Assembly (NCBI GenBank): GCA_035403545.1
Contig: DAONFJ010000005.1
Coordinates: 3,629-67,628 of the forward strand
Origin: Spirochaetota bacterium
GTDB lineage: Bacteria; Spirochaetota; UBA4802; UBA5550
DNA: 64,000 bases
Direction of reading: 5' to 3'
Shown: piece after piece, positions 1 through 64,000 of the stretch
Layout of the letters: each line of letters begins with the position of its first letter
Numbering within the stretch: the stretch's first letter is position 1
Notes under the pieces: generated by a model
What the model was told of the DNA's origin: nothing
Seen by the model: only the letters and a program-made list of their open reading frames with translations
Database searches by the model: none
Position numbers and translations under genes: made by a program

Positions 1-1
1 T

Positions 2-472
2 TTTCTCGGATATCCGGGAAGTGTACCTCTGATAAAAACTCACGAAATTGAAAATGCAGATACAGGATTCGGGTCATTTATCATGCTCGGTAAAGAAAAA
101 AAATTTAATGAGATTTTATATGAAACCAGAAGTAAGCTCGGACTGGATTTTATTCTTTATTCCGGTGATGAAGAGCAGGTTATCAGGTCAATAGCCTTTA
201 TTAACGGTTCGGGCGGAGGGTCTATTGAAAAGGTAATAAGCACTCATAAGCCGGATTGTATCATAACCGGGGATGTCAGTTACCATCATTCAAAGTATGC
301 AATAGACTGCGGGACTGCGGTAATTGATGCCGGCCATTTCGGAACCGAGTTTATTTTTAAAAAGTTGCTTGCTGAATCAGTTGATGAAGTTTTATATGAT
401 GAAAAGATCGGGATAATTATCTCGGAAGTAGAAAAAAATCCATTTAAAGTATATTATAAAAATGAAAAATGA
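2..472 (+). CDS. NIF3-family dinuclear-metal-centre protein (YbgI / GTP cyclohydrolase 1 type 2 homologue); C-terminal part, 5' end upstream of window
   Basis: The frame is open from nt 2 with no stop. The C-terminal motif block reads FINGSGGG...DCIITGDVSYHH...AVIDAGHFGTE, typical of NIF3. The stop overlaps the next gene's start. Confidence 0.7.
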   Translation, partial: FLGYPGSVPLIKTHEIENADTGFGSFIMLGKEKKFNEILYETRSKLGLDFILYSGDEEQVIRSIAFINGSGGGSIEKVISTHKPDCIITGDVSYHHSKYAIDCGTAVIDAGHFGTEFIFKKLLAESVDEVLYDEKIGIIISEVEKNPFKVYYKNEK

Positions 473-1157
473 AATCAGCATAATGATCGAACTCCAGCAT
501 TACTGGGATAATGTAACGAAATCTGAATCCGAAATTGATAGATGCAGAAAATCCATAAAAACATGGGAGAGCAGATTAAATGATATTTCAGTAAAAGTCT
601 CAGGTACAGAAGCAAAAGTAAAAACATTAAAAATAAATTTAAGAAAGAACGAACTTGATCTTGAAGAAATAGATTCAAAAATAAAAAAAGTGGAACAAAG
701 AAAAAATCAATTAAAATCAGAAAGAGAAATAGAAGCACAGAATAATGAGCTGATTATTCTAAATGATTCCAAAGATAAACTTGAAGGAGTTATTTTAGAA
801 TTCATGGATAACCTGGAAAAAGCGGAGCAGAATTTAAATGACTATAAAAATGAATTTACTGAGTCAGATAAACAGATAAAAACAGATATAGAAGGGCTTA
901 ATATTAAAATTAAAAATTATCAGGCGGAATCTGATCTTTTTAAAAATAAATTTAATGATCTGCTGCCGTCTCTTTCACCTGTAAATAAATCAAGATTTTC
1001 TAAACTGATAAGTTCCAAAGATGGAGTGGCAATTGCAAAATTAAATGGCGAAACCTGCACCCGCTGCAATTTCCAGGTACCGGCAGCCATAGCAGTATCC
1101 GCGGCAGGCCAAAAAAGTATTGAGGTTTGTACAAACTGCGGAAGATTTATTTACTGA
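462..1157 (+). CDS. Coiled-coil protein with C-terminal C4 zinc ribbon (COG1579 / HP0958-like)
   Basis: Long K/E/L-rich heptad-like body ending in CTRC-x21-CTNC. It sits immediately after NIF3, which is the conserved NIF3-COG1579 pairing. Confidence 0.65.
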   Translation: MKNEISIMIELQHYWDNVTKSESEIDRCRKSIKTWESRLNDISVKVSGTEAKVKTLKINLRKNELDLEEIDSKIKKVEQRKNQLKSEREIEAQNNELIILNDSKDKLEGVILEFMDNLEKAEQNLNDYKNEFTESDKQIKTDIEGLNIKIKNYQAESDLFKNKFNDLLPSLSPVNKSRFSKLISSKDGVAIAKLNGETCTRCNFQVPAAIAVSAAGQKSIEVCTNCGRFIY

Positions 1158-1182
1158 ATTATAAACTGGAGTGTGAAAAAAC

Positions 1183-1869
1183 ATGCTTTTAAGCATTGAC
1201 CGTGTATTACAATTGATTTCGGAAGGCAAAAATATTGATAAGATTGCCGAACTTGCTGAATGTAACTCGTCTGATGTCGTTTCATTGATTGAAGAAGCCC
1301 GTGAGCTCCTGTCCAAACATGAGAAGACTTTTTCAAAAAGAAAAGTAATTATCAAAAAAAAGAAACCTGAAAGTAGCGAGAATACTTCAAGTTCGGATCA
1401 GACTTATATTAAAGAAATATTAAACGGTGCAGAGCTTGCAGCTATTCCTGTTAACACGCCGCTTACAATGAATGTAGGAGGTGTAGCATCCGGAAATCCC
1501 GGCCATTCAGGGATAGGGATTATTATTTTTGATCAGGAAGATAGACAGGTCGGCAAAGTTTCGGATTACATAGGAAAAAGAAACAGTTCAGGCGCAGAGC
1601 ATGTCGTATTTCTGAGGGCCCTTAAACTTGCAGTTTATTTCCAGGTAAGTGAGTTGAAAATAAGAACAGACTCGGAAGCAATAGTAAGGCAATTAGCTGC
1701 AGATTTTAAAACTAAAGATTCAGATGTATTGAAATTTTTATCCGATGCAAATACCCTTATAAAAAAAATAAAGAAATTTAAAGTAGAACATATTGTAAAA
1801 AGTTCGAACGATAAAGCCATTTATCTTGCAACTAAAGCTTCTGAAAAGGTTCAGGACAAAAATAGATAA
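1183..1869 (+). CDS. HTH-domain protein fused to an RNase H-like (RVT_3 type) domain, probably catalytically degenerate
   Basis: The N-terminus (RVLQLISEGKNIDKIAELAECNSSDVVSLI) looks like a small HTH. The C-terminal half has SGNPGHSGIGIII, GAEH..FLRAL and IRTDSEAIVRQL, the RNase HI pattern. The first catalytic Asp position reads Gly (VGGVASGNPG). Confidence 0.55.
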   Translation: MLLSIDRVLQLISEGKNIDKIAELAECNSSDVVSLIEEARELLSKHEKTFSKRKVIIKKKKPESSENTSSSDQTYIKEILNGAELAAIPVNTPLTMNVGGVASGNPGHSGIGIIIFDQEDRQVGKVSDYIGKRNSSGAEHVVFLRALKLAVYFQVSELKIRTDSEAIVRQLAADFKTKDSDVLKFLSDANTLIKKIKKFKVEHIVKSSNDKAIYLATKASEKVQDKNR

Positions 1870-3933
1870 ATGAAAGCTGAATGGATTCTGCCGGATTTAA
1901 ACCTTCATGAAGTTGAATCAGTTTCAAAAAATACCGGTATAGATAAAAATATTATCTCAATTCTTTTTGCCCGGGGTTTAAAAAAAGAAGATGAAATTGT
2001 TCAGTTTCTTTTTCCCGAGCTGAATAATCTTCACAGTCCGTTTCTCCTTCATGGCATATATGAAGCTGTTAAACGATTAAAGGCCGCAATAGCCGCAGGA
2101 GAAAAAATAGCGATATTCGGCGATTCGGATTTAGACGGGATCACCTCATTGACAATAATCCATAGTATTTTAAGTAAATCAGGATGCTCTCCGATTATCA
2201 GGTATCCGAAAGCAAAAGAAAGCTACGGGCTTACATGCGACATAATAGATGAGTTTATCAGAGAACATATCACACTTGTTATCACGGTTGATTCGGGAAT
2301 AAGAGATGTAGACGAGATAAACTATGGTAAGAAAAACGGAATAGATTTCATCGTAACAGATCATCATGAGCCGGATATAACTCTTCCTGATGCAATAATT
2401 GTTAATCCAAAACAAAATGAGTGCGGATACCCGTTTAAGGAACTCGCGGGAGTCGGAGTGGCATTTAAATTTGTTCAGGCATTTCTTTATAGTTATACGT
2501 CCGGTTTTAATGTAAACTTCGTACTGATTTACAAAGACATTTCTTCTTATAAATTCAGGTTTGTGAAGAATGGAATTGCAGTTAGCAAAGTTGAGGCTGA
2601 TACAAATGACATCGCGGCAGTGCTGGCAAAGAATATTAATAAAAGCGATTGTATTGTATTTTTGAATAAAGAAAGTTTAACACTTGCTCCCATCATTAAG
2701 TCGCTGCACCCCGATATTTTAATGACGGATATTAAAAAGATTGCTTCATCTTTATACAATACTGAATATAAAGATCATGGAACGATGCTTAATAAACTCA
2801 CTGCAGATTTTAAAATAGATAAAAAAAATACATCGGATGAATTCAATCTTTATTTTAAATTGTTTATAGAACTGCAGTGGAGGAGCTCAAAAAAAATTTT
2901 AACCATTCTTCAGGAATTTGTAGTTCTTGTTACCATAGGCACTATTGCTGATATAATGCCTATGCACGGAGAAAACAGGCTGCTGATTAAATATGGATTA
3001 TCCATGATCAATAATGGCGAAGGCCATAAAGGCATTTTATCTCTCACTGGTAAAACGCGTACTACATCCAAATCTATAAGCTGGGATATTGCCCCTCTGT
3101 TAAATGCGCCGGGGCGAATGGGCGAGACCGATTTAACAGTAAATTTTTTCCTTGAGCAGGATAGTCTGAAAAATGCGGAGATCGTTACGGCGATTCAAAA
3201 AATAAATAGAGAAAGGAAAAGGATTGTTTTAGAAATAATAGAAAAAATAAAAAATGATGATTCAAAAACTACGTTGAATGAAAACATTTTTTTCTATATG
3301 CATGATGAAATCATAGATGGACTTGCCGGTCTAATTGCAAATAGACTTGCAGATGATTTGAAAAAACCGGCAATTATTGCAACAGGATCTGACAAAAATG
3401 GAATAGTAAAAGGTTCAGCAAGAAGCTCGGGCAATTTTGACTTTTTTAAATTTACCGCTCCAGTTACACATTTGTTTGAAAGAGTAGGGGGACACGCCCA
3501 GGCTTTCGGATTTACTGCCGAACTTGGTAACATTAAGGAAATTGTAAATACAATAAATAATTCAATTGCCGATAATTTTATTCCTGAAAAAACTGTTCAC
3601 ATAGATTTAGTTATTGAAATAAATGATATTAATTCACAATTTATAAAAAGTCTTTCTCTATTGGAACCTTTTGGAAAATGCAATGAAGAGCCTGTTTTTG
3701 CAGCAAAAGGAGTTAAAATAGAGGGATTCAGCTCCTTCGGTAATCAGGGAAATCATGGCAAGTTTGTCATCAACAGAACTCTTCAGGCTATAGGCTGGAA
3801 TATTTTCGAGAAAATGAATAGTTTTTATACTGCAAAAAAAGAAGTTGATCTTATTTTTAAACTGGAAAACAATGAATATCTGGGGAAGACATATCCCAGA
3901 ATGATACTTGTCGATATTGATTTTTCCGGTTAA
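1870..3933 (+). CDS. recJ: Single-stranded-DNA-specific exonuclease RecJ (DHH/DHHA1), with internal insertion
   Basis: DHH motifs are present: IFGDSDLDGITS, TVDSG, VTDHHEP, AGVGVAFK, IGTIADIMPMHGENR. The DHHA1 motif GGHAQAFGF is also present. The start ATG abuts the preceding stop (TAAATG). Confidence 0.85.
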   Translation: MKAEWILPDLNLHEVESVSKNTGIDKNIISILFARGLKKEDEIVQFLFPELNNLHSPFLLHGIYEAVKRLKAAIAAGEKIAIFGDSDLDGITSLTIIHSILSKSGCSPIIRYPKAKESYGLTCDIIDEFIREHITLVITVDSGIRDVDEINYGKKNGIDFIVTDHHEPDITLPDAIIVNPKQNECGYPFKELAGVGVAFKFVQAFLYSYTSGFNVNFVLIYKDISSYKFRFVKNGIAVSKVEADTNDIAAVLAKNINKSDCIVFLNKESLTLAPIIKSLHPDILMTDIKKIASSLYNTEYKDHGTMLNKLTADFKIDKKNTSDEFNLYFKLFIELQWRSSKKILTILQEFVVLVTIGTIADIMPMHGENRLLIKYGLSMINNGEGHKGILSLTGKTRTTSKSISWDIAPLLNAPGRMGETDLTVNFFLEQDSLKNAEIVTAIQKINRERKRIVLEIIEKIKNDDSKTTLNENIFFYMHDEIIDGLAGLIANRLADDLKKPAIIATGSDKNGIVKGSARSSGNFDFFKFTAPVTHLFERVGGHAQAFGFTAELGNIKEIVNTINNSIADNFIPEKTVHIDLVIEINDINSQFIKSLSLLEPFGKCNEEPVFAAKGVKIEGFSSFGNQGNHGKFVINRTLQAIGWNIFEKMNSFYTAKKEVDLIFKLENNEYLGKTYPRMILVDIDFSG

Positions 3934-4007
3934 TTTTAAAATATAGATTCAAAATTAATTTGACTTATTGATTATACATGGTACTTTAAATTTGATCATA
4001 GATTGTA

Positions 4008-4319
4008 TTGGATGAAAATATGGAAATTGATGTTCAAGAGCGTGATAATTCTGTTTTTTTAAAAGTTCATGGAGATATTGAGATGATGTCCATAAAAACT
4101 TTTAAACAGAAACTTTTTGAGATAGGTCAGAATACGGATAAAGATATTGAAATTGATCTTTCTGAAGTTGATTATATCGATTCTTCAGGTGTTGGAGTTC
4201 TTATAAGTCTTTTAAAACTCCAGAAGAAAAAGGGGAAAGAGCTTAACATCGAGAAAGTGAGTTCAAAAGTTCTTAATGTACTTAAATTAAGTTCTTTATC
4301 AGATGTTTTCAATCTTTAA
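4008..4319 (+). CDS. STAS-domain anti-sigma-factor antagonist (SpoIIAA-like)
   Basis: DYIDSSGVGVLISL phospho-serine motif and ~100 aa size. The listed start is TTG at 4008; an ATG at 4020 is an alternative. Confidence 0.7.
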   Translation: MDENMEIDVQERDNSVFLKVHGDIEMMSIKTFKQKLFEIGQNTDKDIEIDLSEVDYIDSSGVGVLISLLKLQKKKGKELNIEKVSSKVLNVLKLSSLSDVFNL

Positions 4320-4325
4320 CTTTAT

Positions 4326-4832
4326 ATGATTAATTATAGAATTGGAAATGGATTCGATGTCCATGCATTAGTGCATGGAAGAGCCCTCATCATCGGCGGA
4401 GTAAAAATTGATTATCCTCTAGGCCTCGATGGACATTCAGATGCTGATGTGCTGATTCATTCTATAATAGATTCTTTTTTAAGCCCAGCCAACATCGGAG
4501 ACATAGGTCAATTATTTCCTGATACCGATCCCGCTTATAAAAACATCAGCAGTTTAAACCTTTTAAAAGAAGTATGTTCGAAACTAACGGTTAATGGTTT
4601 TTCAATAATCAACACTGATTCAGTAGTAATTTGTGATAAACCTAAAATTTCACCATATATAAATGATATGAAAAAAAACATATCAGATGCAACGGGTGGA
4701 ATTCTCCTTCCGAATTCAATTGGAATTAAAGGTAAAACGACAGAAAAACTTGGATTTACCGGAAGAGGTGAAGGGATTGCGGTTTATACGGTGTCATTAT
4801 TATATTTTGATCCGGCTTTATGCGTTAATTGA
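4326..4832 (+). CDS. ispF: 2-C-methyl-D-erythritol 2,4-cyclodiphosphate synthase
   Basis: RIGNGFDVHAL...GHSDADVLIHSIIDS...DIG, the classic IspF metal and substrate motifs. Confidence 0.9.
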   Translation: MINYRIGNGFDVHALVHGRALIIGGVKIDYPLGLDGHSDADVLIHSIIDSFLSPANIGDIGQLFPDTDPAYKNISSLNLLKEVCSKLTVNGFSIINTDSVVICDKPKISPYINDMKKNISDATGGILLPNSIGIKGKTTEKLGFTGRGEGIAVYTVSLLYFDPALCVN

Positions 4833-4961
4833 TTAATGTTCTATGAGAGATCGATATTTGAAAATTTTTTAATGAGACATAATATGTCTTATCGGAAGTT
4901 GATTCTTTGCTCATTCGTTTAATAGATTAAGGCTCGAATCACAGGCAGGTCATTAAATTCT

Positions 4962-5384
4962 CTATAAAAAGTCATCCGGCAGTATAGTTTCCAGGTATTC
5001 ATCGGGATCAAGAAGATCATCAAGCATTGTAACATCTTCTACTTCTATTTTGAAAATCCACCCATCTCCATATGGATCACTATTTAAAAGCTCAGGTGAA
5101 TCTTCAAGAGCTCTGTTAATTTCAATAATCTTTCCGGTTACAATTGAATTGACATCTAGAGAATCTTTAGGTGATTCAATGATCGCAATTTTTTCGCCTT
5201 CCTCAATTTCGCTGTTTAATATATTATTAATAAATTCCACAAATGTTATTTCACCCAGGTTATTCTGAGCAAAATCTGTTATACCGCAGACTCCGGTAAT
5301 ATCATCTGTCATCTTCACCCATTGGTGGTTATCCTTATATTTTAAATCGTCTGGTACATTCATACCTTTTTCCGGATTTTTCAT
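4962..5384 (-). CDS. gcvH: Glycine-cleavage H-like lipoyl-carrier protein (orphan)
   Basis: GITDFAQNNLGEITFVE...IIESPKDSLDVNSIVTGKIIEIN...DPYGDGWIFKI. The lipoyl-Lys position is retained. The start overlaps the upstream TPR gene stop by 4 nt. Confidence 0.7.
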   Translation of the reverse strand: MKNPEKGMNVPDDLKYKDNHQWVKMTDDITGVCGITDFAQNNLGEITFVEFINNILNSEIEEGEKIAIIESPKDSLDVNSIVTGKIIEINRALEDSPELLNSDPYGDGWIFKIEVEDVTMLDDLLDPDEYLETILPDDFL

Positions 5385-8239
5385 AGGTTATCTCCTCCGT
5401 TCGAGTTTTTCAGCAGGTTAAAATATTCTAAAAGATTCTCGGCTTCTAATTTATATTTACTGTGAGTACTATCAGTAATAATTTCATTTAGATAATTAAA
5501 AGCATACTCCGTATTTTTCATTTCGTAATAAATTATCGCAAGTTCAATTTTGCTTTTATAAACGTAATCATTTTTATTATTTAGCTCAACTACTTTCAGG
5601 AAATACTTTATAGCACTATTCTTGTTTCTATTATATAGAAGACTCAATCGGCCTAAATAATAATTGATCTCGGTAATATATTCATTGTCTTTTAAAGATA
5701 ATTTATAGAAATAATTATATGATTTTTTGAAGTCACCTGTCTGATAAAACAACATACCTGATAAATAGTCTACATAGTTTTCATTATTCCTGTATGATTT
5801 TAATAAAGCAGCATACTTCGTAAATGAATTAACCTGTTTATTTTTAAAATGGTATGTGAGATTTAACAGTAAAACTTTTTCCGTAAACCTGGTCTTCAGT
5901 ATATAGTTGATTCTGGAATCAGTGATGTCTGCAGCAGTTTTTTCTTTTCCTATATAAAAATGATTCATAATTATTAATGAATCTCTTTCAGGCACATTGT
6001 CATTAAACTCGACCTGGTTCAGATAGTTAAGTGAAAGATCAAATTCCCCTGTTTCCATTTTCATTAACGCTAATTCAATTCTGACAGATTCCTTTATAAC
6101 TTCTGATGCATTTGAAGTAAGAATGGTGTTATATACATCCTCAGCTTTACTGTAATTTTTGCGTGCCTGATAAAAATTTCCGAGAATCAGCAATTGTTCA
6201 TTATGCAGACCCTCGCGATCTTTAAGTTTATCAATAAATTTTGTAGCAGTCTCTATATCTCCGGTTTTTATTGTGCTGTTGATAAGCATTTTCGCATCTT
6301 CATCTGTAAATGTTTTTATATCTTCCCATTTCAATATGTTGAATACTTCATCGTATTTTGATAACATATAAAGGGATCTTGCATGTATAAAAGGTATTTC
6401 TCTCCATTGGTTCTCATCAAGCGGAGGTATTTTAATATTTTTTATAATGCCGATAACTTTATTATATTCTTTTAAATAAAAATATGATTTCAGCAGATTA
6501 TAATAAGCGGTACCTCTTGATTCTTCGATATTGCTGTTAAGAAATTTTTCATAATAGATTATAGCTTTAGAATAGTTTTTATTTTCAAAATACTTATTCC
6601 CGTTAAGTATGTTTATCATTACAGAATAATTTGAATCCGGATAACGGTATTGCAGAATATTAAAATATTTTGCGGAAGATGCATTGTTCTTTTCAATCAA
6701 TGCGAGCGCCAATCTGTAGACTAGCCTGTCTACACCGGAATAATTCGGGAAAGTTGAAATCAGTAAATTTATTTCTTTTTCTGTATTTTTAATATCATCA
6801 GTTTCAAGGTATAGTTCAGTCAATTGCCTGTGAGCTTCAAAACTGTAGTTAATATCTTTGAATGAAACATATTTTTTTAATAATGAAATGGATTCATTAA
6901 TTTTACCTTTTTTATAACTTACAAGAGCAAGATAATAATCCGAATCATTTAAAAATTTTGAAAAAGGATTATTCTTTTTCAAATCATTAAAAATTAATGT
7001 TGCATTATCCACATCCCCTTTTTCCAGTAATATTCTTGCCTGAAGAAATTTTACTTCATCAATGTTCTGGTCATAGGGATATTTTTCCAGATAGACTGCC
7101 AGAATATTTTCAGCTTTGTCATAGTTCTCGTTTTTTATATATGCTTTGCTGATAGTTATTATTATTGTCTTTTTTAATTCTTCGTCATCGTATGAGTTGA
7201 ATTTTTCTAAATATCTTATAGATTTTTTAGGATCATTTTCAATATAATAATCAGCTAACAGAAGCGCACTCTTAACAGCAAGATCCAGTTTCTCCTGGCT
7301 TTCCCATACTTTATCAAGAATCTCAATCCCGCTTTCCGGTTTTGATGATTTAAGTAGAATCCTGCCATATTCATACAGGCCATCATAGTAAAAATCAGAT
7401 TTTTTTCCAATTATTGAAAAGAGATCAAAATCGGACTTTGCCTGATTTGCTTTATCTGTTTCCAGGTATGACAATGCGCGAAAATAGTACATATCATATA
7501 ATGGATAGGTTTCTGCGAGTTCTGCCGGTATTGCATTAAAAGTATTGAGCGCTTTTTTGTGATCGTTTTGAAGCTGGTAGATTCTGCCTATTATTAATCT
7601 TATCTCCCCTTTTTTCTTCGAATCAATTCTGGCACTCAACAATGGATTAAGCCTTTCAAGTGCATTTTCATATTTATCATTTTTGAAGAGCGCATGCCCT
7701 ATCTTTAATACAAGAGACGCATTCTGTTCTTTATCAGAACTCGTTCTGATTGCATTTTCCCATTCTATTATCGATTCCTCATACCGCTGCTGATTGTAAT
7801 AGATAGTTGCAATTCTATCATGAGCTGTAATGATAAGGTTTATATCATCTGCTTTTTCCAGAAATCGATTATATTCTTCTATAGCTTTCAGATTTTCATT
7901 CAGGTTAAAATACGATTCACCAATCCAGAAACGTGACTCAACCCTTAAATTTTCTGTTCTGCATTTTGTAAGGAAAGAATTAAATTCAAAAATAGCAGAT
8001 TTGTATTTGGCCTGCTGGTAAATGGTTCTTGCAAGAAAAAACCATGCCCTGTCCCTGAATTCGTCATTATTCTCTTCAGTTTTTCTGAATAGGAGTTCAG
8101 CAGATGCATAGTTTCCTGCCTTGAACGCTTCAAGGCCCTGATTGAAAATAAATCTTGATTCAGTAACTGAGAAACTATCCGTAGAAATAATTATAAGTGT
8201 AAGAATCAGATTTATAATAATAAATTTTCTATTTTTCAT
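5381..8239 (-). CDS. Large secreted tetratricopeptide-repeat protein (952 aa)
   Basis: N-terminal signal-like hydrophobic segment. It is followed by dozens of ~34-aa A/Y/F/L-periodic repeats (e.g. AxxxYxxAxxxF patterns). Confidence 0.55.
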   Translation of the reverse strand: MKNRKFIIINLILTLIIISTDSFSVTESRFIFNQGLEAFKAGNYASAELLFRKTEENNDEFRDRAWFFLARTIYQQAKYKSAIFEFNSFLTKCRTENLRVESRFWIGESYFNLNENLKAIEEYNRFLEKADDINLIITAHDRIATIYYNQQRYEESIIEWENAIRTSSDKEQNASLVLKIGHALFKNDKYENALERLNPLLSARIDSKKKGEIRLIIGRIYQLQNDHKKALNTFNAIPAELAETYPLYDMYYFRALSYLETDKANQAKSDFDLFSIIGKKSDFYYDGLYEYGRILLKSSKPESGIEILDKVWESQEKLDLAVKSALLLADYYIENDPKKSIRYLEKFNSYDDEELKKTIIITISKAYIKNENYDKAENILAVYLEKYPYDQNIDEVKFLQARILLEKGDVDNATLIFNDLKKNNPFSKFLNDSDYYLALVSYKKGKINESISLLKKYVSFKDINYSFEAHRQLTELYLETDDIKNTEKEINLLISTFPNYSGVDRLVYRLALALIEKNNASSAKYFNILQYRYPDSNYSVMINILNGNKYFENKNYSKAIIYYEKFLNSNIEESRGTAYYNLLKSYFYLKEYNKVIGIIKNIKIPPLDENQWREIPFIHARSLYMLSKYDEVFNILKWEDIKTFTDEDAKMLINSTIKTGDIETATKFIDKLKDREGLHNEQLLILGNFYQARKNYSKAEDVYNTILTSNASEVIKESVRIELALMKMETGEFDLSLNYLNQVEFNDNVPERDSLIIMNHFYIGKEKTAADITDSRINYILKTRFTEKVLLLNLTYHFKNKQVNSFTKYAALLKSYRNNENYVDYLSGMLFYQTGDFKKSYNYFYKLSLKDNEYITEINYYLGRLSLLYNRNKNSAIKYFLKVVELNNKNDYVYKSKIELAIIYYEMKNTEYAFNYLNEIITDSTHSKYKLEAENLLEYFNLLKNSNGGDNL

Positions 8240-8368
8240 TTTTTATTTCCGGTTAATTGAGATAAAGATTACTCTGCACATTCTCACGTGTAAAAGTCAG
8301 AATATATTCAGTTATTGTGAAAAAAATAATGGATAATATAGCCACAATATAAACAAAAATATATTATA

Positions 8369-9598
8369 TCAGTTTAAATTTTTTAAATAATCTCTTAAAA
8401 AATTAATTGCGTACAGACTTGAGAATGTTCTGATTCTGTCTCTATTGCCCCTGATTTGTTTCGTAAAAGTATGCCGGTATTCATTTATTGCAAAACCAAA
8501 ACAGACTGTTCCTACGGGCTTTGAGTCACTCCCTCCGCCCGGGCCTGCTATTCCTGTTGTAGAGATCGATACATCTGTCTTAAACTTCTTTTTAACTGAA
8601 GCTGCCATCTCTGCAGCAGTGTTTTCGCTTACTGCACCATGGATGCGAAGAGTATCATCTGAAACTCCAAGAAATTCTGTTTTAATTTCGTTACTGTATG
8701 CAACTACAGATCCTTTATAGACCTCGGATGAACCGGCAATATCTGTTATTCTTTTTGCGATCAGTCCGCCGGTACACGATTCAGCTGTTGAAATAGTTAA
8801 TCCTTTATCTCTCAGCAGAAAAACAAGTTCCTGTTCCGGTGAAACTGCATCGTAATTTAAAATGTATTTTATGAATTTACTTTTTATTAATGAATCTATG
8901 TTATCTTTTTCAGTCAGATTCTCTGACATGCCTGTAATAATTAAATCACATATGCCGGATTTTGATGTAATACCGATCCTCAGGTAATCGGGAAGACTGA
9001 TTTCATTAACCATTGTATTAATATCTGATTCCCTTATACCGGACATTCTGTATGCCAGCTTCATATTTTCATGAAAAGAATATTTATCTTTAAGATACGG
9101 GATAACCCGTTGCACCATCATATCTTCAGTTTCTGCAGGTACACCGGGAAGTGATATAACAATTTTACCATCTGATTCCATTACAAAACCCGGAGCAAGG
9201 CCGTATTTATTTTTAATTACATATGAGTTTTCCGGCACAGTTGACATTTTACTATCAAGTTTATTTAATGAAAAATTCATTGATTTGAAGTAATCCATGG
9301 TTTTTTTATCTGATTCTTCATCGGTTACTATGTTAGTTTTAAATACTCTGCAGACTGCTTCAACAGTATTATCATCATCAGTTGGGCCAAGGCCGCCGGT
9401 TGTAATAATCACATCTGCTTCATCAATCGATTCACTTATTGAAGTAACGATTGAATTAATATCATCCCCCACGGTCACATGTTTAATAACTTTAAAATTA
9501 CTTCCGAAAAAAAGGCTGCTTATAAAAGTACTATTTGTATTGAGAGTTGTTCCGTAAAGCAGTTCATCTCCCGTTGAAATAATAATAACAGCCGGCAT
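8369..9598 (-). CDS. cinA: CinA: MoCF-type domain + nicotinamide-nucleotide amidohydrolase (PncC) domain
   Basis: N-terminus reads IISTGDELLYG...TTGGLGPTDDD. The C-terminus reads STAESCTGGLIA...TGIAGPGGG. I prefer the ATG at 9598 (MPAVIII), which removes the overlap with argS that the longer ORF (to 9628) creates. Confidence 0.85.
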   Translation of the reverse strand: MPAVIIISTGDELLYGTTLNTNSTFISSLFFGSNFKVIKHVTVGDDINSIVTSISESIDEADVIITTGGLGPTDDDNTVEAVCRVFKTNIVTDEESDKKTMDYFKSMNFSLNKLDSKMSTVPENSYVIKNKYGLAPGFVMESDGKIVISLPGVPAETEDMMVQRVIPYLKDKYSFHENMKLAYRMSGIRESDINTMVNEISLPDYLRIGITSKSGICDLIITGMSENLTEKDNIDSLIKSKFIKYILNYDAVSPEQELVFLLRDKGLTISTAESCTGGLIAKRITDIAGSSEVYKGSVVAYSNEIKTEFLGVSDDTLRIHGAVSENTAAEMAASVKKKFKTDVSISTTGIAGPGGGSDSKPVGTVCFGFAINEYRHTFTKQIRGNRDRIRTFSSLYAINFLRDYLKNLN

Positions 9599-9602
9599 AG
9601 TT

Positions 9603-11273
9603 TTACATACTCTCCGGGGCTGATACACCGAGAATGTGCAGCCCGTTTTTGATAGTAATCCTTACAGCGTCACACAATGCAAGATTAGTCTGAGTTTTAA
9701 TATCATCATCGGAGAGAACTCTCTGCTCTGCATAAAATCTGTGATAAGATTGCGCTAAACGAAGCAAAAACGTTGAAATTTTGTGCGGTTCAAAAGTTCC
9801 TGCTGCATCTGATATTTCTTCCGGATATTTCGCCAGTAGTTTAAGTATTACGATAGCTTCGTTGTTATTCAGTGTTTCAAGATCTGCGTTTTCAGGTTTA
9901 AGAGTAATGCCCCTTTTCTTTGCTTCTTTAAATATTGAACAGATTCTCGCGTGGGCATATTGAAGGTAAAAAACCGGATTTTCAGAACTGTTCTTTTTGG
10001 CAAGTGCAAGATCAAAGTCGAGGTGGCTATCCATTGATCGCATGATGAAAAAGAATCTGGAAACATCGACTCCGACTTCATCAATAAGCTCTCTCATTGT
10101 TGAAAAGTTGCCAAGCCGTTTGGACATTTTAACTGTCTCGCCTTCCATGATGAGATTTACCTGCTGTGATATAAGAACGCGCAGCATACCCGCTTTATTG
10201 CAGAGAGCCTGAACGGCGCCGGTCAGCCTTGCTATATACCCATGATGGTCGGGCCCCCATATGTCAATTAATTGATCATATCCTCTTTCAAGTTTGTCAT
10301 AATGATATGCTATGTCAGCCATGAGATAAGTCGGCCGGCCGTCATCGCGGACTACAACGCGGTCTTTGTCATCACCGAACTGTGTTGACCTGAAAACTTT
10401 TTTTCCGTCTTCCATAAAGATATGATTATTTCCTTCCAGTCTTTGCAGAGCTTTTAATACTTCACCTTTGTTGTGAAGCGTACTTTCTCTAAACCATGTT
10501 TTGAAAAATACATTAAAATCCTCCAGATCTTTTTTCTGGCCTGAAACATTATATTCAACAGCCTTATCTGCGGCAAATCCGGCTTTACTTTCATCATCCT
10601 TCAGGTTGTTCAGTTCCTGGGAATGATTATTAATAATCCATTCAGCAATATCTTTAATATATTCTCCGTGATACCCATCTTCCGGAAAAATGAACTCCTC
10701 GCCTTTAAGTTCTTTAATTCTTGCAAGAACAGAATTACCCAGAAGATTGACCTGGTTGCCGAAATCATTCACATAGAATTCCCTATCAACGAGATCTCCG
10801 TTTGTTTCTATCAGGTTGGCGATTGTATCTCCAAGCGCTGCGGCTCTGGCGGAAACAACATTCATCGGGCCAGTGGGATTTGCTGATACAAATTCTATAT
10901 TGTATTTTACCGGATTATCTTTTACCTGTTTCCCGTAGGCATCCCTTAGATGGTTAACTTCTATCATATTGTTTTTAAGATATTCGAGCGATGTGAAGAT
11001 GTTGATAAACCCGGGTCTTGCAAGATCTACTTCACCAATCAGATCTTTATACTCTGAAATATAGGATTTTAAAATTTCACCAATTTCCATCGGTGACCGT
11101 TTGATAAGTTTTGCGGATTCAAGTGCGATTGGTGTTGAGTAATCTCCGAATTTTGATTCCCTGGGATATTCCACTTTTATTTCGGGATATTCAGCATCCG
11201 GAAGTTTTCCGTCTGTGATTGCTTTTTCGATAGAAACCTTAATGATATTATATATTTTATCCTTAATATTCAA
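9603..11273 (-). CDS. argS: Arginyl-tRNA synthetase (HIGH signature atypical)
   Basis: [42 protein letters not shown], and a DALR-type anticodon-binding C-terminus. The expected H-x-G-H reads NVVS. Confidence 0.9.
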   Translation of the reverse strand: [556 protein letters not shown]

Positions 11274-11429
11274 CTTCTGCCTCGTATAGTTAATTGTATT
11301 TCATAAATCTGATCAGCTTTATTTTTTAAAACTTTAATCTTACTAAATTTCTGAAAAAAGCGGTTCTTTTGTCAATCATATTAATCGCAGCAGCAATATC
11401 GAGTGATATATTCATATTATAAAAAAATC

Positions 11430-11458
11430 TTGACTAATTCAGTTTCAACTGTTTAAAT
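11430..11458 (+). promoter_or_regulatory. Candidate sigma-70 promoter for the cyclase gene
   Basis: TTGACT (11430-11435), then a 17-nt spacer, then TTAAAT (11453-11458). It lies about 19 nt upstream of the ATG at 11477. Motif match only. Confidence 0.3.
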
Positions 11459-11476
11459 TTTAAAAAATACCGTATA

Positions 11477-13648
11477 ATGGATAATAACATGAATGAAATA
11501 TTTATTATAATTCTTAAAGTATTATTTTTATTGTTGATATTAATAGGTTCAGGATTCGCAGGAAAATATATTGCACTGAAGAACGACAAAAGTGTAAGCC
11601 TGTTTTTTATAATAGGTTTGCTGACTGGTCCAATCGGACTGTTATTGATTTTTCTCCTTATAAAGTTACCTGAAAAATTTATCGGGCCTTTCATCACAGT
11701 AGCAGTTTTTATACTGATTGTTGCACTATATACTCAGACAACAATGCTTTCAGGACTGGAATGGGGTTCTATAGATTTCAGATTCTATGTCCGTGATCCT
11801 TCTCAAAAGACTGTAAAGCTTGAGGAAGGAGTCAAAATGAACAGGATAAATCCAAGAGCAAGGAAAGATCTTGTTATAATCGGTATAGATGAAAGTACGA
11901 TTCGTGAGTTTTCTGATAAAGGAATTCAGTGGCCATTCTCATGGGATATCCATGCAAAATTTACAAACTTTGTCGCCTCAGGAAAACCTCTCGCAATTCT
12001 CTACGATATTATGTTTCTTGATCATAAACCGGGAGAAGCTGTCCTTGCAAAAGCAATTAAAGATTCTAATGTTTCATTCCTCGATTATCCATTTGAAGCA
12101 GACGAAGTGGATGTTCCATACCAGGATCAGAACGAGAGATTGGAACTTCTCGAAAAAGTCAAATTTCCCGTAGATTCAAAAGATTATAGTGAACCTCTTG
12201 TTTCAGATGTCACTCCGCCTACCCCTGAACTTATAAAATCCGCTAAAGGCATTGGATTTGCAAATGTATTTCCCGGAAGAGATAGAATAAACAGAACTAT
12301 CCCGCTTATAATAAAATACAAAGGAGCTTATTATCCGAACATCGACCTTTCGATTGTAATGCATTACTTTGGCATAGGCCCTGAAAATGTTGAGATTAAA
12401 ATCGGGAAGTACATTAAACTAAAAAATCTGCCAAAAGAAAAAATGGCTAAACCGAATAACGAACGAGAAATTGTAATACCAATAGATGACTATGGATTTA
12501 TGGATGTTAATTTTATTGGAGGTTCCGGAAGCTTTCAGCATTACCCTTATTACCTGTTTGCAAATGATGGTACAATGGAAGGAAACAATTCATTAAAAGA
12601 TAAAATACTTCTCGTTGCAGCTTATGCGGTAACCGGAGTAGCGACAGATGAAAAAAAATCTCCATATGGAGCAACATTCGGGATTGAACACCATGCCAAT
12701 GCTTTAAATACTATTTTAAATCAGGATTTTCTCTACAAGCTTTCTGATTTGCAGAATATAGCAATTATGCTTGTTATTGCTTTACTAATCGGTTTGTTTG
12801 TACCGCGTATGTCAATAGGATCATCACTGGTGACGACAGTTCTTTTTATAATTTTATATTCAGTAGCCTCATATATGTTATTCGATTATTTCAGTGTAAT
12901 TACGGCTTTTGCTACTCCGCTGATTCAGACTGCACTTACATATTCAATGCTGGTGACATACAGAGTTGTTAACGAACAGAAAGAAAAAAAATATATAAGG
13001 CAGACATTCTCAAAATTTGTTTCCAAATCTGTTGTAGATGAACTGCTCAAAGATCCGAGCAAGATTAAGCTTGGTGGAGATAAAAAGATTCTAACTGTTC
13101 TTTTTTCTGATATACGGGGATTTACGTCTATCTCGGAAAGGCTTACACCTGAAGAGCTTGTTGAGCATCTTAATATCTATCTCCAGTCTATGACTGATAT
13201 AATATTAAAATATTACGGTACCCTTGATAAATATATCGGAGACGCGGTAATGGCCTTCTGGGGTGCTCCGATTGAGATGGATGATCATGCGCTAAAAGCA
13301 TGTAAAGCTTCACTCGAAATGATGGAAGCTCTAAAAGTAATGAACAAAAAATGGGAAGTTGAGAATAAACCTATTCTCGAAATCGGTATCGGTATCAATA
13401 CAGGAGACATGATTGTCGGTAATATGGGTTCTGCAGCGAGGATGGACTATACGCTGATGGGTGATAACGTCAACCTTGGTTCAAGGCTTGAGGGAACCAA
13501 CAAGTTTTACAAAACAGGAATTATCATCAGTGAGTTTACTTACCAATATGTAAAAGATGATGTGGTAGTCCGGGAACTTGATTTAATACGCGTAAAAGGA
13601 AAAGCATTACCAGTCAAAATTTTTGAACTAATGGCAATTAAAGATTAA
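11477..13648 (+). CDS. Membrane-bound CHASE2-sensor class III adenylate cyclase
   Basis: N-terminal TM segments. CHASE2-like block (IIGIDESTI..WPFSWDIHAKF..ILYDIMFLD). More TMs follow, then the cyclase core LTVLFSDIRGFTS, KYIGDAVMAFWG and GINTGDMIVGNMGS. The Lys/Asp specificity pair suggests ATP. Confidence 0.85.
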   Translation: MDNNMNEIFIIILKVLFLLLILIGSGFAGKYIALKNDKSVSLFFIIGLLTGPIGLLLIFLLIKLPEKFIGPFITVAVFILIVALYTQTTMLSGLEWGSIDFRFYVRDPSQKTVKLEEGVKMNRINPRARKDLVIIGIDESTIREFSDKGIQWPFSWDIHAKFTNFVASGKPLAILYDIMFLDHKPGEAVLAKAIKDSNVSFLDYPFEADEVDVPYQDQNERLELLEKVKFPVDSKDYSEPLVSDVTPPTPELIKSAKGIGFANVFPGRDRINRTIPLIIKYKGAYYPNIDLSIVMHYFGIGPENVEIKIGKYIKLKNLPKEKMAKPNNEREIVIPIDDYGFMDVNFIGGSGSFQHYPYYLFANDGTMEGNNSLKDKILLVAAYAVTGVATDEKKSPYGATFGIEHHANALNTILNQDFLYKLSDLQNIAIMLVIALLIGLFVPRMSIGSSLVTTVLFIILYSVASYMLFDYFSVITAFATPLIQTALTYSMLVTYRVVNEQKEKKYIRQTFSKFVSKSVVDELLKDPSKIKLGGDKKILTVLFSDIRGFTSISERLTPEELVEHLNIYLQSMTDIILKYYGTLDKYIGDAVMAFWGAPIEMDDHALKACKASLEMMEALKVMNKKWEVENKPILEIGIGINTGDMIVGNMGSAARMDYTLMGDNVNLGSRLEGTNKFYKTGIIISEFTYQYVKDDVVVRELDLIRVKGKALPVKIFELMAIKD

Positions 13649-15888
13649 AAGCATAAAGATTCTGTTTTATCTTTAGACTTAACTTTAACGCAGGGTGTTT
13701 CTAAAATTCCGTTAATTTCCAGAGGCACCCTGTCAGTTAAGTTTTCCTTCCTGATATTCAAATTAAGCGGTACTTTCAATCCTTCTTCATCAGTAAATGT
13801 TCCATATGCATTGAAACTGAGATCGGCTGAATCAAAATTGAAATTTTTAATATAGAAATTATTTGCAGATTGTGTAAAGCTGATAGAAAACTTTGAAAAA
13901 TCAATTCTTCTGTTAAATATATCCTTATAATTATTTAAATCCATAAACCCGGCAAGTTTGTTCTGAACTGGAGTATTGTTTAAATAACCATCTTTTATTT
14001 CAATATTCAGACCGGCTTTACCATTCTCTACAACCTGCCCTATCCTGTATGCACTTGTTTCAAAATTCATATCAAGAGACAGAATCCCGCCGAAAGAATA
14101 GCTCAGTCCTGAATCATGGGAAATACTGTTAAGATCAAGCCCTTTCGCATCTGCATTAAATTTAAAGAAAGGATATTCCTGATGTAGAGATGAATACAGA
14201 TTGAAACTATAAATACCATTATATCCGTCAAGGGTAAAGCTATTTGTTTTTACAACACCCTTTATAAGAGAGAGATCTATATAAAAATTATTAAGATACG
14301 AATTACCTGCTATGATAAGTTTTTCAGCTTTTAGTTTTAGAGCAATATCATTATTATTGATAAAAATTCCTTCCGGTTCTTTCAGAAAGTTTCTCTGTTC
14401 GTCAAAATTCTGAAACATATCCACATAAGCTAAATTATAAACTTTTTTTATAGCACTGTTCATTAATTCTTTTAGAAGATCAAGTTCAAGCTTTTTTGAA
14501 AATATCTCGATACTACTTGATGATTTGATCGGGTTCCAGCTTGATATTAAACTGTTATATGACACATTAAAATCCGAATTACCGGATTTTAAGTCTGTTT
14601 TTATTATGATTTTATTGTTATCTGCAGATAGTAAAACATTTCCATCTTTTATATCTGTCAGGTCATGAGCATTTTTATTATTAGGCAGTATATTGAATTT
14701 ATTCAGTTTAAAATTCAAATTTAAATTTTCAGATTTATTATCTTTCAGATTGTATCTGCATATTCCATTGAATGAAAGATCACCGTTATAACTGCAGTTT
14801 TTAATAAGATAAACAGACTCTGATAAATCTTCCAGGTCAATTTTATTGGAATTCAGCTGGATTGAAACAAAGTCATCTTTCACATAATCTAAAGATGCGG
14901 ATAATTCAATTGTTCCATCATCCACTTCCAGTTTTTCGATTGTTAATTTATCCATTTTTTTTGAAAAATTAAAACGGAACTCGGTATCTATATCCTCATT
15001 TTTTAAAACCGGATAGGGTGTATCTTTCTGGTAATAGAATAAGCTGAGGGATGAAATATCAGTATCCCCTTTACATTTAACAGTATCGTTATCGTTGATA
15101 TAATTCAGGTTTCCGGAAAAAGTTCCAGTGATTAAAGTCCGCAGAGAAAATTCATCATTTAATAAATTGTTAAGGTGAGTCAGGTCAAAATTTTCCAGTT
15201 TAATATCTGCTTCGGAATAATTTCTGTCCAGGAAGATTTTACCAATAGCCCTATAGCTGCTCTTAAACCAGCTTTTCCGTAATTTATCATGAATATTTCC
15301 GTATGATCTGTACGCGATTGAATTATTTTTGTATTTTATTTTTAAATCAAAATCATAAATATCAATTCCTGATTTTGAATTTCTGAATGTTTCTCTGAAA
15401 TATAAACTTGAATCTGTTAGTTCAAATCTGAAGCCGTCAGTAATAAATTTTCTAATCCTTTCTTTATCAATTCCGCCAATCAGATCATCGATAAATGTTT
15501 CGTAGTAAGTTTTACCATAGTTCTTTATTATCGTTACTTCAGGTTCAACCATATAAACACCGGCAATAGTAACTTTTTTTCTAATCAGATCGAACAGATA
15601 AGTGTCGATGGTAATTTCCTGGCACTTTATCAGGTTTATGTTGTCATTGAAGTCGTTGGTGTTTGAAAGATAGAAATTTTGAAGTATTATATCACCGTTA
15701 TACTTGAAATATAGTGAATCAAATTTGATAGCTTTACCGAATATATCTTTAAAACTATCTTTTAAAGAGTTGGAAAGTTCGTTACCTGGATATAATATAT
15801 TAATAGAGATTTTCAGTATGCTGATGCTTAACAGGACAACTGAGAAAATTATACCAAGTGAAATAATAATTTTTTTATTCTGATTCAT
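13645..15888 (-). CDS. Large N-terminally anchored beta-rich envelope protein (possibly AsmA/TamB-like)
   Basis: Single N-terminal TM, then a 700-aa N/S/D/K-rich region with alternating hydrophobic pattern and a C-terminal Phe. No firm motif was recognised. Confidence 0.3.
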   Translation of the reverse strand: MNQNKKIIISLGIIFSVVLLSISILKISINILYPGNELSNSLKDSFKDIFGKAIKFDSLYFKYNGDIILQNFYLSNTNDFNDNINLIKCQEITIDTYLFDLIRKKVTIAGVYMVEPEVTIIKNYGKTYYETFIDDLIGGIDKERIRKFITDGFRFELTDSSLYFRETFRNSKSGIDIYDFDLKIKYKNNSIAYRSYGNIHDKLRKSWFKSSYRAIGKIFLDRNYSEADIKLENFDLTHLNNLLNDEFSLRTLITGTFSGNLNYINDNDTVKCKGDTDISSLSLFYYQKDTPYPVLKNEDIDTEFRFNFSKKMDKLTIEKLEVDDGTIELSASLDYVKDDFVSIQLNSNKIDLEDLSESVYLIKNCSYNGDLSFNGICRYNLKDNKSENLNLNFKLNKFNILPNNKNAHDLTDIKDGNVLLSADNNKIIIKTDLKSGNSDFNVSYNSLISSWNPIKSSSSIEIFSKKLELDLLKELMNSAIKKVYNLAYVDMFQNFDEQRNFLKEPEGIFINNNDIALKLKAEKLIIAGNSYLNNFYIDLSLIKGVVKTNSFTLDGYNGIYSFNLYSSLHQEYPFFKFNADAKGLDLNSISHDSGLSYSFGGILSLDMNFETSAYRIGQVVENGKAGLNIEIKDGYLNNTPVQNKLAGFMDLNNYKDIFNRRIDFSKFSISFTQSANNFYIKNFNFDSADLSFNAYGTFTDEEGLKVPLNLNIRKENLTDRVPLEINGILETPCVKVKSKDKTESLCF

Positions 15889-16032
15889 AGAAAATTTTAT
15901 TTACTCAATCATGAAATTTATTTACTAATGGATTCTCACTTAGTTATATTTTAACATAAATTGCGTCAAGCAATTAAATGTTGTATTTTATTTTGAATAA
16001 TTTTTCACCATAATTTCTACAGGAGATAAGAC

Positions 16033-16356
16033 ATGGATGAGCAAAAATATGTTCAGAAACTTCTGGAAATTTCTAAAAACTCCAATATAGATAAAATAAG
16101 AAATGTAAATTACAGTGAAGAATATATGCCCTTCGAAGGATCTCCTAAAAGGCATCCGACAAATGAAAACATTTTAATACTGATAGTTAACTCTTTTGAG
16201 CAAAATAAAAAATTTTATGAGTTTCATCTTGAGACTATAAGTGCAGTGGAAGAAGTCGGTACATTAACTTCTGATGACAATAAAAGTGTCTATCAGATAA
16301 GAGTATGGGTCAAAAAAGGTACTATGGCTGTAAAATCGGAAACATTTATAGTGTAG
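16033..16356 (+). CDS. Hypothetical protein (107 aa)
   Basis: GGAG Shine-Dalgarno 8 nt upstream (caGGAGataagacATG). No family recognised. Confidence 0.4.
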   Translation: MDEQKYVQKLLEISKNSNIDKIRNVNYSEEYMPFEGSPKRHPTNENILILIVNSFEQNKKFYEFHLETISAVEEVGTLTSDDNKSVYQIRVWVKKGTMAVKSETFIV

Positions 16357-16672
16357 TTAAATCATAAATGTTTCAGCATAATACAGGAACTGTTACTGTT
16401 ATTCCGGATGCCTGATTCGGTATAATGTATTCTGGCGGATGAAGCTGTGTAAAATGCTTTATTTGTTAAACAGTATTTATCAGTACCGGGCCGGTAAAGC
16501 GCAGGCTGATATTTCAGGACAGACACATCGATAATATTTTACTATGCTTTTAGTTATTTCAAGAATGCTATTTTAAAAATGAGCAGTTAATAATTACTTG
16601 ACTTATGTTTTTCGATGAAGGAAAGAATATCATAACTACAAAATATAAAATTAAATCAGAATAAAAATAAGA

Positions 16673-17506
16673 ATGCAAAACATCAAATATCATGCAATTA
16701 CAATATCATCCGTGGTACTTTTTTCATATATTTCAGCTGTTACGATCAATGGAATAATAAAAAATAATCTTGCGGTTTATCCTTCTGAAAAAAACAGAAT
16801 GAAAGTAGCAAAGCTTATTCAGAAGGAAAATCTGAACATTGATATTAATCAGTTAATTGAATCAGGTTTTTTTAGAACTGCATCTTCCAATGCTGATGAT
16901 GAAGCCGGAGATTCTTCTTCGGCAATTAGTGACTTTAAACTTATTGGAACAGTTACCGGACCTCCAGGTATTGCCCGGGCTTTAATAATGAAGAAAGGTG
17001 AAAAGCAGCCTGGTGTTTTCAAACTCTGGAAAGATGTATATGGTTTTACTATTACCGGAATTGAATCTTCAAAAATTTATCTCAAAAAAAATAGTGAAAC
17101 ATTTACCTTAAATCTTTTTGATAAAAAGGATGCAGCTTCCTCGGCAAAAACAGCTGAGACAGAAAGCCCGGGCGGCAGTGTTGTTAAAAAAAATATCAGC
17201 CGTGCCGAGATGCAGCAGAAAGTCATGAATGATATTGATAACGCGATGCAGGGCATTCAAGCCGGTCCGCATAGGGTAAATGGGCAGATTGAGGGATTCA
17301 AGCTCATCCGGATAAGACCTTATAATATTTTATACGGATACGGAATTAGAAGCGGAGATATTATTAAACGTATTAATGGTAAAAAAGTTGATAGCACCGA
17401 GAAGCTGTTTAACATGTGGCAGGGTATGAAAAATGAATCAAAAATGGTTATAGATGTCGAAAGAAACGGAAAAATTATAACTTTTGAAGTGAATATTACT
17501 GACTGA
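16673..17506 (+). CDS. gspC: Type II secretion protein GspC (TM + PDZ)
   Basis: N-terminal TM and C-terminal PDZ-like GFKLIRIRPYNILYGYGIRSGDIIKRINGKKV. It is the first gene of the gsp cluster. Confidence 0.6.
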   Translation: MQNIKYHAITISSVVLFSYISAVTINGIIKNNLAVYPSEKNRMKVAKLIQKENLNIDINQLIESGFFRTASSNADDEAGDSSSAISDFKLIGTVTGPPGIARALIMKKGEKQPGVFKLWKDVYGFTITGIESSKIYLKKNSETFTLNLFDKKDAASSAKTAETESPGGSVVKKNISRAEMQQKVMNDIDNAMQGIQAGPHRVNGQIEGFKLIRIRPYNILYGYGIRSGDIIKRINGKKVDSTEKLFNMWQGMKNESKMVIDVERNGKIITFEVNITD

Positions 17507-17521
17507 CAGGATAAATTTTGT

Positions 17522-19315
17522 ATGAATAAAAAACTTATCATCGCACCGGCTGTTTTAATAATCTTTCTTTTAATGGCAATAACTCCCCCATCTGAACAGA
17601 ATATTAATTTTTTATGGGCGGCCAAAAAAACAAAAGAAAAAGTAAAGGAAAAAGATTCCTCTTTTTCATTGAATTTTAATGATGTTGAAATTTCTGAATT
17701 TCTGAATGTAATGAGCCAGGTTCTTGGTAAAAATATTATTCTTAGCGATAAGGTAAAAGGTAAAATTACAATAAATTCAGCTCAAAAAGTACCGCTTAAT
17801 GAAGCATATGATCTTATGAAGTCTATTCTGGAGATAAAAGGTTTTGCTGTAATTGAAACTGACAATCTTATAAAAGTAGTTCCGGTCAAAGAGGCTGTAC
17901 AGAAAAATGTTGAAGTAATTCTCGACGGTGACAAAATTAAACTTAATAATAATGATGATGCAGTTACATTTCTTATGGAAATGGTTCATGCGGATGCCAA
18001 TGATGTCGCGAATGTACTTAAAACTTTAAAGTCCCCTGATACAGATGTTGTTGTTTATAAGACATTAAATATTCTGATTTTCAGCGGCAACTCAACAGAT
18101 ATAAAAGGACTTGTAAAAATTGCTCAATCATTAGATAAAAATCCTGCTGCGGAAGGTGAAACAGATATCAATGCCGGTAAAGAGAATGAATTGATACATG
18201 TAGTAAATCTTGAAAATGCTGATGCAGTAAGTCTTTCAGAAGTATTATCAAGAATCCCCTTTTCCCAGAATGCTGTAATTAACACCAATCCTGTTAGAAC
18301 GCAGGTGGCTGAGGGAAAAGATAAGGCTGCCGCAGGTACAGGACAGGGTACTCAAACCCAGACACTCCCCGCAAAGCTTTCAATAATTGCCAATAAAGAG
18401 ACTAATTCACTGATCATAAATGCATCCGGTGAAGATTATAAAGAAATATTAAAAATTATTAAGCAGCTTGATGTAATAAGACCGCAAATTCTAATTGAGG
18501 CAATGATAGTTGAGGTCGATGTTGAATCAAACTGGGGCCTCGGGATTGACTGGACATTGGGCGGGCAACAGGGCACTCATCTTGTCGGCGGTTCTTCAAT
18601 AATGGGGGGTATTCCCAGCTACTCGCTTCCAACCGGTATTACTGATAAAACAATGTCCGTACCACTAAAGGCATCAACAATGACCCTCGGTTATATGAGC
18701 GATACATCTGTACTCGGGTTTGTACTTCTCAACGCAACCGGCCAGGACAAAAATATTAATATACTCTCCACTCCTCATATCCTGACAATAGATAACCACG
18801 AAGCTGAATTTAATGTCGGAGAGGAAATTGCAGTTCCAACTAACAGCCGTTTGGATACTAACAATAACATTTATTATACTTTTGAATATAAACCGGTGGG
18901 ACTTAAATTGAAACTTACACCTCATATAACAACTGGTGAGAAAATAACATTAGAGCTGTTTGTTGAAGTTAACTCGGTTTTAGGTACTACTACCACAACA
19001 TCAACAAGCACAATTATACCTCCTGACCTTGCTAAACGTGACATTAAAACTAAAGTTTCAATAAAAGACGGATCAACCATTGTTGTCGGCGGACTTATGA
19101 GAAATGAAAACTCGGAGACTGAAACAAAAGTTCCTCTCCTTGGCGACATCCCTCTGCTGGGATGGTTTTTCAAGTATAAAACTAAAGAGAGCTCAAAAAC
19201 CAATCTGCTGGTTTTTATTACTCCAAGAGTTGTGACAGATCCGGAGAAGATAAAAAAGATTACGGAAGAGAAACAGCAGGAGTTCAGAAAAATTCAGGAA
19301 GAGAGTAAAAAGTAG
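17522..19315 (+). CDS. gspD: Type II secretion secretin GspD
   Basis: Signal peptide, an N0-like domain (FNDVEISEFLNVMSQVLGKNII), and a secretin core ending VPLLGDIPLLGWFFKYK...LLVFITPRVV. Confidence 0.92.
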   Translation: MNKKLIIAPAVLIIFLLMAITPPSEQNINFLWAAKKTKEKVKEKDSSFSLNFNDVEISEFLNVMSQVLGKNIILSDKVKGKITINSAQKVPLNEAYDLMKSILEIKGFAVIETDNLIKVVPVKEAVQKNVEVILDGDKIKLNNNDDAVTFLMEMVHADANDVANVLKTLKSPDTDVVVYKTLNILIFSGNSTDIKGLVKIAQSLDKNPAAEGETDINAGKENELIHVVNLENADAVSLSEVLSRIPFSQNAVINTNPVRTQVAEGKDKAAAGTGQGTQTQTLPAKLSIIANKETNSLIINASGEDYKEILKIIKQLDVIRPQILIEAMIVEVDVESNWGLGIDWTLGGQQGTHLVGGSSIMGGIPSYSLPTGITDKTMSVPLKASTMTLGYMSDTSVLGFVLLNATGQDKNINILSTPHILTIDNHEAEFNVGEEIAVPTNSRLDTNNNIYYTFEYKPVGLKLKLTPHITTGEKITLELFVEVNSVLGTTTTTSTSTIIPPDLAKRDIKTKVSIKDGSTIVVGGLMRNENSETETKVPLLGDIPLLGWFFKYKTKESSKTNLLVFITPRVVTDPEKIKKITEEKQQEFRKIQEESKK

Positions 19316-19322
19316 AATCTAT

Positions 19323-21023
19323 ATGGCATTGATGAAAAATAAGCAGATTGGAAAAATTTTAATTGAGAAAGGAAAAATTTCATCTGAAAATCTGCAGGAG
19401 GCCCTGCTCCTTCAGCAGAATTCAGGATTAAAAATCGGTGAATTGCTGATTAAGAAAGGATACCTGTCAGAGGTTGATCTCCTCGAATCTCTTGCGCTGC
19501 AGAACGGAATAGAATTTAAAACTACCATTGAGTATAAAGATAATGATTCAATTTTTAAAGGGCTTCCTGTTAATTTTTTAAAAAGCAGCCTGATTGCTCC
19601 CTTCAATTCAGGTAAGGGTATTATTTCAATTGCAATTACTGACGTTTTAAATATACAGCCCCTTGATGATCTTAAGCTTTTATTTAAAAGTTATACTTTT
19701 AAAATTGTACTTACTCCGGTAAGTGAAGTTCAGAAAATAATCAATACCCACTTTGAGCTGGCAGAATCTGCAACAACAAATGAAATAATTGAAAACCTCG
19801 AAGAATCAGATTTTGAAATTCTTTCCAGAACGTCCTCTGAAACATCTGATATACTTGATATGGCAAATGACGCACCGATAATCCGTCTCGTTAATACCAT
19901 CATCAGGCAGGCGGTTGCAGAGAGAGCCAGTGATATACACTTCGAAGTCTACGAGAAAGAGCTTATTGTACGTTTCAGGATTGATGGTATTTTATACAAA
20001 ATGTTTACTCCTCCAAAAAAATACCAGGATTCTATTATTTCCCGAATTAAAATTATGTCTAATCTGAATATTGCCGAAAACAGAATGCCTCAGGATGGAA
20101 GAATCCAGATAAAAATCGCAGGAAAGGAAATTGATATCAGGGTTTCAATTTTTCCTACTCATTATGGTGAACGAATAGTTTTAAGGCTTTTAAATAAATC
20201 GGATATAAGTTTTGAGCTGGATTCAATCGGTTTTTCCAAAGAGGTCCTTCGGGGCTTCAATGAACTGATCAACCTTACTCATGGTGTAGTTCTTGTAACA
20301 GGACCGACAGGAAGCGGTAAAAGTACTACTCTTTACGGTGTATTGACAAGATTGAATCACGATGATGTAAATATATTAACTGTTGAAGATCCTATTGAAT
20401 ATCAGATTTCCGGAATTGGACAAATGCAGATAAGGCCGAAAATCGGACTTACTTTCGCATCAGGCCTCCGTTCCATTCTAAGGCAGGATCCGGACATAAT
20501 TATGATCGGTGAGATCCGTGACCTTGAAACTGCCGAGATCGCCATACAGTCAGCCCTGACCGGTCATAGAGTATTCTCTACCCTTCATACAAATGATGCG
20601 GCATCCGGAGTAACAAGGCTTATAGATATGGGAATAGAACCGTACCTGATCTCCTCGTCCGTAAATGCATTCCTTGCGCAGAGGCTTGTCAGGATGATAT
20701 GTCCGCATTGTATAACGCCGTATAAACCTGCACAACAGGAACTGAACCGTGCCGGAATAACTAAATCCTCACTGAATAAAGGAAATCTTTTTAGAGGAAA
20801 AGGATGCGAAAAATGTCTTAATACCGGTTATACCGGAAGGATAGGCATTTTTGAACTGCTCACAATCTCGGACAGTATAAGAAAACTGGTAATGTCCGGA
20901 GCTGATGCATCTACTATTAAAGAACAGGCTGTTAAAGAGGGAATGGTAACACTTCTGACTGATGGTGTTCAGAAAGCTGCGAAGGGACTTACCACGCTTG
21001 AAGAAGTTTTAAGAGTCTGCTGA
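19323..21023 (+). CDS. gspE: Type II secretion ATPase GspE with N-terminal MshEN-like domain
   Basis: Walker A GPTGSGKST, Asp box, Walker B/His box (IIMIGEIRD, GHRVFSTLHTND), and tetracysteine CPHC...CEKC. The N-terminus has tandem 24-aa motifs. Confidence 0.95.
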   Translation: MALMKNKQIGKILIEKGKISSENLQEALLLQQNSGLKIGELLIKKGYLSEVDLLESLALQNGIEFKTTIEYKDNDSIFKGLPVNFLKSSLIAPFNSGKGIISIAITDVLNIQPLDDLKLLFKSYTFKIVLTPVSEVQKIINTHFELAESATTNEIIENLEESDFEILSRTSSETSDILDMANDAPIIRLVNTIIRQAVAERASDIHFEVYEKELIVRFRIDGILYKMFTPPKKYQDSIISRIKIMSNLNIAENRMPQDGRIQIKIAGKEIDIRVSIFPTHYGERIVLRLLNKSDISFELDSIGFSKEVLRGFNELINLTHGVVLVTGPTGSGKSTTLYGVLTRLNHDDVNILTVEDPIEYQISGIGQMQIRPKIGLTFASGLRSILRQDPDIIMIGEIRDLETAEIAIQSALTGHRVFSTLHTNDAASGVTRLIDMGIEPYLISSSVNAFLAQRLVRMICPHCITPYKPAQQELNRAGITKSSLNKGNLFRGKGCEKCLNTGYTGRIGIFELLTISDSIRKLVMSGADASTIKEQAVKEGMVTLLTDGVQKAAKGLTTLEEVLRVC

Positions 21024-21042
21024 TTTAAACCGGAGAAAGAAT

Positions 21043-22284
21043 ATGCTCTATTACTACAGGGCCTTAAACAGCAAGGGAGACGAGGTTGCGGATTATATTG
21101 ATGCTCCTAATGAAACTGCTGCTAAACAGAAAATCAGAAAATCCGGACTTTATGTTACATTTATAAAAGATCAGGAAAAAATAAAGACATCTAATGCAAA
21201 ATTTAATGCCAGAGAATTTTTCGACAGGGCCCTTTTAAATTTTAGAAAAAATTCTGCTAAAAAACAGGTCGGCCTTTTTTCCAGGCAGCTCTCCACTCTT
21301 TTAAAAGCCGGTATGCCCCTTATGGTTGCTATAAATGACATTATTGAACAGATAGATAATAAAATTTTTAAGAATGTAATTATTGATATTAAAGAAAAAG
21401 TTGAAGGCGGTTCATCTTTTTCAAATGCCATCGCTCAACATAAAGAACTTTTTTCAGAGATGTATATTAATATGATCCGGGTCGGTGAAAGTCTAGGATC
21501 ACTTGATGAAGTTATCGCAAGGCTCTCCGAAATGGAAGAGAAGAAAACTTTCCTGAAAAATAAAATAAGGGCCGCTCTCTGGTACCCCGCTTTTATGCTT
21601 ACATTTTCTTCAATGATTGTAATTTTTTTAATGGTTAACATTATACCTACAATATCAGAGATTTTCGTTGAACAGAATAAAGAACTTCCATTTCCTACAA
21701 AAATTGTAATCGGTATAAGCAACTTTCTGACGCATTTCTGGATATTGATACCGGCAGGTTTAGCCATCTTATTTTATTTTTATAAAAGATATTCATCAAC
21801 TCCGGAAGGGAGAAAAAAAATTGATGAAGTAATGATGAAACTCCCTTTAGTCAGCAGGCTTTACAACAAAGTAATAGTTTATAGATTTACGCTTAATCTT
21901 GGAGTACTTCTTTCAAACAAAGTTGACCTTCTGAAATCTTTTGAAATAGTAAAGAAAATTGTGAATAATGTAATAGTAGAGGAAAAAATCGACAGCGCTT
22001 TGAAGAATATTCAGGAGGGTGCATCAATCGCCCAGTCTCTGAAAAAATGTGAATTTCTGCCAAAGCTTGTTATAGGTATGATTGCAGCAGGTGAAGCAAG
22101 TGATAAAGTTGACGAGATGCTGTTAAATATAGGGAACGTTTATGAAAACGAGATTGATATGGTTGTAACAAGTTTAACAGGGATGATTGAACCTCTCATA
22201 ATTATTATTATGGGTGTTATAATAGGAGTAATAGTGTTATCAGTTATGATGCCGATCATGGAAATGAATTTGATGGTTCAGTAA
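21043..22284 (+). CDS. gspF: Type II secretion inner-membrane platform protein GspF
   Basis: Duplicated GspF domain (FSRQLSTLLKAGMPL / FTLNLGVLLSNKVDL) with three TM segments. Confidence 0.92.
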   Translation: MLYYYRALNSKGDEVADYIDAPNETAAKQKIRKSGLYVTFIKDQEKIKTSNAKFNAREFFDRALLNFRKNSAKKQVGLFSRQLSTLLKAGMPLMVAINDIIEQIDNKIFKNVIIDIKEKVEGGSSFSNAIAQHKELFSEMYINMIRVGESLGSLDEVIARLSEMEEKKTFLKNKIRAALWYPAFMLTFSSMIVIFLMVNIIPTISEIFVEQNKELPFPTKIVIGISNFLTHFWILIPAGLAILFYFYKRYSSTPEGRKKIDEVMMKLPLVSRLYNKVIVYRFTLNLGVLLSNKVDLLKSFEIVKKIVNNVIVEEKIDSALKNIQEGASIAQSLKKCEFLPKLVIGMIAAGEASDKVDEMLLNIGNVYENEIDMVVTSLTGMIEPLIIIIMGVIIGVIVLSVMMPIMEMNLMVQ

Positions 22285-22320
22285 CCGATTATTGGGTATA
22301 TTTAAAAGAGGAGAACAATT

Positions 22321-22755
22321 ATGGAACGGATGAAAAAATTTGCAGGAAAGTTAAAACTGATTTTTCAGAATAACCAGGGCTTTACACTGCTTGAACTTAT
22401 GATTGTTATTACAATCATAGCCATCATCGGAGGATTTGCAGTATCAAAGTTTACCGGAGTGCTTGACAAGACTAAAGTAACTGCTGTTAAGACGGACATC
22501 GGGACTTTTGAAACTGCGCTTGATGCATACTACCTGAACCACAGTACATATCCTACATCTGAAGAAGGTTTGCAGAAACTTGCATCTGACGGATTAGTTA
22601 AGAATAAAAAAGAAACATTTACAGATCCGTGGAACAATCCATACCAGTACCGTTATCCCGGTAAATTCAGCGATGGGCCTGAAATCTGGAGCTTTGGAGC
22701 AGATGGCGCTGAAGGTGGCGAAGGGATCAACGCGGATATCAATAGCTGGGAATAA
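22321..22755 (+). CDS. gspG: Major pseudopilin GspG
   Basis: Prepilin site QG|FTLLELMIV and the GspG signature DPWNNPYQYRYPG. Strong SD (aGAGGAGaacaattATG). Confidence 0.9.
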   Translation: MERMKKFAGKLKLIFQNNQGFTLLELMIVITIIAIIGGFAVSKFTGVLDKTKVTAVKTDIGTFETALDAYYLNHSTYPTSEEGLQKLASDGLVKNKKETFTDPWNNPYQYRYPGKFSDGPEIWSFGADGAEGGEGINADINSWE

Positions 22756-22758
22756 TTC

Positions 22759-23295
22759 TTGTTCTATTATAATAATGATCAGGGCTTTACTCTTGTAGAA
22801 CTTGTTGTTGTAATGGCTATTCTTGCCGTTATGAGTGTGATCGCTTTGCCGAAACTCACCGGGATGCTCGGAGATCAGCGGAAGGAATCAGCAATTCTTA
22901 AAGCATATATCGAAGCTGTTACAGATGATTCTTTTGTTCACCATAAAACCAATTATCTATGTATTAATTTATCCAGGCCCGGTAACAAAAATTCTGAACT
23001 ATTTGATGATAGATATAATGATAATAATATTGTCAACGTGTATGAATTGAACGACGGGAAGTTTATTCAGAGTAAAAACAAAATATTGAGAGACCGGGGA
23101 TTCAGTTCATCTTTTATTCTTGATGAAGTTATACTTGAAGGTGGTAAAAGCATTAATTCCGGCAATGTACTCATACCTTTTTATTCCGACGGAACAAGTT
23201 CTGGATTTATACTGAAAATAATTTCCGGTGATTTAAAAATATTTGTTATCAAAAACAAAATCAGTAAAATGGTGCAGCTGGAAAATGAAATTTAA
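22759..23295 (+). CDS. gspH: Minor pseudopilin (GspH-like)
   Basis: Prepilin site QG|FTLVELVVV. TTG start 3 nt after the gspG stop. Assignment is by position. Confidence 0.6.
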   Translation: MFYYNNDQGFTLVELVVVMAILAVMSVIALPKLTGMLGDQRKESAILKAYIEAVTDDSFVHHKTNYLCINLSRPGNKNSELFDDRYNDNNIVNVYELNDGKFIQSKNKILRDRGFSSSFILDEVILEGGKSINSGNVLIPFYSDGTSSGFILKIISGDLKIFVIKNKISKMVQLENEI

Positions 23296-23701
23296 TTCTG
23301 CAGAAGATGGCATATCTGAAAATATTGCTCAAAAAAACGGCGGCTTTGTTCTGATTGAAGTCCTGATAGCTGTGACAATTCTTTCAGTGGTTCTCCTCAG
23401 TGTTTATTCAGGAATCTCTTCAGGTATAAATATTATTGGAAACAGTAAAAATTATACCCGTGCCATGATCATTGCCAAGTCACTGATGAATGAATTCCGC
23501 AGTGACAGCATGAAGGGAGTAGATATGAAAGATGCTCCCGTCGCCGGTTATCAGGATTTTAATTATGACCGGGTCAGTGAACGATATGAAAATCCAATGC
23601 TCGGCCCCCTTCCTATTAACAAAACAGAAATCAAAGTTAAGTGGAAATATAAAGGTGTTGAGAACCACTACGAATTAACCATGATATATCAGGTTAAATA
23701 G
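23285..23701 (+). CDS. gspI: Minor pseudopilin (GspI-like)
   Basis: GG|FVLIEVLIAVTIL prepilin-like N-terminus. I prefer the ATG at 23285 over the longer ORF starting at 23243. Confidence 0.6.
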   Translation: MKFNSAEDGISENIAQKNGGFVLIEVLIAVTILSVVLLSVYSGISSGINIIGNSKNYTRAMIIAKSLMNEFRSDSMKGVDMKDAPVAGYQDFNYDRVSERYENPMLGPLPINKTEIKVKWKYKGVENHYELTMIYQVK

Positions 23702-23722
23702 TATTCCGGCGGCAGACTATAT

Positions 23723-24364
23723 ATGAATTTTCTAAAGAAAAATGATGGTTTTACGCTTATTGAGATGCTTGTTGCTACGGCTGTATCATCAGTAATACTT
23801 GTGATGGTTTATACAGCATATGCATCAATAATCAGAAGTGTTAACCAGGGTAAAATTGCCTCGCAATATTATGAAGAGTTAAATCTTATTCTTAGAAGAA
23901 TCGATTCTGATCTTCTAAATACATATTGGAACGAAACCGCAAAAAATATTAGTTTTATTTCTGAAATTGAAGGCAATTCAAGCAGGCTTAATTTTGTCAC
24001 AGGTGAATATAAAAGCAACAGGATGATTCTTTCAGTGAAAGATAATTTTCCGTCATCTGATATTCACGAAGTCGGGTATTATCTCAAAAGAGATAACAAA
24101 ACCGGTAAAAATAATTTAATAAGAAGAAGTGAAATACACTATGACAGTTCTCCTCTTGATGGAGGAATTGAGGAAGTGATTTTCAGAAATGTTGAATCAA
24201 TCAGATTTGATTTTAAATATAGAAGCGACTGGATAGATACCTGGGATACAAGGGAGAAAAAAAGACTCCCTTCCGGTATAAAGACTACGCTCGTTGTCAT
24301 TGATCCTTATAATAATAAAGATACATATGAATTTTTTACGATATGTAATATGAGTTATGAATAA
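23723..24364 (+). CDS. gspJ: Minor pseudopilin (GspJ-like)
   Basis: DG|FTLIEMLVATAV prepilin site. Size and position fit GspJ. Confidence 0.6.
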   Translation: MNFLKKNDGFTLIEMLVATAVSSVILVMVYTAYASIIRSVNQGKIASQYYEELNLILRRIDSDLLNTYWNETAKNISFISEIEGNSSRLNFVTGEYKSNRMILSVKDNFPSSDIHEVGYYLKRDNKTGKNNLIRRSEIHYDSSPLDGGIEEVIFRNVESIRFDFKYRSDWIDTWDTREKKRLPSGIKTTLVVIDPYNNKDTYEFFTICNMSYE

Positions 24365-25571
24365 ATACATTAAGAACCTGATTAAAAATTATTATACCAG
24401 GAAAGAAATACTGGAGAATGACGGTGTCCGCCAATATATATTCAACAGTAAAGGTTATATACTTCTTATAGTATTGGTTATATCTGCATTTCTTGTCTCT
24501 TTTACTTCTGAATTCTTTTATCAGACTCATATATATATATCCTATATAAAAAGGTTTAAGTCAGATATTAATTCAGAATATCTTGCCTATTCCGGTTTTG
24601 AGCTGGGAAAAGCGATACTCGAGGTTGACCGGCTTGGGCTAGGCTCATCATTTATGCCGAATATTTCAAGCAATAGAAGTATAGATTCGTATAAAGATAT
24701 CTGGGCTCTTGATCTCCCTGAAATGAATCTTCCTGGCGGAACTGTAAAAATTAAGATTGAGGATGAAAATTCAAAGATCAATCTATCTGTATTGGGAACA
24801 GAATTTGTTCCGATGACACCATACTACGGAATAACACAACGTCTTATCGGCAGTATGGGATTTAATATTGATGTAGTAGACTGTATTATGGATTGGATTG
24901 ATCCTGATAGCGCCAGATTTCCCTATGGTGCGGAATCTGCAGATTATTATCTGAATCAGACTCCACCCTACTCCGCCCAGAATGAAGAAATGAAAAGTAT
25001 TGATGAACTGCTTCTTGTAAAACTGGTTACACCGGAAATTTTTTATGGAATTGGCGGCGGAAATCATGGTCTGGAAAAAAATCTGGTTGAAGATAATAAG
25101 GGAGATGTTACAATACCTCTTTATAAACTTGAGGATCTCTCCGCCGCAGGCACAGCTGCGGATGAAAACTCAAAATATAAGGAAAGTATTGAAAGAAAAA
25201 TCGGGAAAGAAAGAGACAGGGCTCTGAATAATTATTTTAGAGTTTACGGAGATAGCAGTAACTGGCTGGATGAGATTAATAAAATTAATATTAATACAGC
25301 CAGTTTCCGGGTATTATCTGCGCTTTCAAATGATATGAATGATGATATAGTAACAGAAATCATAAAGAAAAGGCAGATTCAGCCATTTACCAGTACCAGT
25401 GAGATTGACGAATTTATAAAAGATACTAATATTAAAAATAATTTAATTACGGTTAAATCCAGAATATTTAAAATAACCGTAACAGCTTCCGGTAACGAAG
25501 GATATTGCCGATTTATAACTTATTATGATAGAGATAATAAAAAAATATTATATTGTACAAGTGAACATTAA
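24357..25571 (+). CDS. gspK: Minor pseudopilin GspK
   Basis: Hydrophobic N-terminus without Glu+5, an SIDELLLV motif, and a helix-hairpin-helix-like NINTASFRVLSAL. About 400 aa. Confidence 0.7.
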   Translation: MNKYIKNLIKNYYTRKEILENDGVRQYIFNSKGYILLIVLVISAFLVSFTSEFFYQTHIYISYIKRFKSDINSEYLAYSGFELGKAILEVDRLGLGSSFMPNISSNRSIDSYKDIWALDLPEMNLPGGTVKIKIEDENSKINLSVLGTEFVPMTPYYGITQRLIGSMGFNIDVVDCIMDWIDPDSARFPYGAESADYYLNQTPPYSAQNEEMKSIDELLLVKLVTPEIFYGIGGGNHGLEKNLVEDNKGDVTIPLYKLEDLSAAGTAADENSKYKESIERKIGKERDRALNNYFRVYGDSSNWLDEINKININTASFRVLSALSNDMNDDIVTEIIKKRQIQPFTSTSEIDEFIKDTNIKNNLITVKSRIFKITVTASGNEGYCRFITYYDRDNKKILYCTSEH

Positions 25572-25589
25572 GAGAGAAGGAGTGCAGGA

Positions 25590-27194
25590 TTGTTTGATAA
25601 TATAGCTTCAATAGATATAGGGTCCTCTTCTATTAAATTAATTAAAGCTAAAAGAGGGCTAAAGAAATTTGAACTTATTTCTGCGGTTATAGAAATTATA
25701 GACCGGGAATTACTTCATAGTGATTATACAACTGCTGTTGAAAATGCTCTTCATAATATTCTTGAAAAAGAAAATCTCTCTGAGTTTAAAATTGTTACAT
25801 CAATGCCGGCGGAACGTATTTTACTGCGAAATATAACTTTCCCATTCAATGATATTACTAAAATTACACATGCAATACCTTACGAGGCGGAAGAGAACAT
25901 ACCTTACCCTCTTGATATGGTAACGTTTGATTTTCAGACAATACCATCTGAAAATATGGACAGCAGAAGTGTTATACTTGCAGCGGTAAACAAGGATTAT
26001 CTTATAAGTATAATTGAAACATTTAAAAAATCCGGATTGAATCCTGTTTTTTCCGGAATTGAAGCCAATTCAATTCTCAGGTGCTATGAATATTTTAATT
26101 CTGTGAATGATGAAACTGTTCTGCAGATAGACATCGGTGATATAAAAACAGTTGTTAATATTGTGAGAGACAGTTCTTTATTGTATACCCGAAGTATTCC
26201 TTCAGGTTTAGGTCGTTTAATAGAAAAAATATCCCGAATACTTAATATCTCTTTAAATGAAGCTCAAAGAGTCCTGGAATCCTTGGATCTTGACCTCACA
26301 TCATTTGATTCGAACCTGAAAATAAATAATTTTAAAAACCTGAATATAAGTAAACCAAAATTAAAACTGATTTTTCAGGAAGCAAGCCAGCTGGTTGCAG
26401 ATATTATGAGTGATATAGCATTTACAATAAAAGCCAGTGGTGAATATACGGATTACTCCAGGTTCAGCAGAATAATAATTACCGGCGGCGGTTCTAACCT
26501 CAAGGGCGTATCTAAAATTATCTCAGATGAATCCGGACTTCCCGTAGTGTTCATGCCTTTTTTAAACGGATATCCTGACGCAGACATTAGAAGCAGATTT
26601 TCTGTATGCCTTGGAAATCTTCTTGTTTACATGAATAACCGTAATACATCGATAAATTTTTTAAAGGGTGATTTTACTCCCGATTCCGGCCCCGGATCAT
26701 TAAAGAAGTTTTATCTCCCGTTATTTTTCGTTTCGCTGACAATATTGTTTCTACTGATAAACTTTTCGAGTACAATTTATTTTGTAGTTAAAAGCAATAA
26801 TTACACAGAGACAATCATGCAGCAGAAATTTAAAAAGTATTTTAACGTACAAACTGTCCCTAAAGATCCTGTTAAAGAAGCAAACATTATACTGTCAAAT
26901 GAAAAGAAAGAACTTTCAGTATTGAAAGAACTACTGGGCGAAGAAACCCTTTTTATCCCGACACTTAACCTTGTAATTAAAAATTTTTCCGGAGCCGAAG
27001 GTTTTGATATTAAAAAAATAAATTACGACGGTAAAAGCATGGTTATAGAGGGAGAAATAAGGCGATCCGGAGATCTGGAGGATTTCAAAAAAAATCTGCT
27101 CAATTCCGGGGAGTTCGAAAGTGTGACAATTAATATCAGAGATACAAGCAGTACCAGAAGTTTGTTCACTATATCAATAAAGCAGAAAATCTGA
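25590..27194 (+). CDS. gspL: GspL-like assembly protein (actin-fold PilM-like cytoplasmic domain + TM + periplasmic domain)
   Basis: IDIGSSSIKLIKA and ITGGGSNLKG actin/FtsA-fold motifs, one TM (LPLFFVSLTILFLLINF), and a TTG start after a GAAGGAG SD. Confidence 0.6.
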   Translation: MFDNIASIDIGSSSIKLIKAKRGLKKFELISAVIEIIDRELLHSDYTTAVENALHNILEKENLSEFKIVTSMPAERILLRNITFPFNDITKITHAIPYEAEENIPYPLDMVTFDFQTIPSENMDSRSVILAAVNKDYLISIIETFKKSGLNPVFSGIEANSILRCYEYFNSVNDETVLQIDIGDIKTVVNIVRDSSLLYTRSIPSGLGRLIEKISRILNISLNEAQRVLESLDLDLTSFDSNLKINNFKNLNISKPKLKLIFQEASQLVADIMSDIAFTIKASGEYTDYSRFSRIIITGGGSNLKGVSKIISDESGLPVVFMPFLNGYPDADIRSRFSVCLGNLLVYMNNRNTSINFLKGDFTPDSGPGSLKKFYLPLFFVSLTILFLLINFSSTIYFVVKSNNYTETIMQQKFKKYFNVQTVPKDPVKEANIILSNEKKELSVLKELLGEETLFIPTLNLVIKNFSGAEGFDIKKINYDGKSMVIEGEIRRSGDLEDFKKNLLNSGEFESVTINIRDTSSTRSLFTISIKQKI

Positions 27195-27204
27195 GTGATA
27201 AAAA

Positions 27205-27720
27205 ATGATAAATCTTAACGATAGAGAAAAAAAATTATTATTTATTCTTGCAGGTATACTCATTACCGGCTTTGTTTATTATTTTATTCTTTCCCCGATA
27301 ATTGAATTTAAAAAAAATTCTGATGATATTTACAATAAGAATAGATTAAAAATAAATAAGCTTGATGATATATACTCTGAGTACAGGGATATTATTACAG
27401 AAAAAAGTAAATTGAGTGCAGTTGCCTCCGGAAACAGCGGCATCGGTTCGATGGTTGACGAGATCGCTTCGAGCTTAAAAATAGCAAGTAATAAAGTATA
27501 TTTGAAAGAGAATCCGGGAATTGTCCAGAATAGCATCCAGAAAATGACCACTGAAATAAAATTTGAGGGAGTACCTGTTAAAGAGCTTTTAGAATTTTTA
27601 AATAGAATTGAAAATTCTAATACACCGCTAAAAATTCAGAGCCTCGTAATTTACTCGGGAATAAAAGAAAGAAGCAGGTATGACGCCGTAATTACAATCG
27701 TGAGTTTGAGCAAGAGATAA
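27205..27720 (+). CDS. gspM: GspM-like bitopic protein
   Basis: Single N-terminal TM, ~170 aa. Assignment is by position after gspL. Confidence 0.45.
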   Translation: MINLNDREKKLLFILAGILITGFVYYFILSPIIEFKKNSDDIYNKNRLKINKLDDIYSEYRDIITEKSKLSAVASGNSGIGSMVDEIASSLKIASNKVYLKENPGIVQNSIQKMTTEIKFEGVPVKELLEFLNRIENSNTPLKIQSLVIYSGIKERSRYDAVITIVSLSKR

Positions 27721-27721
27721 A

Positions 27722-28594
27722 ATGAAAATAAATAAAGAACTGATAAAATCGATAATTAGTGATTTGCCTTCAAAAATAAAGCAGGTTACCGGAACAATTT
27801 ATAATTTACCGCATTCAGGTAAATATCTTTTACTCTCGCTAGTTTTATTAATTTTATTTTTAATAATGTCATTCCCGTATGATTTTCTAATTAAAAAAAA
27901 GATTTACGGACTCGAAGGTAAATCATTCCGATCTATTGAATTTTCAGGATTCGATTTCAGTATTTTCAGTGAAACTTATATTGATAATTTAATTATTGTT
28001 TTGAATAACAGCAATGAGATAACCTGTAAAAACGCTATAGTTAATTTAACTCTTAATCCGGTCACTTTATTCATCAATAACAAATTAAAGTCAGATTTTC
28101 AGTTCGATTCCCTGAAATACAGCGGGAAAGATTTTGAGTTAATCTTTAATGTTAACGGAAATATGAATCTGACACTCGATAAACAAACCAGTATACCCAA
28201 AGACGGGCCTGTGAAAATAATCATAAGTGATTCAAATATTAAACTTAATAATATCAGTATACCTGGGCCTATGGGCCCGCTCCCGCTGAAAATAGAATCC
28301 GTTAATATTCAGAGCGGTAATATTGACTCTGTTATAACAAATGGAATCCTGAAATTTAACTCTTTTAAATTAACAGGGAGCGATATTTCCTGTGATATAA
28401 CCGGTTCCATTGAATTAACAAATAATTCCAGAATCGATTTAATCGTAAACATCGATTCGGAGTCGGCTGTACTTGATCAGTATAAAGACGTGCTGGCCTC
28501 TTTTATAAAAAATAATATCCTTTCACTAAGAATTAAGGGAACTCTGTCAAAACCCGAATTGGCAATAAACAGTGCAGAAAAAAATGAAAATTGA
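27722..28594 (+). CDS. gspN: GspN-like bitopic protein
   Basis: Single TM and a beta-rich periplasmic region. It is the last gene of the cluster. Assignment is by position only. Confidence 0.35.
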   Translation: MKINKELIKSIISDLPSKIKQVTGTIYNLPHSGKYLLLSLVLLILFLIMSFPYDFLIKKKIYGLEGKSFRSIEFSGFDFSIFSETYIDNLIIVLNNSNEITCKNAIVNLTLNPVTLFINNKLKSDFQFDSLKYSGKDFELIFNVNGNMNLTLDKQTSIPKDGPVKIIISDSNIKLNNISIPGPMGPLPLKIESVNIQSGNIDSVITNGILKFNSFKLTGSDISCDITGSIELTNNSRIDLIVNIDSESAVLDQYKDVLASFIKNNILSLRIKGTLSKPELAINSAEKNEN

Positions 28595-30317
28595 AATGGC
28601 AAAACATTCCGGCTTTTGTATGGGAGTCAGAAAAGCAATTCTTAGAATAGTTGATGAACTAAATTCATCTGAAGAAAAAATTTATATGTACGGCCCTCTG
28701 ATTCACAATCCACAGACAATTGAAGTTCTTAAAAACCGTGGACTCATAACAATTAATTCTCTTGATGATTTGAATAACAGGCAGATTGCAATCAGAACTC
28801 ATGGTATTCCGATTGACGAGAACAAAAGGATAAGGGCAAACGCGTTACGTACAATCAATTTAACCTGTTCAAGAGTTGCCAGAGTACAATCTATCATAAA
28901 GAAATATTCAGGTGCCGGTTATTATACAATAATAATCGGAGATAAAGACCACGCTGAAGTAACCGGATTAAAAAGTTATGCCTGTGCAGGTGTACATGTA
29001 GTATCTAATGTGAATGACATAAAAGGAATTGCTGAAGCCGAAAAATATATTATTGTATCCCAAACTACACATGAACGAAATCAGTTTGACCAGCTTGTAT
29101 CAGAAATATCAAAAAAATTTAAAAACGTATATGTAATAGATACTATATGTGACTCAACAAGGTTAAGGCAGGACGATGTAAAAAACGGAATTATAAAAGG
29201 AATAGACACCCTTGTAGTTGTTGGAGGGAAAAATTCAGCTAATACATCACGTCTTTTAAAAATTGGTATCGATAATGGAATAAAATCATTTCATATAGAA
29301 ACGGATGCTGAATTAAAAAAAGAGGATTTTAAAGATAGTAAATATGTTCTTGTTACGGCAGGTGCCTCTACTCCCGGCTGGATAATTAATAATGTTTTGG
29401 AAAGACTTTATATAATAAAAAATGAAAGCAGTAATTTTCTGGTAAAATCTGTAAAACATTATATTGAATTATTGATAAGAAGCAATATTGTTTCTTCTGC
29501 GGCATCAATGTTTATGGTCTTATTAGCACAACTTTACGCCGGAATCTCATTTGATATTCAGTATGGCATAATTGCTGCACTTTATATATTTGTAATGTAT
29601 TCAGTTAATAACTATCTCGACCGGAGCTTCCTTATAAAAAGCAATTCATATAAATATAAAATTTATGATAAATATGGATCTTATCTGCTGTTTTCATCGA
29701 TCATTTCATTTATCGCGTCTTTATATATTGCAATGAGTATCTCGTTGTCCCTGACACTTTTATTATTAGTTCCATACATTTTCGGATTAATCTATTCTAC
29801 TCCGGTTATTAAAAATATTGTAAAAGGTATTAATTTTAACCTTCTTAAAAAAATTTATAACACAAAGATTGTCACCGGTTTAGGCTGGCTTGTTGCAGTA
29901 ATAATAATTCCGTATCACGGCAATAGTGTATCATGGCAAATATATCTTTCAGCAGGTTTGTTCTTCTTTATGTTTGTTTTCATCAGGCATCTGATAATTG
30001 ATTTTGTTGCATTTCAGGGAGATCTGATACTCGGGCGGGATACGCTGCCGACATGGCTTGGTGTAAAAAATGTAATAACACTATCTTATGTGACTATACT
30101 GCTAAGTTCTTTAGTCTTTATAATTGTATCAATTACATCAGGCATGTCTCTCTTCTTATTGCTTCTCATATGCATTATTTACTATGTTTTACTGCTGAAA
30201 AAAATACAAAAAACAGATTATCTTATTTCGCTGAGATATGAATTTATAGTCGACTTAAATTATCTGATTATGGCAATTCTTTATTTTGTGATCAGATTTT
30301 CACCAGCTTTACTTTAG
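28572..30317 (+). CDS. ispH: Fusion: 4-hydroxy-3-methylbut-2-enyl diphosphate reductase (IspH) + polytopic UbiA-like prenyltransferase domain
   Basis: aa 1-285 carry the IspH motifs GFCMGV, LTCSRV, DKDHAEV, TICDSTRLRQ and GGKNSANTS. aa ~300-581 carry 8-9 hydrophobic helices with NNYLDR and D-x6-DLILGRDTLPTWLG. The true start may be the ATG at 28584 or 28596. Confidence 0.8.
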   Translation: MQKKMKIEMAKHSGFCMGVRKAILRIVDELNSSEEKIYMYGPLIHNPQTIEVLKNRGLITINSLDDLNNRQIAIRTHGIPIDENKRIRANALRTINLTCSRVARVQSIIKKYSGAGYYTIIIGDKDHAEVTGLKSYACAGVHVVSNVNDIKGIAEAEKYIIVSQTTHERNQFDQLVSEISKKFKNVYVIDTICDSTRLRQDDVKNGIIKGIDTLVVVGGKNSANTSRLLKIGIDNGIKSFHIETDAELKKEDFKDSKYVLVTAGASTPGWIINNVLERLYIIKNESSNFLVKSVKHYIELLIRSNIVSSAASMFMVLLAQLYAGISFDIQYGIIAALYIFVMYSVNNYLDRSFLIKSNSYKYKIYDKYGSYLLFSSIISFIASLYIAMSISLSLTLLLLVPYIFGLIYSTPVIKNIVKGINFNLLKKIYNTKIVTGLGWLVAVIIIPYHGNSVSWQIYLSAGLFFFMFVFIRHLIIDFVAFQGDLILGRDTLPTWLGVKNVITLSYVTILLSSLVFIIVSITSGMSLFLLLLICIIYYVLLLKKIQKTDYLISLRYEFIVDLNYLIMAILYFVIRFSPALL

Positions 30318-31218
30318 GGCCTGTAAAAATTTTTAACTCATTTTCAGCAGTATAGATATCTCCGTCCATAGTGTACTCAAAAATTCCTTTCTGTTTTATT
30401 AAAATAGATTTTCCAAATACATTTAAATATTTCGGAGATTTAATTCTTTTACCGGTTCTAATTTTATTCAGGTATCTTAAAATTCCTCTCGGGTTCATTC
30501 CCAGAACAATAACCTGAAATGTTCCGTCAGATTGAACTGCTTCAATTAAAGGTGAGAATCCCATGCCTATATGCTCTACTGTTCCGGCAAGGATTCCCGA
30601 TACAGGATTAATCAGAACCTTTTTCCCGTCAATAAAAACGGCCTGCTCGGTTAACCTGAAAATTTCACCGTCTTTAATGTTAAGAATCCCCTCCTTCGCG
30701 CCCATGAATGCAACCTGAAGGTTCCTGTAAAGACCTTTTTCCTTACCTGAATATGCCTTATTCAGAAAATTAGTAACAAGTCCTGTACCGAAGAGAAAAC
30801 AATATTTATCCAATATTTTTATTGTATAACGATCTTCTGTTTTTATAATTTTTTCTTCCCCGATTCGTTTCAATAATCGTTTTAACAATGCCGGACCTCG
30901 ACCTTTTAATTTTACAGATCTGGCAATATTATCCATTGTTCCTTCTTTAAGAATAAGTACTGGAGGCACAGGCTCCGGATGAAAAGCATTTATCAGTTCA
31001 CTTAAAACCAGGTGAATAGTACCATCTCCTCCGCCTATGCAGATGTAATCAAGCTTATTGGATCTATATTTTTTTGCCGTTTCTTTCAGTTGTTCAATAT
31101 TTTCCGGAGTGCTGATTATGACGTTTTCTGAATTGTGATCCATATATGTACCTATAGAAGCTCTGCCGGTTCTGAACTTTTTTGCATTGGGATTTATAAT
31201 TACACCTATTTTTTTCAT
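30292..31218 (-). CDS. Diacylglycerol-kinase-fold lipid kinase (YegS/BmrU family)
   Basis: KIGVIINPNAKK...ICIGGGDGTIHLV...GTMDNIAR. The 3' end overlaps the ispH-fusion 3' end by 26 nt. Confidence 0.7.
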   Translation of the reverse strand: MKKIGVIINPNAKKFRTGRASIGTYMDHNSENVIISTPENIEQLKETAKKYRSNKLDYICIGGGDGTIHLVLSELINAFHPEPVPPVLILKEGTMDNIARSVKLKGRGPALLKRLLKRIGEEKIIKTEDRYTIKILDKYCFLFGTGLVTNFLNKAYSGKEKGLYRNLQVAFMGAKEGILNIKDGEIFRLTEQAVFIDGKKVLINPVSGILAGTVEHIGMGFSPLIEAVQSDGTFQVIVLGMNPRGILRYLNKIRTGKRIKSPKYLNVFGKSILIKQKGIFEYTMDGDIYTAENELKIFTGPKVKLVKI

Positions 31219-31520
31219 TAAAATACTCCGTTTTTATATTAAATAATATCTTGCAATTATTATGTAACTGCTCAAAAACTGGTGATGAATTAAATTTCTG
31301 CATAACTTTGAAACGCGGAAATCACAATAAAAATGATATTTGAATAGTTACATTACTATAAAGGAAATAAGAGTAATTTTTATTCAATAAAAAATTAAAA
31401 AATATATCAGTATTTAGTTCCTTAATTCTTTATAAACTAAAATGCTTAAATATACCCGCCAGTCAAGGCGGATGCCGTTCTGTTCTAAAATATATAATCA
31501 GGAAGTACTGCTAAAATTAT

Positions 31521-32810
31521 ATGATTAATGATATTCTAAATAAGTATTTGAACAATGAAAAATCAGGGGAAGTAACCGGTTATTCCATGGACGGTATTAC
31601 CAGACTTCTGAACCATCTTCGTAATCCGCATAAAAATTTCAAATCATTGCATATTGCCGGTACAAACGGAAAAGGTTCGACGGCCTTTATGCTTTCAACA
31701 ATTCTCGAAAAATCAGGATACAAAACAGGGCTTTATACTTCACCTCATCTTATTACAATTAATGAACGTATAAAGATAAATTCCTGTGACATAGACGATT
31801 CCCGCCTGTACAAATATATAAGTGATATTGACTGTATTGTCGGCAATGATAAAACTTTATCGCCAACATATTTTGATATATTGACTGCCGCTGCTTTTGC
31901 ATATTTCAGTGATGAATCAGTTGATATTGCTGTAATAGAAACAGGCCTTGGCGGAAGGCTGGATTCCACAAATGTGGTCACACCTGAAATATCCATAATT
32001 ACTGATATTTCAATGGATCATATTCACATACTCGGTGATAAAATTTCAGACATAACAAAAGAAAAGTGCGGTATTATCAAACCGGCTATCCCTGTAATTA
32101 CCTCTAATACTGATCCCGAGATTATTAGTATAATAGAACAATACTCCAGTATAAATGAGTCAAAGCTATATTTGTATAATCGTGATTTTTTTACACAAAA
32201 TATACGAAGAGATAATAATCATTTTGTATTTGATTATTCAGCGGATGATACTATTCTTCCCGATATCAGTCTTTCACTTTTTCCTGTGCATCAGGTGAAA
32301 AACAGTTCCGTTGTAATAACTGCATTATCATGTTTAAAAACGAATGGTTTTCCGGCTATTTTGTATTCTGCAATATACAGAGAACTTAAAAAAATACAAG
32401 TCCCGGGAAGATTTCAAATACTGCGAGCTGATCCATTAATTATTTATGATCCTGCACATAATTATGATTCACTGAAAAACCTGCTAAATGGCCTTGAAAC
32501 ATACTACTCTGACAAAAAGAAAGTCTTTATATTTTCGATGATGAAAGATAAGGCAGATGCTAAAACACTCGAGTTGCTGACAGATCTGGATGTTGTATAT
32601 TTTCTTCTGGATGATGAGCGGGCCTATAAACCTGATAATAAGTTTAAATTAATTATCTCTGACGAAAATATTATAGTTGATATTTTGCAAAAAGTAGATG
32701 ATATAAATAGTATGATTATATTCACAGGGACATTCAGAATTTATAATCATGCAGTTAGAATTACAAAAAATTTTCAAAAACATGATTTGAATATTCGGGA
32801 TAAAGTATGA
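31521..32810 (+). CDS. folC: Folylpolyglutamate synthase / dihydrofolate synthase
   Basis: HIAGTNGKGST P-loop, SPHL, ETGLGGRLDSTNV, and a Mur-ligase C-terminal domain. Confidence 0.88.
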   Translation: MINDILNKYLNNEKSGEVTGYSMDGITRLLNHLRNPHKNFKSLHIAGTNGKGSTAFMLSTILEKSGYKTGLYTSPHLITINERIKINSCDIDDSRLYKYISDIDCIVGNDKTLSPTYFDILTAAAFAYFSDESVDIAVIETGLGGRLDSTNVVTPEISIITDISMDHIHILGDKISDITKEKCGIIKPAIPVITSNTDPEIISIIEQYSSINESKLYLYNRDFFTQNIRRDNNHFVFDYSADDTILPDISLSLFPVHQVKNSSVVITALSCLKTNGFPAILYSAIYRELKKIQVPGRFQILRADPLIIYDPAHNYDSLKNLLNGLETYYSDKKKVFIFSMMKDKADAKTLELLTDLDVVYFLLDDERAYKPDNKFKLIISDENIIVDILQKVDDINSMIIFTGTFRIYNHAVRITKNFQKHDLNIRDKV

Positions 32811-33733
32811 CAACAAAAGATGATCTGCTGGCTGAACTTATAGAAACGAAATATTTAATTCAGAATAATAATTTTAATCCGGAAATAGTAAAGAATACCT
32901 TACAAAAAATAGATTCAGTCCCATTCAATTCGTCTTTAAATAATTTAACTGATAAAAGTAATATGATTAAAAGTTTTCTGATTACTTTTAATGCAAACAA
33001 TTTTTCAGACCTTACATTATTATTCAATACGTCTTCAGATGAAGTGCGGGTAATTGAGTATGCAGGGAGTGAAATAATTTTAAATGAGTTTAATAACCTG
33101 ATCAAAACTGATTTAAAATTTTATAAAGATATTGATAAAATAAAAGTAAAGGAAAACAGTTTCCGTATTTTTTTTGAGTCAATGGAGAATGATAAGGGTA
33201 TATATACTGTTTTAACGATCACAGAGTCAGTTTTATTTAAACCGAGTAAGTTCCATATGCTTTGTGACATTATTCTGGATGTTATAAGATCGACTAATAT
33301 GTCGCACGGTTCAGTGTTTAATGATTTATTTGAAGATACTGCAATTGAAATTAATAGTTATATTTCTGCTAATGATATCACTGATTCTGAATTCTATATT
33401 TTTAAATTTGAAAATATTTACGATTTTTTTCTAAAAATGGGTCTGGAGATAATAATTGAACTTTCCGAAACAATAAAGAATAAATTAAGGGAAGTTTTTG
33501 GTGAAAGGTCAGCTGTTTTCAGGTTCTCTCTTTCAGAGTATATTGTAATATCGTCTGAAAATTTTTCTACGGATATCCGATCATCAGATTTAAATAACAG
33601 CAGCATGCTTAATTTTAATTATAAAGGTATAGTATTAAAACACCGCTGTATCAGAATACCTTATAAAAATAATCAATCGATCTATGATATTTTTGAAAAT
33701 ATTTATTCGATTAACGTGTATAATGGAAAATAA
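32807..33733 (+). CDS. Hypothetical protein; C-terminal half may be a fully degenerate GGDEF-like fold
   Basis: Start overlaps the folC stop (ATGA). FKFENIYDFFLKMG...AVFRFSLSEYIVIS resembles the DxDxFKxxND...RxGGDEF layout, but all catalytic residues are replaced. Confidence 0.35.
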   Translation: MTTKDDLLAELIETKYLIQNNNFNPEIVKNTLQKIDSVPFNSSLNNLTDKSNMIKSFLITFNANNFSDLTLLFNTSSDEVRVIEYAGSEIILNEFNNLIKTDLKFYKDIDKIKVKENSFRIFFESMENDKGIYTVLTITESVLFKPSKFHMLCDIILDVIRSTNMSHGSVFNDLFEDTAIEINSYISANDITDSEFYIFKFENIYDFFLKMGLEIIIELSETIKNKLREVFGERSAVFRFSLSEYIVISSENFSTDIRSSDLNNSSMLNFNYKGIVLKHRCIRIPYKNNQSIYDIFENIYSINVYNGK

Positions 33734-33754
33734 ATATATCGTTGTAATTTCTCA

Positions 33755-36103
33755 TCATTCGCCGATGTTAACATTTTTTTTCCTCGTAATTAAATCAGCA
33801 AATTTTTTTATCAGATCGTGTTTTAATCCAACATAATAATCATCTTTTTTAATTATAACTGAATGTTTTTGGAGAAATTTTAAACCTTCATTGAAAATAT
33901 CCTTTTCGGATTTGTTAATTATAATTCTATTATCCGTTACATATTTATTAATTAATTTTTTCAACCTTGAAGTCTTTATTATAAAATTATTTTCTAAGAT
34001 AATTCCGGAAATTATATAATGAGGCAGTATAATATCATCAAGCACCCATATCTTCTGAATCAGCTCGGCTATTGAAATCTGCAAGTGAGATTGTTTTGTG
34101 TATTCGGATAAAAAAACCGGCGATGAAAAATTGATCGCAACCTGTTCAGTAAATAATTCTTTAATCTCCGATTCGTCCAATCTGTTTCTATAAGTAATTT
34201 CAGCGGGTATTAGAACTACTTCTGTTGTTTCTTTAAACATCACGCTGTTCAGCATATTAAAAAATTTGTCATTTGGAACTGCCTGAGCAGACTCTGTCCC
34301 CTGCAGTTCAGGAAAATATAAAAAAGGAACTCCATGGCTTGCAAGTATAGAAACGTACTCCATAATAGATTCAAGATACAGTTTGTTATTTAATTTTGAT
34401 TGGTGTATTATAAATCCGCCGCACTTCCGTGTAAGATATTTAATAAATTTATTTTTCAGTAATTCCGATGGAACAAAAAATCTTGGTACAGGAAGAATAT
34501 ATTGGCTGATCGCATAAGAGTAATAAATGCAGTCATTTACATTTTTAAATTTAGCAGTATAAATCGTATTAGCACTATTTCTCAAACTATGTAAATTATG
34601 AAAATCGCCGGTGATAGTGATACTGTTTCTATTCCCGATCAGTTTTTTCCAGTAATATTTGAAAGTAATAAAATTAACAAATAGTCTGTAAAAAAATGGA
34701 TTATAGTAATCCATGGTTTCTTTTAAATATAAATTTATTATTTTTTTTAAAGTTTTTTCCGAGTTATTCGATACAAATTCAGACAGCAGTTTCAATTCAT
34801 TTTTTAATAAAACAGTATGCTTAATTTCATTTTCCTGAAGCATGCATTTTAGATTGGAAATGATTTCATTTTCTGATTCACCTGTTACGGTATTGTTTGT
34901 TTTATGTTTCTCAATTAATTGCTTCAATATCAGTTTTTTAAATGCTTTCCCTCTAAGTGTTTCCAGCCCTTTCTTTTTATCTTTTACATGGATTTTAGTA
35001 TTATTATAAATCTCTTCAAAATTATCCGGATTTTTTATCGTTTCAATTAACAGGGACGGTTCTTTTTTATTTAACAGTACTTCATAAAGAGATCTGTAAA
35101 CAGGAATTGAAATGGAATTCCTGTCGGCGAGTTCAATTAAAGGTTCAATCGCATAAGCACCCTCAGCTAGATAATGAAGCTTTTTACTCATCTTCTCGAG
35201 AACGTACTCGGGTTTAAACCGCAGATAAATTTTATCAGTCCAGGAGAGAATCGTACCTTTTTCAACTATCTGCTTTGCAATATCTTTTCCAAATCTTCTG
35301 TTTCTGCTATGTTCACTCAATGCTGTTGCTACAAGGTCACCGGTTCCTGAAATATCAATTATAGTTTCAGTTCGCGCTCCAAGAAAGTTTCCCAGACGTA
35401 TCATTTCCTTTAAGGATTCAGCAATGAGTGCTCCTTCAAGATTATCACCGCATTGAGGCAGCTTGGTTATCATCCCGGCAGCTATCGCAGCCGGATTTTT
35501 TAATGTACCGCCAAGATCAACTCCGATTATATCATCAGTTTCTCTGCATTGAAGATAGTAGCAATTCAGAAGTTCTGAAAAAAATTTTCTGTCTCCCGCA
35601 TGATGTCCTGCTACTGAAACTGTAGTATGGAAATATTTCACAACTTCTTCAGCATGGCTCGGACCGGATATCCCTACTACCCTGTTGCTATACCTGGGAA
35701 AAATTTTTGATATTGCCTGTGATATGGTCAATATTTCATTGTTGATTTTACAGAAACCTTTTGTCAGGTATGCAAGTGGTATATCTTCTTTCAGCAATCT
35801 TGCTATTTTTTGTATTGTATCCGGTATTATTTTTGACGGGGTTGCAATTATGATTCCTTCAGTGTTGAGCAGTGATTCCCTCAAGTGGGTTGTAGCTTTT
35901 ATATTGTAGGGGAGTTTGATTCCTGGAAGAAATTCACTATTCAGATTTTTTGAGTTTATAGAGTTCGCGGTTGATTTTTCATATGACCACATTTTTACAA
36001 TTGTACCGGGATTGTTCTCTGCGATAACTTTTCCAATCGCAGTTCCCCATGAGCCGGCACCAATAATGGTTATTTGTTTATTCTTGTTGTATAATTCTGG
36101 CAT
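33755..36103 (-). CDS. gpsA: Fusion: NAD(P)H-dependent glycerol-3-phosphate dehydrogenase (GpsA) + PlsB-like acyltransferase-fold domain
   Basis: aa 10-345 read ITIIGAGSWGTA, GPSHAEEV, DLGGTLKNPAAIAAG, SRNRRFG, AEG. aa ~500-650 align to PlsB blocks (FIIHQ / NKLY / FPELQGTES / VVLIPAEITY). Confidence 0.75.
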   Translation of the reverse strand: MPELYNKNKQITIIGAGSWGTAIGKVIAENNPGTIVKMWSYEKSTANSINSKNLNSEFLPGIKLPYNIKATTHLRESLLNTEGIIIATPSKIIPDTIQKIARLLKEDIPLAYLTKGFCKINNEILTISQAISKIFPRYSNRVVGISGPSHAEEVVKYFHTTVSVAGHHAGDRKFFSELLNCYYLQCRETDDIIGVDLGGTLKNPAAIAAGMITKLPQCGDNLEGALIAESLKEMIRLGNFLGARTETIIDISGTGDLVATALSEHSRNRRFGKDIAKQIVEKGTILSWTDKIYLRFKPEYVLEKMSKKLHYLAEGAYAIEPLIELADRNSISIPVYRSLYEVLLNKKEPSLLIETIKNPDNFEEIYNNTKIHVKDKKKGLETLRGKAFKKLILKQLIEKHKTNNTVTGESENEIISNLKCMLQENEIKHTVLLKNELKLLSEFVSNNSEKTLKKIINLYLKETMDYYNPFFYRLFVNFITFKYYWKKLIGNRNSITITGDFHNLHSLRNSANTIYTAKFKNVNDCIYYSYAISQYILPVPRFFVPSELLKNKFIKYLTRKCGGFIIHQSKLNNKLYLESIMEYVSILASHGVPFLYFPELQGTESAQAVPNDKFFNMLNSVMFKETTEVVLIPAEITYRNRLDESEIKELFTEQVAINFSSPVFLSEYTKQSHLQISIAELIQKIWVLDDIILPHYIISGIILENNFIIKTSRLKKLINKYVTDNRIIINKSEKDIFNEGLKFLQKHSVIIKKDDYYVGLKHDLIKKFADLITRKKNVNIGE

Positions 36104-36167
36104 TTTATTCGTTTTTAATAAATTCCATTTTCAGATATTTAGAACAAATGGTTTATAAATGCAAGAC

Positions 36168-36198
36168 AAAGGGGCCTGTCATAATCTGCGGCCCCTTT
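36168..36198 (-). terminator. Intrinsic terminator downstream of rpoD
   Basis: AAAGGGGCC (36168-36176) pairs with GGCCCCTTT (36190-36198) across a 13-nt loop. The flanks are T-rich on both strands. Confidence 0.5.
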
Positions 36199-36205
36199 CC
36201 TTTTA

Positions 36206-37972
36206 TCACATATAATCCAGATAATCCTTCAATTTTCTGGCTCTGGTTGGATGCCTTAATCTTCTTAATGCCTTTGCTTCAATCTGTCTGATCCTCTCTC
36301 TGGTAACTTTAAATACATATCCGACTTCCTCAAGTGTGTGAGAATATCCGTCGTCCAGTCCGAATCTCATTCTTATTACTTTCTGCTCCCGTGCGGGCAG
36401 TGTATTTAAAACTGATACGATCTGTTCATTTAACAATCTATGTGCGGCAGTATTTGCAGGAGAATCTACATCTTTATCTTCGATAAAATCTCCAAGCAGT
36501 GAATCCTCTTCCTCACCTACCGGAGTTTCAAGCGATATCGGCTCACGTGCTACGTTTTTAACTGCCTTTACTTTAGATACAGGCCATCCGAGTCTGTCTG
36601 CCAGTTCTTCCGGGTTCGGTTCTCTCCCGAATTCCTGCTGAAACAGCCTGGTTTCTCTCATTACTTTGTTGATCTGTTCAATCATATGAACAGGGACACG
36701 AATTGTTCTCGCCTGATCGGAAATAGCGCGCGTTATGGCCTGCCTGATCCACCATGTGGCATATGTTGAAAATTTATATCCTTTTCTATATTCAAATTTA
36801 TCAACAGCTTTGATCAGTCCTATATTTCCTTCCTGAATGAGATCAAAAAAATGCATCCCTCTGTTCGCGTACTTTTTAGCTATAGATACTACAAGTCTAA
36901 GATTCGCATTGATCAGTTCTTTTTTAGCTCTTTGAATTTTACGCTGGCCATATGTAATCTGCTTGCCCCATTCCAGGATATCATCGGCATCCGCACCTGC
37001 TTCCTGCTCAATACGTCTGATTTTTCTCTCATTGTTTCTTACATCTTTTACAATTTCGAGAAGTTCATCCTTATCCTGCAGATTCAGCTCTTTTATAATC
37101 TGGTCTATATCTTCATCTTTTTCAACTTTTCTTGCAAAATGTTTCAGTTCTTTTATATCTTTACTGTAAATCTGTTCAATCTCTTTAAAAAACCTGTAAG
37201 TTTCATCAATCCTTTTAACCATGGATTGGATTTTATGAGATAGTTTGCTGATCTCATCTTCACTTATTTCTAGCTCTTCAATAGCCTGTCTTATTTTCTC
37301 TTTAGATTTAGAAATGTCTTCTTTGAGTTTGTCAGATTCAGTTGATTCCTCTTCATACCGTTTTATTTTATTCTGAAGTTTAATAATCTTTGAATCTTCT
37401 TCAATTATGACTTTCATTTTTTCATTATACTTTCTATCAAGGTCTGTAAGATCGATTGATGAAAAATAGTATAATCTATTTATTCTCAGGATTTCTGTCA
37501 GTTTTATTTTACCGCTAGTTACTTTTGAATGATTTTTTATTAATTCATTTGTTAATAAAGTGGATGTGATAACAGCTTTTTCTATAAGGATCTCCCCCTC
37601 TTCAATCCTTTTAGCAAGATCTACCTCCTGCTCTCCGGAGAGAAGTGAAACCCGTCCAATTTCTTTCAGATATAATCTGATCGGGTCATCTACGTGAGAA
37701 GTATCTTCAGCAGCAGATGAAGATTTTCGTGCGGGTGCCGCTTTCTTTTTTACAGCAACTTCAGGTGATGTTTTTTTTGTGGATTCCTCAACGACTTCAA
37801 TACCCATCTGATTCAAAAGTATAAATATATCATCTATTTTTTCTGAATTTAGAAGTTTATCCGGAAGGGTTTCGTTTATTTCATCATAAGTTACTTCATT
37901 ATTAGCTTTACCAATTTCTATTAATTTCTTTACTTCTGCAATGTTTTCAATTACCAGATCACTTTTGCTCAT
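36206..37972 (-). CDS. rpoD: Primary sigma factor RpoD (sigma-70)
   Basis: Region 2 reads [13 protein letters not shown]...[39 protein letters not shown]. Region 4 reads [29 protein letters not shown]. Confidence 0.95.
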
Positions 37973-38034
37973 ATTCTGTTTTTAACCTGTTATATAAGAT
38001 TTTGATCGTTTCTTTGCATATTCAAACAGCCTGA

Positions 38035-39834
38035 TTAACTGTTTTTAAGAGATCCTCTATTGTAAATATAGTTAGAGAGTTTTTCTTTTTCACGCCTTAA
38101 AATTTCAATTTCAGCAAGATATTCCAGTCTGTCACTACCAGATTTTTTTACTTTATCAACATATTCAGTAATTTTTTTATCGATGTTGTGTAATTTTAAG
38201 TTTACATAAATTTCTGTGTATGCGGCTTTTGGATCTTCTACTGATGCTTCTTTTTGAATTGTACTATTCAAAAAATCCATTTCGAATCCTTTAGGGAAAA
38301 AGTCAAATATTTTATCTACTCTAAGTTCATTTTCTGTATTATACAATTTTGAAATAACTGTAAAAATCCCCTTTGATAAAGGATCGGCAATATCATCCGG
38401 GGAAAAATCGATCAGAACATCTCCCGTAATTTCCGGATAATGGATAAGCAGGTGGATAAGATCCCGATAAGCTCTTGTCTCATAATGTAATACCTCCCCC
38501 TTTTTGTTTTTTTCTACACTATTGATTTTTTCTCCTTTAACAAATCTTTCATAGTCAGCTCTTAGTGCTTCCTCTTTAATGTTCAGTGCCTGGCTGAGTT
38601 TCGTCAGATAAGAACTTTTTTCAGCTTCCGTAGATTTTGTTGTATCAGCAGAATATGAAATACTTCTGATGATTGCAAAAAGTTCACCGAGCAGACTTAC
38701 ATTGTCTCTTCCCCGGTTTTTATCAAGAACGTTCCGGATTTTAAAATCGACCGGTTTTTCTGCGGTGTCAATAACTGCCATTAACTCCCGTACGCCCTTT
38801 TTTAGAATAAAATCAAATGGATCATCCTGCGGTAAAACAGCTATCCGGACGTCCACATTGAAAAGTTTTGATGTCTCTATCGATTTTAATGCCGCATTAA
38901 TACCGGCTGAATCTGAGTCAAAAAGCATTATTACTTCATTGCATAATTGAGAAAGAATTTTTATATGGCTCTCGGTAAGAGCTGTACCAAGGGGAGCTAC
39001 AACATTCATTACACCGCCCTGGTGGCATCCTATTACATCCAGGTAACCTTCAACAATTATTGCTCTGTCTAATTCTTTTATATCGTTCTGAGCGAAATTT
39101 AAACCATAAAGTATATTTCTTTTCTGATACACTTCGGACTCTGGAGAGTTGAGATACTTGGGCTGATTTTCACTTGAAATCGCACGGCCTCCGAAAGCAA
39201 TAACATTGTTGCTTCTGTCAAAAATCGGGAAAATTACACGGTTTCTGAATTTATCAAAATAGCTTCCCTGGTATTTCTGCGACTTGCCTATCAGTCCGAT
39301 TTTTTCTGCAAGTTCGAGATCGGCATTGTTCTTTTTTAAATTTGCTGATAACCGGTCCCATGAATCAGGAGAATAACCGAGCTTAAAAGAATTTATTGCA
39401 TCCTCGGTAACACCTCTATCAATGAGATATTTTTTCCCCGCTGAACCATCACCTGATGCCAGATATGCCTGATAAAAACTCATCGCATATTTGTTTATTC
39501 TTCTGATTGCCGGGATTGCAGACGAGGCTTCATCATTTTCTTCGTTAATATATATACCTGCCATGTCCGCAATTCTTTTAACACTTTCTAGAAATCCGAT
39601 ATTCTCGATTTTAGAGATAAAAGTGAAAATATTTCCTCCGGTGTTGCATCCGAAACATTGGAATATCTGTTTATCCGGAGAGATGGAAAATGAAGGCGTC
39701 TTTTCTTTATGAAACGGGCATAACCCTGTATAATTTTTCCCTTTCTTCTTAAGAGAAGGAATATATCTTGATGCCAGATCTTCAAGCCTGACGCTTCCCC
39801 TTATTTTTTCTATTGTTTCTTTTTCAAGGTACAA
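38035..39834 (-). CDS. dnaG: DNA primase
   Basis: Zn finger CPFHKEKTPSFSISPDKQIFQCFGC, a TOPRIM domain (IIVEGYLDVI...LFDSDSAG), and the dnaG-rpoD gene order. The listed start is TTG. Confidence 0.9.
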   Translation of the reverse strand: MYLEKETIEKIRGSVRLEDLASRYIPSLKKKGKNYTGLCPFHKEKTPSFSISPDKQIFQCFGCNTGGNIFTFISKIENIGFLESVKRIADMAGIYINEENDEASSAIPAIRRINKYAMSFYQAYLASGDGSAGKKYLIDRGVTEDAINSFKLGYSPDSWDRLSANLKKNNADLELAEKIGLIGKSQKYQGSYFDKFRNRVIFPIFDRSNNVIAFGGRAISSENQPKYLNSPESEVYQKRNILYGLNFAQNDIKELDRAIIVEGYLDVIGCHQGGVMNVVAPLGTALTESHIKILSQLCNEVIMLFDSDSAGINAALKSIETSKLFNVDVRIAVLPQDDPFDFILKKGVRELMAVIDTAEKPVDFKIRNVLDKNRGRDNVSLLGELFAIIRSISYSADTTKSTEAEKSSYLTKLSQALNIKEEALRADYERFVKGEKINSVEKNKKGEVLHYETRAYRDLIHLLIHYPEITGDVLIDFSPDDIADPLSKGIFTVISKLYNTENELRVDKIFDFFPKGFEMDFLNSTIQKEASVEDPKAAYTEIYVNLKLHNIDKKITEYVDKVKKSGSDRLEYLAEIEILRREKEKLSNYIYNRGSLKNS

Positions 39835-40168
39835 ATTATTTTACCATTTCTATTCTTTATGAGTTCTTAAACCGGAAATCAATCAGGAATCAGTTTGAAA
39901 TATTTTCAGGAATTAAAACTTATCTTTTATTATGAAGGGATTGACCTTCCGGAGTTTCAAAAAATTTATGCTTTGTTGATGTTTTTTAAAATATTGTTTC
40001 TAGATTTATATGAATGAGATTTTAAGATGCAGCTTTGTTATTAATTACATAATATATTCAATATGTCAATAATACAATAAATAAATTTTGACAAATCAGT
40101 AATAAAATTCAATCGTTGTTTTTCTATCGTGTCGATAAATCAATAAAGAGGAAATTTTTGAGGTAAAT

Positions 40169-41170
40169 ATGAAGAAAGTTTTAATCATCCTTTCAGCAGT
40201 AGTAGTATTGTTTGCGGCTGGCACAATAACTATAAATTATATAAACGCTGAAAATATCAAAACGGATAATACATCCACTCTCATAAAAGGTTCAACCAAA
40301 CCGGTAAGTTCAAATCAGAATTATAAATTCCCCGAATTCTATCGCGGAATATATTTAACTGTTACTTCAGCAAATAGTATGACAAAACTCAAAGAGTTTG
40401 CTGAAAGAGCAAAGGCGTCTAATATAAATACATTTGTTCTTGATGTTCAGAGCTCAAAGTTCGCTAAATGCATAGTTCCTGCCGAAAATGTTCAATTCTG
40501 TAAGGATAACGGTATTCATCCGATTGCACGAATAGTAATATTTCCTGACGGTTTGAAAAACTGGCCGGTTTCGGAAGAATATATTAAGGAGAAACTTGAT
40601 ATCGCTGAAAGTGCATGTGTAAATGGATTTACTGAAATTCAGTTTGATTACATAAGATTCAATGATTCAAATGCAAATAAAAGTTTAAAAATAAAACAGA
40701 GATATGAATTTATTGAAAATTTTATATCAAGTGCAAGATCCCGCCTTAAAGGGTACAATGTGAGGATTGGTGCTGACATCTTCGGCCGCATACCTTTATG
40801 GGAAGATGATATCATCGGACAGAAAATGGAGAGTCTTGACAAAGTTGCGGATATTATATGCCCAATGGCTTATCCCTCTCACTATACGTGGAGTAAAAAG
40901 ATGATGAAAGACCCATATTCTACAGTATTAGTGACATCGCAAAAAGCAAAAGCGCGAGTTAAAAATGCACAGATTGTTTCATGGATTCAGGCTTTCAAAA
41001 TGAAGCTTTATGATATTCCATATGATAAATATATAAATGATCAGCTTAGAGCTGCTCATGATGCCGGGATAAAAGGTTATTTTCTCTGGAATGCACGTCA
41101 GGACTATGATGTACCTTTACAGGTAGTAAGAAATTTTTATGCAAAGAACAGTGCTCTCGCAAAAAAATAA
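40169..41170 (+). CDS. Secreted TIM-barrel glycoside-hydrolase-like protein (DUF4015/GHL-type)
   Basis: Signal/TM N-terminus, then RGIYLT, NTFVLDVQ, IARIVIFPD, FTEIQFDYIRF, ADIFG, ICPMAYPSHY. This is my recollection of the putative-glycosyl-hydrolase DUF4015 pattern. Confidence 0.5.
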   Translation: MKKVLIILSAVVVLFAAGTITINYINAENIKTDNTSTLIKGSTKPVSSNQNYKFPEFYRGIYLTVTSANSMTKLKEFAERAKASNINTFVLDVQSSKFAKCIVPAENVQFCKDNGIHPIARIVIFPDGLKNWPVSEEYIKEKLDIAESACVNGFTEIQFDYIRFNDSNANKSLKIKQRYEFIENFISSARSRLKGYNVRIGADIFGRIPLWEDDIIGQKMESLDKVADIICPMAYPSHYTWSKKMMKDPYSTVLVTSQKAKARVKNAQIVSWIQAFKMKLYDIPYDKYINDQLRAAHDAGIKGYFLWNARQDYDVPLQVVRNFYAKNSALAKK

Positions 41171-41196
41171 CAACAAATATAAAATATAATCTGAAT

Positions 41197-41226
41197 AAAA
41201 AAATCGGTATTGCTGCCGATTTTTTT
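41197..41226. terminator. Bidirectional intrinsic terminator between convergent genes
   Basis: AAAAAAATCGG, loop tattgctg, then CCGATTTTTTT. This is a perfect A-tract/stem/T-tract hairpin, and it overlaps the stop codon of the minus-strand lipoprotein gene. Confidence 0.55.
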
Positions 41227-41668
41227 ATTCTATAGTCATGCTGTAGGAGGATGTACCTGATTTTGAGGATTTCAGTTTTACTTTCACAATTCTGTCTTTA
41301 TCGATATTTATATAAATAAAATCCGGTTTCGGCTGATCAATATTGTTCATCTTAACATACCTTCCAAGGCTTTCATTCAATACCCACTTCTCAACTTTTA
41401 TTAAATGACGGTTGGATGTAAGCTGGGTATCGAAATATTTTTCCTGAGACTCCAGGCCGGTTGTTGTTCTTCCAGATTCAATCTTGTCAACATAAATCAT
41501 GTAATAACATCTTCTATCATTTTCAGGATTATCTATATCTGAATCATAAATTGAAATGAAAAAATTATTTTCACCCTCAATCTTCCTGTTTGTTTCTTTT
41601 TCAGTGGTTTTGCACCCGAAGATGCTGATACAGATAATTAAACATAGAATTTTAAAATTCAGATGCAT
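41225..41668 (-). CDS. Small lipoprotein, unknown function
   Basis: Lipobox ISIFGC at aa 14-19. The start overlaps the upstream gene's stop by 1 nt. Confidence 0.5.
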   Translation of the reverse strand: MHLNFKILCLIICISIFGCKTTEKETNRKIEGENNFFISIYDSDIDNPENDRRCYYMIYVDKIESGRTTTGLESQEKYFDTQLTSNRHLIKVEKWVLNESLGRYVKMNNIDQPKPDFIYINIDKDRIVKVKLKSSKSGTSSYSMTIE

Positions 41669-43227
41669 TATAAATCCTCGATAGTAATAATATATGGAAA
41701 TTCAAAATTTGCGACTATTGGTTCAACTATAATATAACCTTTCTTATCAAAAATTTCATTAAATGATATCTCTTCATCTGATTCTATCTCTTTTGATTTA
41801 ATTATAAATCCCAGCTGATCAGTAGTTGAAATTTTAATCTTACCATCTTTGACGCCTCTTACAGAAATCTTAACCTTTTGTCTTCCTTCATATTTTATAA
41901 GATAATAGTCGATATCGTTTTTATATGTTATAAAACCGGTTATTGAATTGTTAATGAGATTGGCTGTGTTTTTTGAGTTATTAGGTTCAATTTCAAGAAC
42001 CTCATTTGATTCAAACTTTTCAATAGCAAGCGTGTATTGTGATTCCGAAGCTGCAAGTGAAGAAGCTGAGACAGAAAAATATACAGAATTTTTAATCATG
42101 AAATATGGAATCGTTTCACTTCCTCCCGGACCAGAATTGTTTATTTCGAATAACTTATTTCTGTTATTATCATATACCGTCATAATAATATCCAGTCCCT
42201 CAACTCCCGAACATCCAGCTTTATAATATTTGTTTTTGAACGGCGGTATAAACTGGTAGAAATCCTGATCTCCTGGACTATTGATTTTACCGGTTATTAT
42301 GTTATTTGAAATGATATTAGCTTTTTCGAAACTGTTATTTAATTCCAGTTCGGAATTCTGGTTGTAAGTTTTGTAATCCAGTTGAAGTTCATATGGAGTG
42401 TCGTGATTAAAGAGGAAATTTTTCGAACTCACCTGTATATAATAAATTCCAGATTCCTTTATTCCGAAATCTGTAATTATTTCTCCTTCGCCTGTTCCGG
42501 CGCTGTCAACGTTTATGATCTCTTCCATCGCGCTATTTAAGACTGATACGACGGAATCGACTCCGGTGACTCCGGATAATTTTAAATCAATTAACACCGG
42601 GGTATTGTCAGAAATATTAATATTAAATTTATACCAGTCGATCTCCTTCATCCTGCTAATCGGGTCGTTGTTCAGACTATTTTGTGCCGGGGAGAAATAT
42701 CCCATTGTCTGAGATTTATCTCCGATCTCAGTTGCCGAATATGGATTATCATTAGGTTCTTTTTCTTCATTCAGATATGATCGTGATGTGATTAATAATT
42801 TATAAGGAGTTTCAATGTTTCCTTTTTTAATATCCCTGCTGCCGTGGGTAATTGTAAAAATATACTGGCCGGATTGAACATAAAGGTTTGCAAATGTTTC
42901 AGATGAAGATTTTCTGTTGTCATCAATTACTTTTATCAGTTGAGGTTTTGAATTTTCATTCTTAAATATATTTATAGAATGGTTTACACCCTTTATGCCG
43001 CTTAATTCTATTTTAAGAATCTGCTCTTCGTCAATATTCAGATAATAGTTATCTATATCATTTTCGCTCTCAAGATAACCTGTAATTTCTTTATTGATCT
43101 CAATTTGATTCGCATTTGAAAATGTATTATTCGGTTCTGTCTCGGAATTTTTAGATATTTTACACGACATTGTAAAAGATAAAAATATAATCAATAATAT
43201 TGACTTTTTATAGCCGTTCATATACAA
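41668..43227 (-). CDS. Lipoprotein with four PPC-like (pre-peptidase C-terminal type) repeats
   Basis: Lipobox FTMSC. There are four repeats, each opening with EPNN/EPND/ELNN...A..I...G, then a D.D.Y motif (DIDNYYL, IDWYKF, DQDFYQF, DIDYYLI). Confidence 0.6.
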   Translation of the reverse strand: MYMNGYKKSILLIIFLSFTMSCKISKNSETEPNNTFSNANQIEINKEITGYLESENDIDNYYLNIDEEQILKIELSGIKGVNHSINIFKNENSKPQLIKVIDDNRKSSSETFANLYVQSGQYIFTITHGSRDIKKGNIETPYKLLITSRSYLNEEKEPNDNPYSATEIGDKSQTMGYFSPAQNSLNNDPISRMKEIDWYKFNINISDNTPVLIDLKLSGVTGVDSVVSVLNSAMEEIINVDSAGTGEGEIITDFGIKESGIYYIQVSSKNFLFNHDTPYELQLDYKTYNQNSELELNNSFEKANIISNNIITGKINSPGDQDFYQFIPPFKNKYYKAGCSGVEGLDIIMTVYDNNRNKLFEINNSGPGGSETIPYFMIKNSVYFSVSASSLAASESQYTLAIEKFESNEVLEIEPNNSKNTANLINNSITGFITYKNDIDYYLIKYEGRQKVKISVRGVKDGKIKISTTDQLGFIIKSKEIESDEEISFNEIFDKKGYIIVEPIVANFEFPYIITIEDL

Positions 43228-43395
43228 TCCTTAAAATATGATATCTAACACAATTAGTAATGAAAGATTAAGTCAATTAGATTTTTTGATACCGCGCTTC
43301 AATTGCTGACGGAAATAATGCATCATATTCTTTTGATTATGCCTATTCAGATTTGTTAATAGTTTTACGGTTATTATAATAAATATAAGGATTAT

Positions 43396-44523
43396 ATGAA
43401 AATCTATATAGAAAATATAGCTTATGGCGGATACGGTGTCGGTAGAATCGACGGGAAAGCTGTTTTTGTAGATTATGCACTCCCCGGAGATGAACTCGAT
43501 ATTGAGATTTATGAAGAGAGAAAAAATTATTCCTTTGCAAAATGTTCCGAAGTGCTGAATCCGTCAGATAAAAGAATAAAATCTCCATGCCCGAATTTTG
43601 AAATTTGCGGCGGATGTTCCTATCTGAATACAAGCTATCCGGATGAGATTGAATTTAAGAAATCAATTCTGATCGATCAGCTGACGAGGATTGCTTCCAT
43701 CGAACTCCCTCCTGAAATAAAAATTCTCTCCGGTGAAAGATATCATTACAGGAGTCATTCCAGTATTAAATGTAACGGTGAACTTATCGGTTTTTATGGC
43801 AGAGATAGTAATAACATCATTCCCTTCCCTGATTCTGGTTGTTTACTGATTGCGCGCAGTTTAATTTATGGTACAAATACTTTAAAGAATAAAGATCTTC
43901 ATGGTGATTTAAAAATAGCTGAAGACTGGAAAGAAAATTTTTTTTACAACGATCAGAAACAAAATATTATAGAAGAGAGAGTTGGAGAGTATTATTACAA
44001 AAGAGATATAAATGGTTTTTTTCAAAGCAATAAATTTCTAAGAAAGCAGATGTCTGATTTAGTATGCGGCTATAGTGAGCTTACCGAAAAGGATGAATTT
44101 ACTGATATATGTGCCGGATGCGGTTTTTTCACAATTCCGCTGTCAAAACAGGCTTCTCGTGGGACAGGTTATGATATTGACAGGGGAAGCATCGAATATG
44201 CGAAGAAAAATGCCTTATTAAACAATTGTGATAATTTGAGATTTTTCTCTCTCCCCGAATCTGAAATTAATCCTGCGAGGTTGAATCCGAAAACTGTTGT
44301 GGTTGATCCTCCGAGGAGCGGAATTTCGAAAAGAGGAAGAAAAACGATCAATGCAATAAATCCTGAAATCATTGTATATGTTTCATGCAATCCGTCTACA
44401 TTTTCAAGAGATATTGTTGATTTCTACAAAAATGGTTATTCATTAAGTGAAATTACGCTGATAGATATGTTTCCCTGTACTCACCATATTGAGATTGTTA
44501 GTCAGCTCAAAAAAAAATTATAG
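43396..44523 (+). CDS. TRAM-domain RNA (uracil-5)-methyltransferase, RumA/RlmD/TrmA family
   Basis: TRAM N-terminus (GYGVGRIDGKAVFVDYALPGDELDIEI), Cys cluster CPNFEICGGCS, FFQSN, DPPRSG, VYVSCNPSTFSRD, DMFPCTHHIE. Confidence 0.8.
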   Translation: MKIYIENIAYGGYGVGRIDGKAVFVDYALPGDELDIEIYEERKNYSFAKCSEVLNPSDKRIKSPCPNFEICGGCSYLNTSYPDEIEFKKSILIDQLTRIASIELPPEIKILSGERYHYRSHSSIKCNGELIGFYGRDSNNIIPFPDSGCLLIARSLIYGTNTLKNKDLHGDLKIAEDWKENFFYNDQKQNIIEERVGEYYYKRDINGFFQSNKFLRKQMSDLVCGYSELTEKDEFTDICAGCGFFTIPLSKQASRGTGYDIDRGSIEYAKKNALLNNCDNLRFFSLPESEINPARLNPKTVVVDPPRSGISKRGRKTINAINPEIIVYVSCNPSTFSRDIVDFYKNGYSLSEITLIDMFPCTHHIEIVSQLKKKL

Positions 44524-44976
44524 ATGCCCGTAAAGCAGCATATTAACCAGTCTTGCAATAAAGTAAGATCCTACCATAAGAAAAAAAGGCATTGTTAATA
44601 TCAGAGTCAGAAATTCGTGCGGTTTGATTACCCCTTTTTCGTATACTTTTTTACCGAAAAAATTGATTGAATAGAACTGAGGATCTTTTGACCTTTTATA
44701 AATTTTCATTATTGTACTTATTTTTATAAAGAGAATAAAGATAAGTACAAAACCGGAGACTATCCATAAAATAAACTTTATATCAATTGCAGCTAAAGAC
44801 GAAGAATCCTTAAAAATAGCAACGCTGGTGATTATCATGAGTACTGTATTAATGATAAAAGTCCCCAGAAATGTCCTGTAATAACTTTCACTTTTAGTGG
44901 AAAGATATTGAATTATTACAAGAATCTGAAGGCAGAAAGAAAACGAGAGTGTAATTAATAATATAAATATAAACAT
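44518..44976 (-). CDS. Integral membrane protein, unknown function
   Basis: Four hydrophobic segments. It is the last gene of a minus-strand string. Confidence 0.4.
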   Translation of the reverse strand: MFIFILLITLSFSFCLQILVIIQYLSTKSESYYRTFLGTFIINTVLMIITSVAIFKDSSSLAAIDIKFILWIVSGFVLIFILFIKISTIMKIYKRSKDPQFYSINFFGKKVYEKGVIKPHEFLTLILTMPFFLMVGSYFIARLVNMLLYGHL

Positions 44977-45040
44977 ATACGTTTTTACCGTCTTATGTTT
45001 ATATTTTTAAGAATAAAATGTCAAGAAACTATTACTGTAG

Positions 45041-46099
45041 CTATTCATATGGCTTAATAATTTCCAGAGCTTTCTGGTTGGCTGGGTCTGATTCAGATGC
45101 TTTTTTCGCGTAATACAATCCTTTTTCTTTATTATTATGTTTATTGTAGAGTTCTGATAACCTTATGTTGGCTCCTGCATGGGATTGGTCAAGCTCGATT
45201 ACTTTCAGAAACATATCCCGTGCCAGTTTTTCATCATCGGTTTTATTGTCAATATTGCGATAGTAGAATTCCCCAAGAAGGTAGTTAACCTCAACAGAAT
45301 TTTTATGAACCCTTAAGGCTTCTTTGCAGAATTTGATCCCTTCTTTCCTGAATTTTACCCGGTTTTCAAAAAGGTTAACGTTTCTATAAGCTTCAATTGC
45401 CCTGATCTCGGCAAGAGATTTCAGAAGAATAAAGCGGTCTTCATTATCATACAGGCTGCTGATGCTGTTATACGCAGCTATCAGTTCAGCGTAGGCAAAA
45501 TTGTAGATTTCATCTTTGTAATATACCAGGCCAAGTGCAAGTCTAGGAGATGGATTACTCCGGTCCATCTCTATTGCTTTTTTATATTCGGCGATTGCCT
45601 TTCCTTTATCACCTGTCCGGTAATAGTAATCACCGCGTGTTTTATAGATAAATGAGTCTCCTGCTTTGTCATCAGCAACTGCTTTAACTACTCTATAGCC
45701 TTCATTGCTAAGTTTAAAGTTTCCATAACCGATGAGCATGTTACCCATTGTTTTATTGTCAAAAATGTATTTCACCTGAAGTTTTGATACAACCAGATTA
45801 TTCGGATCTATTACATAGAGAGTGTTCTCTGAATGCAGGCCTTCGTTGTCAATAAGTCTTACAGTTGCTTTGGTTTTGTCCTGAATCATGCCGGACAATT
45901 CGTTTTCAGGCAGTGCCTCACTGGTGGATATTGAAATAATTTTACCTTTGACCAGAGCATCCTGTCCAACTTTGTCGCTGTATGAGAAATAGATTTTTGT
46001 TTTAAGATTTGCATTATCATACTTTAAATTTGCAGATAGCGGGAGTGCTGTAAGAGTAATTGCAAGTAAAGCTATAAATTTTTTCATTTTGTAATTCAT
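45041..46099 (-). CDS. Secreted TPR-repeat protein
   Basis: Signal peptide, and the C-terminal half has TPR-like repeats (GDKGKAIAEYKKAIEMD, EKGLYYAKKASESDP). The ATG overlaps the upstream stop (TAATG). Confidence 0.5.
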   Translation of the reverse strand: MNYKMKKFIALLAITLTALPLSANLKYDNANLKTKIYFSYSDKVGQDALVKGKIISISTSEALPENELSGMIQDKTKATVRLIDNEGLHSENTLYVIDPNNLVVSKLQVKYIFDNKTMGNMLIGYGNFKLSNEGYRVVKAVADDKAGDSFIYKTRGDYYYRTGDKGKAIAEYKKAIEMDRSNPSPRLALGLVYYKDEIYNFAYAELIAAYNSISSLYDNEDRFILLKSLAEIRAIEAYRNVNLFENRVKFRKEGIKFCKEALRVHKNSVEVNYLLGEFYYRNIDNKTDDEKLARDMFLKVIELDQSHAGANIRLSELYNKHNNKEKGLYYAKKASESDPANQKALEIIKPYE

Positions 46100-47190
46100 T
46101 ATTTTAATATCCTTAATGGATTGAGCGGAACAATTCCTTTTCTGATTTCGAAATGAAGGTGTGCCCCTGTTACGGCACCCGTTTTACCTGATAGGCCGAT
46201 TTTCTGGCCTTTCTTTATCTTCTCGTTAACATCAACCAGATTTTTGCTGTTATGAGCATAAATAGTAAGATAATTATTTTTGTGTGAAATGACAATCATA
46301 TTTCCGTACGCGTCTTTCCATCCGCTGAATATTACAGTACCATCTCCTGCAGATTTTACGACAGTACCTTCTTCAGCTCCAATATCCAGCCCGCAATGAA
46401 ATTTTTTATCACCGGAAAATGGATGTGTTCTTATACCGAATCCTGACGTAACGGGCCCGCGTAGAGGCCACGCTAGTACAACTTTGCCACTGGATGATTT
46501 TTCTTTTGTTTTATCGTTAACAGCGACTTGTTCAGTGTTTTTTTCTGCCCGTTCATATTTTTTGATTTTCGCGGGTACTTCTCTTACCGGCTCCACGGCC
46601 TCCGGCAGGAAAATTTTTCTTCCTGCGATTATTTTTCTTCCGTCAATATTGTTGTGCTCTGCAATTACATCAATTTCAGTTTTAAATTTCTGCGATATTT
46701 TTGTAAGAGTGTCACCTTTTCTGATTTTATAAAAGATCCCCTTTTTCGACGGTATCAATATTAGATCATTCTCTTTCAAACGGTTCGGGTTTTTTATATT
46801 ATTAATTTCGATCAGCATATTCAGGCTGGTATTGGATTTTTTTGCGATCTGCCAGAGATTTTCATTATGTTTAATCCGGTACTCTATAAGGTGAAACCTT
46901 TTATCTGAACCTGATATTTTTTTTAATTTGTTTTTGGTGTCGCCGGTAATTTCAGGTTTTGTTTTTTTAGAAAAATTATCATCGAAGGAATTATCGAAAA
47001 TAATTTCACCTTCACCGGATTCCTGATCTGATATTGAAGGATCGGAATTGCTTTCCATCTGAAGATTATTGATTATATACGAATTTGTAATCGGATCATT
47101 CCTCTTTTCGGCAGAAAAAAGATTCAGATTAAAAATTATACAAATGAATAGAATGATTAATAAATTCAGTGACAGATGTTTTACTTTCAT
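46099..47190 (-). CDS. LysM-domain M23 metallopeptidase (murein DD-endopeptidase type)
   Basis: Two LysM repeats (YRIKHNENLWQIAKK; YKIRKGDTLTKISQKF). M23 motifs HCGLDIGA, GNMIVISH, IYAHNS and GAHLHFEIR. Confidence 0.85.
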   Translation of the reverse strand: MKVKHLSLNLLIILFICIIFNLNLFSAEKRNDPITNSYIINNLQMESNSDPSISDQESGEGEIIFDNSFDDNFSKKTKPEITGDTKNKLKKISGSDKRFHLIEYRIKHNENLWQIAKKSNTSLNMLIEINNIKNPNRLKENDLILIPSKKGIFYKIRKGDTLTKISQKFKTEIDVIAEHNNIDGRKIIAGRKIFLPEAVEPVREVPAKIKKYERAEKNTEQVAVNDKTKEKSSSGKVVLAWPLRGPVTSGFGIRTHPFSGDKKFHCGLDIGAEEGTVVKSAGDGTVIFSGWKDAYGNMIVISHKNNYLTIYAHNSKNLVDVNEKIKKGQKIGLSGKTGAVTGAHLHFEIRKGIVPLNPLRILK

Positions 47191-47413
47191 ACTTATTTAA
47201 TCGGATTTTTCGCTGAATTACTTTATAACGAAAGTATTATTATACCCTGATGTTTTTTATAAAATCCGGTTATTGACAATGCCGCGGGTTGTACTGATAT
47301 AAAGAGTGATTGTTAAAATGCAGCATTAACTGAAGAACTTGTATCTACAGCTGAAACGCTAAGCGATAATTTATCCGGGATGTGTCACATGATGAAATAG
47401 ACCGGATTACAGA

Positions 47414-47794
47414 TCATTTTTTTAAAAATTTAAACTTCCAGTCTATCTTTTTATTCTCAAGGTATTTTTCAAACTCCCTTACTGTAGAAAAATATTCTTT
47501 ATATGGTGTATCGAAGTATTCACACGAACCTTCAAAATTTCCATGATCTCTGCATATTGACGGACGGTTGTTATAAATAGTACATCTTTTATTCAAATTC
47601 ATTTTATCGCACGGTGTACGAAATTCGACATACCATGTTCTGGAGTGATCTATAAACACATTCACATTTTTGTGTGCGAGGTACCATCGGATACTGTCAT
47701 AATCTTTTTTGCGCGCAGGTTTTTCAAGTTCAACTGCAACATAGCTGCAGCAGCTCCCTCCGCATTCAGCACATGGCGGTGTAAATTCTTCCAT
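47414..47794 (-). CDS. YkgJ-family Cys-cluster (Zn/Fe-chelating, UPF0153) protein
   Basis: CAECGGSCCS N-terminal cluster plus CTIYNNRPSICRD, the characteristic YkgJ layout. Confidence 0.6.
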   Translation of the reverse strand: MEEFTPPCAECGGSCCSYVAVELEKPARKKDYDSIRWYLAHKNVNVFIDHSRTWYVEFRTPCDKMNLNKRCTIYNNRPSICRDHGNFEGSCEYFDTPYKEYFSTVREFEKYLENKKIDWKFKFLKK

Positions 47795-47901
47795 AACTCT
47801 TCCATTCTTATTAGTATTGTTTAAAATTGCAGGTCAGTTTTAAAAATTCTGTCGTTATAACCGCAGAAACTCAAGCTGTTGCTTTGAAACCTTCATAAAA
47901 T

Positions 47902-49449
47902 TTATTCTTTAGTATCAGATTTTAGTTTAATTACAGTTCTGATATTGTTAACTATATCAGAAGCACTCATTGTCGATGCAATCGACGATTCACTATATAC
48001 ATCAGCGCATAATCCGTGAATAAATACACCTGTAGCAGCAGCTTCTACTGGAGATATATCTGTATTCATCAACGCACCTATTATACCTGAAAGGACATCT
48101 CCTGAACCGGCCGTTGCAAGGCCGTTATTACCGGTTGTATTTATATAGGAGTTCTCTCCATCGGATATAATTGATGACGGCCCCTTCAATACGGTAATAC
48201 AGCCTGTCTGCAGTGCAAGCTCAACACATGCTGCTAATCTATTATTCTTTATGGTACTGATCTCTTTTTTTAGAATTCTTGATGCTTCCATGAAATGGGG
48301 TGTTATAATAAAATCTATATTTTCAGGTAATTTTTCATTCACTAAAAAATTTGATAAATGGAAAAGACCGTCACCGTCAATAAGTACTCTTTTTATTTCC
48401 GCATGATTTAAATATTTTATTACACTTCTGAAAAGCTTTTCTGCATAGACGGTTCTTCCTAACCCCGGTCCGATAATCAAAGATGTAAACTTTTTGACTT
48501 TTAATAATTCTTTCAATTCCGGTGAATCAGGATCTTCAGGAAGTGATAATGTCATAGATTCAGGTACAATCCCTGCAATTATTTCTCTGGATTCTTCCAG
48601 GGTTGCAATTGTTACAAGTCCGGTTCCGGTATGAAAGAGCGCAGATGCAGTAAGTATTGCTGCGCCTTCCATGTTTGTGAAACCGCCGATTAAAAGAGTG
48701 TGCCCTTTGTCGCCTTTATGTATATCGGGGAGAGTATTAAAAATTTTAAATGTACTGTATAAACTGTCATTGATTAATGTGACTTTTAATTTTTCATCTG
48801 AAGTCAGATAAGCAGGGAAACCGATATCTTCAGTTATCAATTCGCCGCAATAGGGTTTACACGGATAAGTCACAAGAGAAATTTTCGGAAGTCCTATAGT
48901 GATTGTATAATCAGCGCGGATAAATTCTCCTGATGGCGGTTCTCCGTTAGAGCTCAGGCCGCTCGGGATATCTATAGAAACAATTGTATTATCAGATTTA
49001 TTTACTGATTTAATAAACTCAAGCGGAATGCCGCTGGGGATACCTTCAAATCCTGTTCCAAGAATTGCATCAATAATGACTCCGCCACCCTGTATGTTAA
49101 TAGAAGAAACATTCTGGCCATTAATTTCATGAATGGGTAATTTTAACTTTTGGCAAAGATTTAAGAATATTCTGGATGTTTCAGATACTTTATCTGTTTT
49201 TCCGGAAAGATAAATTTGCGGAATGATTCCTTTATTCGAAAGATAGTAGGCTGTAGTAAATCCATCTCCGCCGTTATTTCCTGTGCCGCAGAAAATTGTT
49301 ACTGCTTTATTATTAAATTTTTTTTCAACAAATTCAGCAACAGATTTTCCTGCGTTATTCATTAATACTGACGCGGGAATCCCGATTTCATCAATCGAAA
49401 TCCGGTCAATTTCACGCATTTCACCGGATGTTACTACTTTGGTTATCAT
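47902..49449 (-). CDS. nnr: Bifunctional NAD(P)H-hydrate repair enzyme (epimerase + ADP-dependent dehydratase)
   Basis: YjeF_N motif FCGTGNNGGDGF. Kinase-fold C-terminus with KGDKGHTLLIGG and AGSGDVLSGIIGAL. I prefer the ATG at 49449, 2 nt after the upstream stop; the longer ORF uses TTG at 49464. Confidence 0.88.
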   Translation of the reverse strand: MITKVVTSGEMREIDRISIDEIGIPASVLMNNAGKSVAEFVEKKFNNKAVTIFCGTGNNGGDGFTTAYYLSNKGIIPQIYLSGKTDKVSETSRIFLNLCQKLKLPIHEINGQNVSSINIQGGGVIIDAILGTGFEGIPSGIPLEFIKSVNKSDNTIVSIDIPSGLSSNGEPPSGEFIRADYTITIGLPKISLVTYPCKPYCGELITEDIGFPAYLTSDEKLKVTLINDSLYSTFKIFNTLPDIHKGDKGHTLLIGGFTNMEGAAILTASALFHTGTGLVTIATLEESREIIAGIVPESMTLSLPEDPDSPELKELLKVKKFTSLIIGPGLGRTVYAEKLFRSVIKYLNHAEIKRVLIDGDGLFHLSNFLVNEKLPENIDFIITPHFMEASRILKKEISTIKNNRLAACVELALQTGCITVLKGPSSIISDGENSYINTTGNNGLATAGSGDVLSGIIGALMNTDISPVEAAATGVFIHGLCADVYSESSIASTMSASDIVNNIRTVIKLKSDTKE

Positions 49450-49450
49450 T

Positions 49451-50509
49451 CTACTTCCATTCAAAAATTTTCATAGTGTCATCATAAATATGATACGAAT
49501 AAATTGTACCGTTTTCATCGTGAATAATTTTTGAAAAGATATTGTTATTATCAAACTCGACTTTAATATTATTAATAATATTTCCGTCCATATTTACCAG
49601 CATGAATTTAATTTCTTTGCCTTCAATATTCCAGAAGTATAAAATTTTATCGTCAACTATATTGAAGAGAACATTCTTGGGATCCTGTATGCTTGTTATC
49701 TCTCTGACAATTTTATCTTTTTCAAGAGAAAATTCATAAATCTTTCTGTATTTAAATCTTACATCATGATAATACGCTACAGAAATTACTACTTCCTCTC
49801 CGCTCTTAAGTATTACAATGTTTTCGATTTTTCCGTTGTATACATCTTTATTTTCAGTTTCTTTAAAATCAAGTTTTGAAAAGTCTATATACTTTTCTCT
49901 TTTTTTCTTATTGAATCTGAACAGTTCCCATGTGTTGAAAGTTCTTGATAAAACAAACAGTCTGTCATCTGAATCTATGAAAAGTTTTTCTATGTAAAAA
50001 AATGGTATGTCCGGTGTACCGGTTTTACCCATCGTATACTGAAGCTCGCCGTTTTCATTGAATACCAGTATATATGACGGTGAAAAGTTTGCTCCCTCCT
50101 GGTCTCCGCCCAGTGAACTTTTTGTCAGTAAACGGTTCTGGACATAGATGTTGTTATCGTCATCCATTGTCATGCAGCCGATAATGTTGAAATTGAAATT
50201 TACTGTTTTATACTTATTTTTATCAATAGACTGCAGAGATCCTATAATCAGTTCCGGCACAGGGTTTCCGTCAAGTATCTGGAGCCTTTTAAGATTATTA
50301 TCCGCGGTAATTATTTTATTTTTATGTACTTCTATTCTGAATGAGAGATCATTCAGCGAGTATTCATCCCTCACTATCTGGATCTGTCCCGGGCCGTCAC
50401 CGCTTTTGATTGAGGCAACAGTTTTTGAAGTAAGTGAATTAACAAACCATTGAGTACAGCCGCTAATTGAAATAAGACTTATTAATGCCGGTATTATTAT
50501 TTTTTTCAT
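49451..50509 (-). CDS. Lipoprotein, unknown function
   Basis: Lipobox SISGC. Beta-rich, repetitive hydrophobic/Asp-Asn pattern. No family recognised. Confidence 0.45.
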   Translation of the reverse strand: MKKIIIPALISLISISGCTQWFVNSLTSKTVASIKSGDGPGQIQIVRDEYSLNDLSFRIEVHKNKIITADNNLKRLQILDGNPVPELIIGSLQSIDKNKYKTVNFNFNIIGCMTMDDDNNIYVQNRLLTKSSLGGDQEGANFSPSYILVFNENGELQYTMGKTGTPDIPFFYIEKLFIDSDDRLFVLSRTFNTWELFRFNKKKREKYIDFSKLDFKETENKDVYNGKIENIVILKSGEEVVISVAYYHDVRFKYRKIYEFSLEKDKIVREITSIQDPKNVLFNIVDDKILYFWNIEGKEIKFMLVNMDGNIINNIKVEFDNNNIFSKIIHDENGTIYSYHIYDDTMKIFEWK

Positions 50510-50548
50510 ATTCGACCATTCATCCCTTTTAGAAGATTTGCGAAGCCT

Positions 50549-51364
50549 CTATTTGAAATAATTTACTGCGTTATTGAAAAGGGTTATACCGTCGCTATAA
50601 ACCGGAATATCTTTTCCTTCACGGATATATTTTTCTTTTAATAAAGTCCAGTCGTCTCTTTGTGTAAAAAACATTCCTCTTTCGGGGTGCGGCATCATCC
50701 CCAGAATTCTGCCGTCAGGACTGCATATTGAAGCTATGTCATTCATTGAACCATTAGGATTAAAGGGAAATTCAGTTTGTGCTCTTGTCCCGTCGCTTTT
50801 AATATATCGCATTGAAACAAGATTCATAGATTCAATTTTATCAATTGTGTCTTCAGGTGCATAAAAATTTCCTTCACCATGAGCTACCGGTATATGCATT
50901 CTTTCAATATTTTTTGTAAAGATAGAAGGTGAATCCTTTTCTACCATAACGTCGACCCATCTGCACTGATACCTGAAAGATTTATTATACTCAAGTGCGG
51001 TCTGTGCCGTCCCGTCGAATCCATCCAGCAGAGGAAGAAGTCCGAGATTTACCAGGACCTGGAATCCGTTGCATATCCCGAGAGTTAACGTATCGCGTTC
51101 AATAAATCTTTTAATCTCCTCAAAAAGATTATTCTTCATTCTGTTTGCAAGGGCTTTTCCGCTTCCGGTATCATCACCGTAAGAAAAACCTCCGGGAAAA
51201 ACGAGTATCTGAAACTCATTAAGAATATTTTTATTTTCAATAAGATCATTAATATGAATAATCTTTGATGAGGAACCGGCCGTGTTAAAAGCGAAGGCAG
51301 TCTCCTCTTCACAATTTATTCCATAGCCTGTTAGAACAAGCGTTGCAGGTTTTGTCATTTGCAA
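50549..51364 (-). CDS. purQ: FGAM synthase glutaminase subunit (PurQ; resembles the C-terminal domain of large PurL)
   Basis: LTGYGINCEEE, FPGGFSYGDD, catalytic LGICNGFQ, HGEG and MPHPERG. Confidence 0.85.
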   Translation of the reverse strand: MQMTKPATLVLTGYGINCEEETAFAFNTAGSSSKIIHINDLIENKNILNEFQILVFPGGFSYGDDTGSGKALANRMKNNLFEEIKRFIERDTLTLGICNGFQVLVNLGLLPLLDGFDGTAQTALEYNKSFRYQCRWVDVMVEKDSPSIFTKNIERMHIPVAHGEGNFYAPEDTIDKIESMNLVSMRYIKSDGTRAQTEFPFNPNGSMNDIASICSPDGRILGMMPHPERGMFFTQRDDWTLLKEKYIREGKDIPVYSDGITLFNNAVNYFK

Positions 51365-51368
51365 TTCC

Positions 51369-54368
51369 TTAATATTTTTTTAGCTTTTTTTTGTAATTAT
51401 AGTCTATTTCAGGGATGTCTGTATTTATAATTTTTTTACCGGCAATTCCTTCAATTGTGAAAACAGCGCCCGGCTTCACGGTGCCGATCATATGAACCGG
51501 CAGGCCGGAAAATATTTGTTCAAATTTTCCCTTATTATCAGGATTAACGGAAACAAGAAATCTTCCCTGTGATTCTGAATATAAAAGGATATCGTTTCTC
51601 TGGATATCATTATTATTGATTTTTGAAAGTTTAATTTCGCATCCGAGCATTCCGGCTATGGCTGATTTTGCTGCAGCAACTGCAAGTCCCCCTCTCTCAA
51701 TGCTTATGCATGAAGCGGCAAGTCTTTCATCAATTGCTTTTTCTATCGCTTTATATATTCTTTTTGAGAGCCCGGCATTTACTTTGGGAATATTAGTTCC
51801 TGTAAATTTTTCGTTCTGTTCCTTTTCTCCGATATAGGCGTTATATTCGCTACCGCCGGTTTCGTCACCTGTAATTCCCACCAGGTAGATAAGGTCTCCT
51901 GGAAATTTAAAATCTATTGTTACAGCTTTTGTAATGTCTTTCATTACTCCTATTGATGAGATAAGAAGTGTCGGCGGTATGGAAATATTTATTTCGTTAA
52001 AATCCTCATCATAACCTTTAAAGTCGTTGAACATGCTGTCTTTGCCGGATATGTACGGAGTACCGTATGCAACAGCGAAATCATAACATGCCTTTGCCGC
52101 ATTTTTAAGCTGCCATAACCTGAACGGATTATTTGAGTCGCACCAGCAGAAATTGTCAAGAATTGCAAGGTGATCAATCGACGCACCTGCTGATACCGCA
52201 TTTCTTATTGCTGTATCAATAGAACATGCCGCCATCCAGTATGTGTCAATATCGCTGTATGAGGGATATAATCCCTGCGAGAGGACAACTCCTCTATCTG
52301 AAGAAAGCAGAGGCCTGATTACCGAAACATTGGAATTAACTCTTCCTTTTCCCTGAAGAGGTTTTGTGACGGAACCACCCTGTACTTCATGATCATATTG
52401 AGATGATATATACTCAAAGCTGCAGATATTCAGTCTTGAAAGCATATTGTGAAAAACTTCGTTCAGATCTTCCGGCTCACGGAATGCAGCAAACTTTATT
52501 TCAGCTTCAGGTTTTTCGGTATAAAGATTTCGTTTGGGAAGTCCGTCGTGAAGGAAATCGAGGTCGAGGTTGAATATCTCATTATTTTTATATCTTACTA
52601 CACCACGGCCTGATGAAGTAAACTTTCCGATAATTGTTGCTTCAACTCCACGTTTATTCATAAGAGAAATAAATTCATCAGTTTTACTATCCGGCACTGA
52701 AAGAGTCATACGCTCCTGTGATTCACTGACCCACACCTGCCAGGGGGACAAACCGTGATACTTTAGCGGGATGTTCTCAAGATCAACGACGAATCCGCCG
52801 CATTCCTTTGCCATCTCGGCAACCGAACATGAAAGCCCGCCGGCTCCGTTATCAGTAATTGAGTTGTAAAGCCCGGCGTCCCTTGCTTCCTTTACTATCG
52901 CGTCAGATAATTTTTTCTGGGTAATCGGATCTCCGATCTGGACAGCAGTCGCGGGACTTCCGGATGATAAAGCTTCGGAGGAAAAGGTCGCACCATGAAT
53001 TCCATCTTTGCCGACGCGTCCCCCTACTACAATAATATTATCTCCGTCCATTGCATTTTTTTCAACTGATGAACGGCCTGCAGTTTTTTTCGGCATAAGT
53101 CCGATTGTACCGACGAAAACAAGCGGTTTCCCTTTATATCTTTTGTCGAAGTAGATGAATCCCTGCGGTGTGGGAATACCGGATGTGTTTCCGCCGGCGT
53201 TGACGCCATGAACAACTCCTTCCATAATTCTTCGGGGAGAGAGAAGTTTTGAATCTTCAGATTTGTTTTTATATACCGGTACTTCATCTTCCGGATCAGC
53301 AAAGCAGAAACCGAAACGGTTTGCTACAGGTTTTGCACCCATTCCAAAACCGATAGAATCTCTGTTTACTCCGACAATTCCTGTAATCGCTCCTCCGAAA
53401 GGATCAAGCGCACTCGGACTGTTATGTGTTTCAACTTTATCTGATATAATAAAATCTTCATCGAAGTCTATTCCCCCGGAATTGTCGGTGAAAACTGATA
53501 CACAGAAGTCTTTATCTCCCTTTTCTTTCCTTATTCTTGCAGTAGCCTCACGGATGTAGCTTTTGTAAATTCCTCCCGGTGTATCATCATCTATCGCAGC
53601 CGCAAAAATTGTATGCTTGCAGTGTTCACTCCATGTCTGGGCGATCGATTCAAGTTCGATGTCGGTTGGTTCTCTTTTCTCTTTGTTATGAAAGTATTCT
53701 TTAATAATATTCATTGAAAGCAGGTCAAGAGCGAGGGGGCCTCTTCTTGTCCCGTCGCTGTTCGCGATCCCTTCGCGTCCTAAAATCTGCATGGATTCAT
53801 CATCAATACTAAGATTTACAAGGTCTACGCCTGAATCCTCGGCGATATGAACTACAGGTATTTCATACCCCATTCCGCCGTTTGAAATGTATTCACTTTT
53901 GGACAAAATTTTAATTCTATGTATAAGCGGATTATACAGCTCTTTACCAATTGAATAAATAATATCAGGATTTAAATTTCCTTTGAAAAAATAACAGGTG
54001 GTGTAAAAAACGGATTTTTCATTATCCAGCTTTTTCTTAAAAAAATCTTCCAGCGATTCCCTTACTGTATGTGAAATATTATCGGTAACCCCCGGCAGAA
54101 AACCGATTTCAATGCAATAATCAAAGTTTTCGGGATTATACGGATTGTTGATTGAATAATTCTGAGTTACCGGCTGTATTAGAGTTTCCGCTGCAGATTT
54201 TATATCATTCTCATTTACATCAATATCCAATAAATAATTATCTGCCAGGTATACTTTATCTATTGAGTATCCGAGTCTGTTAAATTTATCTCCAACTGCT
54301 GCTCCTCGCGGGTCATCTTTTTTATAAAAAACTTCAATTCTGAATTTTGCAATGCTTGGTTGTGGCAT
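51369..54368 (-). CDS. purL: FGAM synthase synthetase subunit (PurL) with PurS-like N-terminal domain
   Basis: WSEHCKH, ETHNSPSALDPFGGAITG, duplicated AIRS-type domains (DNGAGGLS, ESQERM). ATG at 54368 with a GGAG 8 nt upstream; the ORF-track GTG extension to 54419 is unlikely. Confidence 0.88.
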   Translation of the reverse strand: MPQPSIAKFRIEVFYKKDDPRGAAVGDKFNRLGYSIDKVYLADNYLLDIDVNENDIKSAAETLIQPVTQNYSINNPYNPENFDYCIEIGFLPGVTDNISHTVRESLEDFFKKKLDNEKSVFYTTCYFFKGNLNPDIIYSIGKELYNPLIHRIKILSKSEYISNGGMGYEIPVVHIAEDSGVDLVNLSIDDESMQILGREGIANSDGTRRGPLALDLLSMNIIKEYFHNKEKREPTDIELESIAQTWSEHCKHTIFAAAIDDDTPGGIYKSYIREATARIRKEKGDKDFCVSVFTDNSGGIDFDEDFIISDKVETHNSPSALDPFGGAITGIVGVNRDSIGFGMGAKPVANRFGFCFADPEDEVPVYKNKSEDSKLLSPRRIMEGVVHGVNAGGNTSGIPTPQGFIYFDKRYKGKPLVFVGTIGLMPKKTAGRSSVEKNAMDGDNIIVVGGRVGKDGIHGATFSSEALSSGSPATAVQIGDPITQKKLSDAIVKEARDAGLYNSITDNGAGGLSCSVAEMAKECGGFVVDLENIPLKYHGLSPWQVWVSESQERMTLSVPDSKTDEFISLMNKRGVEATIIGKFTSSGRGVVRYKNNEIFNLDLDFLHDGLPKRNLYTEKPEAEIKFAAFREPEDLNEVFHNMLSRLNICSFEYISSQYDHEVQGGSVTKPLQGKGRVNSNVSVIRPLLSSDRGVVLSQGLYPSYSDIDTYWMAACSIDTAIRNAVSAGASIDHLAILDNFCWCDSNNPFRLWQLKNAAKACYDFAVAYGTPYISGKDSMFNDFKGYDEDFNEINISIPPTLLISSIGVMKDITKAVTIDFKFPGDLIYLVGITGDETGGSEYNAYIGEKEQNEKFTGTNIPKVNAGLSKRIYKAIEKAIDERLAASCISIERGGLAVAAAKSAIAGMLGCEIKLSKINNNDIQRNDILLYSESQGRFLVSVNPDNKGKFEQIFSGLPVHMIGTVKPGAVFTIEGIAGKKIINTDIPEIDYNYKKKLKKY

Positions 54369-54755
54369 AAATATTCTCCATTTAATGGATTTATTTAAAA
54401 TAACACCGGAAATGTCCACAATTTTTCACGATTTAACTGAATGTCAGCTTTAGAGTTATTTTTTTTCAGTGATGGTTTTAAAGAAACAGCTGCATATTCT
54501 TTAGAAAGTCTCTTTTGTATTGGAATGCATCGGCGGGAAATATTACTGTTTTTTTTGATATTTATTTAAAATAATTTGACTTATAATATCATAAGTAACA
54601 AAAAATCTTCTATATTTACAAATAAAGATGTAATTATTAACTATTCATAAATACATAAAAATAATGATTCTCACTGCGCAGAGCGCGGCGGAAATAAAGT
54701 TTCATTTCAATTTACGATTAGTTATTTTATTTTTAATGAAAAAGCGAGGTTTTTA

Positions 54756-55301
54756 ATGCTGACAGTCGAAGAAAATAAGGTGGTAACCTTCGAATATACA
54801 CTAAAAAATGACAGTGGTGAAATTTTAGACAGCTCTGCTAAAACTGCTCCTCTGGAATATCTTCATGGTGCGGGTAATATAATCCCGGGTCTTGAGTCGG
54901 AACTTGAAGGGAAGAAGGTTGGTGATAAATTTAAAGCTTCAATCGAAGCAGAAGATGCATACGGCCTTAGATTTGAAGAACTTGTTCAAAAGATAGATAA
55001 AGATAAACTTTCTCATCTCCCAAGTATCGAAGTCGGTATGCAGCTTCAGGCTTATGATGAAGATGGAATGCAGATTCTTACAGTTGTTGAAGTGTCTGAC
55101 ACTGAAGTTACTCTTGACGGCAATCATCCGTTAGCAGGTGAAAAACTTCATTTTGATGTTGAGATTGTTGACATCAGGGACGCAACTGAAGATGAAATCG
55201 AATTCGGCCTCAATGGCGGAGATTGCGGCTGCGGCGACGGATGCGGTTCTGAAGATTCCAAAGGCGGCGGTTGCGGTGGTTGCGGCGGCGGATGCTGTTA
55301 A
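54756..55301 (+). CDS. slyD: SlyD-type FKBP peptidyl-prolyl isomerase with Cys/Gly-rich C-terminal tail
   Basis: VVTFEYTLKNDSGEILDSS...LEYLHGAGNIIPGLE...HPLAGEKLHFDVEIVDIR with an IF-chaperone insert. The tail reads GGDCGCGDGCG...GGGCGGCGGGCC. Confidence 0.85.
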   Translation: MLTVEENKVVTFEYTLKNDSGEILDSSAKTAPLEYLHGAGNIIPGLESELEGKKVGDKFKASIEAEDAYGLRFEELVQKIDKDKLSHLPSIEVGMQLQAYDEDGMQILTVVEVSDTEVTLDGNHPLAGEKLHFDVEIVDIRDATEDEIEFGLNGGDCGCGDGCGSEDSKGGGCGGCGGGCC

Positions 55302-55338
55302 TAAAATCAGTTAAATCCATTTCATACAAGGTATAAAT

Positions 55339-56334
55339 ATGACTTCGAAACTTCCGGGAATTTGTTTTGTTGGATGCGGTAAAATAGCACAATCTCATGC
55401 TAAAATTCTTAAAAGCCTGTATAGCGGCATTCCGCTGTTTTTTTACGATAAAGACAAGACAAAGTCCCTGGAGTTTAAGTCAAAATTTAATGGTATAAGT
55501 TCTTTTCCTGATATCTCTCATGCTTTTGATAATAAAGATGTTAATATTATTTTTATTACCACTCCCCACGCCTTTCATTCCGAAATTGCCTGTGAAGCGG
55601 CAAAACATGGAAAAGATATAATAATTGAAAAGCCCATAACCAGAAATTTAAATGAACTTAAAAAAATAATTTCAGCTGCTGATAAATATAAAGTCAGATG
55701 TACTGTAGCTGAAAATTATCTCTATAAAAGTTTTATTTATAAAATCCGTGATGCTATTGCCAGAGGATACATCGGCAAACCGCTGTTTATTGAAGTAAAT
55801 AAGTCAAACAGGGATACGATCAGCGGATGGAGAACCGATCCTGAACTTATGGGCGGAGGTGCGCTTCTCGAAGGGGGCGTTCATTGGGTTAACCTCCTTG
55901 TTTCACTCGCGGATTCTAAAGCACAAAGTGTTATTGCCGTAAAACCTGAAATTAAATATGACACGAACATTCCATTTGAAGATTCAATGAATCTTATGGT
56001 TAAATTTGAAAATGGAATAAACGGCAAACTTTTTCATTCATGGAGAATACCAAACAGGTTCAAGGGAATAGGACTTTCGAAAATTTATGGTACTGATGGT
56101 GTCATTACTTTTGAGAGTAACGGACTCTTTACTTCAGTTTACGGAATCAGGAAGAAAAAATACCTCGCCGATTTTACGGATTTTCTCGGATATAAAAAAA
56201 TGCTTAAATCTTTTGTAGATGATTACTGCAATGGTAAGCCATGGGAACCCGGGCTTGATAGAATATCGATGGAATTAAAACTCGTTGAGTCAGCTTACAG
56301 GTCAATTAAAAGCTGCAAGTTTGAACAGATTTGA
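55339..56334 (+). CDS. Gfo/Idh/MocA-family NAD(P)-dependent oxidoreductase
   Basis: Rossmann motif ICFVGCGKIAQSH and the EKP motif (IIIEKPITRN). About 330 aa. Confidence 0.75.
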   Translation: MTSKLPGICFVGCGKIAQSHAKILKSLYSGIPLFFYDKDKTKSLEFKSKFNGISSFPDISHAFDNKDVNIIFITTPHAFHSEIACEAAKHGKDIIIEKPITRNLNELKKIISAADKYKVRCTVAENYLYKSFIYKIRDAIARGYIGKPLFIEVNKSNRDTISGWRTDPELMGGGALLEGGVHWVNLLVSLADSKAQSVIAVKPEIKYDTNIPFEDSMNLMVKFENGINGKLFHSWRIPNRFKGIGLSKIYGTDGVITFESNGLFTSVYGIRKKKYLADFTDFLGYKKMLKSFVDDYCNGKPWEPGLDRISMELKLVESAYRSIKSCKFEQI

Positions 56335-56372
56335 TTTTTACTGATCACTCATGAAAGTTTTATTATAAACAA

Positions 56373-56406
56373 AACCCTCGCCGAAGACGAGGGTTACTTA
56401 TTTTTG
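56373..56406. terminator. Bidirectional intrinsic terminator between convergent genes
   Basis: AACCCTCG (56373-56380), loop ccgaaga, CGAGGGTT (56388-56395). It is followed by ACTTATTTTTG on the + strand and by TTTGTTTATAAT on the - strand. Confidence 0.6.
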
Positions 56407-56426
56407 ATCTTGTAAAATTACAGCGC

Positions 56427-57785
56427 CTATTTTATGAGCCCGGCAAAATATTTATAGATCATTTCATTTTTTTCTACTGAATCAGCTTCTGTTATAATCC
56501 TGAAAATCGGTTCCGTGTTAGAAGACCGCAGATGAACCCAGCCATTTTTAAACTTTTCATTTTTGATAAAATCTATTCTTAATCCGTCAATACTGGATAT
56601 TTTTTCACCTTTGAATTGGTTTTTAATTTTATCTAAAATCCCGTTCACATCAGATTTTGCGCCGAGGGTTACTTTTCCTTTTTTCATGTAGTACTCCGGC
56701 ATATCTTTCATAATCTCGGATATTTTTTTCTTTTTAGATGACATCATTTCAAGTATATATGCAATTCCGGCCAGGCTGTCACGGCCCAGATGAACTTCCG
56801 GTGAGATCACTCCCCCATTCCCTTCACCGCCGATCAGTGCTTCTCTTTTTTTCATCTCTTCAACAACGTTGATTTCTCCTACTTTTGCTCTGAAAAACGG
56901 TACTTTATATTTTAAGGCAACATCTTCAACCGCTCTTGTTGTTGAGAGGTTCACTACAACGCTTCCCTTTTTTCTCGCAAGAATATGATCTGCAACAAGT
57001 GCGATTGTATATTCCTCACCCAGAGGTTTGCCATTTTCGTCAACTATTGCAAGCCTGTCAGCATCAGGATCCTGAGCAAATCCTATATCCGCTTTATTTT
57101 TTATCACAGCTTCAGACAGCTGTTTGAGATTTTCAGGAAGAGGTTCTGCGCCACGGGGAAACAGTCCGTCGGGAGTGCAGTTGATCTCGGTTACTTTACA
57201 GTTAAGCTGCCTGAGGAAGTCCGGTGTGATAATTGAACCTGCGCCATTTACTGAATCGAGAACTACATGGAGTTTGCTTTCTCTGATTTTTTTGGAATCA
57301 ATTATTTTAAATATTCTTTTGAGATGTATCTCGCCGGCATTATTATTTTTTGTAAGTTTACCCATTTTATCCCATCTCCGGAAGGAAACAGGTGCGTCCA
57401 TATATTTGAAAAGTTTTTTTATTTCCGCCGGAGTAAGAAATGTCCCGTGACTGTTTATAAGTTTAAGAGCATTCCACTCCACAGGATTATGAGAAGCGGA
57501 TAAAACAATGCCTCCGGCAGCGTTCAGTTCCTCCACCATTACCTGAACTGTAGGAGTTGGAACAATACCTATATCTACAACATTACATCCGGCAAGAAGA
57601 AGTACTGATACGAGATTCATCGAAACAGCTTCTCCTGTAGGACGTGAGTCTCTTCCGACTACAACAGTGCCATAATTAGTAAATTTTGCAAACGCGGAAC
57701 CGGCAGATGCCAGAAGTTCCGGAGTAAAACTCTCTCCGACAATACCTCTTATGCCTGATACACTTTTCATCAAAGGAGATTTCAT
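56427..57785 (-). CDS. glmM: Phosphoglucosamine mutase (alpha-D-phosphohexomutase family, FCB-type)
   Basis: SGIRGIVGE, active-site LSASHNPVEWNALKL, metal loop AQDPDADR and GGEGNGG. The ATG abuts the secA stop (TAAATG). Confidence 0.75.
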   Translation of the reverse strand: MKSPLMKSVSGIRGIVGESFTPELLASAGSAFAKFTNYGTVVVGRDSRPTGEAVSMNLVSVLLLAGCNVVDIGIVPTPTVQVMVEELNAAGGIVLSASHNPVEWNALKLINSHGTFLTPAEIKKLFKYMDAPVSFRRWDKMGKLTKNNNAGEIHLKRIFKIIDSKKIRESKLHVVLDSVNGAGSIITPDFLRQLNCKVTEINCTPDGLFPRGAEPLPENLKQLSEAVIKNKADIGFAQDPDADRLAIVDENGKPLGEEYTIALVADHILARKKGSVVVNLSTTRAVEDVALKYKVPFFRAKVGEINVVEEMKKREALIGGEGNGGVISPEVHLGRDSLAGIAYILEMMSSKKKKISEIMKDMPEYYMKKGKVTLGAKSDVNGILDKIKNQFKGEKISSIDGLRIDFIKNEKFKNGWVHLRSSNTEPIFRIITEADSVEKNEMIYKYFAGLIK

Positions 57786-60515
57786 TTAACTTCTCCTGCT
57801 TCTTCTTGATTTTTTTCTTTTAACTCCGCCTTCTGTGACTCTCTCTTCAGTCTTATTCTTTTTGTCTGATGACTGCTGAACAGGGATTCCGCCTGAACCG
57901 AATTGATCCACCTCGGCGTGAAATTCGCTGCCAACAGGAATGTGTGAAGCCGGAAGCTCTTCTTCAACTCTGCGTATTTCAACTTTCATGAGGAACTCAA
58001 TTATATCCTCTTTCAGGCTTCCTATCATTTCAGTGAAAATGCTTGAGCCTTCAATCTTGTATTCAACAAGAGGATTTTTCTCGCCATATCCCATTGCCCA
58101 GATTCCGTCTCTGAGCTGGTCCATTGCGAGAAGGTGATCTCTCCATTTGTTATCAACTACCTGAAGAGATATGAGTCTTTCAATTATTCTCATATCTTCA
58201 GATCCGTTTTTCTCTTCACGTAATTTATAGAGTGACTTTACTTTATTCTCGAGAGCATCAATAAAATCATTATAACTCAGTTCAACCGGATTGATTTCTT
58301 CATAATCGAGGTCTGCCGTAAATTTCTGTTTAAACCACGTTTTCAGGCCGTCAAGATCCCACTGTTCAGGATGTCTCATACCCATAGAGAAAAATTCCAC
58401 TTTTCTTTCTATGACATCAGTAAGGTAACCCTTGACTTCTTCAGATATATCAACTCCATCGAGCAGCTCATTTCTCTTTTTGTAAACATAAGTTCTCTGC
58501 GCATTCATAACGTCATCATATTCAAGAAGATGTTTTCTTATTTCAAAGTTTCTTCCTTCAACACGTTTCTGTGCACTTGCGATTGCCTTGGAAACCATGG
58601 GGCTTTCAATTTCCTGCCCTTCCTCCATTCCAAGCCTGTCCATAACCTTGCTTATTCTTTCAGATCCGAAGATCCGCATAAGCTCATCTTCAAGTGAAAG
58701 ATAAAATCTTGAGGAACCGGGGTCGCCCTGTCTTCCTGATCGTCCTCTCAGCTGATTATCAATCCTTCGTGCTTCATGCCGCTCAGTACCGAGAATATGG
58801 AGCCCGCCCGCTGCAACTACTTTTTCATGGTTTTTAATCCATTCCCGGCCGTTCTTTATAATCAGGAGTGCTTTATTCTTATCCTGTCCAATCATTTGTT
58901 CCGTAATTTTTTCGGCTTCGTCAAAATCGGAAACCATAATTTTTAATTTAAAATTTTCCCAGAGCTCCTTGTTCTGTACCGCTTTATGCGATTCCATGTC
59001 ATCATTATAGGATTTCTTGCCTCCCAGAACAATGTCTGTACCACGGCCTGCCATATTTGTCGCGATTGTAACAGCACCCGGCCTTCCCGCTTCAGCGACA
59101 ATCTGTGCTTCCTTTTCATGATACTTTGCGTTCAATACATTATGTATAATACCCTTTGATTTAAGCAGGTTGGAAAGTTTTTCAGATTTTTCAATTGAGA
59201 TTGTACCAACGAGAATAGGCCTTCCCTTGGCACTGAATTCGTTTATCTCCGCAGCAATCGCGTTGTATTTTTCTCTTTCAGTTTTATAGACACGGTCCGG
59301 ACGGTCATTCCTTATAAGGGGAAGGTTCGTCGGGATAACTGCGACATCAAGTCCGTAGATATTTTTAAACTCAACAGATTCTGTCTCTGCCGTTCCTGTC
59401 ATACCTGAAAGTTTTTTGTACATCCTGAAATAATTCTGGAATGTTATTGATGCGAGAGTCTGGCTCTCTCTTGCAACTGTTACATTTTCTTTTGCTTCAA
59501 GTGCCTGGTGAAGGCCGTCAGAGAATCTTCTTCCCGGCATAAGTCTTCCGGTGAACTCATCTACAATTATAACCTGTCCGTCTTTCACGATGTAATCGAT
59601 GTCGCGATTAAAAACAAGGTGAGCTTTTAAAGCCTGGTTGATATGATGTATAGTATCAATATGTTTGTTGTCATAGAGGTTTTCGATTTTCAGCATACGT
59701 TCAATATGAGCTACCCCTTCCTCTGTAAGAGTGGCATTTTTATCTTTTTCATTTACCTCGTAATCAATTTTATCTTTCAGCTGAGGAATAATTTTATTGA
59801 TCTGAATATATTTTTTTGTGGATTCTTCAACGGAACCGGAAATAATAAGAGGAGTTCTTGATTCATCTATAAGGATTGAGTCAACCTCATCCACGATACA
59901 GTAATTAAGATGGCGCTGAACTTTCAGGCTTCTATGTTCAACCATATTATCCCGGAGGTAGTCAAAACCGAATTCATTGTTAGTCCCATAAGTAATATCG
60001 CAGCCGTATGCTTTCTGTCTTTCAATCGGCCCAAGGTGATGCTGTACTATGCCAAAATTTAAACCAAGATATCTGTATATCGGGCCCATCCACTCCGCGT
60101 CACGTTTTGCAAGATAATCATTTACCGTAACGACATGCACACCTTTGCCTGTAAGAGCGTTCAGGTAAATAGGACAAGTAGCCACAAGAGTTTTACCTTC
60201 ACCGGTTTTCATCTCGGCTATCTGCCCTTTATGGAGGACAACTCCTCCCATCATCTGAACATCGAAATGTCTCATGCCGAGTGTTCTTATAGAAGCTTCC
60301 CTTACCATCGCGTATGCTTCAGGAAGGATTGAATCAAGAGATTCACCTTTTTCAATTCTTGATTTAAACTCAGCTGTTTTAGAAAGCATCTCATCATGAG
60401 TCATTGCGGAGACGGTGTTTTCAAGAGCATTGATTCTATCAGCATAGGGCTGAAGTTTTTTTCTATCGCGTTCCGGTTTTGTTCCGAATATTGTATTTAG
60501 TATTATTTCAAGCAT
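57786..60515 (-). CDS. secA: Preprotein translocase ATPase SecA
   Basis: MKTGEGKTLV Walker A, DEVDSILIDE DEAD-like box, TNMAGRGTDI, GGLHILGTERHEARRIDNQLRGRSGRQGDPG. Confidence 0.97.
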   Translation of the reverse strand: MLEIILNTIFGTKPERDRKKLQPYADRINALENTVSAMTHDEMLSKTAEFKSRIEKGESLDSILPEAYAMVREASIRTLGMRHFDVQMMGGVVLHKGQIAEMKTGEGKTLVATCPIYLNALTGKGVHVVTVNDYLAKRDAEWMGPIYRYLGLNFGIVQHHLGPIERQKAYGCDITYGTNNEFGFDYLRDNMVEHRSLKVQRHLNYCIVDEVDSILIDESRTPLIISGSVEESTKKYIQINKIIPQLKDKIDYEVNEKDKNATLTEEGVAHIERMLKIENLYDNKHIDTIHHINQALKAHLVFNRDIDYIVKDGQVIIVDEFTGRLMPGRRFSDGLHQALEAKENVTVARESQTLASITFQNYFRMYKKLSGMTGTAETESVEFKNIYGLDVAVIPTNLPLIRNDRPDRVYKTEREKYNAIAAEINEFSAKGRPILVGTISIEKSEKLSNLLKSKGIIHNVLNAKYHEKEAQIVAEAGRPGAVTIATNMAGRGTDIVLGGKKSYNDDMESHKAVQNKELWENFKLKIMVSDFDEAEKITEQMIGQDKNKALLIIKNGREWIKNHEKVVAAGGLHILGTERHEARRIDNQLRGRSGRQGDPGSSRFYLSLEDELMRIFGSERISKVMDRLGMEEGQEIESPMVSKAIASAQKRVEGRNFEIRKHLLEYDDVMNAQRTYVYKKRNELLDGVDISEEVKGYLTDVIERKVEFFSMGMRHPEQWDLDGLKTWFKQKFTADLDYEEINPVELSYNDFIDALENKVKSLYKLREEKNGSEDMRIIERLISLQVVDNKWRDHLLAMDQLRDGIWAMGYGEKNPLVEYKIEGSSIFTEMIGSLKEDIIEFLMKVEIRRVEEELPASHIPVGSEFHAEVDQFGSGGIPVQQSSDKKNKTEERVTEGGVKRKKSRRSRRS

Positions 60516-60595
60516 ATCTATATCCTGTATTTTATATTAATTTTGATGTTTCATGCGATTATTTATTCGTGTGCAGATGTTTAATGTTTGTATAC

Positions 60596-60624
60596 ATACT
60601 TCAAGTTCATGTTACAATTATCAA
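60596..60624 (-). promoter_or_regulatory. Candidate sigma-70 promoter for secA
   Basis: On the minus strand: TTGATA (60624-60619), a 17-nt spacer, then AAGTAT (60601-60596). It lies about 80 nt upstream of the secA ATG. Motif match only. Confidence 0.25.
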
Positions 60625-60660
60625 GAAATTATTTTATTAAGCATATGTTTTTGTTAAATA

Positions 60661-61770
60661 TTATTTTAATCTAAAAATATTAGAAATACACTGTTTTAAT
60701 TCGTCAATACCGGCCGCAGTTTTAGCTGACCCGGTTATTGATTCAGGATATTTGTGTTTAACAAGGTTAATTACATTTTCTGTCGCAGCATCAGTTTTAT
60801 TAAAAAAAAGAATAACCGGTTTACCTTCGATCTTCAGCTGAACAAGTTCGTTCTCTACAGTTTTCAAATTGGATTCAAGATCAGGGGCATTTATATCAAC
60901 TACATGAATTATAAAATCAGAATTTTCTATATCTTCAAGTGTTGACCTGAATGATTCTATCAGGTTGGCCGGAAGATTCTGAATAAAACCGACAGTATCT
61001 GTTAAAAGGATTCCTATTTCGGGAGTAATGTAAACTGATCTTGTATAGGAATCTAGTGTTGCAAAAAGCCGGTCTTCCACAAACAGGTCATCTTTTGCCA
61101 GAAGGTTTATCAGTGTTGATTTACCGGCATTTGTGTAGCCTACAACTGCTCCGAGAAATTTATTATTCCGGGCGTTCCTGGTTCTTCTTCTGTGTTCCTC
61201 ATATTTTTTAAGTTTATCCTTGAGTACGTCTATTCTTCTCAAAATGTGTCTTTTGTCAGTTTCGAGCATTGCCTCGCCGGGCCCTCTTGTTCCAATTCCT
61301 CCACCAAGACGGGACAGTACTCCTCCGAGTCCTTTGAGCCTCGGAAGGATATATTTTAATTGCGCTAATTCAACCTGGATTTTAGACTCTGCACTTCTTG
61401 CTCTTCTGGCGAAGATATCAAGTATAACTTCGTTCCTTCCAATCACGCGGCATTTTAATTTTTCTTCAAGATTACGTATCTGTGCAGGACGTATATTTGC
61501 AAGATCAAACACTATAAGTTTGAGTTCTTTCTCTTCAATAATTTTTTTTACAATATCAATATATCCTGTACCGAAGATATAAGCAGGATCTAAAGCATCA
61601 CGTTTTATTGTAATTGAGTCGACAATCACAGCCCCGGCGGTTTTAACAAGAAGTTTAAGTTCATCAAGGGAGTAATCTGCTTTTTCTCTGTTTTCACCTT
61701 TAATATGTAGTGATATTAAAAGTGCTCTTTCATCTTTCGATGAAGCTATTCGGTTTACTGAGGCATCCAT
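60661..61770 (-). CDS. hflX: GTPase HflX
   Basis: HflX N-domain (ELAQLKYILPRL...GPGE..LE.DRR), G1 GYTNAGKSTL, G3 DTVGF and G4 NKTD. The 5' end overlaps the upstream gene by 41 nt. Confidence 0.9.
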   Translation of the reverse strand: MDASVNRIASSKDERALLISLHIKGENREKADYSLDELKLLVKTAGAVIVDSITIKRDALDPAYIFGTGYIDIVKKIIEEKELKLIVFDLANIRPAQIRNLEEKLKCRVIGRNEVILDIFARRARSAESKIQVELAQLKYILPRLKGLGGVLSRLGGGIGTRGPGEAMLETDKRHILRRIDVLKDKLKKYEEHRRRTRNARNNKFLGAVVGYTNAGKSTLINLLAKDDLFVEDRLFATLDSYTRSVYITPEIGILLTDTVGFIQNLPANLIESFRSTLEDIENSDFIIHVVDINAPDLESNLKTVENELVQLKIEGKPVILFFNKTDAATENVINLVKHKYPESITGSAKTAAGIDELKQCISNIFRLK

Positions 61771-62212
61771 TAAATTCTATCTTCGTTCCGGTTTTTATTT
61801 TATGTCTGCTGAACCAACCGAGGTTAACTTCAAGTGCAAACATTGCAGGTTTTATAGAATTATATGTTACTGAGACGTCAAGTGGTTTCATATGATATAT
61901 TTCATTTATTATACCGTTTCTATCGATATAAGCGATATCAAGAGGTATTAGTGTATTTTTCATCCAGAAATTAAGTTTTTTCTCTCTTTCGAAAACAAAA
62001 AGCATTCCTTCGTTTTCATTTAGCGATTCCCTGTACATCAGCCCTTTTTCTCTTTCGGAGTCAGAATCTGCTATTTCCGCATTAAGTTTTATTCTGGTTC
62101 CGTTCCCTGAATGGAGATATATAAGACATTTTTTATTCAGAGGAGCAGCAAAAACCGCAACGAATATGAAAATAAAAAAAGCTGTCAGGCAACTGTTTCT
62201 AAAACTCCCCAT
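61730..62212 (-). CDS. DUF192-family secreted protein (COG1430)
   Basis: Signal peptide, then EIADSDSEREKGLMYR...GMLFVF...FWMKNTLIPLDIAYID...ALEVNLGW, the DUF192 pattern. Confidence 0.65.
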   Translation of the reverse strand: MGSFRNSCLTAFFIFIFVAVFAAPLNKKCLIYLHSGNGTRIKLNAEIADSDSEREKGLMYRESLNENEGMLFVFEREKKLNFWMKNTLIPLDIAYIDRNGIINEIYHMKPLDVSVTYNSIKPAMFALEVNLGWFSRHKIKTGTKIEFNGCLSKPNSFIER

Positions 62213-62954
62213 GATATTCGATCCTGATTATTCTGTTAGGCTTCTGGTCATCCTGCATTATTACGGCAATTTCAAAACCAACGTGATCAAAGTAATTATA
62301 TTTTAATCCAACATTATAGAGCCACTCGTCGTTATCTCTGAAATTCCAGTAGACTCTCTCCATCTCAACCTGGAATCTGAAGAATTCACCAAGCGGAATA
62401 TCAAGAGATGCAAAATAAGATGTATTTTCCGGTTTATAATATGGCTGGGTAGGAGTTCTTATGCCTGCACTTAGAAACTGTTCTGAATCCAGCAGATATA
62501 TTGAACCGGTAAGAACGAAATACGGGCCATATATGACCCTGTTCAGTTCATTATCGGTATTCTCTTCTACTCCGTCATAGCCGACATAAAATGAATCGTA
62601 ACCGGCTGCAAGCACAATAGGAAATACCTCCCATCCGTCATTGAACTTTACTTTTCCGATTACCCCGGGAACATTAAACTTTGGATCATCCCTGCCGATT
62701 GCGCTCTGAACATCAACGGAAACTCCAAGATAAAAAATATCATGCAGGCCGAGAAAAGTTTTTAATTCCATCCCGCCGTTATCGTATTCCAGGAATGAAA
62801 GCTTATAAGTACCTTTTGCTATGGTAAAAGCCGTCGGCGTGTCTATAACAACTGTCTGTTTCCCCTGTGCAAAAGAGTATCTGGGGATAATAATATTGAG
62901 AATGAGCAGAATCAGTATATTCAGCCTGAATAAAAATTTCATAAAGGGTACCAT
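62199..62954 (-). CDS. Putative outer-membrane beta-barrel protein
   Basis: Signal peptide ending SFAQG, alternating aromatic/hydrophilic strands, and a C-terminal Phe (YHGEF). No family recognised. Confidence 0.45.
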   Translation of the reverse strand: MVPFMKFLFRLNILILLILNIIIPRYSFAQGKQTVVIDTPTAFTIAKGTYKLSFLEYDNGGMELKTFLGLHDIFYLGVSVDVQSAIGRDDPKFNVPGVIGKVKFNDGWEVFPIVLAAGYDSFYVGYDGVEENTDNELNRVIYGPYFVLTGSIYLLDSEQFLSAGIRTPTQPYYKPENTSYFASLDIPLGEFFRFQVEMERVYWNFRDNDEWLYNVGLKYNYFDHVGFEIAVIMQDDQKPNRIIRIEYHGEF

Positions 62955-63032
62955 GAATAATGTTTTCTTATTCTATCGGCTGATTCACAGATTAAATATA
63001 TTATATTTTATCATGCGCGCAGCAGTCAGGAA

Positions 63033-63746
63033 TCAGTATAAATTCTGAACTGCTATAAGCTCGCGGATACCGGTTTCTGCAGCCTTAAGCATTTCATCAA
63101 GCTGTATCCTTGAAAAAGAAGCCTGTTCGCCTGTTCCCTGTATCTCTATGAATTCGAGGTTTCCGTTCATCACTATATTCATGTCGACATCTGCTTTGGA
63201 ATCTTTTTCATAATCGAGGTCGAGGTGAACAACATTATCAATAACACCAACAGAAATAGCTGCTATATTTGAAATAAGAGGATTTTCCTGAATAAGCCCT
63301 TCCCGAAGCATCCTGTCAACGGCCAGTTTCATTGCGATATAACCGCCTGTAATAGAAGCAGTTCTGGTGCCTCCATCTGCCTGTATAACGTCACAATCAA
63401 CGTATATAGAGTATCCCGGTATTTTCCCCAGATCTATCCCCGCCCGGAGAGATCTCCCTATAAGTCTCTGTATCTCTACAGAACGTCCGTCACGCTTCAT
63501 AAAGTCTCTTTTGGTTCTGGAGGATGTTGAATACGGAAGCATCGTATATTCAGCGGAGAGCCAGCCTTTATTCTTTTTTTTTGCATGTTCAGGAACATCG
63601 TCGGCAATATTAACAGCACATATTACTTTCGTGTCGCCCATACCGAAAAGAACTGACCCGTAAGCATTTTTACAAAAATCTTTTTGAACAGTAATTTCTC
63701 TAGTAGAGAAACTCTCCTCTTTCTTCACTTTTTTTGAGTTCATCAT
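63033..63746 (-). CDS. rph: Ribonuclease PH
   Basis: AYGSVLFGMGDTKVICAV, DGRSVEIQRLIGRSLR, VDCDVIQADGGTRTASITG. Confidence 0.92.
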   Translation of the reverse strand: MMNSKKVKKEESFSTREITVQKDFCKNAYGSVLFGMGDTKVICAVNIADDVPEHAKKKNKGWLSAEYTMLPYSTSSRTKRDFMKRDGRSVEIQRLIGRSLRAGIDLGKIPGYSIYVDCDVIQADGGTRTASITGGYIAMKLAVDRMLREGLIQENPLISNIAAISVGVIDNVVHLDLDYEKDSKADVDMNIVMNGNLEFIEIQGTGEQASFSRIQLDEMLKAAETGIRELIAVQNLY

Positions 63747-63999
63747 CCAGTTCCTTATTTTTTTCTTTGAGTTTTTTTATTTCTTCCAGGTCTTTTATTT
63801 TTCTATCTATATTCTTATGGTAGGGATTGTAATCTTTAACAGTATTAAATTCATCGATCGCGGAGTCAAGGTCATCGGCGACAAAGTGTTTAATTCCTTT
63901 TTTATAGTGAACTTCCGCTTTGAGTTTATCTCCGACAGTAATAACCTTTGGTATAAGTTTAACAGTAACGCTTAAGGAATAAACAGGCCCGAAAATTCC
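63700..63999 (-). CDS. 3' end of an unidentified CDS entering from beyond the window (99 codons + TAG)
   Basis: My own translation of the minus strand from 63999 gives GIFGPVYSLSVTVKLIPK...KGIKHFVADDLDSAIDEFNTVKDYNPYH...EERGEFLY*. It has no internal Met, so it is absent from the ORF track. Its TAG is at 63702-63700, overlapping the rph start by 47 nt. Confidence 0.5.
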   Translation of the reverse strand, partial: GIFGPVYSLSVTVKLIPKVITVGDKLKAEVHYKKGIKHFVADDLDSAIDEFNTVKDYNPYHKNIDRKIKDLEEIKKLKEKNKELDDELKKSEERGEFLY

Positions 64000-64000
64000 A

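Follow-up and report, generated by a model that had tools for sequence, protein, structure and literature searches.

The window analyzed here, i.e., a 64-kb stretch of DNA (64,000 nucleotides) from an uncultured Spirochaetota bacterium, encodes in one frame a complete IspH domain followed by a polytopic membrane domain of predicted UbiA fold, and by sequence comparison its product is a divergent spirochaete member of a known IspH-UbiA fusion family. The original prediction of such an in-frame fusion is borne out by profile searches and an AlphaFold2 model. The novelty it implied for the architecture fails, however, as 47 IspH-UbiA "Rosetta stone" fusions of unknown function were described in sulfate reducers in 2015 (Rao et al., Chem Sci 2015, PMC4746011); this is not a new kind of system. 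What is added here is that (i) the family reaches Spirochaetota, where public databases annotate the protein as plain IspH, (ii) by comparison with stand-alone relatives, the fused domains collectively show a reduced Asp-rich motif 1, shifting the working hypothesis from an ordinary prenyltransferase to a non-canonical or regulatory UbiA-fold domain, and (iii) conserved residues are pinpointed as targets for mutation. IspH is an essential enzyme and drug target, and to our knowledge the coupling of MEP-pathway output flux to membrane isoprenoid use is poorly understood; the permanence of the IspH-UbiA-fold fusion across hundreds of anaerobic lineages speaks for a direct link in function between the two parts. 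Features of the locus are collected in Table 1.

Table 1. Fusion gene, its predicted parts and its neighbours, in window coordinates; residues are numbered from the GTG of the open reading frame (ORF).
Feature	Position	Strand	Basis
Whole IspH-UbiA fusion ORF	28572..30317	+	581 codons from GTG, plus stop; ORF list
IspH (LytB) domain, residues 5-284	28584..29423	+	Pfam LYTB, TIGR00216, 3DNF, Foldseek
Predicted linker helix, residues ~289-303 (SNFLVKSVKHYIELL)	29436..29480	+	DSSP, model, translation
Predicted UbiA-fold membrane domain, residues ~304-581	29481..30314	+	AlphaFold2, Foldseek, PF01040
Degenerate first Asp-rich motif, residues 346-361 (NNYLDRSFLIKSNSYK)	29607..29654	+	Translation, chlorophyll synthase alignment
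Second motif, residues 477-491 (DFVAFQGDLILGRDT)	30000..30044	+	Translation, DGGGP synthase and chlorophyll synthase alignment
gspJ, gspK, gspL (PilM-like), gspM and GspN-position gene (type II secretion)	23723..28594	+	Pfam
DAGK_cat/YegS-like lipid kinase, convergent	30292..31218	-	Pfam DAGK_cat, E 2.4e-14

A single uninterrupted frame spans the ORF, as read from the ORF list and its translation. The gene probably starts at the ATG at 28584, for a product of 577 aa, because its homologs all begin "MKI...", which corresponds to M5 of the GTG-start ORF. That the fusion might be an assembly or sequencing artefact, i.e., a lost stop codon or a frameshift merging two neighbouring genes, has next to no probability. 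Nothing was seen that speaks for it, the origin in a single metagenome-like window being the sole ground for suspicion, and the frame is continuous in 30 of 31 independent spirochaete assemblies with upstream DNA (the sole exception, L025, being truncated), while all 75 of the database representatives that reach 540 aa, among the best 150 of 404 clusters, are IspH-fused. The linker helix between IspH and the first transmembrane helix (residues 285-299 by DSSP in the 577-aa model) is modelled at a pLDDT of 93-95, and the two halves bear the mark of co-evolution, with their pairwise identities correlated across 5,565 pairs (Pearson r = 0.80). Conservation of the frame across independent assemblies thus rules out, for practical purposes, an artefact or a chance ORF. 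Because synonymous sites are saturated in most pairs (dS >1.5 or undefined), dN/dS is usable for the pair L002/L004 only, in which the IspH half has an omega of 0.04 and the membrane half one of 0.13; membrane-half values are about 0.08-0.13. Judged by these coding-sequence comparisons, both halves are shown to be under purifying selection and to have evolved together as one gene.

The N-terminal half matches Pfam LYTB (PF02401) over residues 7-279 (E 4.4e-78; 262.7 bits against a threshold of 24.5), covering profile positions 1-266 of 267, and passes the NCBIfam equivalog TIGR00216 for IspH with 254 bits against a cutoff of 187.85. Its top solved-structure match is Aquifex IspH 3DNF (E 2.5e-58), on which Foldseek also places the AlphaFold2 model (E 1.6e-19, target TM-score 0.86), with a target TM-score of 0.83 against E. 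coli IspH entries; the model displays the trefoil, three-domain alpha/beta fold of IspH. Cysteines for the [4Fe-4S] cluster stand at C16 (GFCMGV), C99 (LTCSRV) and C193 (TICDST), accompanied by the catalytic residues H45, H77, H127, E129 (the HAEV acid), T166, S222, N224 and S266, and the whole set is invariant across 70 fused proteins. We take the corresponding E. coli residues to be C12, C96, C197, H41, H74, H124, E126, T167, S225, N227 and S269. The cysteines and the HAEV acid lie where they had originally been placed, and the call of a complete IspH at residues 1-285 is upheld by TIGR00216, Pfam LYTB and the catalytic residues; in terms of its residues, the domain is shown to be equipped with all that a working HMBPP reductase requires.

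For the C-terminal half, the AlphaFold2 model (pLDDT 94.7, pTM 0.91) shows nine long helices with cap helices in loops 2-3, 4-5 and 6-7. After the IspH entries, Foldseek ranks 13-26 comprise 14 matches, all to UbiA-superfamily membrane proteins with a probability of 1.00 (4TQ3-6, 7BPU, 6M31, 4OD4/5 and 8DJK among them; target TM-scores 0.50-0.64), and on this model the C-terminal half has the UbiA fold. Hydropathy and K/R-rich loops would agree with canonical UbiA topology. The window protein reaches just 20.3-22.6 bits (E 7e-5 to 4e-4) on Pfam UbiA (PF01040), under the gathering score of 34.2. Homology to UbiA is nonetheless supported by transitivity, since PF01040 is matched at E <= 1e-3 by 63 of the 70 full-length members of the family (best E 7e-19).

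A profile built from spirochaete C-terminal domains retrieved, at E <= 1e-3, 404 clusters of proteins grouped at 50% identity; it ranks IspH-fused proteins of ~575 aa from Syntrophobacteria, Deltaproteobacteria and Nitrospirota above most stand-alone UbiA proteins, and the source names of family members comprise these three groups and Spirochaetota. Retrieval by this profile, together with the shared loss of D(+8) from motif 1, the shared G-(R/K)-E-T and the r of 0.80 between halves, argues for a common origin with the Desulfobacterota-type fusions. The C-terminal domain is accordingly shown, at the level of sequence, to be homologous to the fusion domains of Desulfobacterota, Syntrophobacteria and Nitrospirota, rather than to represent a separate fusion with another UbiA branch.

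The fusions of sulfate reducers, the only hosts named in the 2015 study (PMC4746011), resemble the window protein in their N-terminal IspH, 9-TM UbiA-like C-terminal domain and length of ~575-600 aa, and both halves are homologous to it. In that study, the membrane domains were assigned to the CDD class PT_UbiA_5, and Rao, O'Dowd, Li, Wang and Oldfield, who did not succeed in expressing a full-length protein, made the same product-channelling argument as the original prediction while also considering a role in localisation or sensing (PMC4746011). Within the literature searched, the post-2015 record on IspH-UbiA function comprises only citations of that paper. The architecture is common and has already been described, which counts in part against the original prediction on its own terms. 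The window protein differs in its host, an uncultured Spirochaetota/Leptospirales-like clade, and in a membrane half that is about 18-33% identical to those of non-spirochaete members.

Shared across the fused family is the signature N-x3-(D/E) ... D-x2-x-x3-D-x3-G-(R/K)-(E/D)-T; the canonical first motif has the form N-D-x-x-D-x-x-x-D-x-x-N-E-P-x-R. In an ungapped alignment with chlorophyll synthase (N-D-F-Y-D-R-D-I-D...N-E-P-Y-R), the window's first motif, N346-N347-Y-L-D350-R-S-F-L354, keeps the Asn and the central Asp and lacks two of the three aspartates; its N-E-P-x-R region reads S-N-S-Y-K, and the UbiA pattern N-D-x-x-D-x-x-x-D is not matched. The loss extends to the family. Among 148 fused rows, the commonest residues at +1 are N (66), R (46), H (11), Q (5), Y (5) and I (4), with Asp absent among these, and D(+8), which we take from the ApUbiA and E. 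coli UbiA literature to be an Mg/diphosphate ligand in canonical enzymes, is Asp in just 12. In part of the spirochaete clade, D350 is itself replaced by M, T or another non-acidic residue, and a Leptospiraceae-like sub-branch (L026-L028, L030, L032, L034) has zero conserved acids in motif 1.

The second motif is better preserved. D477-F-V-A480-F-Q-G-D484-L-I-L-G488-R-D-T491 satisfies D-x-x-(D)-x-x-x-D followed by G-x-x-(S/T), and it aligns to DFEDMEGDKKEGVISLP of DGGGP synthase and DFKSVEGDRQLGLKSLP of chlorophyll synthase. Position 480 is Ala, where most non-spirochaete members have Asp; this is not disqualifying, because chlorophyll synthase, an active enzyme, likewise lacks the middle Asp of motif 2. 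Downstream, the fused family carries G-R-(E/D)-T, or G-(R/K)-(E/D)-T across the family. The original prediction had noted NNYLDR at 346-351, D477-x6-D484-LILGRDTLPTWLG and the missing third Asp of motif 1, where L354 now stands; its numbering is right for the GTG-start ORF, and the claimed match to the UbiA Asp-rich motifs survives for motif 2 and was overstated for motif 1, from which two aspartates are gone.

Conservation is concentrated in these motif stretches instead of being generic over the helices. All 143 of 143 fused rows have D484, and 142 of 143 have G488, with N346, D477, Q482, R/K489, E/D490 and T491 near-invariant across phyla. Polar conservation in the membrane domain peaks at N346, Y408, K432, R472, D477, Q482, D484, R489, E/D490 and T491, which fall in stretches that align with UbiA motif regions. 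Among spirochaete proteins, QGDLILGR(E/D)TL is nearly invariant at a domain identity of just 32-77%, as is the stretch QGDLILGRETLP. In the spirochaete clade, N358 replaces the D/E of N-(D/E)-P-x-R, and A480 replaces Asp. Set against other members, spirochaete proteins have N without exception at position 347 (R/H/N elsewhere), as well as N at 358 (D/E elsewhere) and A/G at 480 (Asp elsewhere), a comparison that is partly circular in that the groups were set by the motif residues themselves, P0089 and P0160 having been included in this way; the locus-based set L001-L036 is the unbiased spirochaete sample. These alignments yield two new points: across the entire fused family, two of the three aspartates of motif 1 are gone, while stand-alone relatives retain the third aspartate, and the spirochaete clade has lost two additional acidic residues.

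The nearest unfused relatives found are stand-alone, PRK13591-like UbiA proteins (e.g., P0057, P0067, P0084, P0138, P0154, P0158; E ~1e-9 to 1e-13). These share the nine-helix size, at about 285-310 aa, and differ in being independent genes that keep D(+8) and carry G-(V/I)-x-T rather than G-(R/K)-E-T. On PRK13591, whose cutoff is 238, they reach 54-108 bits and are therefore without a family name of their own; they also match DGGGP synthase and ChlG models.

A spirochaete-only profile gave no matches among PDB sequences; a broader family profile was then used, and its top solved match is DGGGP synthase of Methanocaldococcus jannaschii (6M31, 6M34, 7BPU; 6M31 at E 2.4e-6). Foldseek also recovers this enzyme (probability 1.00, target TM-score 0.53-0.56), at a structural-alignment identity of just 14-15%, and its motif 2 aligns with that of the window column for column (D-x-x-D-x-x-G-D-x-x-x-G); unlike the window protein, it is a stand-alone archaeal enzyme with a full N-D-I-F-D-I-E-I-D. 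Chlorophyll synthase, ChlG (9SAU, 9SAS), is a weak match (E 0.07) that nevertheless aligns without gaps over both motif regions. It resembles the spirochaete clade in lacking the middle Asp of motif 2 (D-F-K-S-V-E-G-D) and departs from it in having a complete N-D-x-x-D-x-x-x-D and N-E-P-x-R. By structure, the top match of the membrane half is AfUbiA of Archaeoglobus fulgidus (4TQ3-4TQ6, with GPP, DMAPP and Mg2+; E 1.2e-4, target TM-score 0.63), which is stand-alone and undetectable by sequence. Its structures establish that a UbiA fold can hold C5 and C10 diphosphates; its Asp-rich motifs are presumably canonical.

These relationships bear on whether the membrane half is a canonical quinone or aromatic prenyltransferase, of UbiA, MenA or MqnP type, fused to IspH and feeding respiratory quinone synthesis. 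The weak Pfam UbiA match and the motifs cited in the original prediction would favour this, yet the NCBIfam UbiA, MenA and MqnP models go unmatched, the best membrane-half matches being PRK13591 and ChlG; among solved structures, DGGGP synthase and chlorophyll synthase come closest in sequence; and the NDxxDxxxD motif is missing. In addition, sulfate reducers carry a separate UbiA/MenA gene (PMC4746011). We consider a quinone role highly improbable and reject it on the NCBIfam, solved-relative and motif evidence.

Type II secretion genes lie directly upstream of the fusion gene, the GspN-position gene overlapping its start, and the order gspJ-K-L-M-N precedes it in all 30 spirochaete loci with enough flank. 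The 3' end of the lipid kinase overlaps the fusion ORF by 26 nt; such a kinase adjoins the fusion gene in 19 of 37 related spirochaete genome loci, and also in L038/L039, and in spirochaetes the gene is often followed by FolC as well as by a lipid kinase in convergent orientation. The arrangement resembles conserved housekeeping synteny more than a pathway. While the spirochaete gene ends a type II secretion operon, the six loci from other phyla have Dus upstream (3/6), a GT2 glycosyltransferase downstream (2/6) and otherwise unrelated genes. No consistent partner or acceptor pathway emerged from the spirochaete loci or these six, and the window holds no further isoprenoid gene and no second IspH or UbiA-like gene that we could find. 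A promoter and terminator scan around the fusion gene returned fewer sites than in shuffles.

We propose, with about even confidence, that the product, a member of the described fusion family, is a membrane-tethered IspH joined to a non-canonical UbiA-fold domain that binds a prenyl diphosphate. IspH depends on the assembly of its Fe-S cluster and on reduced ferredoxin or flavodoxin, for which reason it must be cytoplasmic, and UbiA enzymes have a cytoplasmic N-terminus and an active site facing the cytoplasm; the IspH domain would therefore be seated on the cytoplasmic side, directly above the mouth of the membrane domain. Because its most conserved polar residues align with UbiA motif regions, the membrane domain may still bind an Mg-diphosphate ligand; the latter would be a prenyl diphosphate, either the IPP/DMAPP that IspH itself supplies or one formed from it. 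The prenyl group would most likely be transferred to a hydroxyl-bearing membrane acceptor; O-prenyl transfer is favoured because DGGGP synthase and chlorophyll synthase, the closest relatives with a characterised activity, O-prenylate their acceptors. Such chemistry would depart from the canonical, in that the carboxylates D(+1) and D(+8) are missing from motif 1 of the fused family, which instead has a conserved G-(R/K)-E-T after motif 2. Prenyl transfer by the fused domain, canonical or otherwise, is put forward as a hypothesis that goes beyond what the sequence establishes, because of the absent motif-1 aspartates, S-N-S-Y-K and the loss of D350 within the clade. We counted against prenyl transfer the loss of D(+8), N358/A480, the sub-branch without a motif-1 acid and the sub-threshold Pfam UbiA score, and also the inconsistent neighbourhoods and the want of other isoprenoid genes in the window.

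Possible, if on the doubtful side, is a pseudoenzyme that has lost the transfer chemistry and acts as an anchor or scaffold, e.g., holding IspH near a membrane redox partner or downstream polyprenyl-consuming enzymes, or as a prenyl-diphosphate sensor that modulates IspH. The family-wide shortage of two aspartates in motif 1, where stand-alone relatives keep N-x3-D-x2-(E/D)-D, points in this direction, as do the two further acidic positions lost in spirochaetes, the members without any motif-1 acid and the want of a conserved acceptor-pathway neighbour in the loci examined; a localisation or sensing role was also considered by Rao et al. (PMC4746011). A mere anchor, however, would not preserve D484, G488, N346, D477, Q482, R/K489, E/D490 and T491, nor QGDLILGRETLP across the spirochaete clade. 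The low omega of the membrane half (0.08-0.13) likewise denotes strong constraint, which is compatible with ligand binding and hence with the sensor version.

Beyond the non-canonical prenyl transfer that we favour, it is conceivable, though we regard it as unlikely, that IspH-fused UbiA-fold domains form a functionally distinct branch, in which D(+1) and D(+8) were lost and G-(R/K)-E-T acquired after fusion. Such domains might directly employ the C5 products of IspH (DMAPP or IPP, perhaps even HMBPP) for O-prenylation of a membrane lipid, or might sense prenyl diphosphates and thereby gate the flux through the final step of the MEP pathway. In the spirochaete clade, with two further carboxylates lost and QGDLILGRETLP kept almost unchanged, this shift would have reached its extreme.

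IspH is also the N-terminal part of another two-part protein, the IspH-RPS1 fusions of Clostridia and Fusobacteria, whose partner, unlike that of the window protein, consists of soluble ribosomal protein S1 repeats (PMC4746011; NF000907). On NF000907, whose cutoff is 624 bits, the window protein reaches 274 and is not a member, the alignment covering model positions 1-283 of 671.

The observed fusion is confirmed and its interpretation is supported in part. The gene joins two domains in one uninterrupted frame, and the claim that its N-terminal half is a complete IspH is borne out at the sequence level. Pfam LYTB matches residues 7-279 (E = 4.4e-78), the NCBI equivalog TIGR00216 reaches 254 bits (cutoff, 187.85), and the closest solved relative is Aquifex IspH (3DNF; E = 2.5e-58, 39% identity). 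The three cluster cysteines are present together with the His/Glu/Thr/Ser/Asn set of HMBPP-binding residues of E. coli IspH; all are invariant in 70 aligned fused proteins, and in Foldseek the model overlays crystal structures of IspH at target TM-scores of 0.78-0.86. The motif positions first assigned are correct for the GTG-start ORF, both in the IspH half (GFCMGV, 14-19; LTCSRV, 97-102; HAEV, 127-130; TICDST, 191-196) and in the membrane half (NNYLDR, 346-351; D477; D484), and this numbering is kept here. Since the homologs compared all open with MKI(E/T/S)(M/L)A..SGFCMGV, equivalent to M5 of the window ORF, the ATG at 28584 is the likelier start, giving a protein of 577 aa whose gene would share 11 nt with the end of the preceding one, stop codon included.

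The C-terminal half is modelled as a UbiA fold, divergent in sequence. Alone, it scores 20-23 bits on Pfam UbiA, i.e., below the gathering score of 34.2, and 31 bits on the NCBIfam model PRK13591 ("prenyltransferase"); a profile of close relatives had no matches among PDB sequences. Although the window protein itself remains under the Pfam UbiA threshold, its membership in the superfamily is settled by (i) PF01040 matches in 63 of 70 full-length family members at E <= 1e-3 (best, 7e-19), (ii) a confident AlphaFold2 model built on the 70-member family alignment (mean pLDDT 94.7, pTM 0.91), which beyond residue 300 shows nine long helices and, in addition, short cap helices, and (iii) a Foldseek comparison with the PDB, in which IspH entries come first and the 14 matches at ranks 13-26 all belong to the UbiA superfamily (probability 1.00; target TM-scores 0.50-0.64), namely AfUbiA (4TQ3-6), DGGGP synthase (7BPU, 6M31), ApUbiA (4OD4/5) and UBIAD1 (8DJK). 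Canonical UbiA topology has the N-terminus inside and the loops after helices 2, 4, 6 and 8 in the cytoplasm. Hydropathy and the spread of Lys/Arg over the loops agree with this arrangement, as an Fe-S enzyme placed N-terminally in the cytoplasm would require. A short, confidently modelled helix tethers IspH to the UbiA-fold domain. IspH would sit on the cytoplasmic face, above the opening of that domain, and, judging by the pTM (0.91), the interface between the two may be a defined one.

The supposed novelty of the architecture fails, since Rao et al. (2015; PMC4746011) had already described 47 IspH-UbiA fusions, mainly from Desulfobacterales, with the abstract and conclusions placing all fusions in sulfate-reducing anaerobes. 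There, the C-terminal domain was assigned to class PT_UbiA_5, had nine predicted helices and no known function; the membrane domain was proposed to localise IspH, which would give IPP/DMAPP locally, and the full-length fusion protein could not be expressed. The argument that the last MEP step is tethered to prenyl transfer was also in print, for a fusion that is fairly widespread. Spirochaetes are not mentioned in that paper, and a search of the literature found no functional work on IspH-UbiA after 2015. The window protein is a divergent spirochaete representative of this known, functionally uncharacterised fusion family; new here are the phyletic extension, i.e., a coherent spirochaete clade that carries the fusion, and the anatomy of its UbiA motifs.

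When one genome from each GTDB species was scanned, 37 loci emerged, all in metagenome-assembled genomes (MAGs), of which 36 are labelled Spirochaetota, Spirochaetes or Leptospirales. Within the clade, membrane-half identity to the window protein is 32-77%, and the proteins are publicly annotated as plain IspH; the nearest relatives (80-81% protein identity) come from the 4.3-Mb contig CAXXHB010000003.1 of a Spirochaetota MAG and from the 4.9-Mb chromosome OW818666.1, which is metagenome-derived. The one exception, a 1.9-kb contig (CAZDZB010000279.1) binned as "uncultured Christensenellaceae," probably reflects misbinning and not a true presence in Firmicutes, as the 36 other loci are all spirochaetal. 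When 1.84 billion cluster representatives were searched exhaustively with the profile, 404 matched at E <= 1e-3; among the best 150 of these, all 75 that reach 540 aa or more have IspH at their N-terminus, and the source names of more distant matches are Syntrophobacteria, "Deltaproteobacteria" and Nitrospirota. That an assembly frameshift had artificially joined two genes is accordingly excluded for practical purposes, its probability being negligible: beyond these 75 database matches, the frame is kept at 30 of the 31 loci with upstream DNA (a single locus, L025, is truncated), identity in one half tracks identity in the other over 5,565 pairs (Pearson r = 0.80), and both halves are under purifying selection (in the sole pair unsaturated at synonymous sites, omega is 0.04 over IspH and 0.13 over the membrane half).

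With a profile of the family, alignments were obtained to both DGGGP synthase (E = 2.4e-6) and chlorophyll synthase. Motif 2 of the fused family, D-x-x-D-x-x-G-D-x-x-x-G-(R/K)-E-T, corresponds column for column to D-F-E-D-M-E-G-D-K-K-E-G in the former and D-F-K-S-V-E-G-D-R-Q-L-G in the latter, and motif 1 aligns ungapped with N-D-F-Y-D-R-D-I-D-A-I-N-E-P-Y-R of chlorophyll synthase. Residue states were counted over 148 fused rows, with positions relative to the motif 1 Asn (N346 = 0). This Asn is kept in 136 of 148; position +1 is N in 66, R in 46, H in 11, Q in 5, Y in 5 and I in 4, Asp lying outside the six commonest; position +4 is D in 79 and E in 30; and position +8 is D in only 12 (L in 59, A in 20). 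The last Asp of motif 2, D484, is invariant (143/143), and the G-(R/K)-(E/D)-T that follows is conserved in fused proteins. Of the two Asp-rich UbiA motifs first proposed, motif 2 holds, with D477 and D484 in place; D(+1) and D(+8) of motif 1 are mostly gone family-wide, the absence of D(+8) from the window protein having been pointed out at the outset. Stand-alone relatives from the same profile search are independent genes with best named matches to PRK13591, DGGGP synthase and ChlG models; they retain N-x3-D-x2-(E/D)-D and have G-(V/I)-x-T where the fused family has G-(R/K)-E-T. This contrast marks the missing D(+8) and the acquired G-(R/K)-E-T as signatures of the IspH-fused family.

As read from the alignments, motif erosion is specific to the fused family and has gone furthest in the spirochaete clade, where N347 is invariant, N358 replaces D/E in N-(D/E)-P-x-R, the middle Asp of motif 2 has become A480 or G480, and, in a Leptospiraceae-like sub-branch, D350 has become M, T or another non-acidic residue; QGDLILGR(E/D)TLP is almost invariant throughout the clade. 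This erosion provides a concrete, testable lead on what the fusion described in 2015 does. Separately, the nearest unfused relatives of the domain (P0057, at 1859-2737 of its locus L046, with P0067, P0084, P0090, P0105, P0138, P0154, P0156 and P0158; ~285-310 aa) have N-x3-D-x2-(E/D)-D intact, score far below every NCBIfam cutoff (best PRK13591, 54-108 bits against 238) and, judged by sequence, are an unnamed stand-alone UbiA subfamily.

The most conserved polar residues of the membrane domain fall in stretches aligned with the UbiA motif regions. The domain may thus still bind a Mg-diphosphate ligand via N346, D350, D477 and D484, putatively with the basic residues K432, R472 and R489, and would probably prenylate a hydroxyl-bearing membrane acceptor with an altered ligand set, by analogy with its nearest characterised relatives, which are O-prenylating enzymes; a quinone prenyltransferase is highly improbable. 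To a membrane-tethered IspH with a prenyl-diphosphate-binding, probably O-prenylating UbiA-fold domain, we assign an even chance. The main rival, a non-catalytic anchor or prenyl-diphosphate sensor, draws support from the eroded motif 1 and the lack of a conserved partner gene and is possible, if rather unlikely; as a pure anchor, however, it would leave unexplained the invariance of D484 and neighbouring residues across phyla.

Features of the window discussed in the text
Feature	Coordinates	Strand	Remarks
ORF without Pfam family	13645..15888	-	747 aa; threshold E <= 1e-5
T2SS genes	16673..28594	+	PDZ/GspC-like, GspD onward to GspJ-K-L-M and GspN-position gene; scan excluded 19323..23701
GspN-position protein	27722..28594	+	290 aa; only match very weak, C-terminal end of YhdP (E = 0.0056)
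Fusion ORF	28572..30317	+	single ORF, 581 codons from GTG
DAGK_cat/YegS-like lipid kinase	30292..31218	-	converges on fusion gene; 3' ends overlap by 26 nt
ORF without Pfam family	32807..33733	+	308 aa; threshold E <= 0.01; downstream of FolC
GpsA plus C-terminal region	33755..36103	-	782 aa; complete GpsA at residues 10-353; ~430-aa C-terminal region
ORF without Pfam family	41668..43227	-	519 aa; threshold E <= 1e-5
ORF without Pfam family	49451..50509	-	352 aa; threshold E <= 1e-5

The window is ordinary chromosomal housekeeping DNA (RecJ, ArgS, CinA, a complete T2SS operon, the fusion gene, a lipid kinase, FolC, a GpsA-acyltransferase fusion, RpoD and DnaG), with no other isoprenoid genes in it. 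The fusion gene directly follows gspJ-K-L-M-N in all 30 spirochaete loci whose flanks are long enough, at identities as low as 44%, with FolC and often the convergent DAG-kinase-like lipid kinase downstream. That an isoprenoid enzyme, its start lying within the last T2SS gene, should be co-transcribed with a secretion system is odd. The GspN-position product of that last gene lacks any significant Pfam domain and is conserved in every related locus (26-71% identity). Of the 37 related spirochaete genome loci, 19 have the lipid kinase next to the fusion gene, as do L038 and L039; this adjacency might be a sign that the substrate or product is a lipid. Among the non-spirochaete fusion loci, a Dus (tRNA dihydrouridine synthase) gene precedes IspH-UbiA in the Desulfobacterota-type L040 (8001-10714) and L041 (3392-5980), where a family-2 glycosyltransferase (279-308 aa) abuts or overlaps it on the other side; Dus is also upstream in L043, and the pairing was not seen in L042, L044 or L045. 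GpsA is the NAD-dependent glycerol-3-phosphate dehydrogenase; the C-terminal region of the 782-aa protein has a weak, sub-threshold Acyltransferase match (PF01553, residues 501-601, 19.6 bits). This protein, conserved in many related spirochaete loci, may represent another fusion that joins successive steps, in phospholipid synthesis. The 308-aa ORF is likewise conserved in related loci.

Follow-up and report, generated by a model that had tools for sequence, protein, structure and literature searches.

A 782-residue protein encoded in the window, the 64,000-nucleotide stretch of Spirochaetota DNA analysed here, appears to be an active glycerol-3-phosphate dehydrogenase (GpsA) permanently fused to a domain of the PlsB/GPAT fold that is unable to carry out canonical glycerol-3-phosphate (G3P) acylation and is kept for a non-catalytic role. 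We assign this reading a probability of roughly 0.7. Formation of G3P and the first acylation of this compound are the steps with which bacterial phospholipid synthesis begins. The fusion of GpsA and a PlsB-like domain in one open reading frame, proposed in the original prediction, is real: it occurs uninterrupted in eight genome assemblies that are independent of one another and on many metagenome contigs. The motifs quoted in that prediction (GAGSWG, SRNRRFG, FKNVND, CGGFIIHQ and VVLIPAEITY, among others) were all found in place, including NKLYLESIMEYV at residues 573-584. From the amino terminus, the protein consists of the GpsA half, a helical linker, the PlsB-like pseudo-acyltransferase domain and a winged-helix-like tail (Table 1). 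A promoter and terminator scan of the gene gave matches at chance level, and the window yielded no match in Rfam and tRNA scans.

Table 1. Coordinates of the fusion gene and its parts in the window
Feature	Coordinates	Strand	Residues	Basis or remark
Whole fusion ORF	33755..36103	minus	782 aa + stop codon	ATG start
GpsA NAD(P)-binding domain	35603..36076	minus	10-167	PF01210, E 3.6e-39, 134.7 bits
GpsA substrate-binding C-terminal domain	35045..35533	minus	191-353	PF07479, E 3.7e-35, 121.6 bits
GpsA C-domain insertion IVEKGTILSWTDKIYLRFKPE	35207..35269	minus	~279-299 (~21 aa)	Alignment with standalone GpsA
Helical linker	34634..35038	minus	356-490	Secondary structure of model
GPAT/PlsB-fold alpha/beta core	34109..34633	minus	491-665	Profile, fold and alignment evidence
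Block I remnant FKNVND	34532..34549	minus	519-524	
Block II remnant CGGFIIHQ	34400..34423	minus	561-568	
Block III remnant YFPELQGTESAQ	34283..34318	minus	596-607	
Block IV VVLIPAEITY	34190..34219	minus	629-638	
C-terminal tail	33758..34108	minus	666-782	

The fusion proteins form one Spirochaetota-wide family, which can be divided into clade A, from the window's uncultured Spirochaetota, and clade B, which includes the genus Leptospira. The GpsA half of the window protein is apparently a working NAD(P)H-dependent G3P dehydrogenase. Its two Pfam matches stand against cutoffs of 23.1 (PF01210) and 25 bits (PF07479), and the protein scores 213.8 bits with NF000940, for which the cutoff is 202. 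The Rossmann motif GAGSWG (residues 15-20), the TKG lysine K115, K202 and N203 of LKN, D256 of GDL, T260, and the SRNRRFG loop (residues 266-272, with R267 and N268) are all in place; these we take to be the catalytic residues from established knowledge of the GPD1/GpsA family. The PF07479 match covers 163 residues for 141 model positions, and alignment locates an insertion of about 21 residues that is present in every fusion protein of clades A and B and in no standalone GpsA.

The relationship of the C-terminal 430 or so residues to PlsB, originally proposed from an alignment by eye, is difficult to recognize from the single sequence. PF01553 gives E 8e-4 and 19.6 bits, which does not reach the gathering cutoff of 23, and TIGR03703 gives E 7.5e-4 and 18-20.5 bits against a cutoff of 618.5, over model positions 267-422 only. 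The protein falls outside the PlsB equivalog family (TIGR03703/NF003441) and has neither the PlsB N-terminal domain nor a PF19277 (GPAT_C) match. A word-indexed search with the C-terminal half returned four homologues, and the search against the PDB gave E 0.48. Single-sequence searches are thus too weak here, and profile and exhaustive searches were needed. A five-sequence profile matches the solved GPAT 9vuq_E (E 2.2e-5) across blocks I-III, and an exhaustive profile search retrieves PlsB-type proteins of about 800 residues at E 1e-16 to 1e-8, with 709 matches at E<=1e-3. The acyltransferase fold is confirmed by an AlphaFold model of residues 360-782, built from a 136-sequence alignment (pLDDT 91.4, pTM 0.90; a full-length model from a five-sequence alignment had pLDDT 49 and was not used), and by Foldseek searches with this model, which match human GPAT1 (8e4y, E 1.2e-10), PlsC (3.9e-5) and squash GPAT (1e-3). 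The end of the linker (residues ~450-490) is homologous to the helices ahead of the PlsB catalytic core; the alignment with E. coli PlsB begins at PlsB residue 226, and the PlsB-like profile matches begin at profile positions 10-60. The last 90 or so residues of the tail fold into a small module of helices and strands, for which Foldseek gives winged-helix-like matches; the tail is conserved in clade B and absent from some deep clade-A members (L010 and P0004).

Profile alignment with E. coli PlsB agrees with the block-by-block comparison in the original prediction, including the loss of the block I His with retention of the Asp and the replacement of Gly-Arg-Ser in block III. In block I, PlsB H306, S308 and D311 correspond to F519, N521 and D524, and in block II G348 and R354 correspond to G562 and Q568. 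In block III, E385, G386, R388, S389, R390 and G392 correspond to E599, L600, G602, T603, E604 and A606, so that motif E-G-x-R-S reads E599, L600, Q601, G602, T603. In block IV, P421 corresponds to P633, which is invariant in all groups. There is no H-x4-D anywhere in the 782 residues, which answers the concern that a genuine HX4D might lie elsewhere in the domain. E. coli PlsB is left with almost no activity when His306 or Asp311 is replaced by Ala (Heath and Rock 1998, cited in bioRxiv 10.1101/2023.04.30.538836).

The pattern extends to 13 functional positions with a conservation of 91% or more in clade B and of 100% in 14 PlsB-type proteins. They align to window residues 519, 521, 524, 568, 599, 600, 602, 603, 604, 606, 611, 613 and 643; the window protein keeps just D524 and E599, and the deep clade-A members are near-random at these positions. 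Structural positions persist (Y515, P540, G562, Y576, Y583, G591 and P633), as do the fusion-specific residues Y459, D465, R541, F542 and S666. The loss of the catalytic His and of the block III residues supports the view that the C-terminal domain is probably catalytically dead, and acyltransferase activity is accordingly predicted to be absent from it.

Comparison across the family indicates that the losses took place at the level of the clade, at the base of clade A, and cover at least 11 conserved functional positions. The motifs of the bifunctional type are missing in all of clade A, the window protein included, and are intact in clade B (HxSHLD, GAYAVDR and PEGTRSRTG). In neighbour-joining trees of the acyltransferase and of the GpsA domains, both without bootstrap support, the fusion proteins form a single monophyletic group; together with the shared 21-residue insertion, this indicates that the fusion arose once in Spirochaetota. 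Since Leptospira has the same fusion with intact motifs, and one record already names the Leptospira-type protein 'bifunctional G3P dehydrogenase/G3P acyltransferase', the fusion alone is not new. A literature search found no experimental study of either form of the GpsA-GPAT fusion and no described pseudoenzyme domain of the GPAT/AGPAT family fused to GpsA. What is new is the dead-domain variant of an annotated but unstudied fusion.

The degenerate domain is under strong purifying selection. Between L003 and L005, an unsaturated pair (dS 0.46-0.91), dN/dS is 0.057 in GpsA, 0.124 in the linker, 0.077 in the acyltransferase core and 0.053 in the tail. In addition, five sequences with 38-55% identity to the window protein over the C-terminal domain share 46 invariant columns there. 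The retention of the fold and core residues under such selection argues that the domain is kept for a non-catalytic job.

These observations suggest the following history. The ancestor would have been a truly bifunctional GpsA-GPAT enzyme of single origin in Spirochaetota, every acyltransferase motif of which is retained in the Leptospira orthologues of clade B. The catalytic His disappeared at the base of clade A, as did the phosphate-binding Arg in block II and G-R-S-R in block III, and lysophosphatidate in this clade would presumably come from another route, such as PlsX/PlsY. Among 30 other window genes scanned with Pfam, none was plsX, plsY or plsC, and no second acyltransferase or GpsA was found nearby in 223 kb (the window and L001-L010). 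The inert domain is proposed to be a structural partner of the GpsA half, with a role that we infer to be in scaffolding, membrane association or regulation. It may keep GpsA in its oligomeric state or on the cytoplasmic side of the membrane, the site of G3P consumption, and it may also have retained the ability to bind an acyl ligand by which GpsA is tuned. A search of the window protein revealed neither a transmembrane segment nor an outstanding amphipathic helix, and membrane targeting is thus proposed purely by analogy with PlsB and PlsC.

Among the alternatives, it is possible, though doubtful, that the domain is an allosteric sensor in which acyl-CoA, acyl-ACP, lysophosphatidate or phosphatidate, bound in the old substrate tunnel, gates GpsA. 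Such a sensor would be a sharper version of the preferred reading, compatible with it, and would couple the supply of G3P to that of acyl chains. Purifying selection maintains both the fold and the hydrophobic core, the covalent tie to the enzyme producing the co-substrate lends plausibility to such coupling, and the PlsB catalytic domain has distinct sites for palmitoyl-CoA and a phosphatidate molecule (bioRxiv 10.1101/2023.04.30.538836). However, nearly all conserved polar positions that contact ligands are replaced, including the equivalents of K611 and G613, and the domain is shortened in several deep clade-A members. About as tentative is the proposal that the inert domain has been repurposed as a lipid or acyl-chain sensor or membrane dock controlling GpsA and that nature has, in this family, run an experiment in reciprocal domain death. 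The acyltransferase half would have died in clade A and the GpsA half in some clade-B proteins, such as P0026, and P0028 would keep both. A clade-B profile search returned P0028-like proteins only, among the matches listed.

It is very unlikely that the C-terminal domain is still an acyltransferase with a non-canonical mechanism or another substrate, for instance one assisted by Asp524/Glu599 or one acting on a non-phosphorylated acceptor. The retained D524, E599 and P633 make an unconventional mechanism conceivable, and the strong purifying selection and the invariance of His590 in the window's subclade would fit it. However, position 519 varies freely across clade A (F/Y/H/S/T/G/N/A/Q/V/E), every phosphate-binding Arg is gone, and the sole well-conserved polar residues across clade A are D465, R541 and S666, which are conserved in clade B too and are thus not a new active site. 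D524 lies exactly at a helix N-terminus in the domain model, which would also explain its retention. His590 was rejected as a substitute catalytic His: in the model it lies at a helix end, seven residues N-terminal to FPE and separated from FPE by a beta-strand, and clade A has H, N or Y at this position and clade B a residue other than His. The HKNIND of L003 was also rejected as a surviving HX4D, because L003 is nested among Tyr-bearing sisters and its His at 519 is thus secondary. The HESPSD of the basal protein P0103, which is without block III, may be a true HX4D remnant.

Decay of the domain into a relic without function, destined for deletion, is very unlikely. It would account for a divergence of the acyltransferase half about twice as fast as that of GpsA across clade A (identity to the window protein is 18-82% in the acyltransferase core and 52-88% in GpsA), for the failure of Pfam to recognize the domain in P0016 and P0103, and for the absence of the last 90 or so residues in L010 (686 aa) and P0004 (702 aa), which come from independent assemblies. 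It is opposed by the dN/dS of 0.05-0.08 in the core and tail of the unsaturated pair, the 46 invariant columns, the full length seen in each of the eight proteins of the window's subclade, and the very high AlphaFold confidence of the domain model. The 340-residue (P0180) and 462-residue (P0183) relatives, the latter followed by an overlapping acyltransferase-like ORF of 343 residues, are no evidence of domain loss, as neighbouring genes on their contigs are also fragmented. These two relatives are also what could be cited for an assembly or frameshift artefact joining two genes, which is ruled out by the recurrence of the intact ORF: their contigs carry fragmented dnaG and rpoD and thus belong to error-prone assemblies, whereas uninterrupted ORFs of 780-783 residues occur in six independent genome assemblies and the window, L003-L010 have the same uninterrupted architecture, and about 35 cluster representatives at 50% identity carry both halves.

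The preferred reading, an active GpsA fused to an inert GPAT-fold partner, bears on several questions. Leptospira, including its pathogens, has GpsA and GPAT in covalent fusion, a form that appears never to have been studied; the window's clade offers a natural, putatively dead version of it. Comparison of clades A and B could reveal the purpose of the fusion, be it channelling, localisation or regulation, and what the GPAT fold does after catalysis is lost. As a decayed relative of the Leptospira fusion, the window gene suggests that a fused enzyme can retain one of its halves after that half has died. An acyltransferase name on clade-A proteins would predict an activity that they almost certainly lack and would skew reconstructions of metabolism in these uncultured Spirochaetota. 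If the sensor or dock proposal is true, the protein would represent a previously unknown way to match glycerol-phosphate supply to fatty-acid supply.

The window protein can be compared with four known systems. Like standalone bacterial GpsA (NF000940/NF000942), it has complete N- and C-terminal domains with all catalytic motifs, and it is about 33-37% identical to the GpsA of Bacillota; standalone GpsA, however, lacks the 21-residue insertion after SRNRRFG and the 430-residue C-terminal extension. With E. coli PlsB and PlsB-type GPATs it has in common the alpha/beta acyltransferase fold, the preceding helices and alignable blocks I-IV. The Leptospira fusion is similar in length and has the same domain order, GpsA insertion, linker and tail, but has HRSHLD, GAYAVDR and PEGTRSRTG where the window protein has FKNVND, GGFIIHQ and PELQGTES. 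PF01553 scores 69.8 bits in Leptospira against 19.6 in the window protein, whereas in the GpsA half it is the Leptospira protein that has diverged much further (PF01210, 59 bits against 135). Finally, in conserving a fold under purifying selection after the loss of catalytic residues, the window domain resembles the pseudoenzyme domains that are maintained, as a general concept, beside an active partner.

Everything that the original prediction quoted in describing a GpsA joined to a PlsB-like domain was found where it had been placed, in both the protein and the DNA (coordinates are collected in the table). The N-terminal half is, judged by its sequence, unambiguously a GpsA: the Pfam models PF01210 and PF07479 match residues 10-167 (134.7 bits) and 191-353 (121.6 bits); the NCBIfam GpsA subfamily model NF000940 is passed at 213.8 bits (cutoff 202); and the motif residues are present (GAGSWG, K115 of TKG, K202/N203 of LKN, D256/T260 of GDLVAT, and R267/N268 of SRNRRFG). 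This half is apparently complete and is predicted to work like a GpsA.

As a single sequence, the C-terminal half gives a marginal PlsB signal (PF01553 at E 8e-4, under the gathering score; TIGR03703 at E 7.5e-4; PDB at E 0.48), but the evidence from its relatives makes the likeness decisive. A five-sequence profile matches 9vuq_E, a bacterial GPAT of solved structure, at E 2.2e-5 over blocks I-III, and HMMER, run exhaustively against 1.84 billion representatives, returned 709 matches at E<=1e-3, among them typical PlsB-type proteins of about 800 residues (E 1e-16 to 1e-8). The AlphaFold model of residues 360-782, based on a 136-sequence alignment (pLDDT 91.4, pTM 0.90), is matched in Foldseek by human GPAT1 (E 1.2e-10, TM 0.60), T. 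maritima PlsC (3.9e-5) and squash GPAT (1e-3). The register first drawn by eye is borne out when the domain is aligned by profile with the E. coli PlsB of NC_000913.

In this register, PlsB D311, G348, E385 and P421 are kept (D524, G562, E599 and P633), and H306, S308, R354, G386, R388, S389, R390 and G392 are replaced (F519, N521, Q568, L600, G602, T603, E604 and A606, respectively). Changing PlsB His306 or Asp311 to Ala leaves almost no activity, according to the account of Heath and Rock 1998 in bioRxiv 10.1101/2023.04.30.538836. No H-x4-D occurs anywhere in the 782 residues. Comparison of column conservation between groups identified 13 positions (519, 521, 524, 568, 599, 600, 602, 603, 604, 606, 611, 613 and 643) whose conservation is 91% or more in clade B, the sister clade that includes Leptospira, and 100% in 14 PlsB-type proteins; the window protein retains D524 and E599 only, and deep members of its own clade A, from uncultured Spirochaetota, carry essentially random residues there. 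D524 is the first helix residue in the AlphaFold model and could be kept for starting the helix, without a catalytic role. Structural positions conserved across all groups are Y515, P540, G562, Y576, Y583, G591 and P633, while both fusion clades, unlike PlsB, conserve Y459, D465, R541, F542 and S666. The window protein is a GPAT fold without the catalytic and G3P-binding residues, related by descent to an intact bifunctional form. The predicted loss of the catalytic His is confirmed, and its reading as a probably dead domain is supported.

When each GTDB species was scanned through one genome, eight loci emerged, every one of them in a Spirochaetota or Leptospirales MAG. Seven carry a complete GpsA plus acyltransferase-like ORF (six of 780-783 residues; L010 of 686), and the eighth, L008, is interrupted by a contig end. 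The GpsA half is also present in 34 of the 150 best of the 709 matches, with the acyltransferase match beginning near residue 430-466. Synteny is kept in metagenomic relatives: dnaG, rpoD, fusion in locus L002; and fusion, hypothetical gene, folC, DAGK-like kinase, ispH in locus L001. Relatives of 340 and 462 residues were rejected as evidence of domain loss, as the genes beside them on the contigs are visibly broken up. In the relatives L013 and L014 overlapping ORFs take the place of a single fusion gene, but dnaG and rpoD on these contigs are fragmented too, so the splits look like assembly frameshift errors and not like gene fission.

The fusion proteins form two sister clades. Clade B, which contains the genus Leptospira (P0019, of 806 residues, stands for an 86-member cluster), shows the canonical motifs in full (HxSHLD, GAYAVDR and PEGTRSRTG). 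Clade A comprises the window protein, the genome loci L003-L010 and about 17 more cluster representatives, and in all of these the canonical acyltransferase motifs have degenerated. Its GpsA half is conservative (52-88% identity to the window) and its acyltransferase half evolves fast (18-82%). A 21-residue insertion after SRNRRFG is common to fusions of both clades and absent from standalone GpsA. The fusions are monophyletic with respect to both standalone GpsA and PlsB-type outgroups in neighbour-joining trees that carry no support values and whose topology is indicative only. The representative P0028, with both halves intact, is placed near the split between the clades. The simplest history is a single fusion event giving an ancestrally bifunctional enzyme, whose acyltransferase chemistry would have been lost once, at the base of clade A. 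A His at position 519 in L003 (HKNIND) was rejected as an ancestral remnant; it is secondary, since L003 is nested among Tyr-bearing sisters.

Some clade B fusions (representatives P0026, P0023, P0052 and P0034) combine intact acyltransferase motifs with a GpsA half that has eroded. In P0026, PF01210 finds no match, GASKDA replaces GxGxxG, and the TKG, LKN and SRNR residues are lost; P0023 and P0052 have GGEPLG and GGEQLS at GxGxxG. The Leptospira GpsA half scores 59 bits with PF01210, versus 135 for the window. These features hint at a mirror-image decay of GpsA.

The inert domain is under purifying selection. In the least saturated pair (L003 versus L005, dS 0.46-0.91), dN/dS is 0.057 for GpsA, 0.124 for the linker, 0.077 for the acyltransferase core and 0.053 for the C-terminal tail; the constraint on the inert domain is thus as tight as that on its GpsA in the window's subclade. 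Constraint is looser in the rest of clade A: Pfam detects no acyltransferase domain in P0016 and P0103, and two proteins of independent assemblies, L010 and P0004, stop about 90 residues early. The tail (residues ~692-782) has winged-helix-like Foldseek matches (cullin WHB and CRP/FNR DNA-binding domains; probability 0.9-0.97, 70-100 columns, E 0.4-0.7); it is conserved in clade B (G740, L744, aromatic 768) and does not align to PlsB-type proteins.

G3P would be made by the window protein but not acylated by it, and the inert domain would be kept as the GpsA half's structural partner, serving its folding or oligomerisation or keeping it at the membrane surface, the site of G3P use. The catalytic domain of PlsB supplies a membrane-association element and has the fold of the membrane-associated PlsC (bioRxiv 10.1101/2023.04.30.538836), an analogy that suggests membrane localisation via the inert domain; no transmembrane segment or outstanding amphipathic helix was found in the window protein. 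Acyl-ligand sensing by this domain is also possible. There is no other acyltransferase or GpsA gene in 223 kb (the window and L001-L010), and plsX, plsY and plsC were not among 30 further genes of the window scanned with Pfam.

The sole other lipid-related gene near the fusion, a DAGK_cat/YegS-like kinase three genes away, is kept at the same place in L001. The ORF converging on the fusion gene runs over the stop codon of folC; in L001, L002 and L013, hypothetical genes of comparable size (306-316 residues) adjoin either folC or the fusion. The window IspH/LytB protein (residues 7-279, E 4e-78) continues into a polytopic membrane domain of ~300 residues with weak, sub-threshold UbiA prenyltransferase similarity (residues 335-545, E 4e-4), and may be an isoprenoid synthesis-prenyltransfer fusion; L001 has a 570-residue LYTB gene in the syntenic position.

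Coordinates of the fusion gene, its split relatives and other genes of the window
Feature	Position	Strand	Length (aa)
GpsA-acyltransferase-like fusion, ATG start	33755-36103	-	782
Winged-helix-like tail of the fusion	33758-34030	-	
ORF converging on the fusion, no Pfam match	32807-33733	+	308
DAGK_cat/YegS-like lipid kinase	30292-31218	-	308
IspH/LytB with membrane domain	28572-30317	+	581
Signal- or lipoprotein-like N-terminus, no Pfam match at E<=1e-5	13645-15888	-	747
Signal- or lipoprotein-like N-terminus, no Pfam match at E<=1e-5	41668-43227	-	519
Signal- or lipoprotein-like N-terminus, no Pfam match at E<=1e-5	49451-50509	-	352
CHASE2-adenylate/guanylate cyclase, looks ordinary	11477-13648	+	723
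RVT_3 (RNase H-like) protein, looks ordinary	1183-1869	+	228
Split fusion gene, L013	6001-8384		
Split fusion gene, L014	6001-7288		

The window protein shares the fold of the GPAT/AGPAT family but lacks the motifs I-III that define the family and does not reach the Pfam threshold, and it scores far under the cutoffs of the PlsB equivalog models; it should therefore not be annotated as an acyltransferase. It belongs to the Spirochaetota GpsA-GPAT fusion lineage as a non-bifunctional member. NCBIfam holds no curated model for this fusion, and our literature searches found no paper discussing it. The fusion is already in Leptospira annotations, one record naming it correctly, and a L. interrogans Hardjo gene listed as gspA (apparently gpsA) bears an acyltransferase product name (PMC13066512); it is known but uncharacterised. 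The new elements are an acyltransferase half that is catalytically dead throughout a clade yet still under selection and, beside it, the hints of GpsA-half decay in some clade B proteins.
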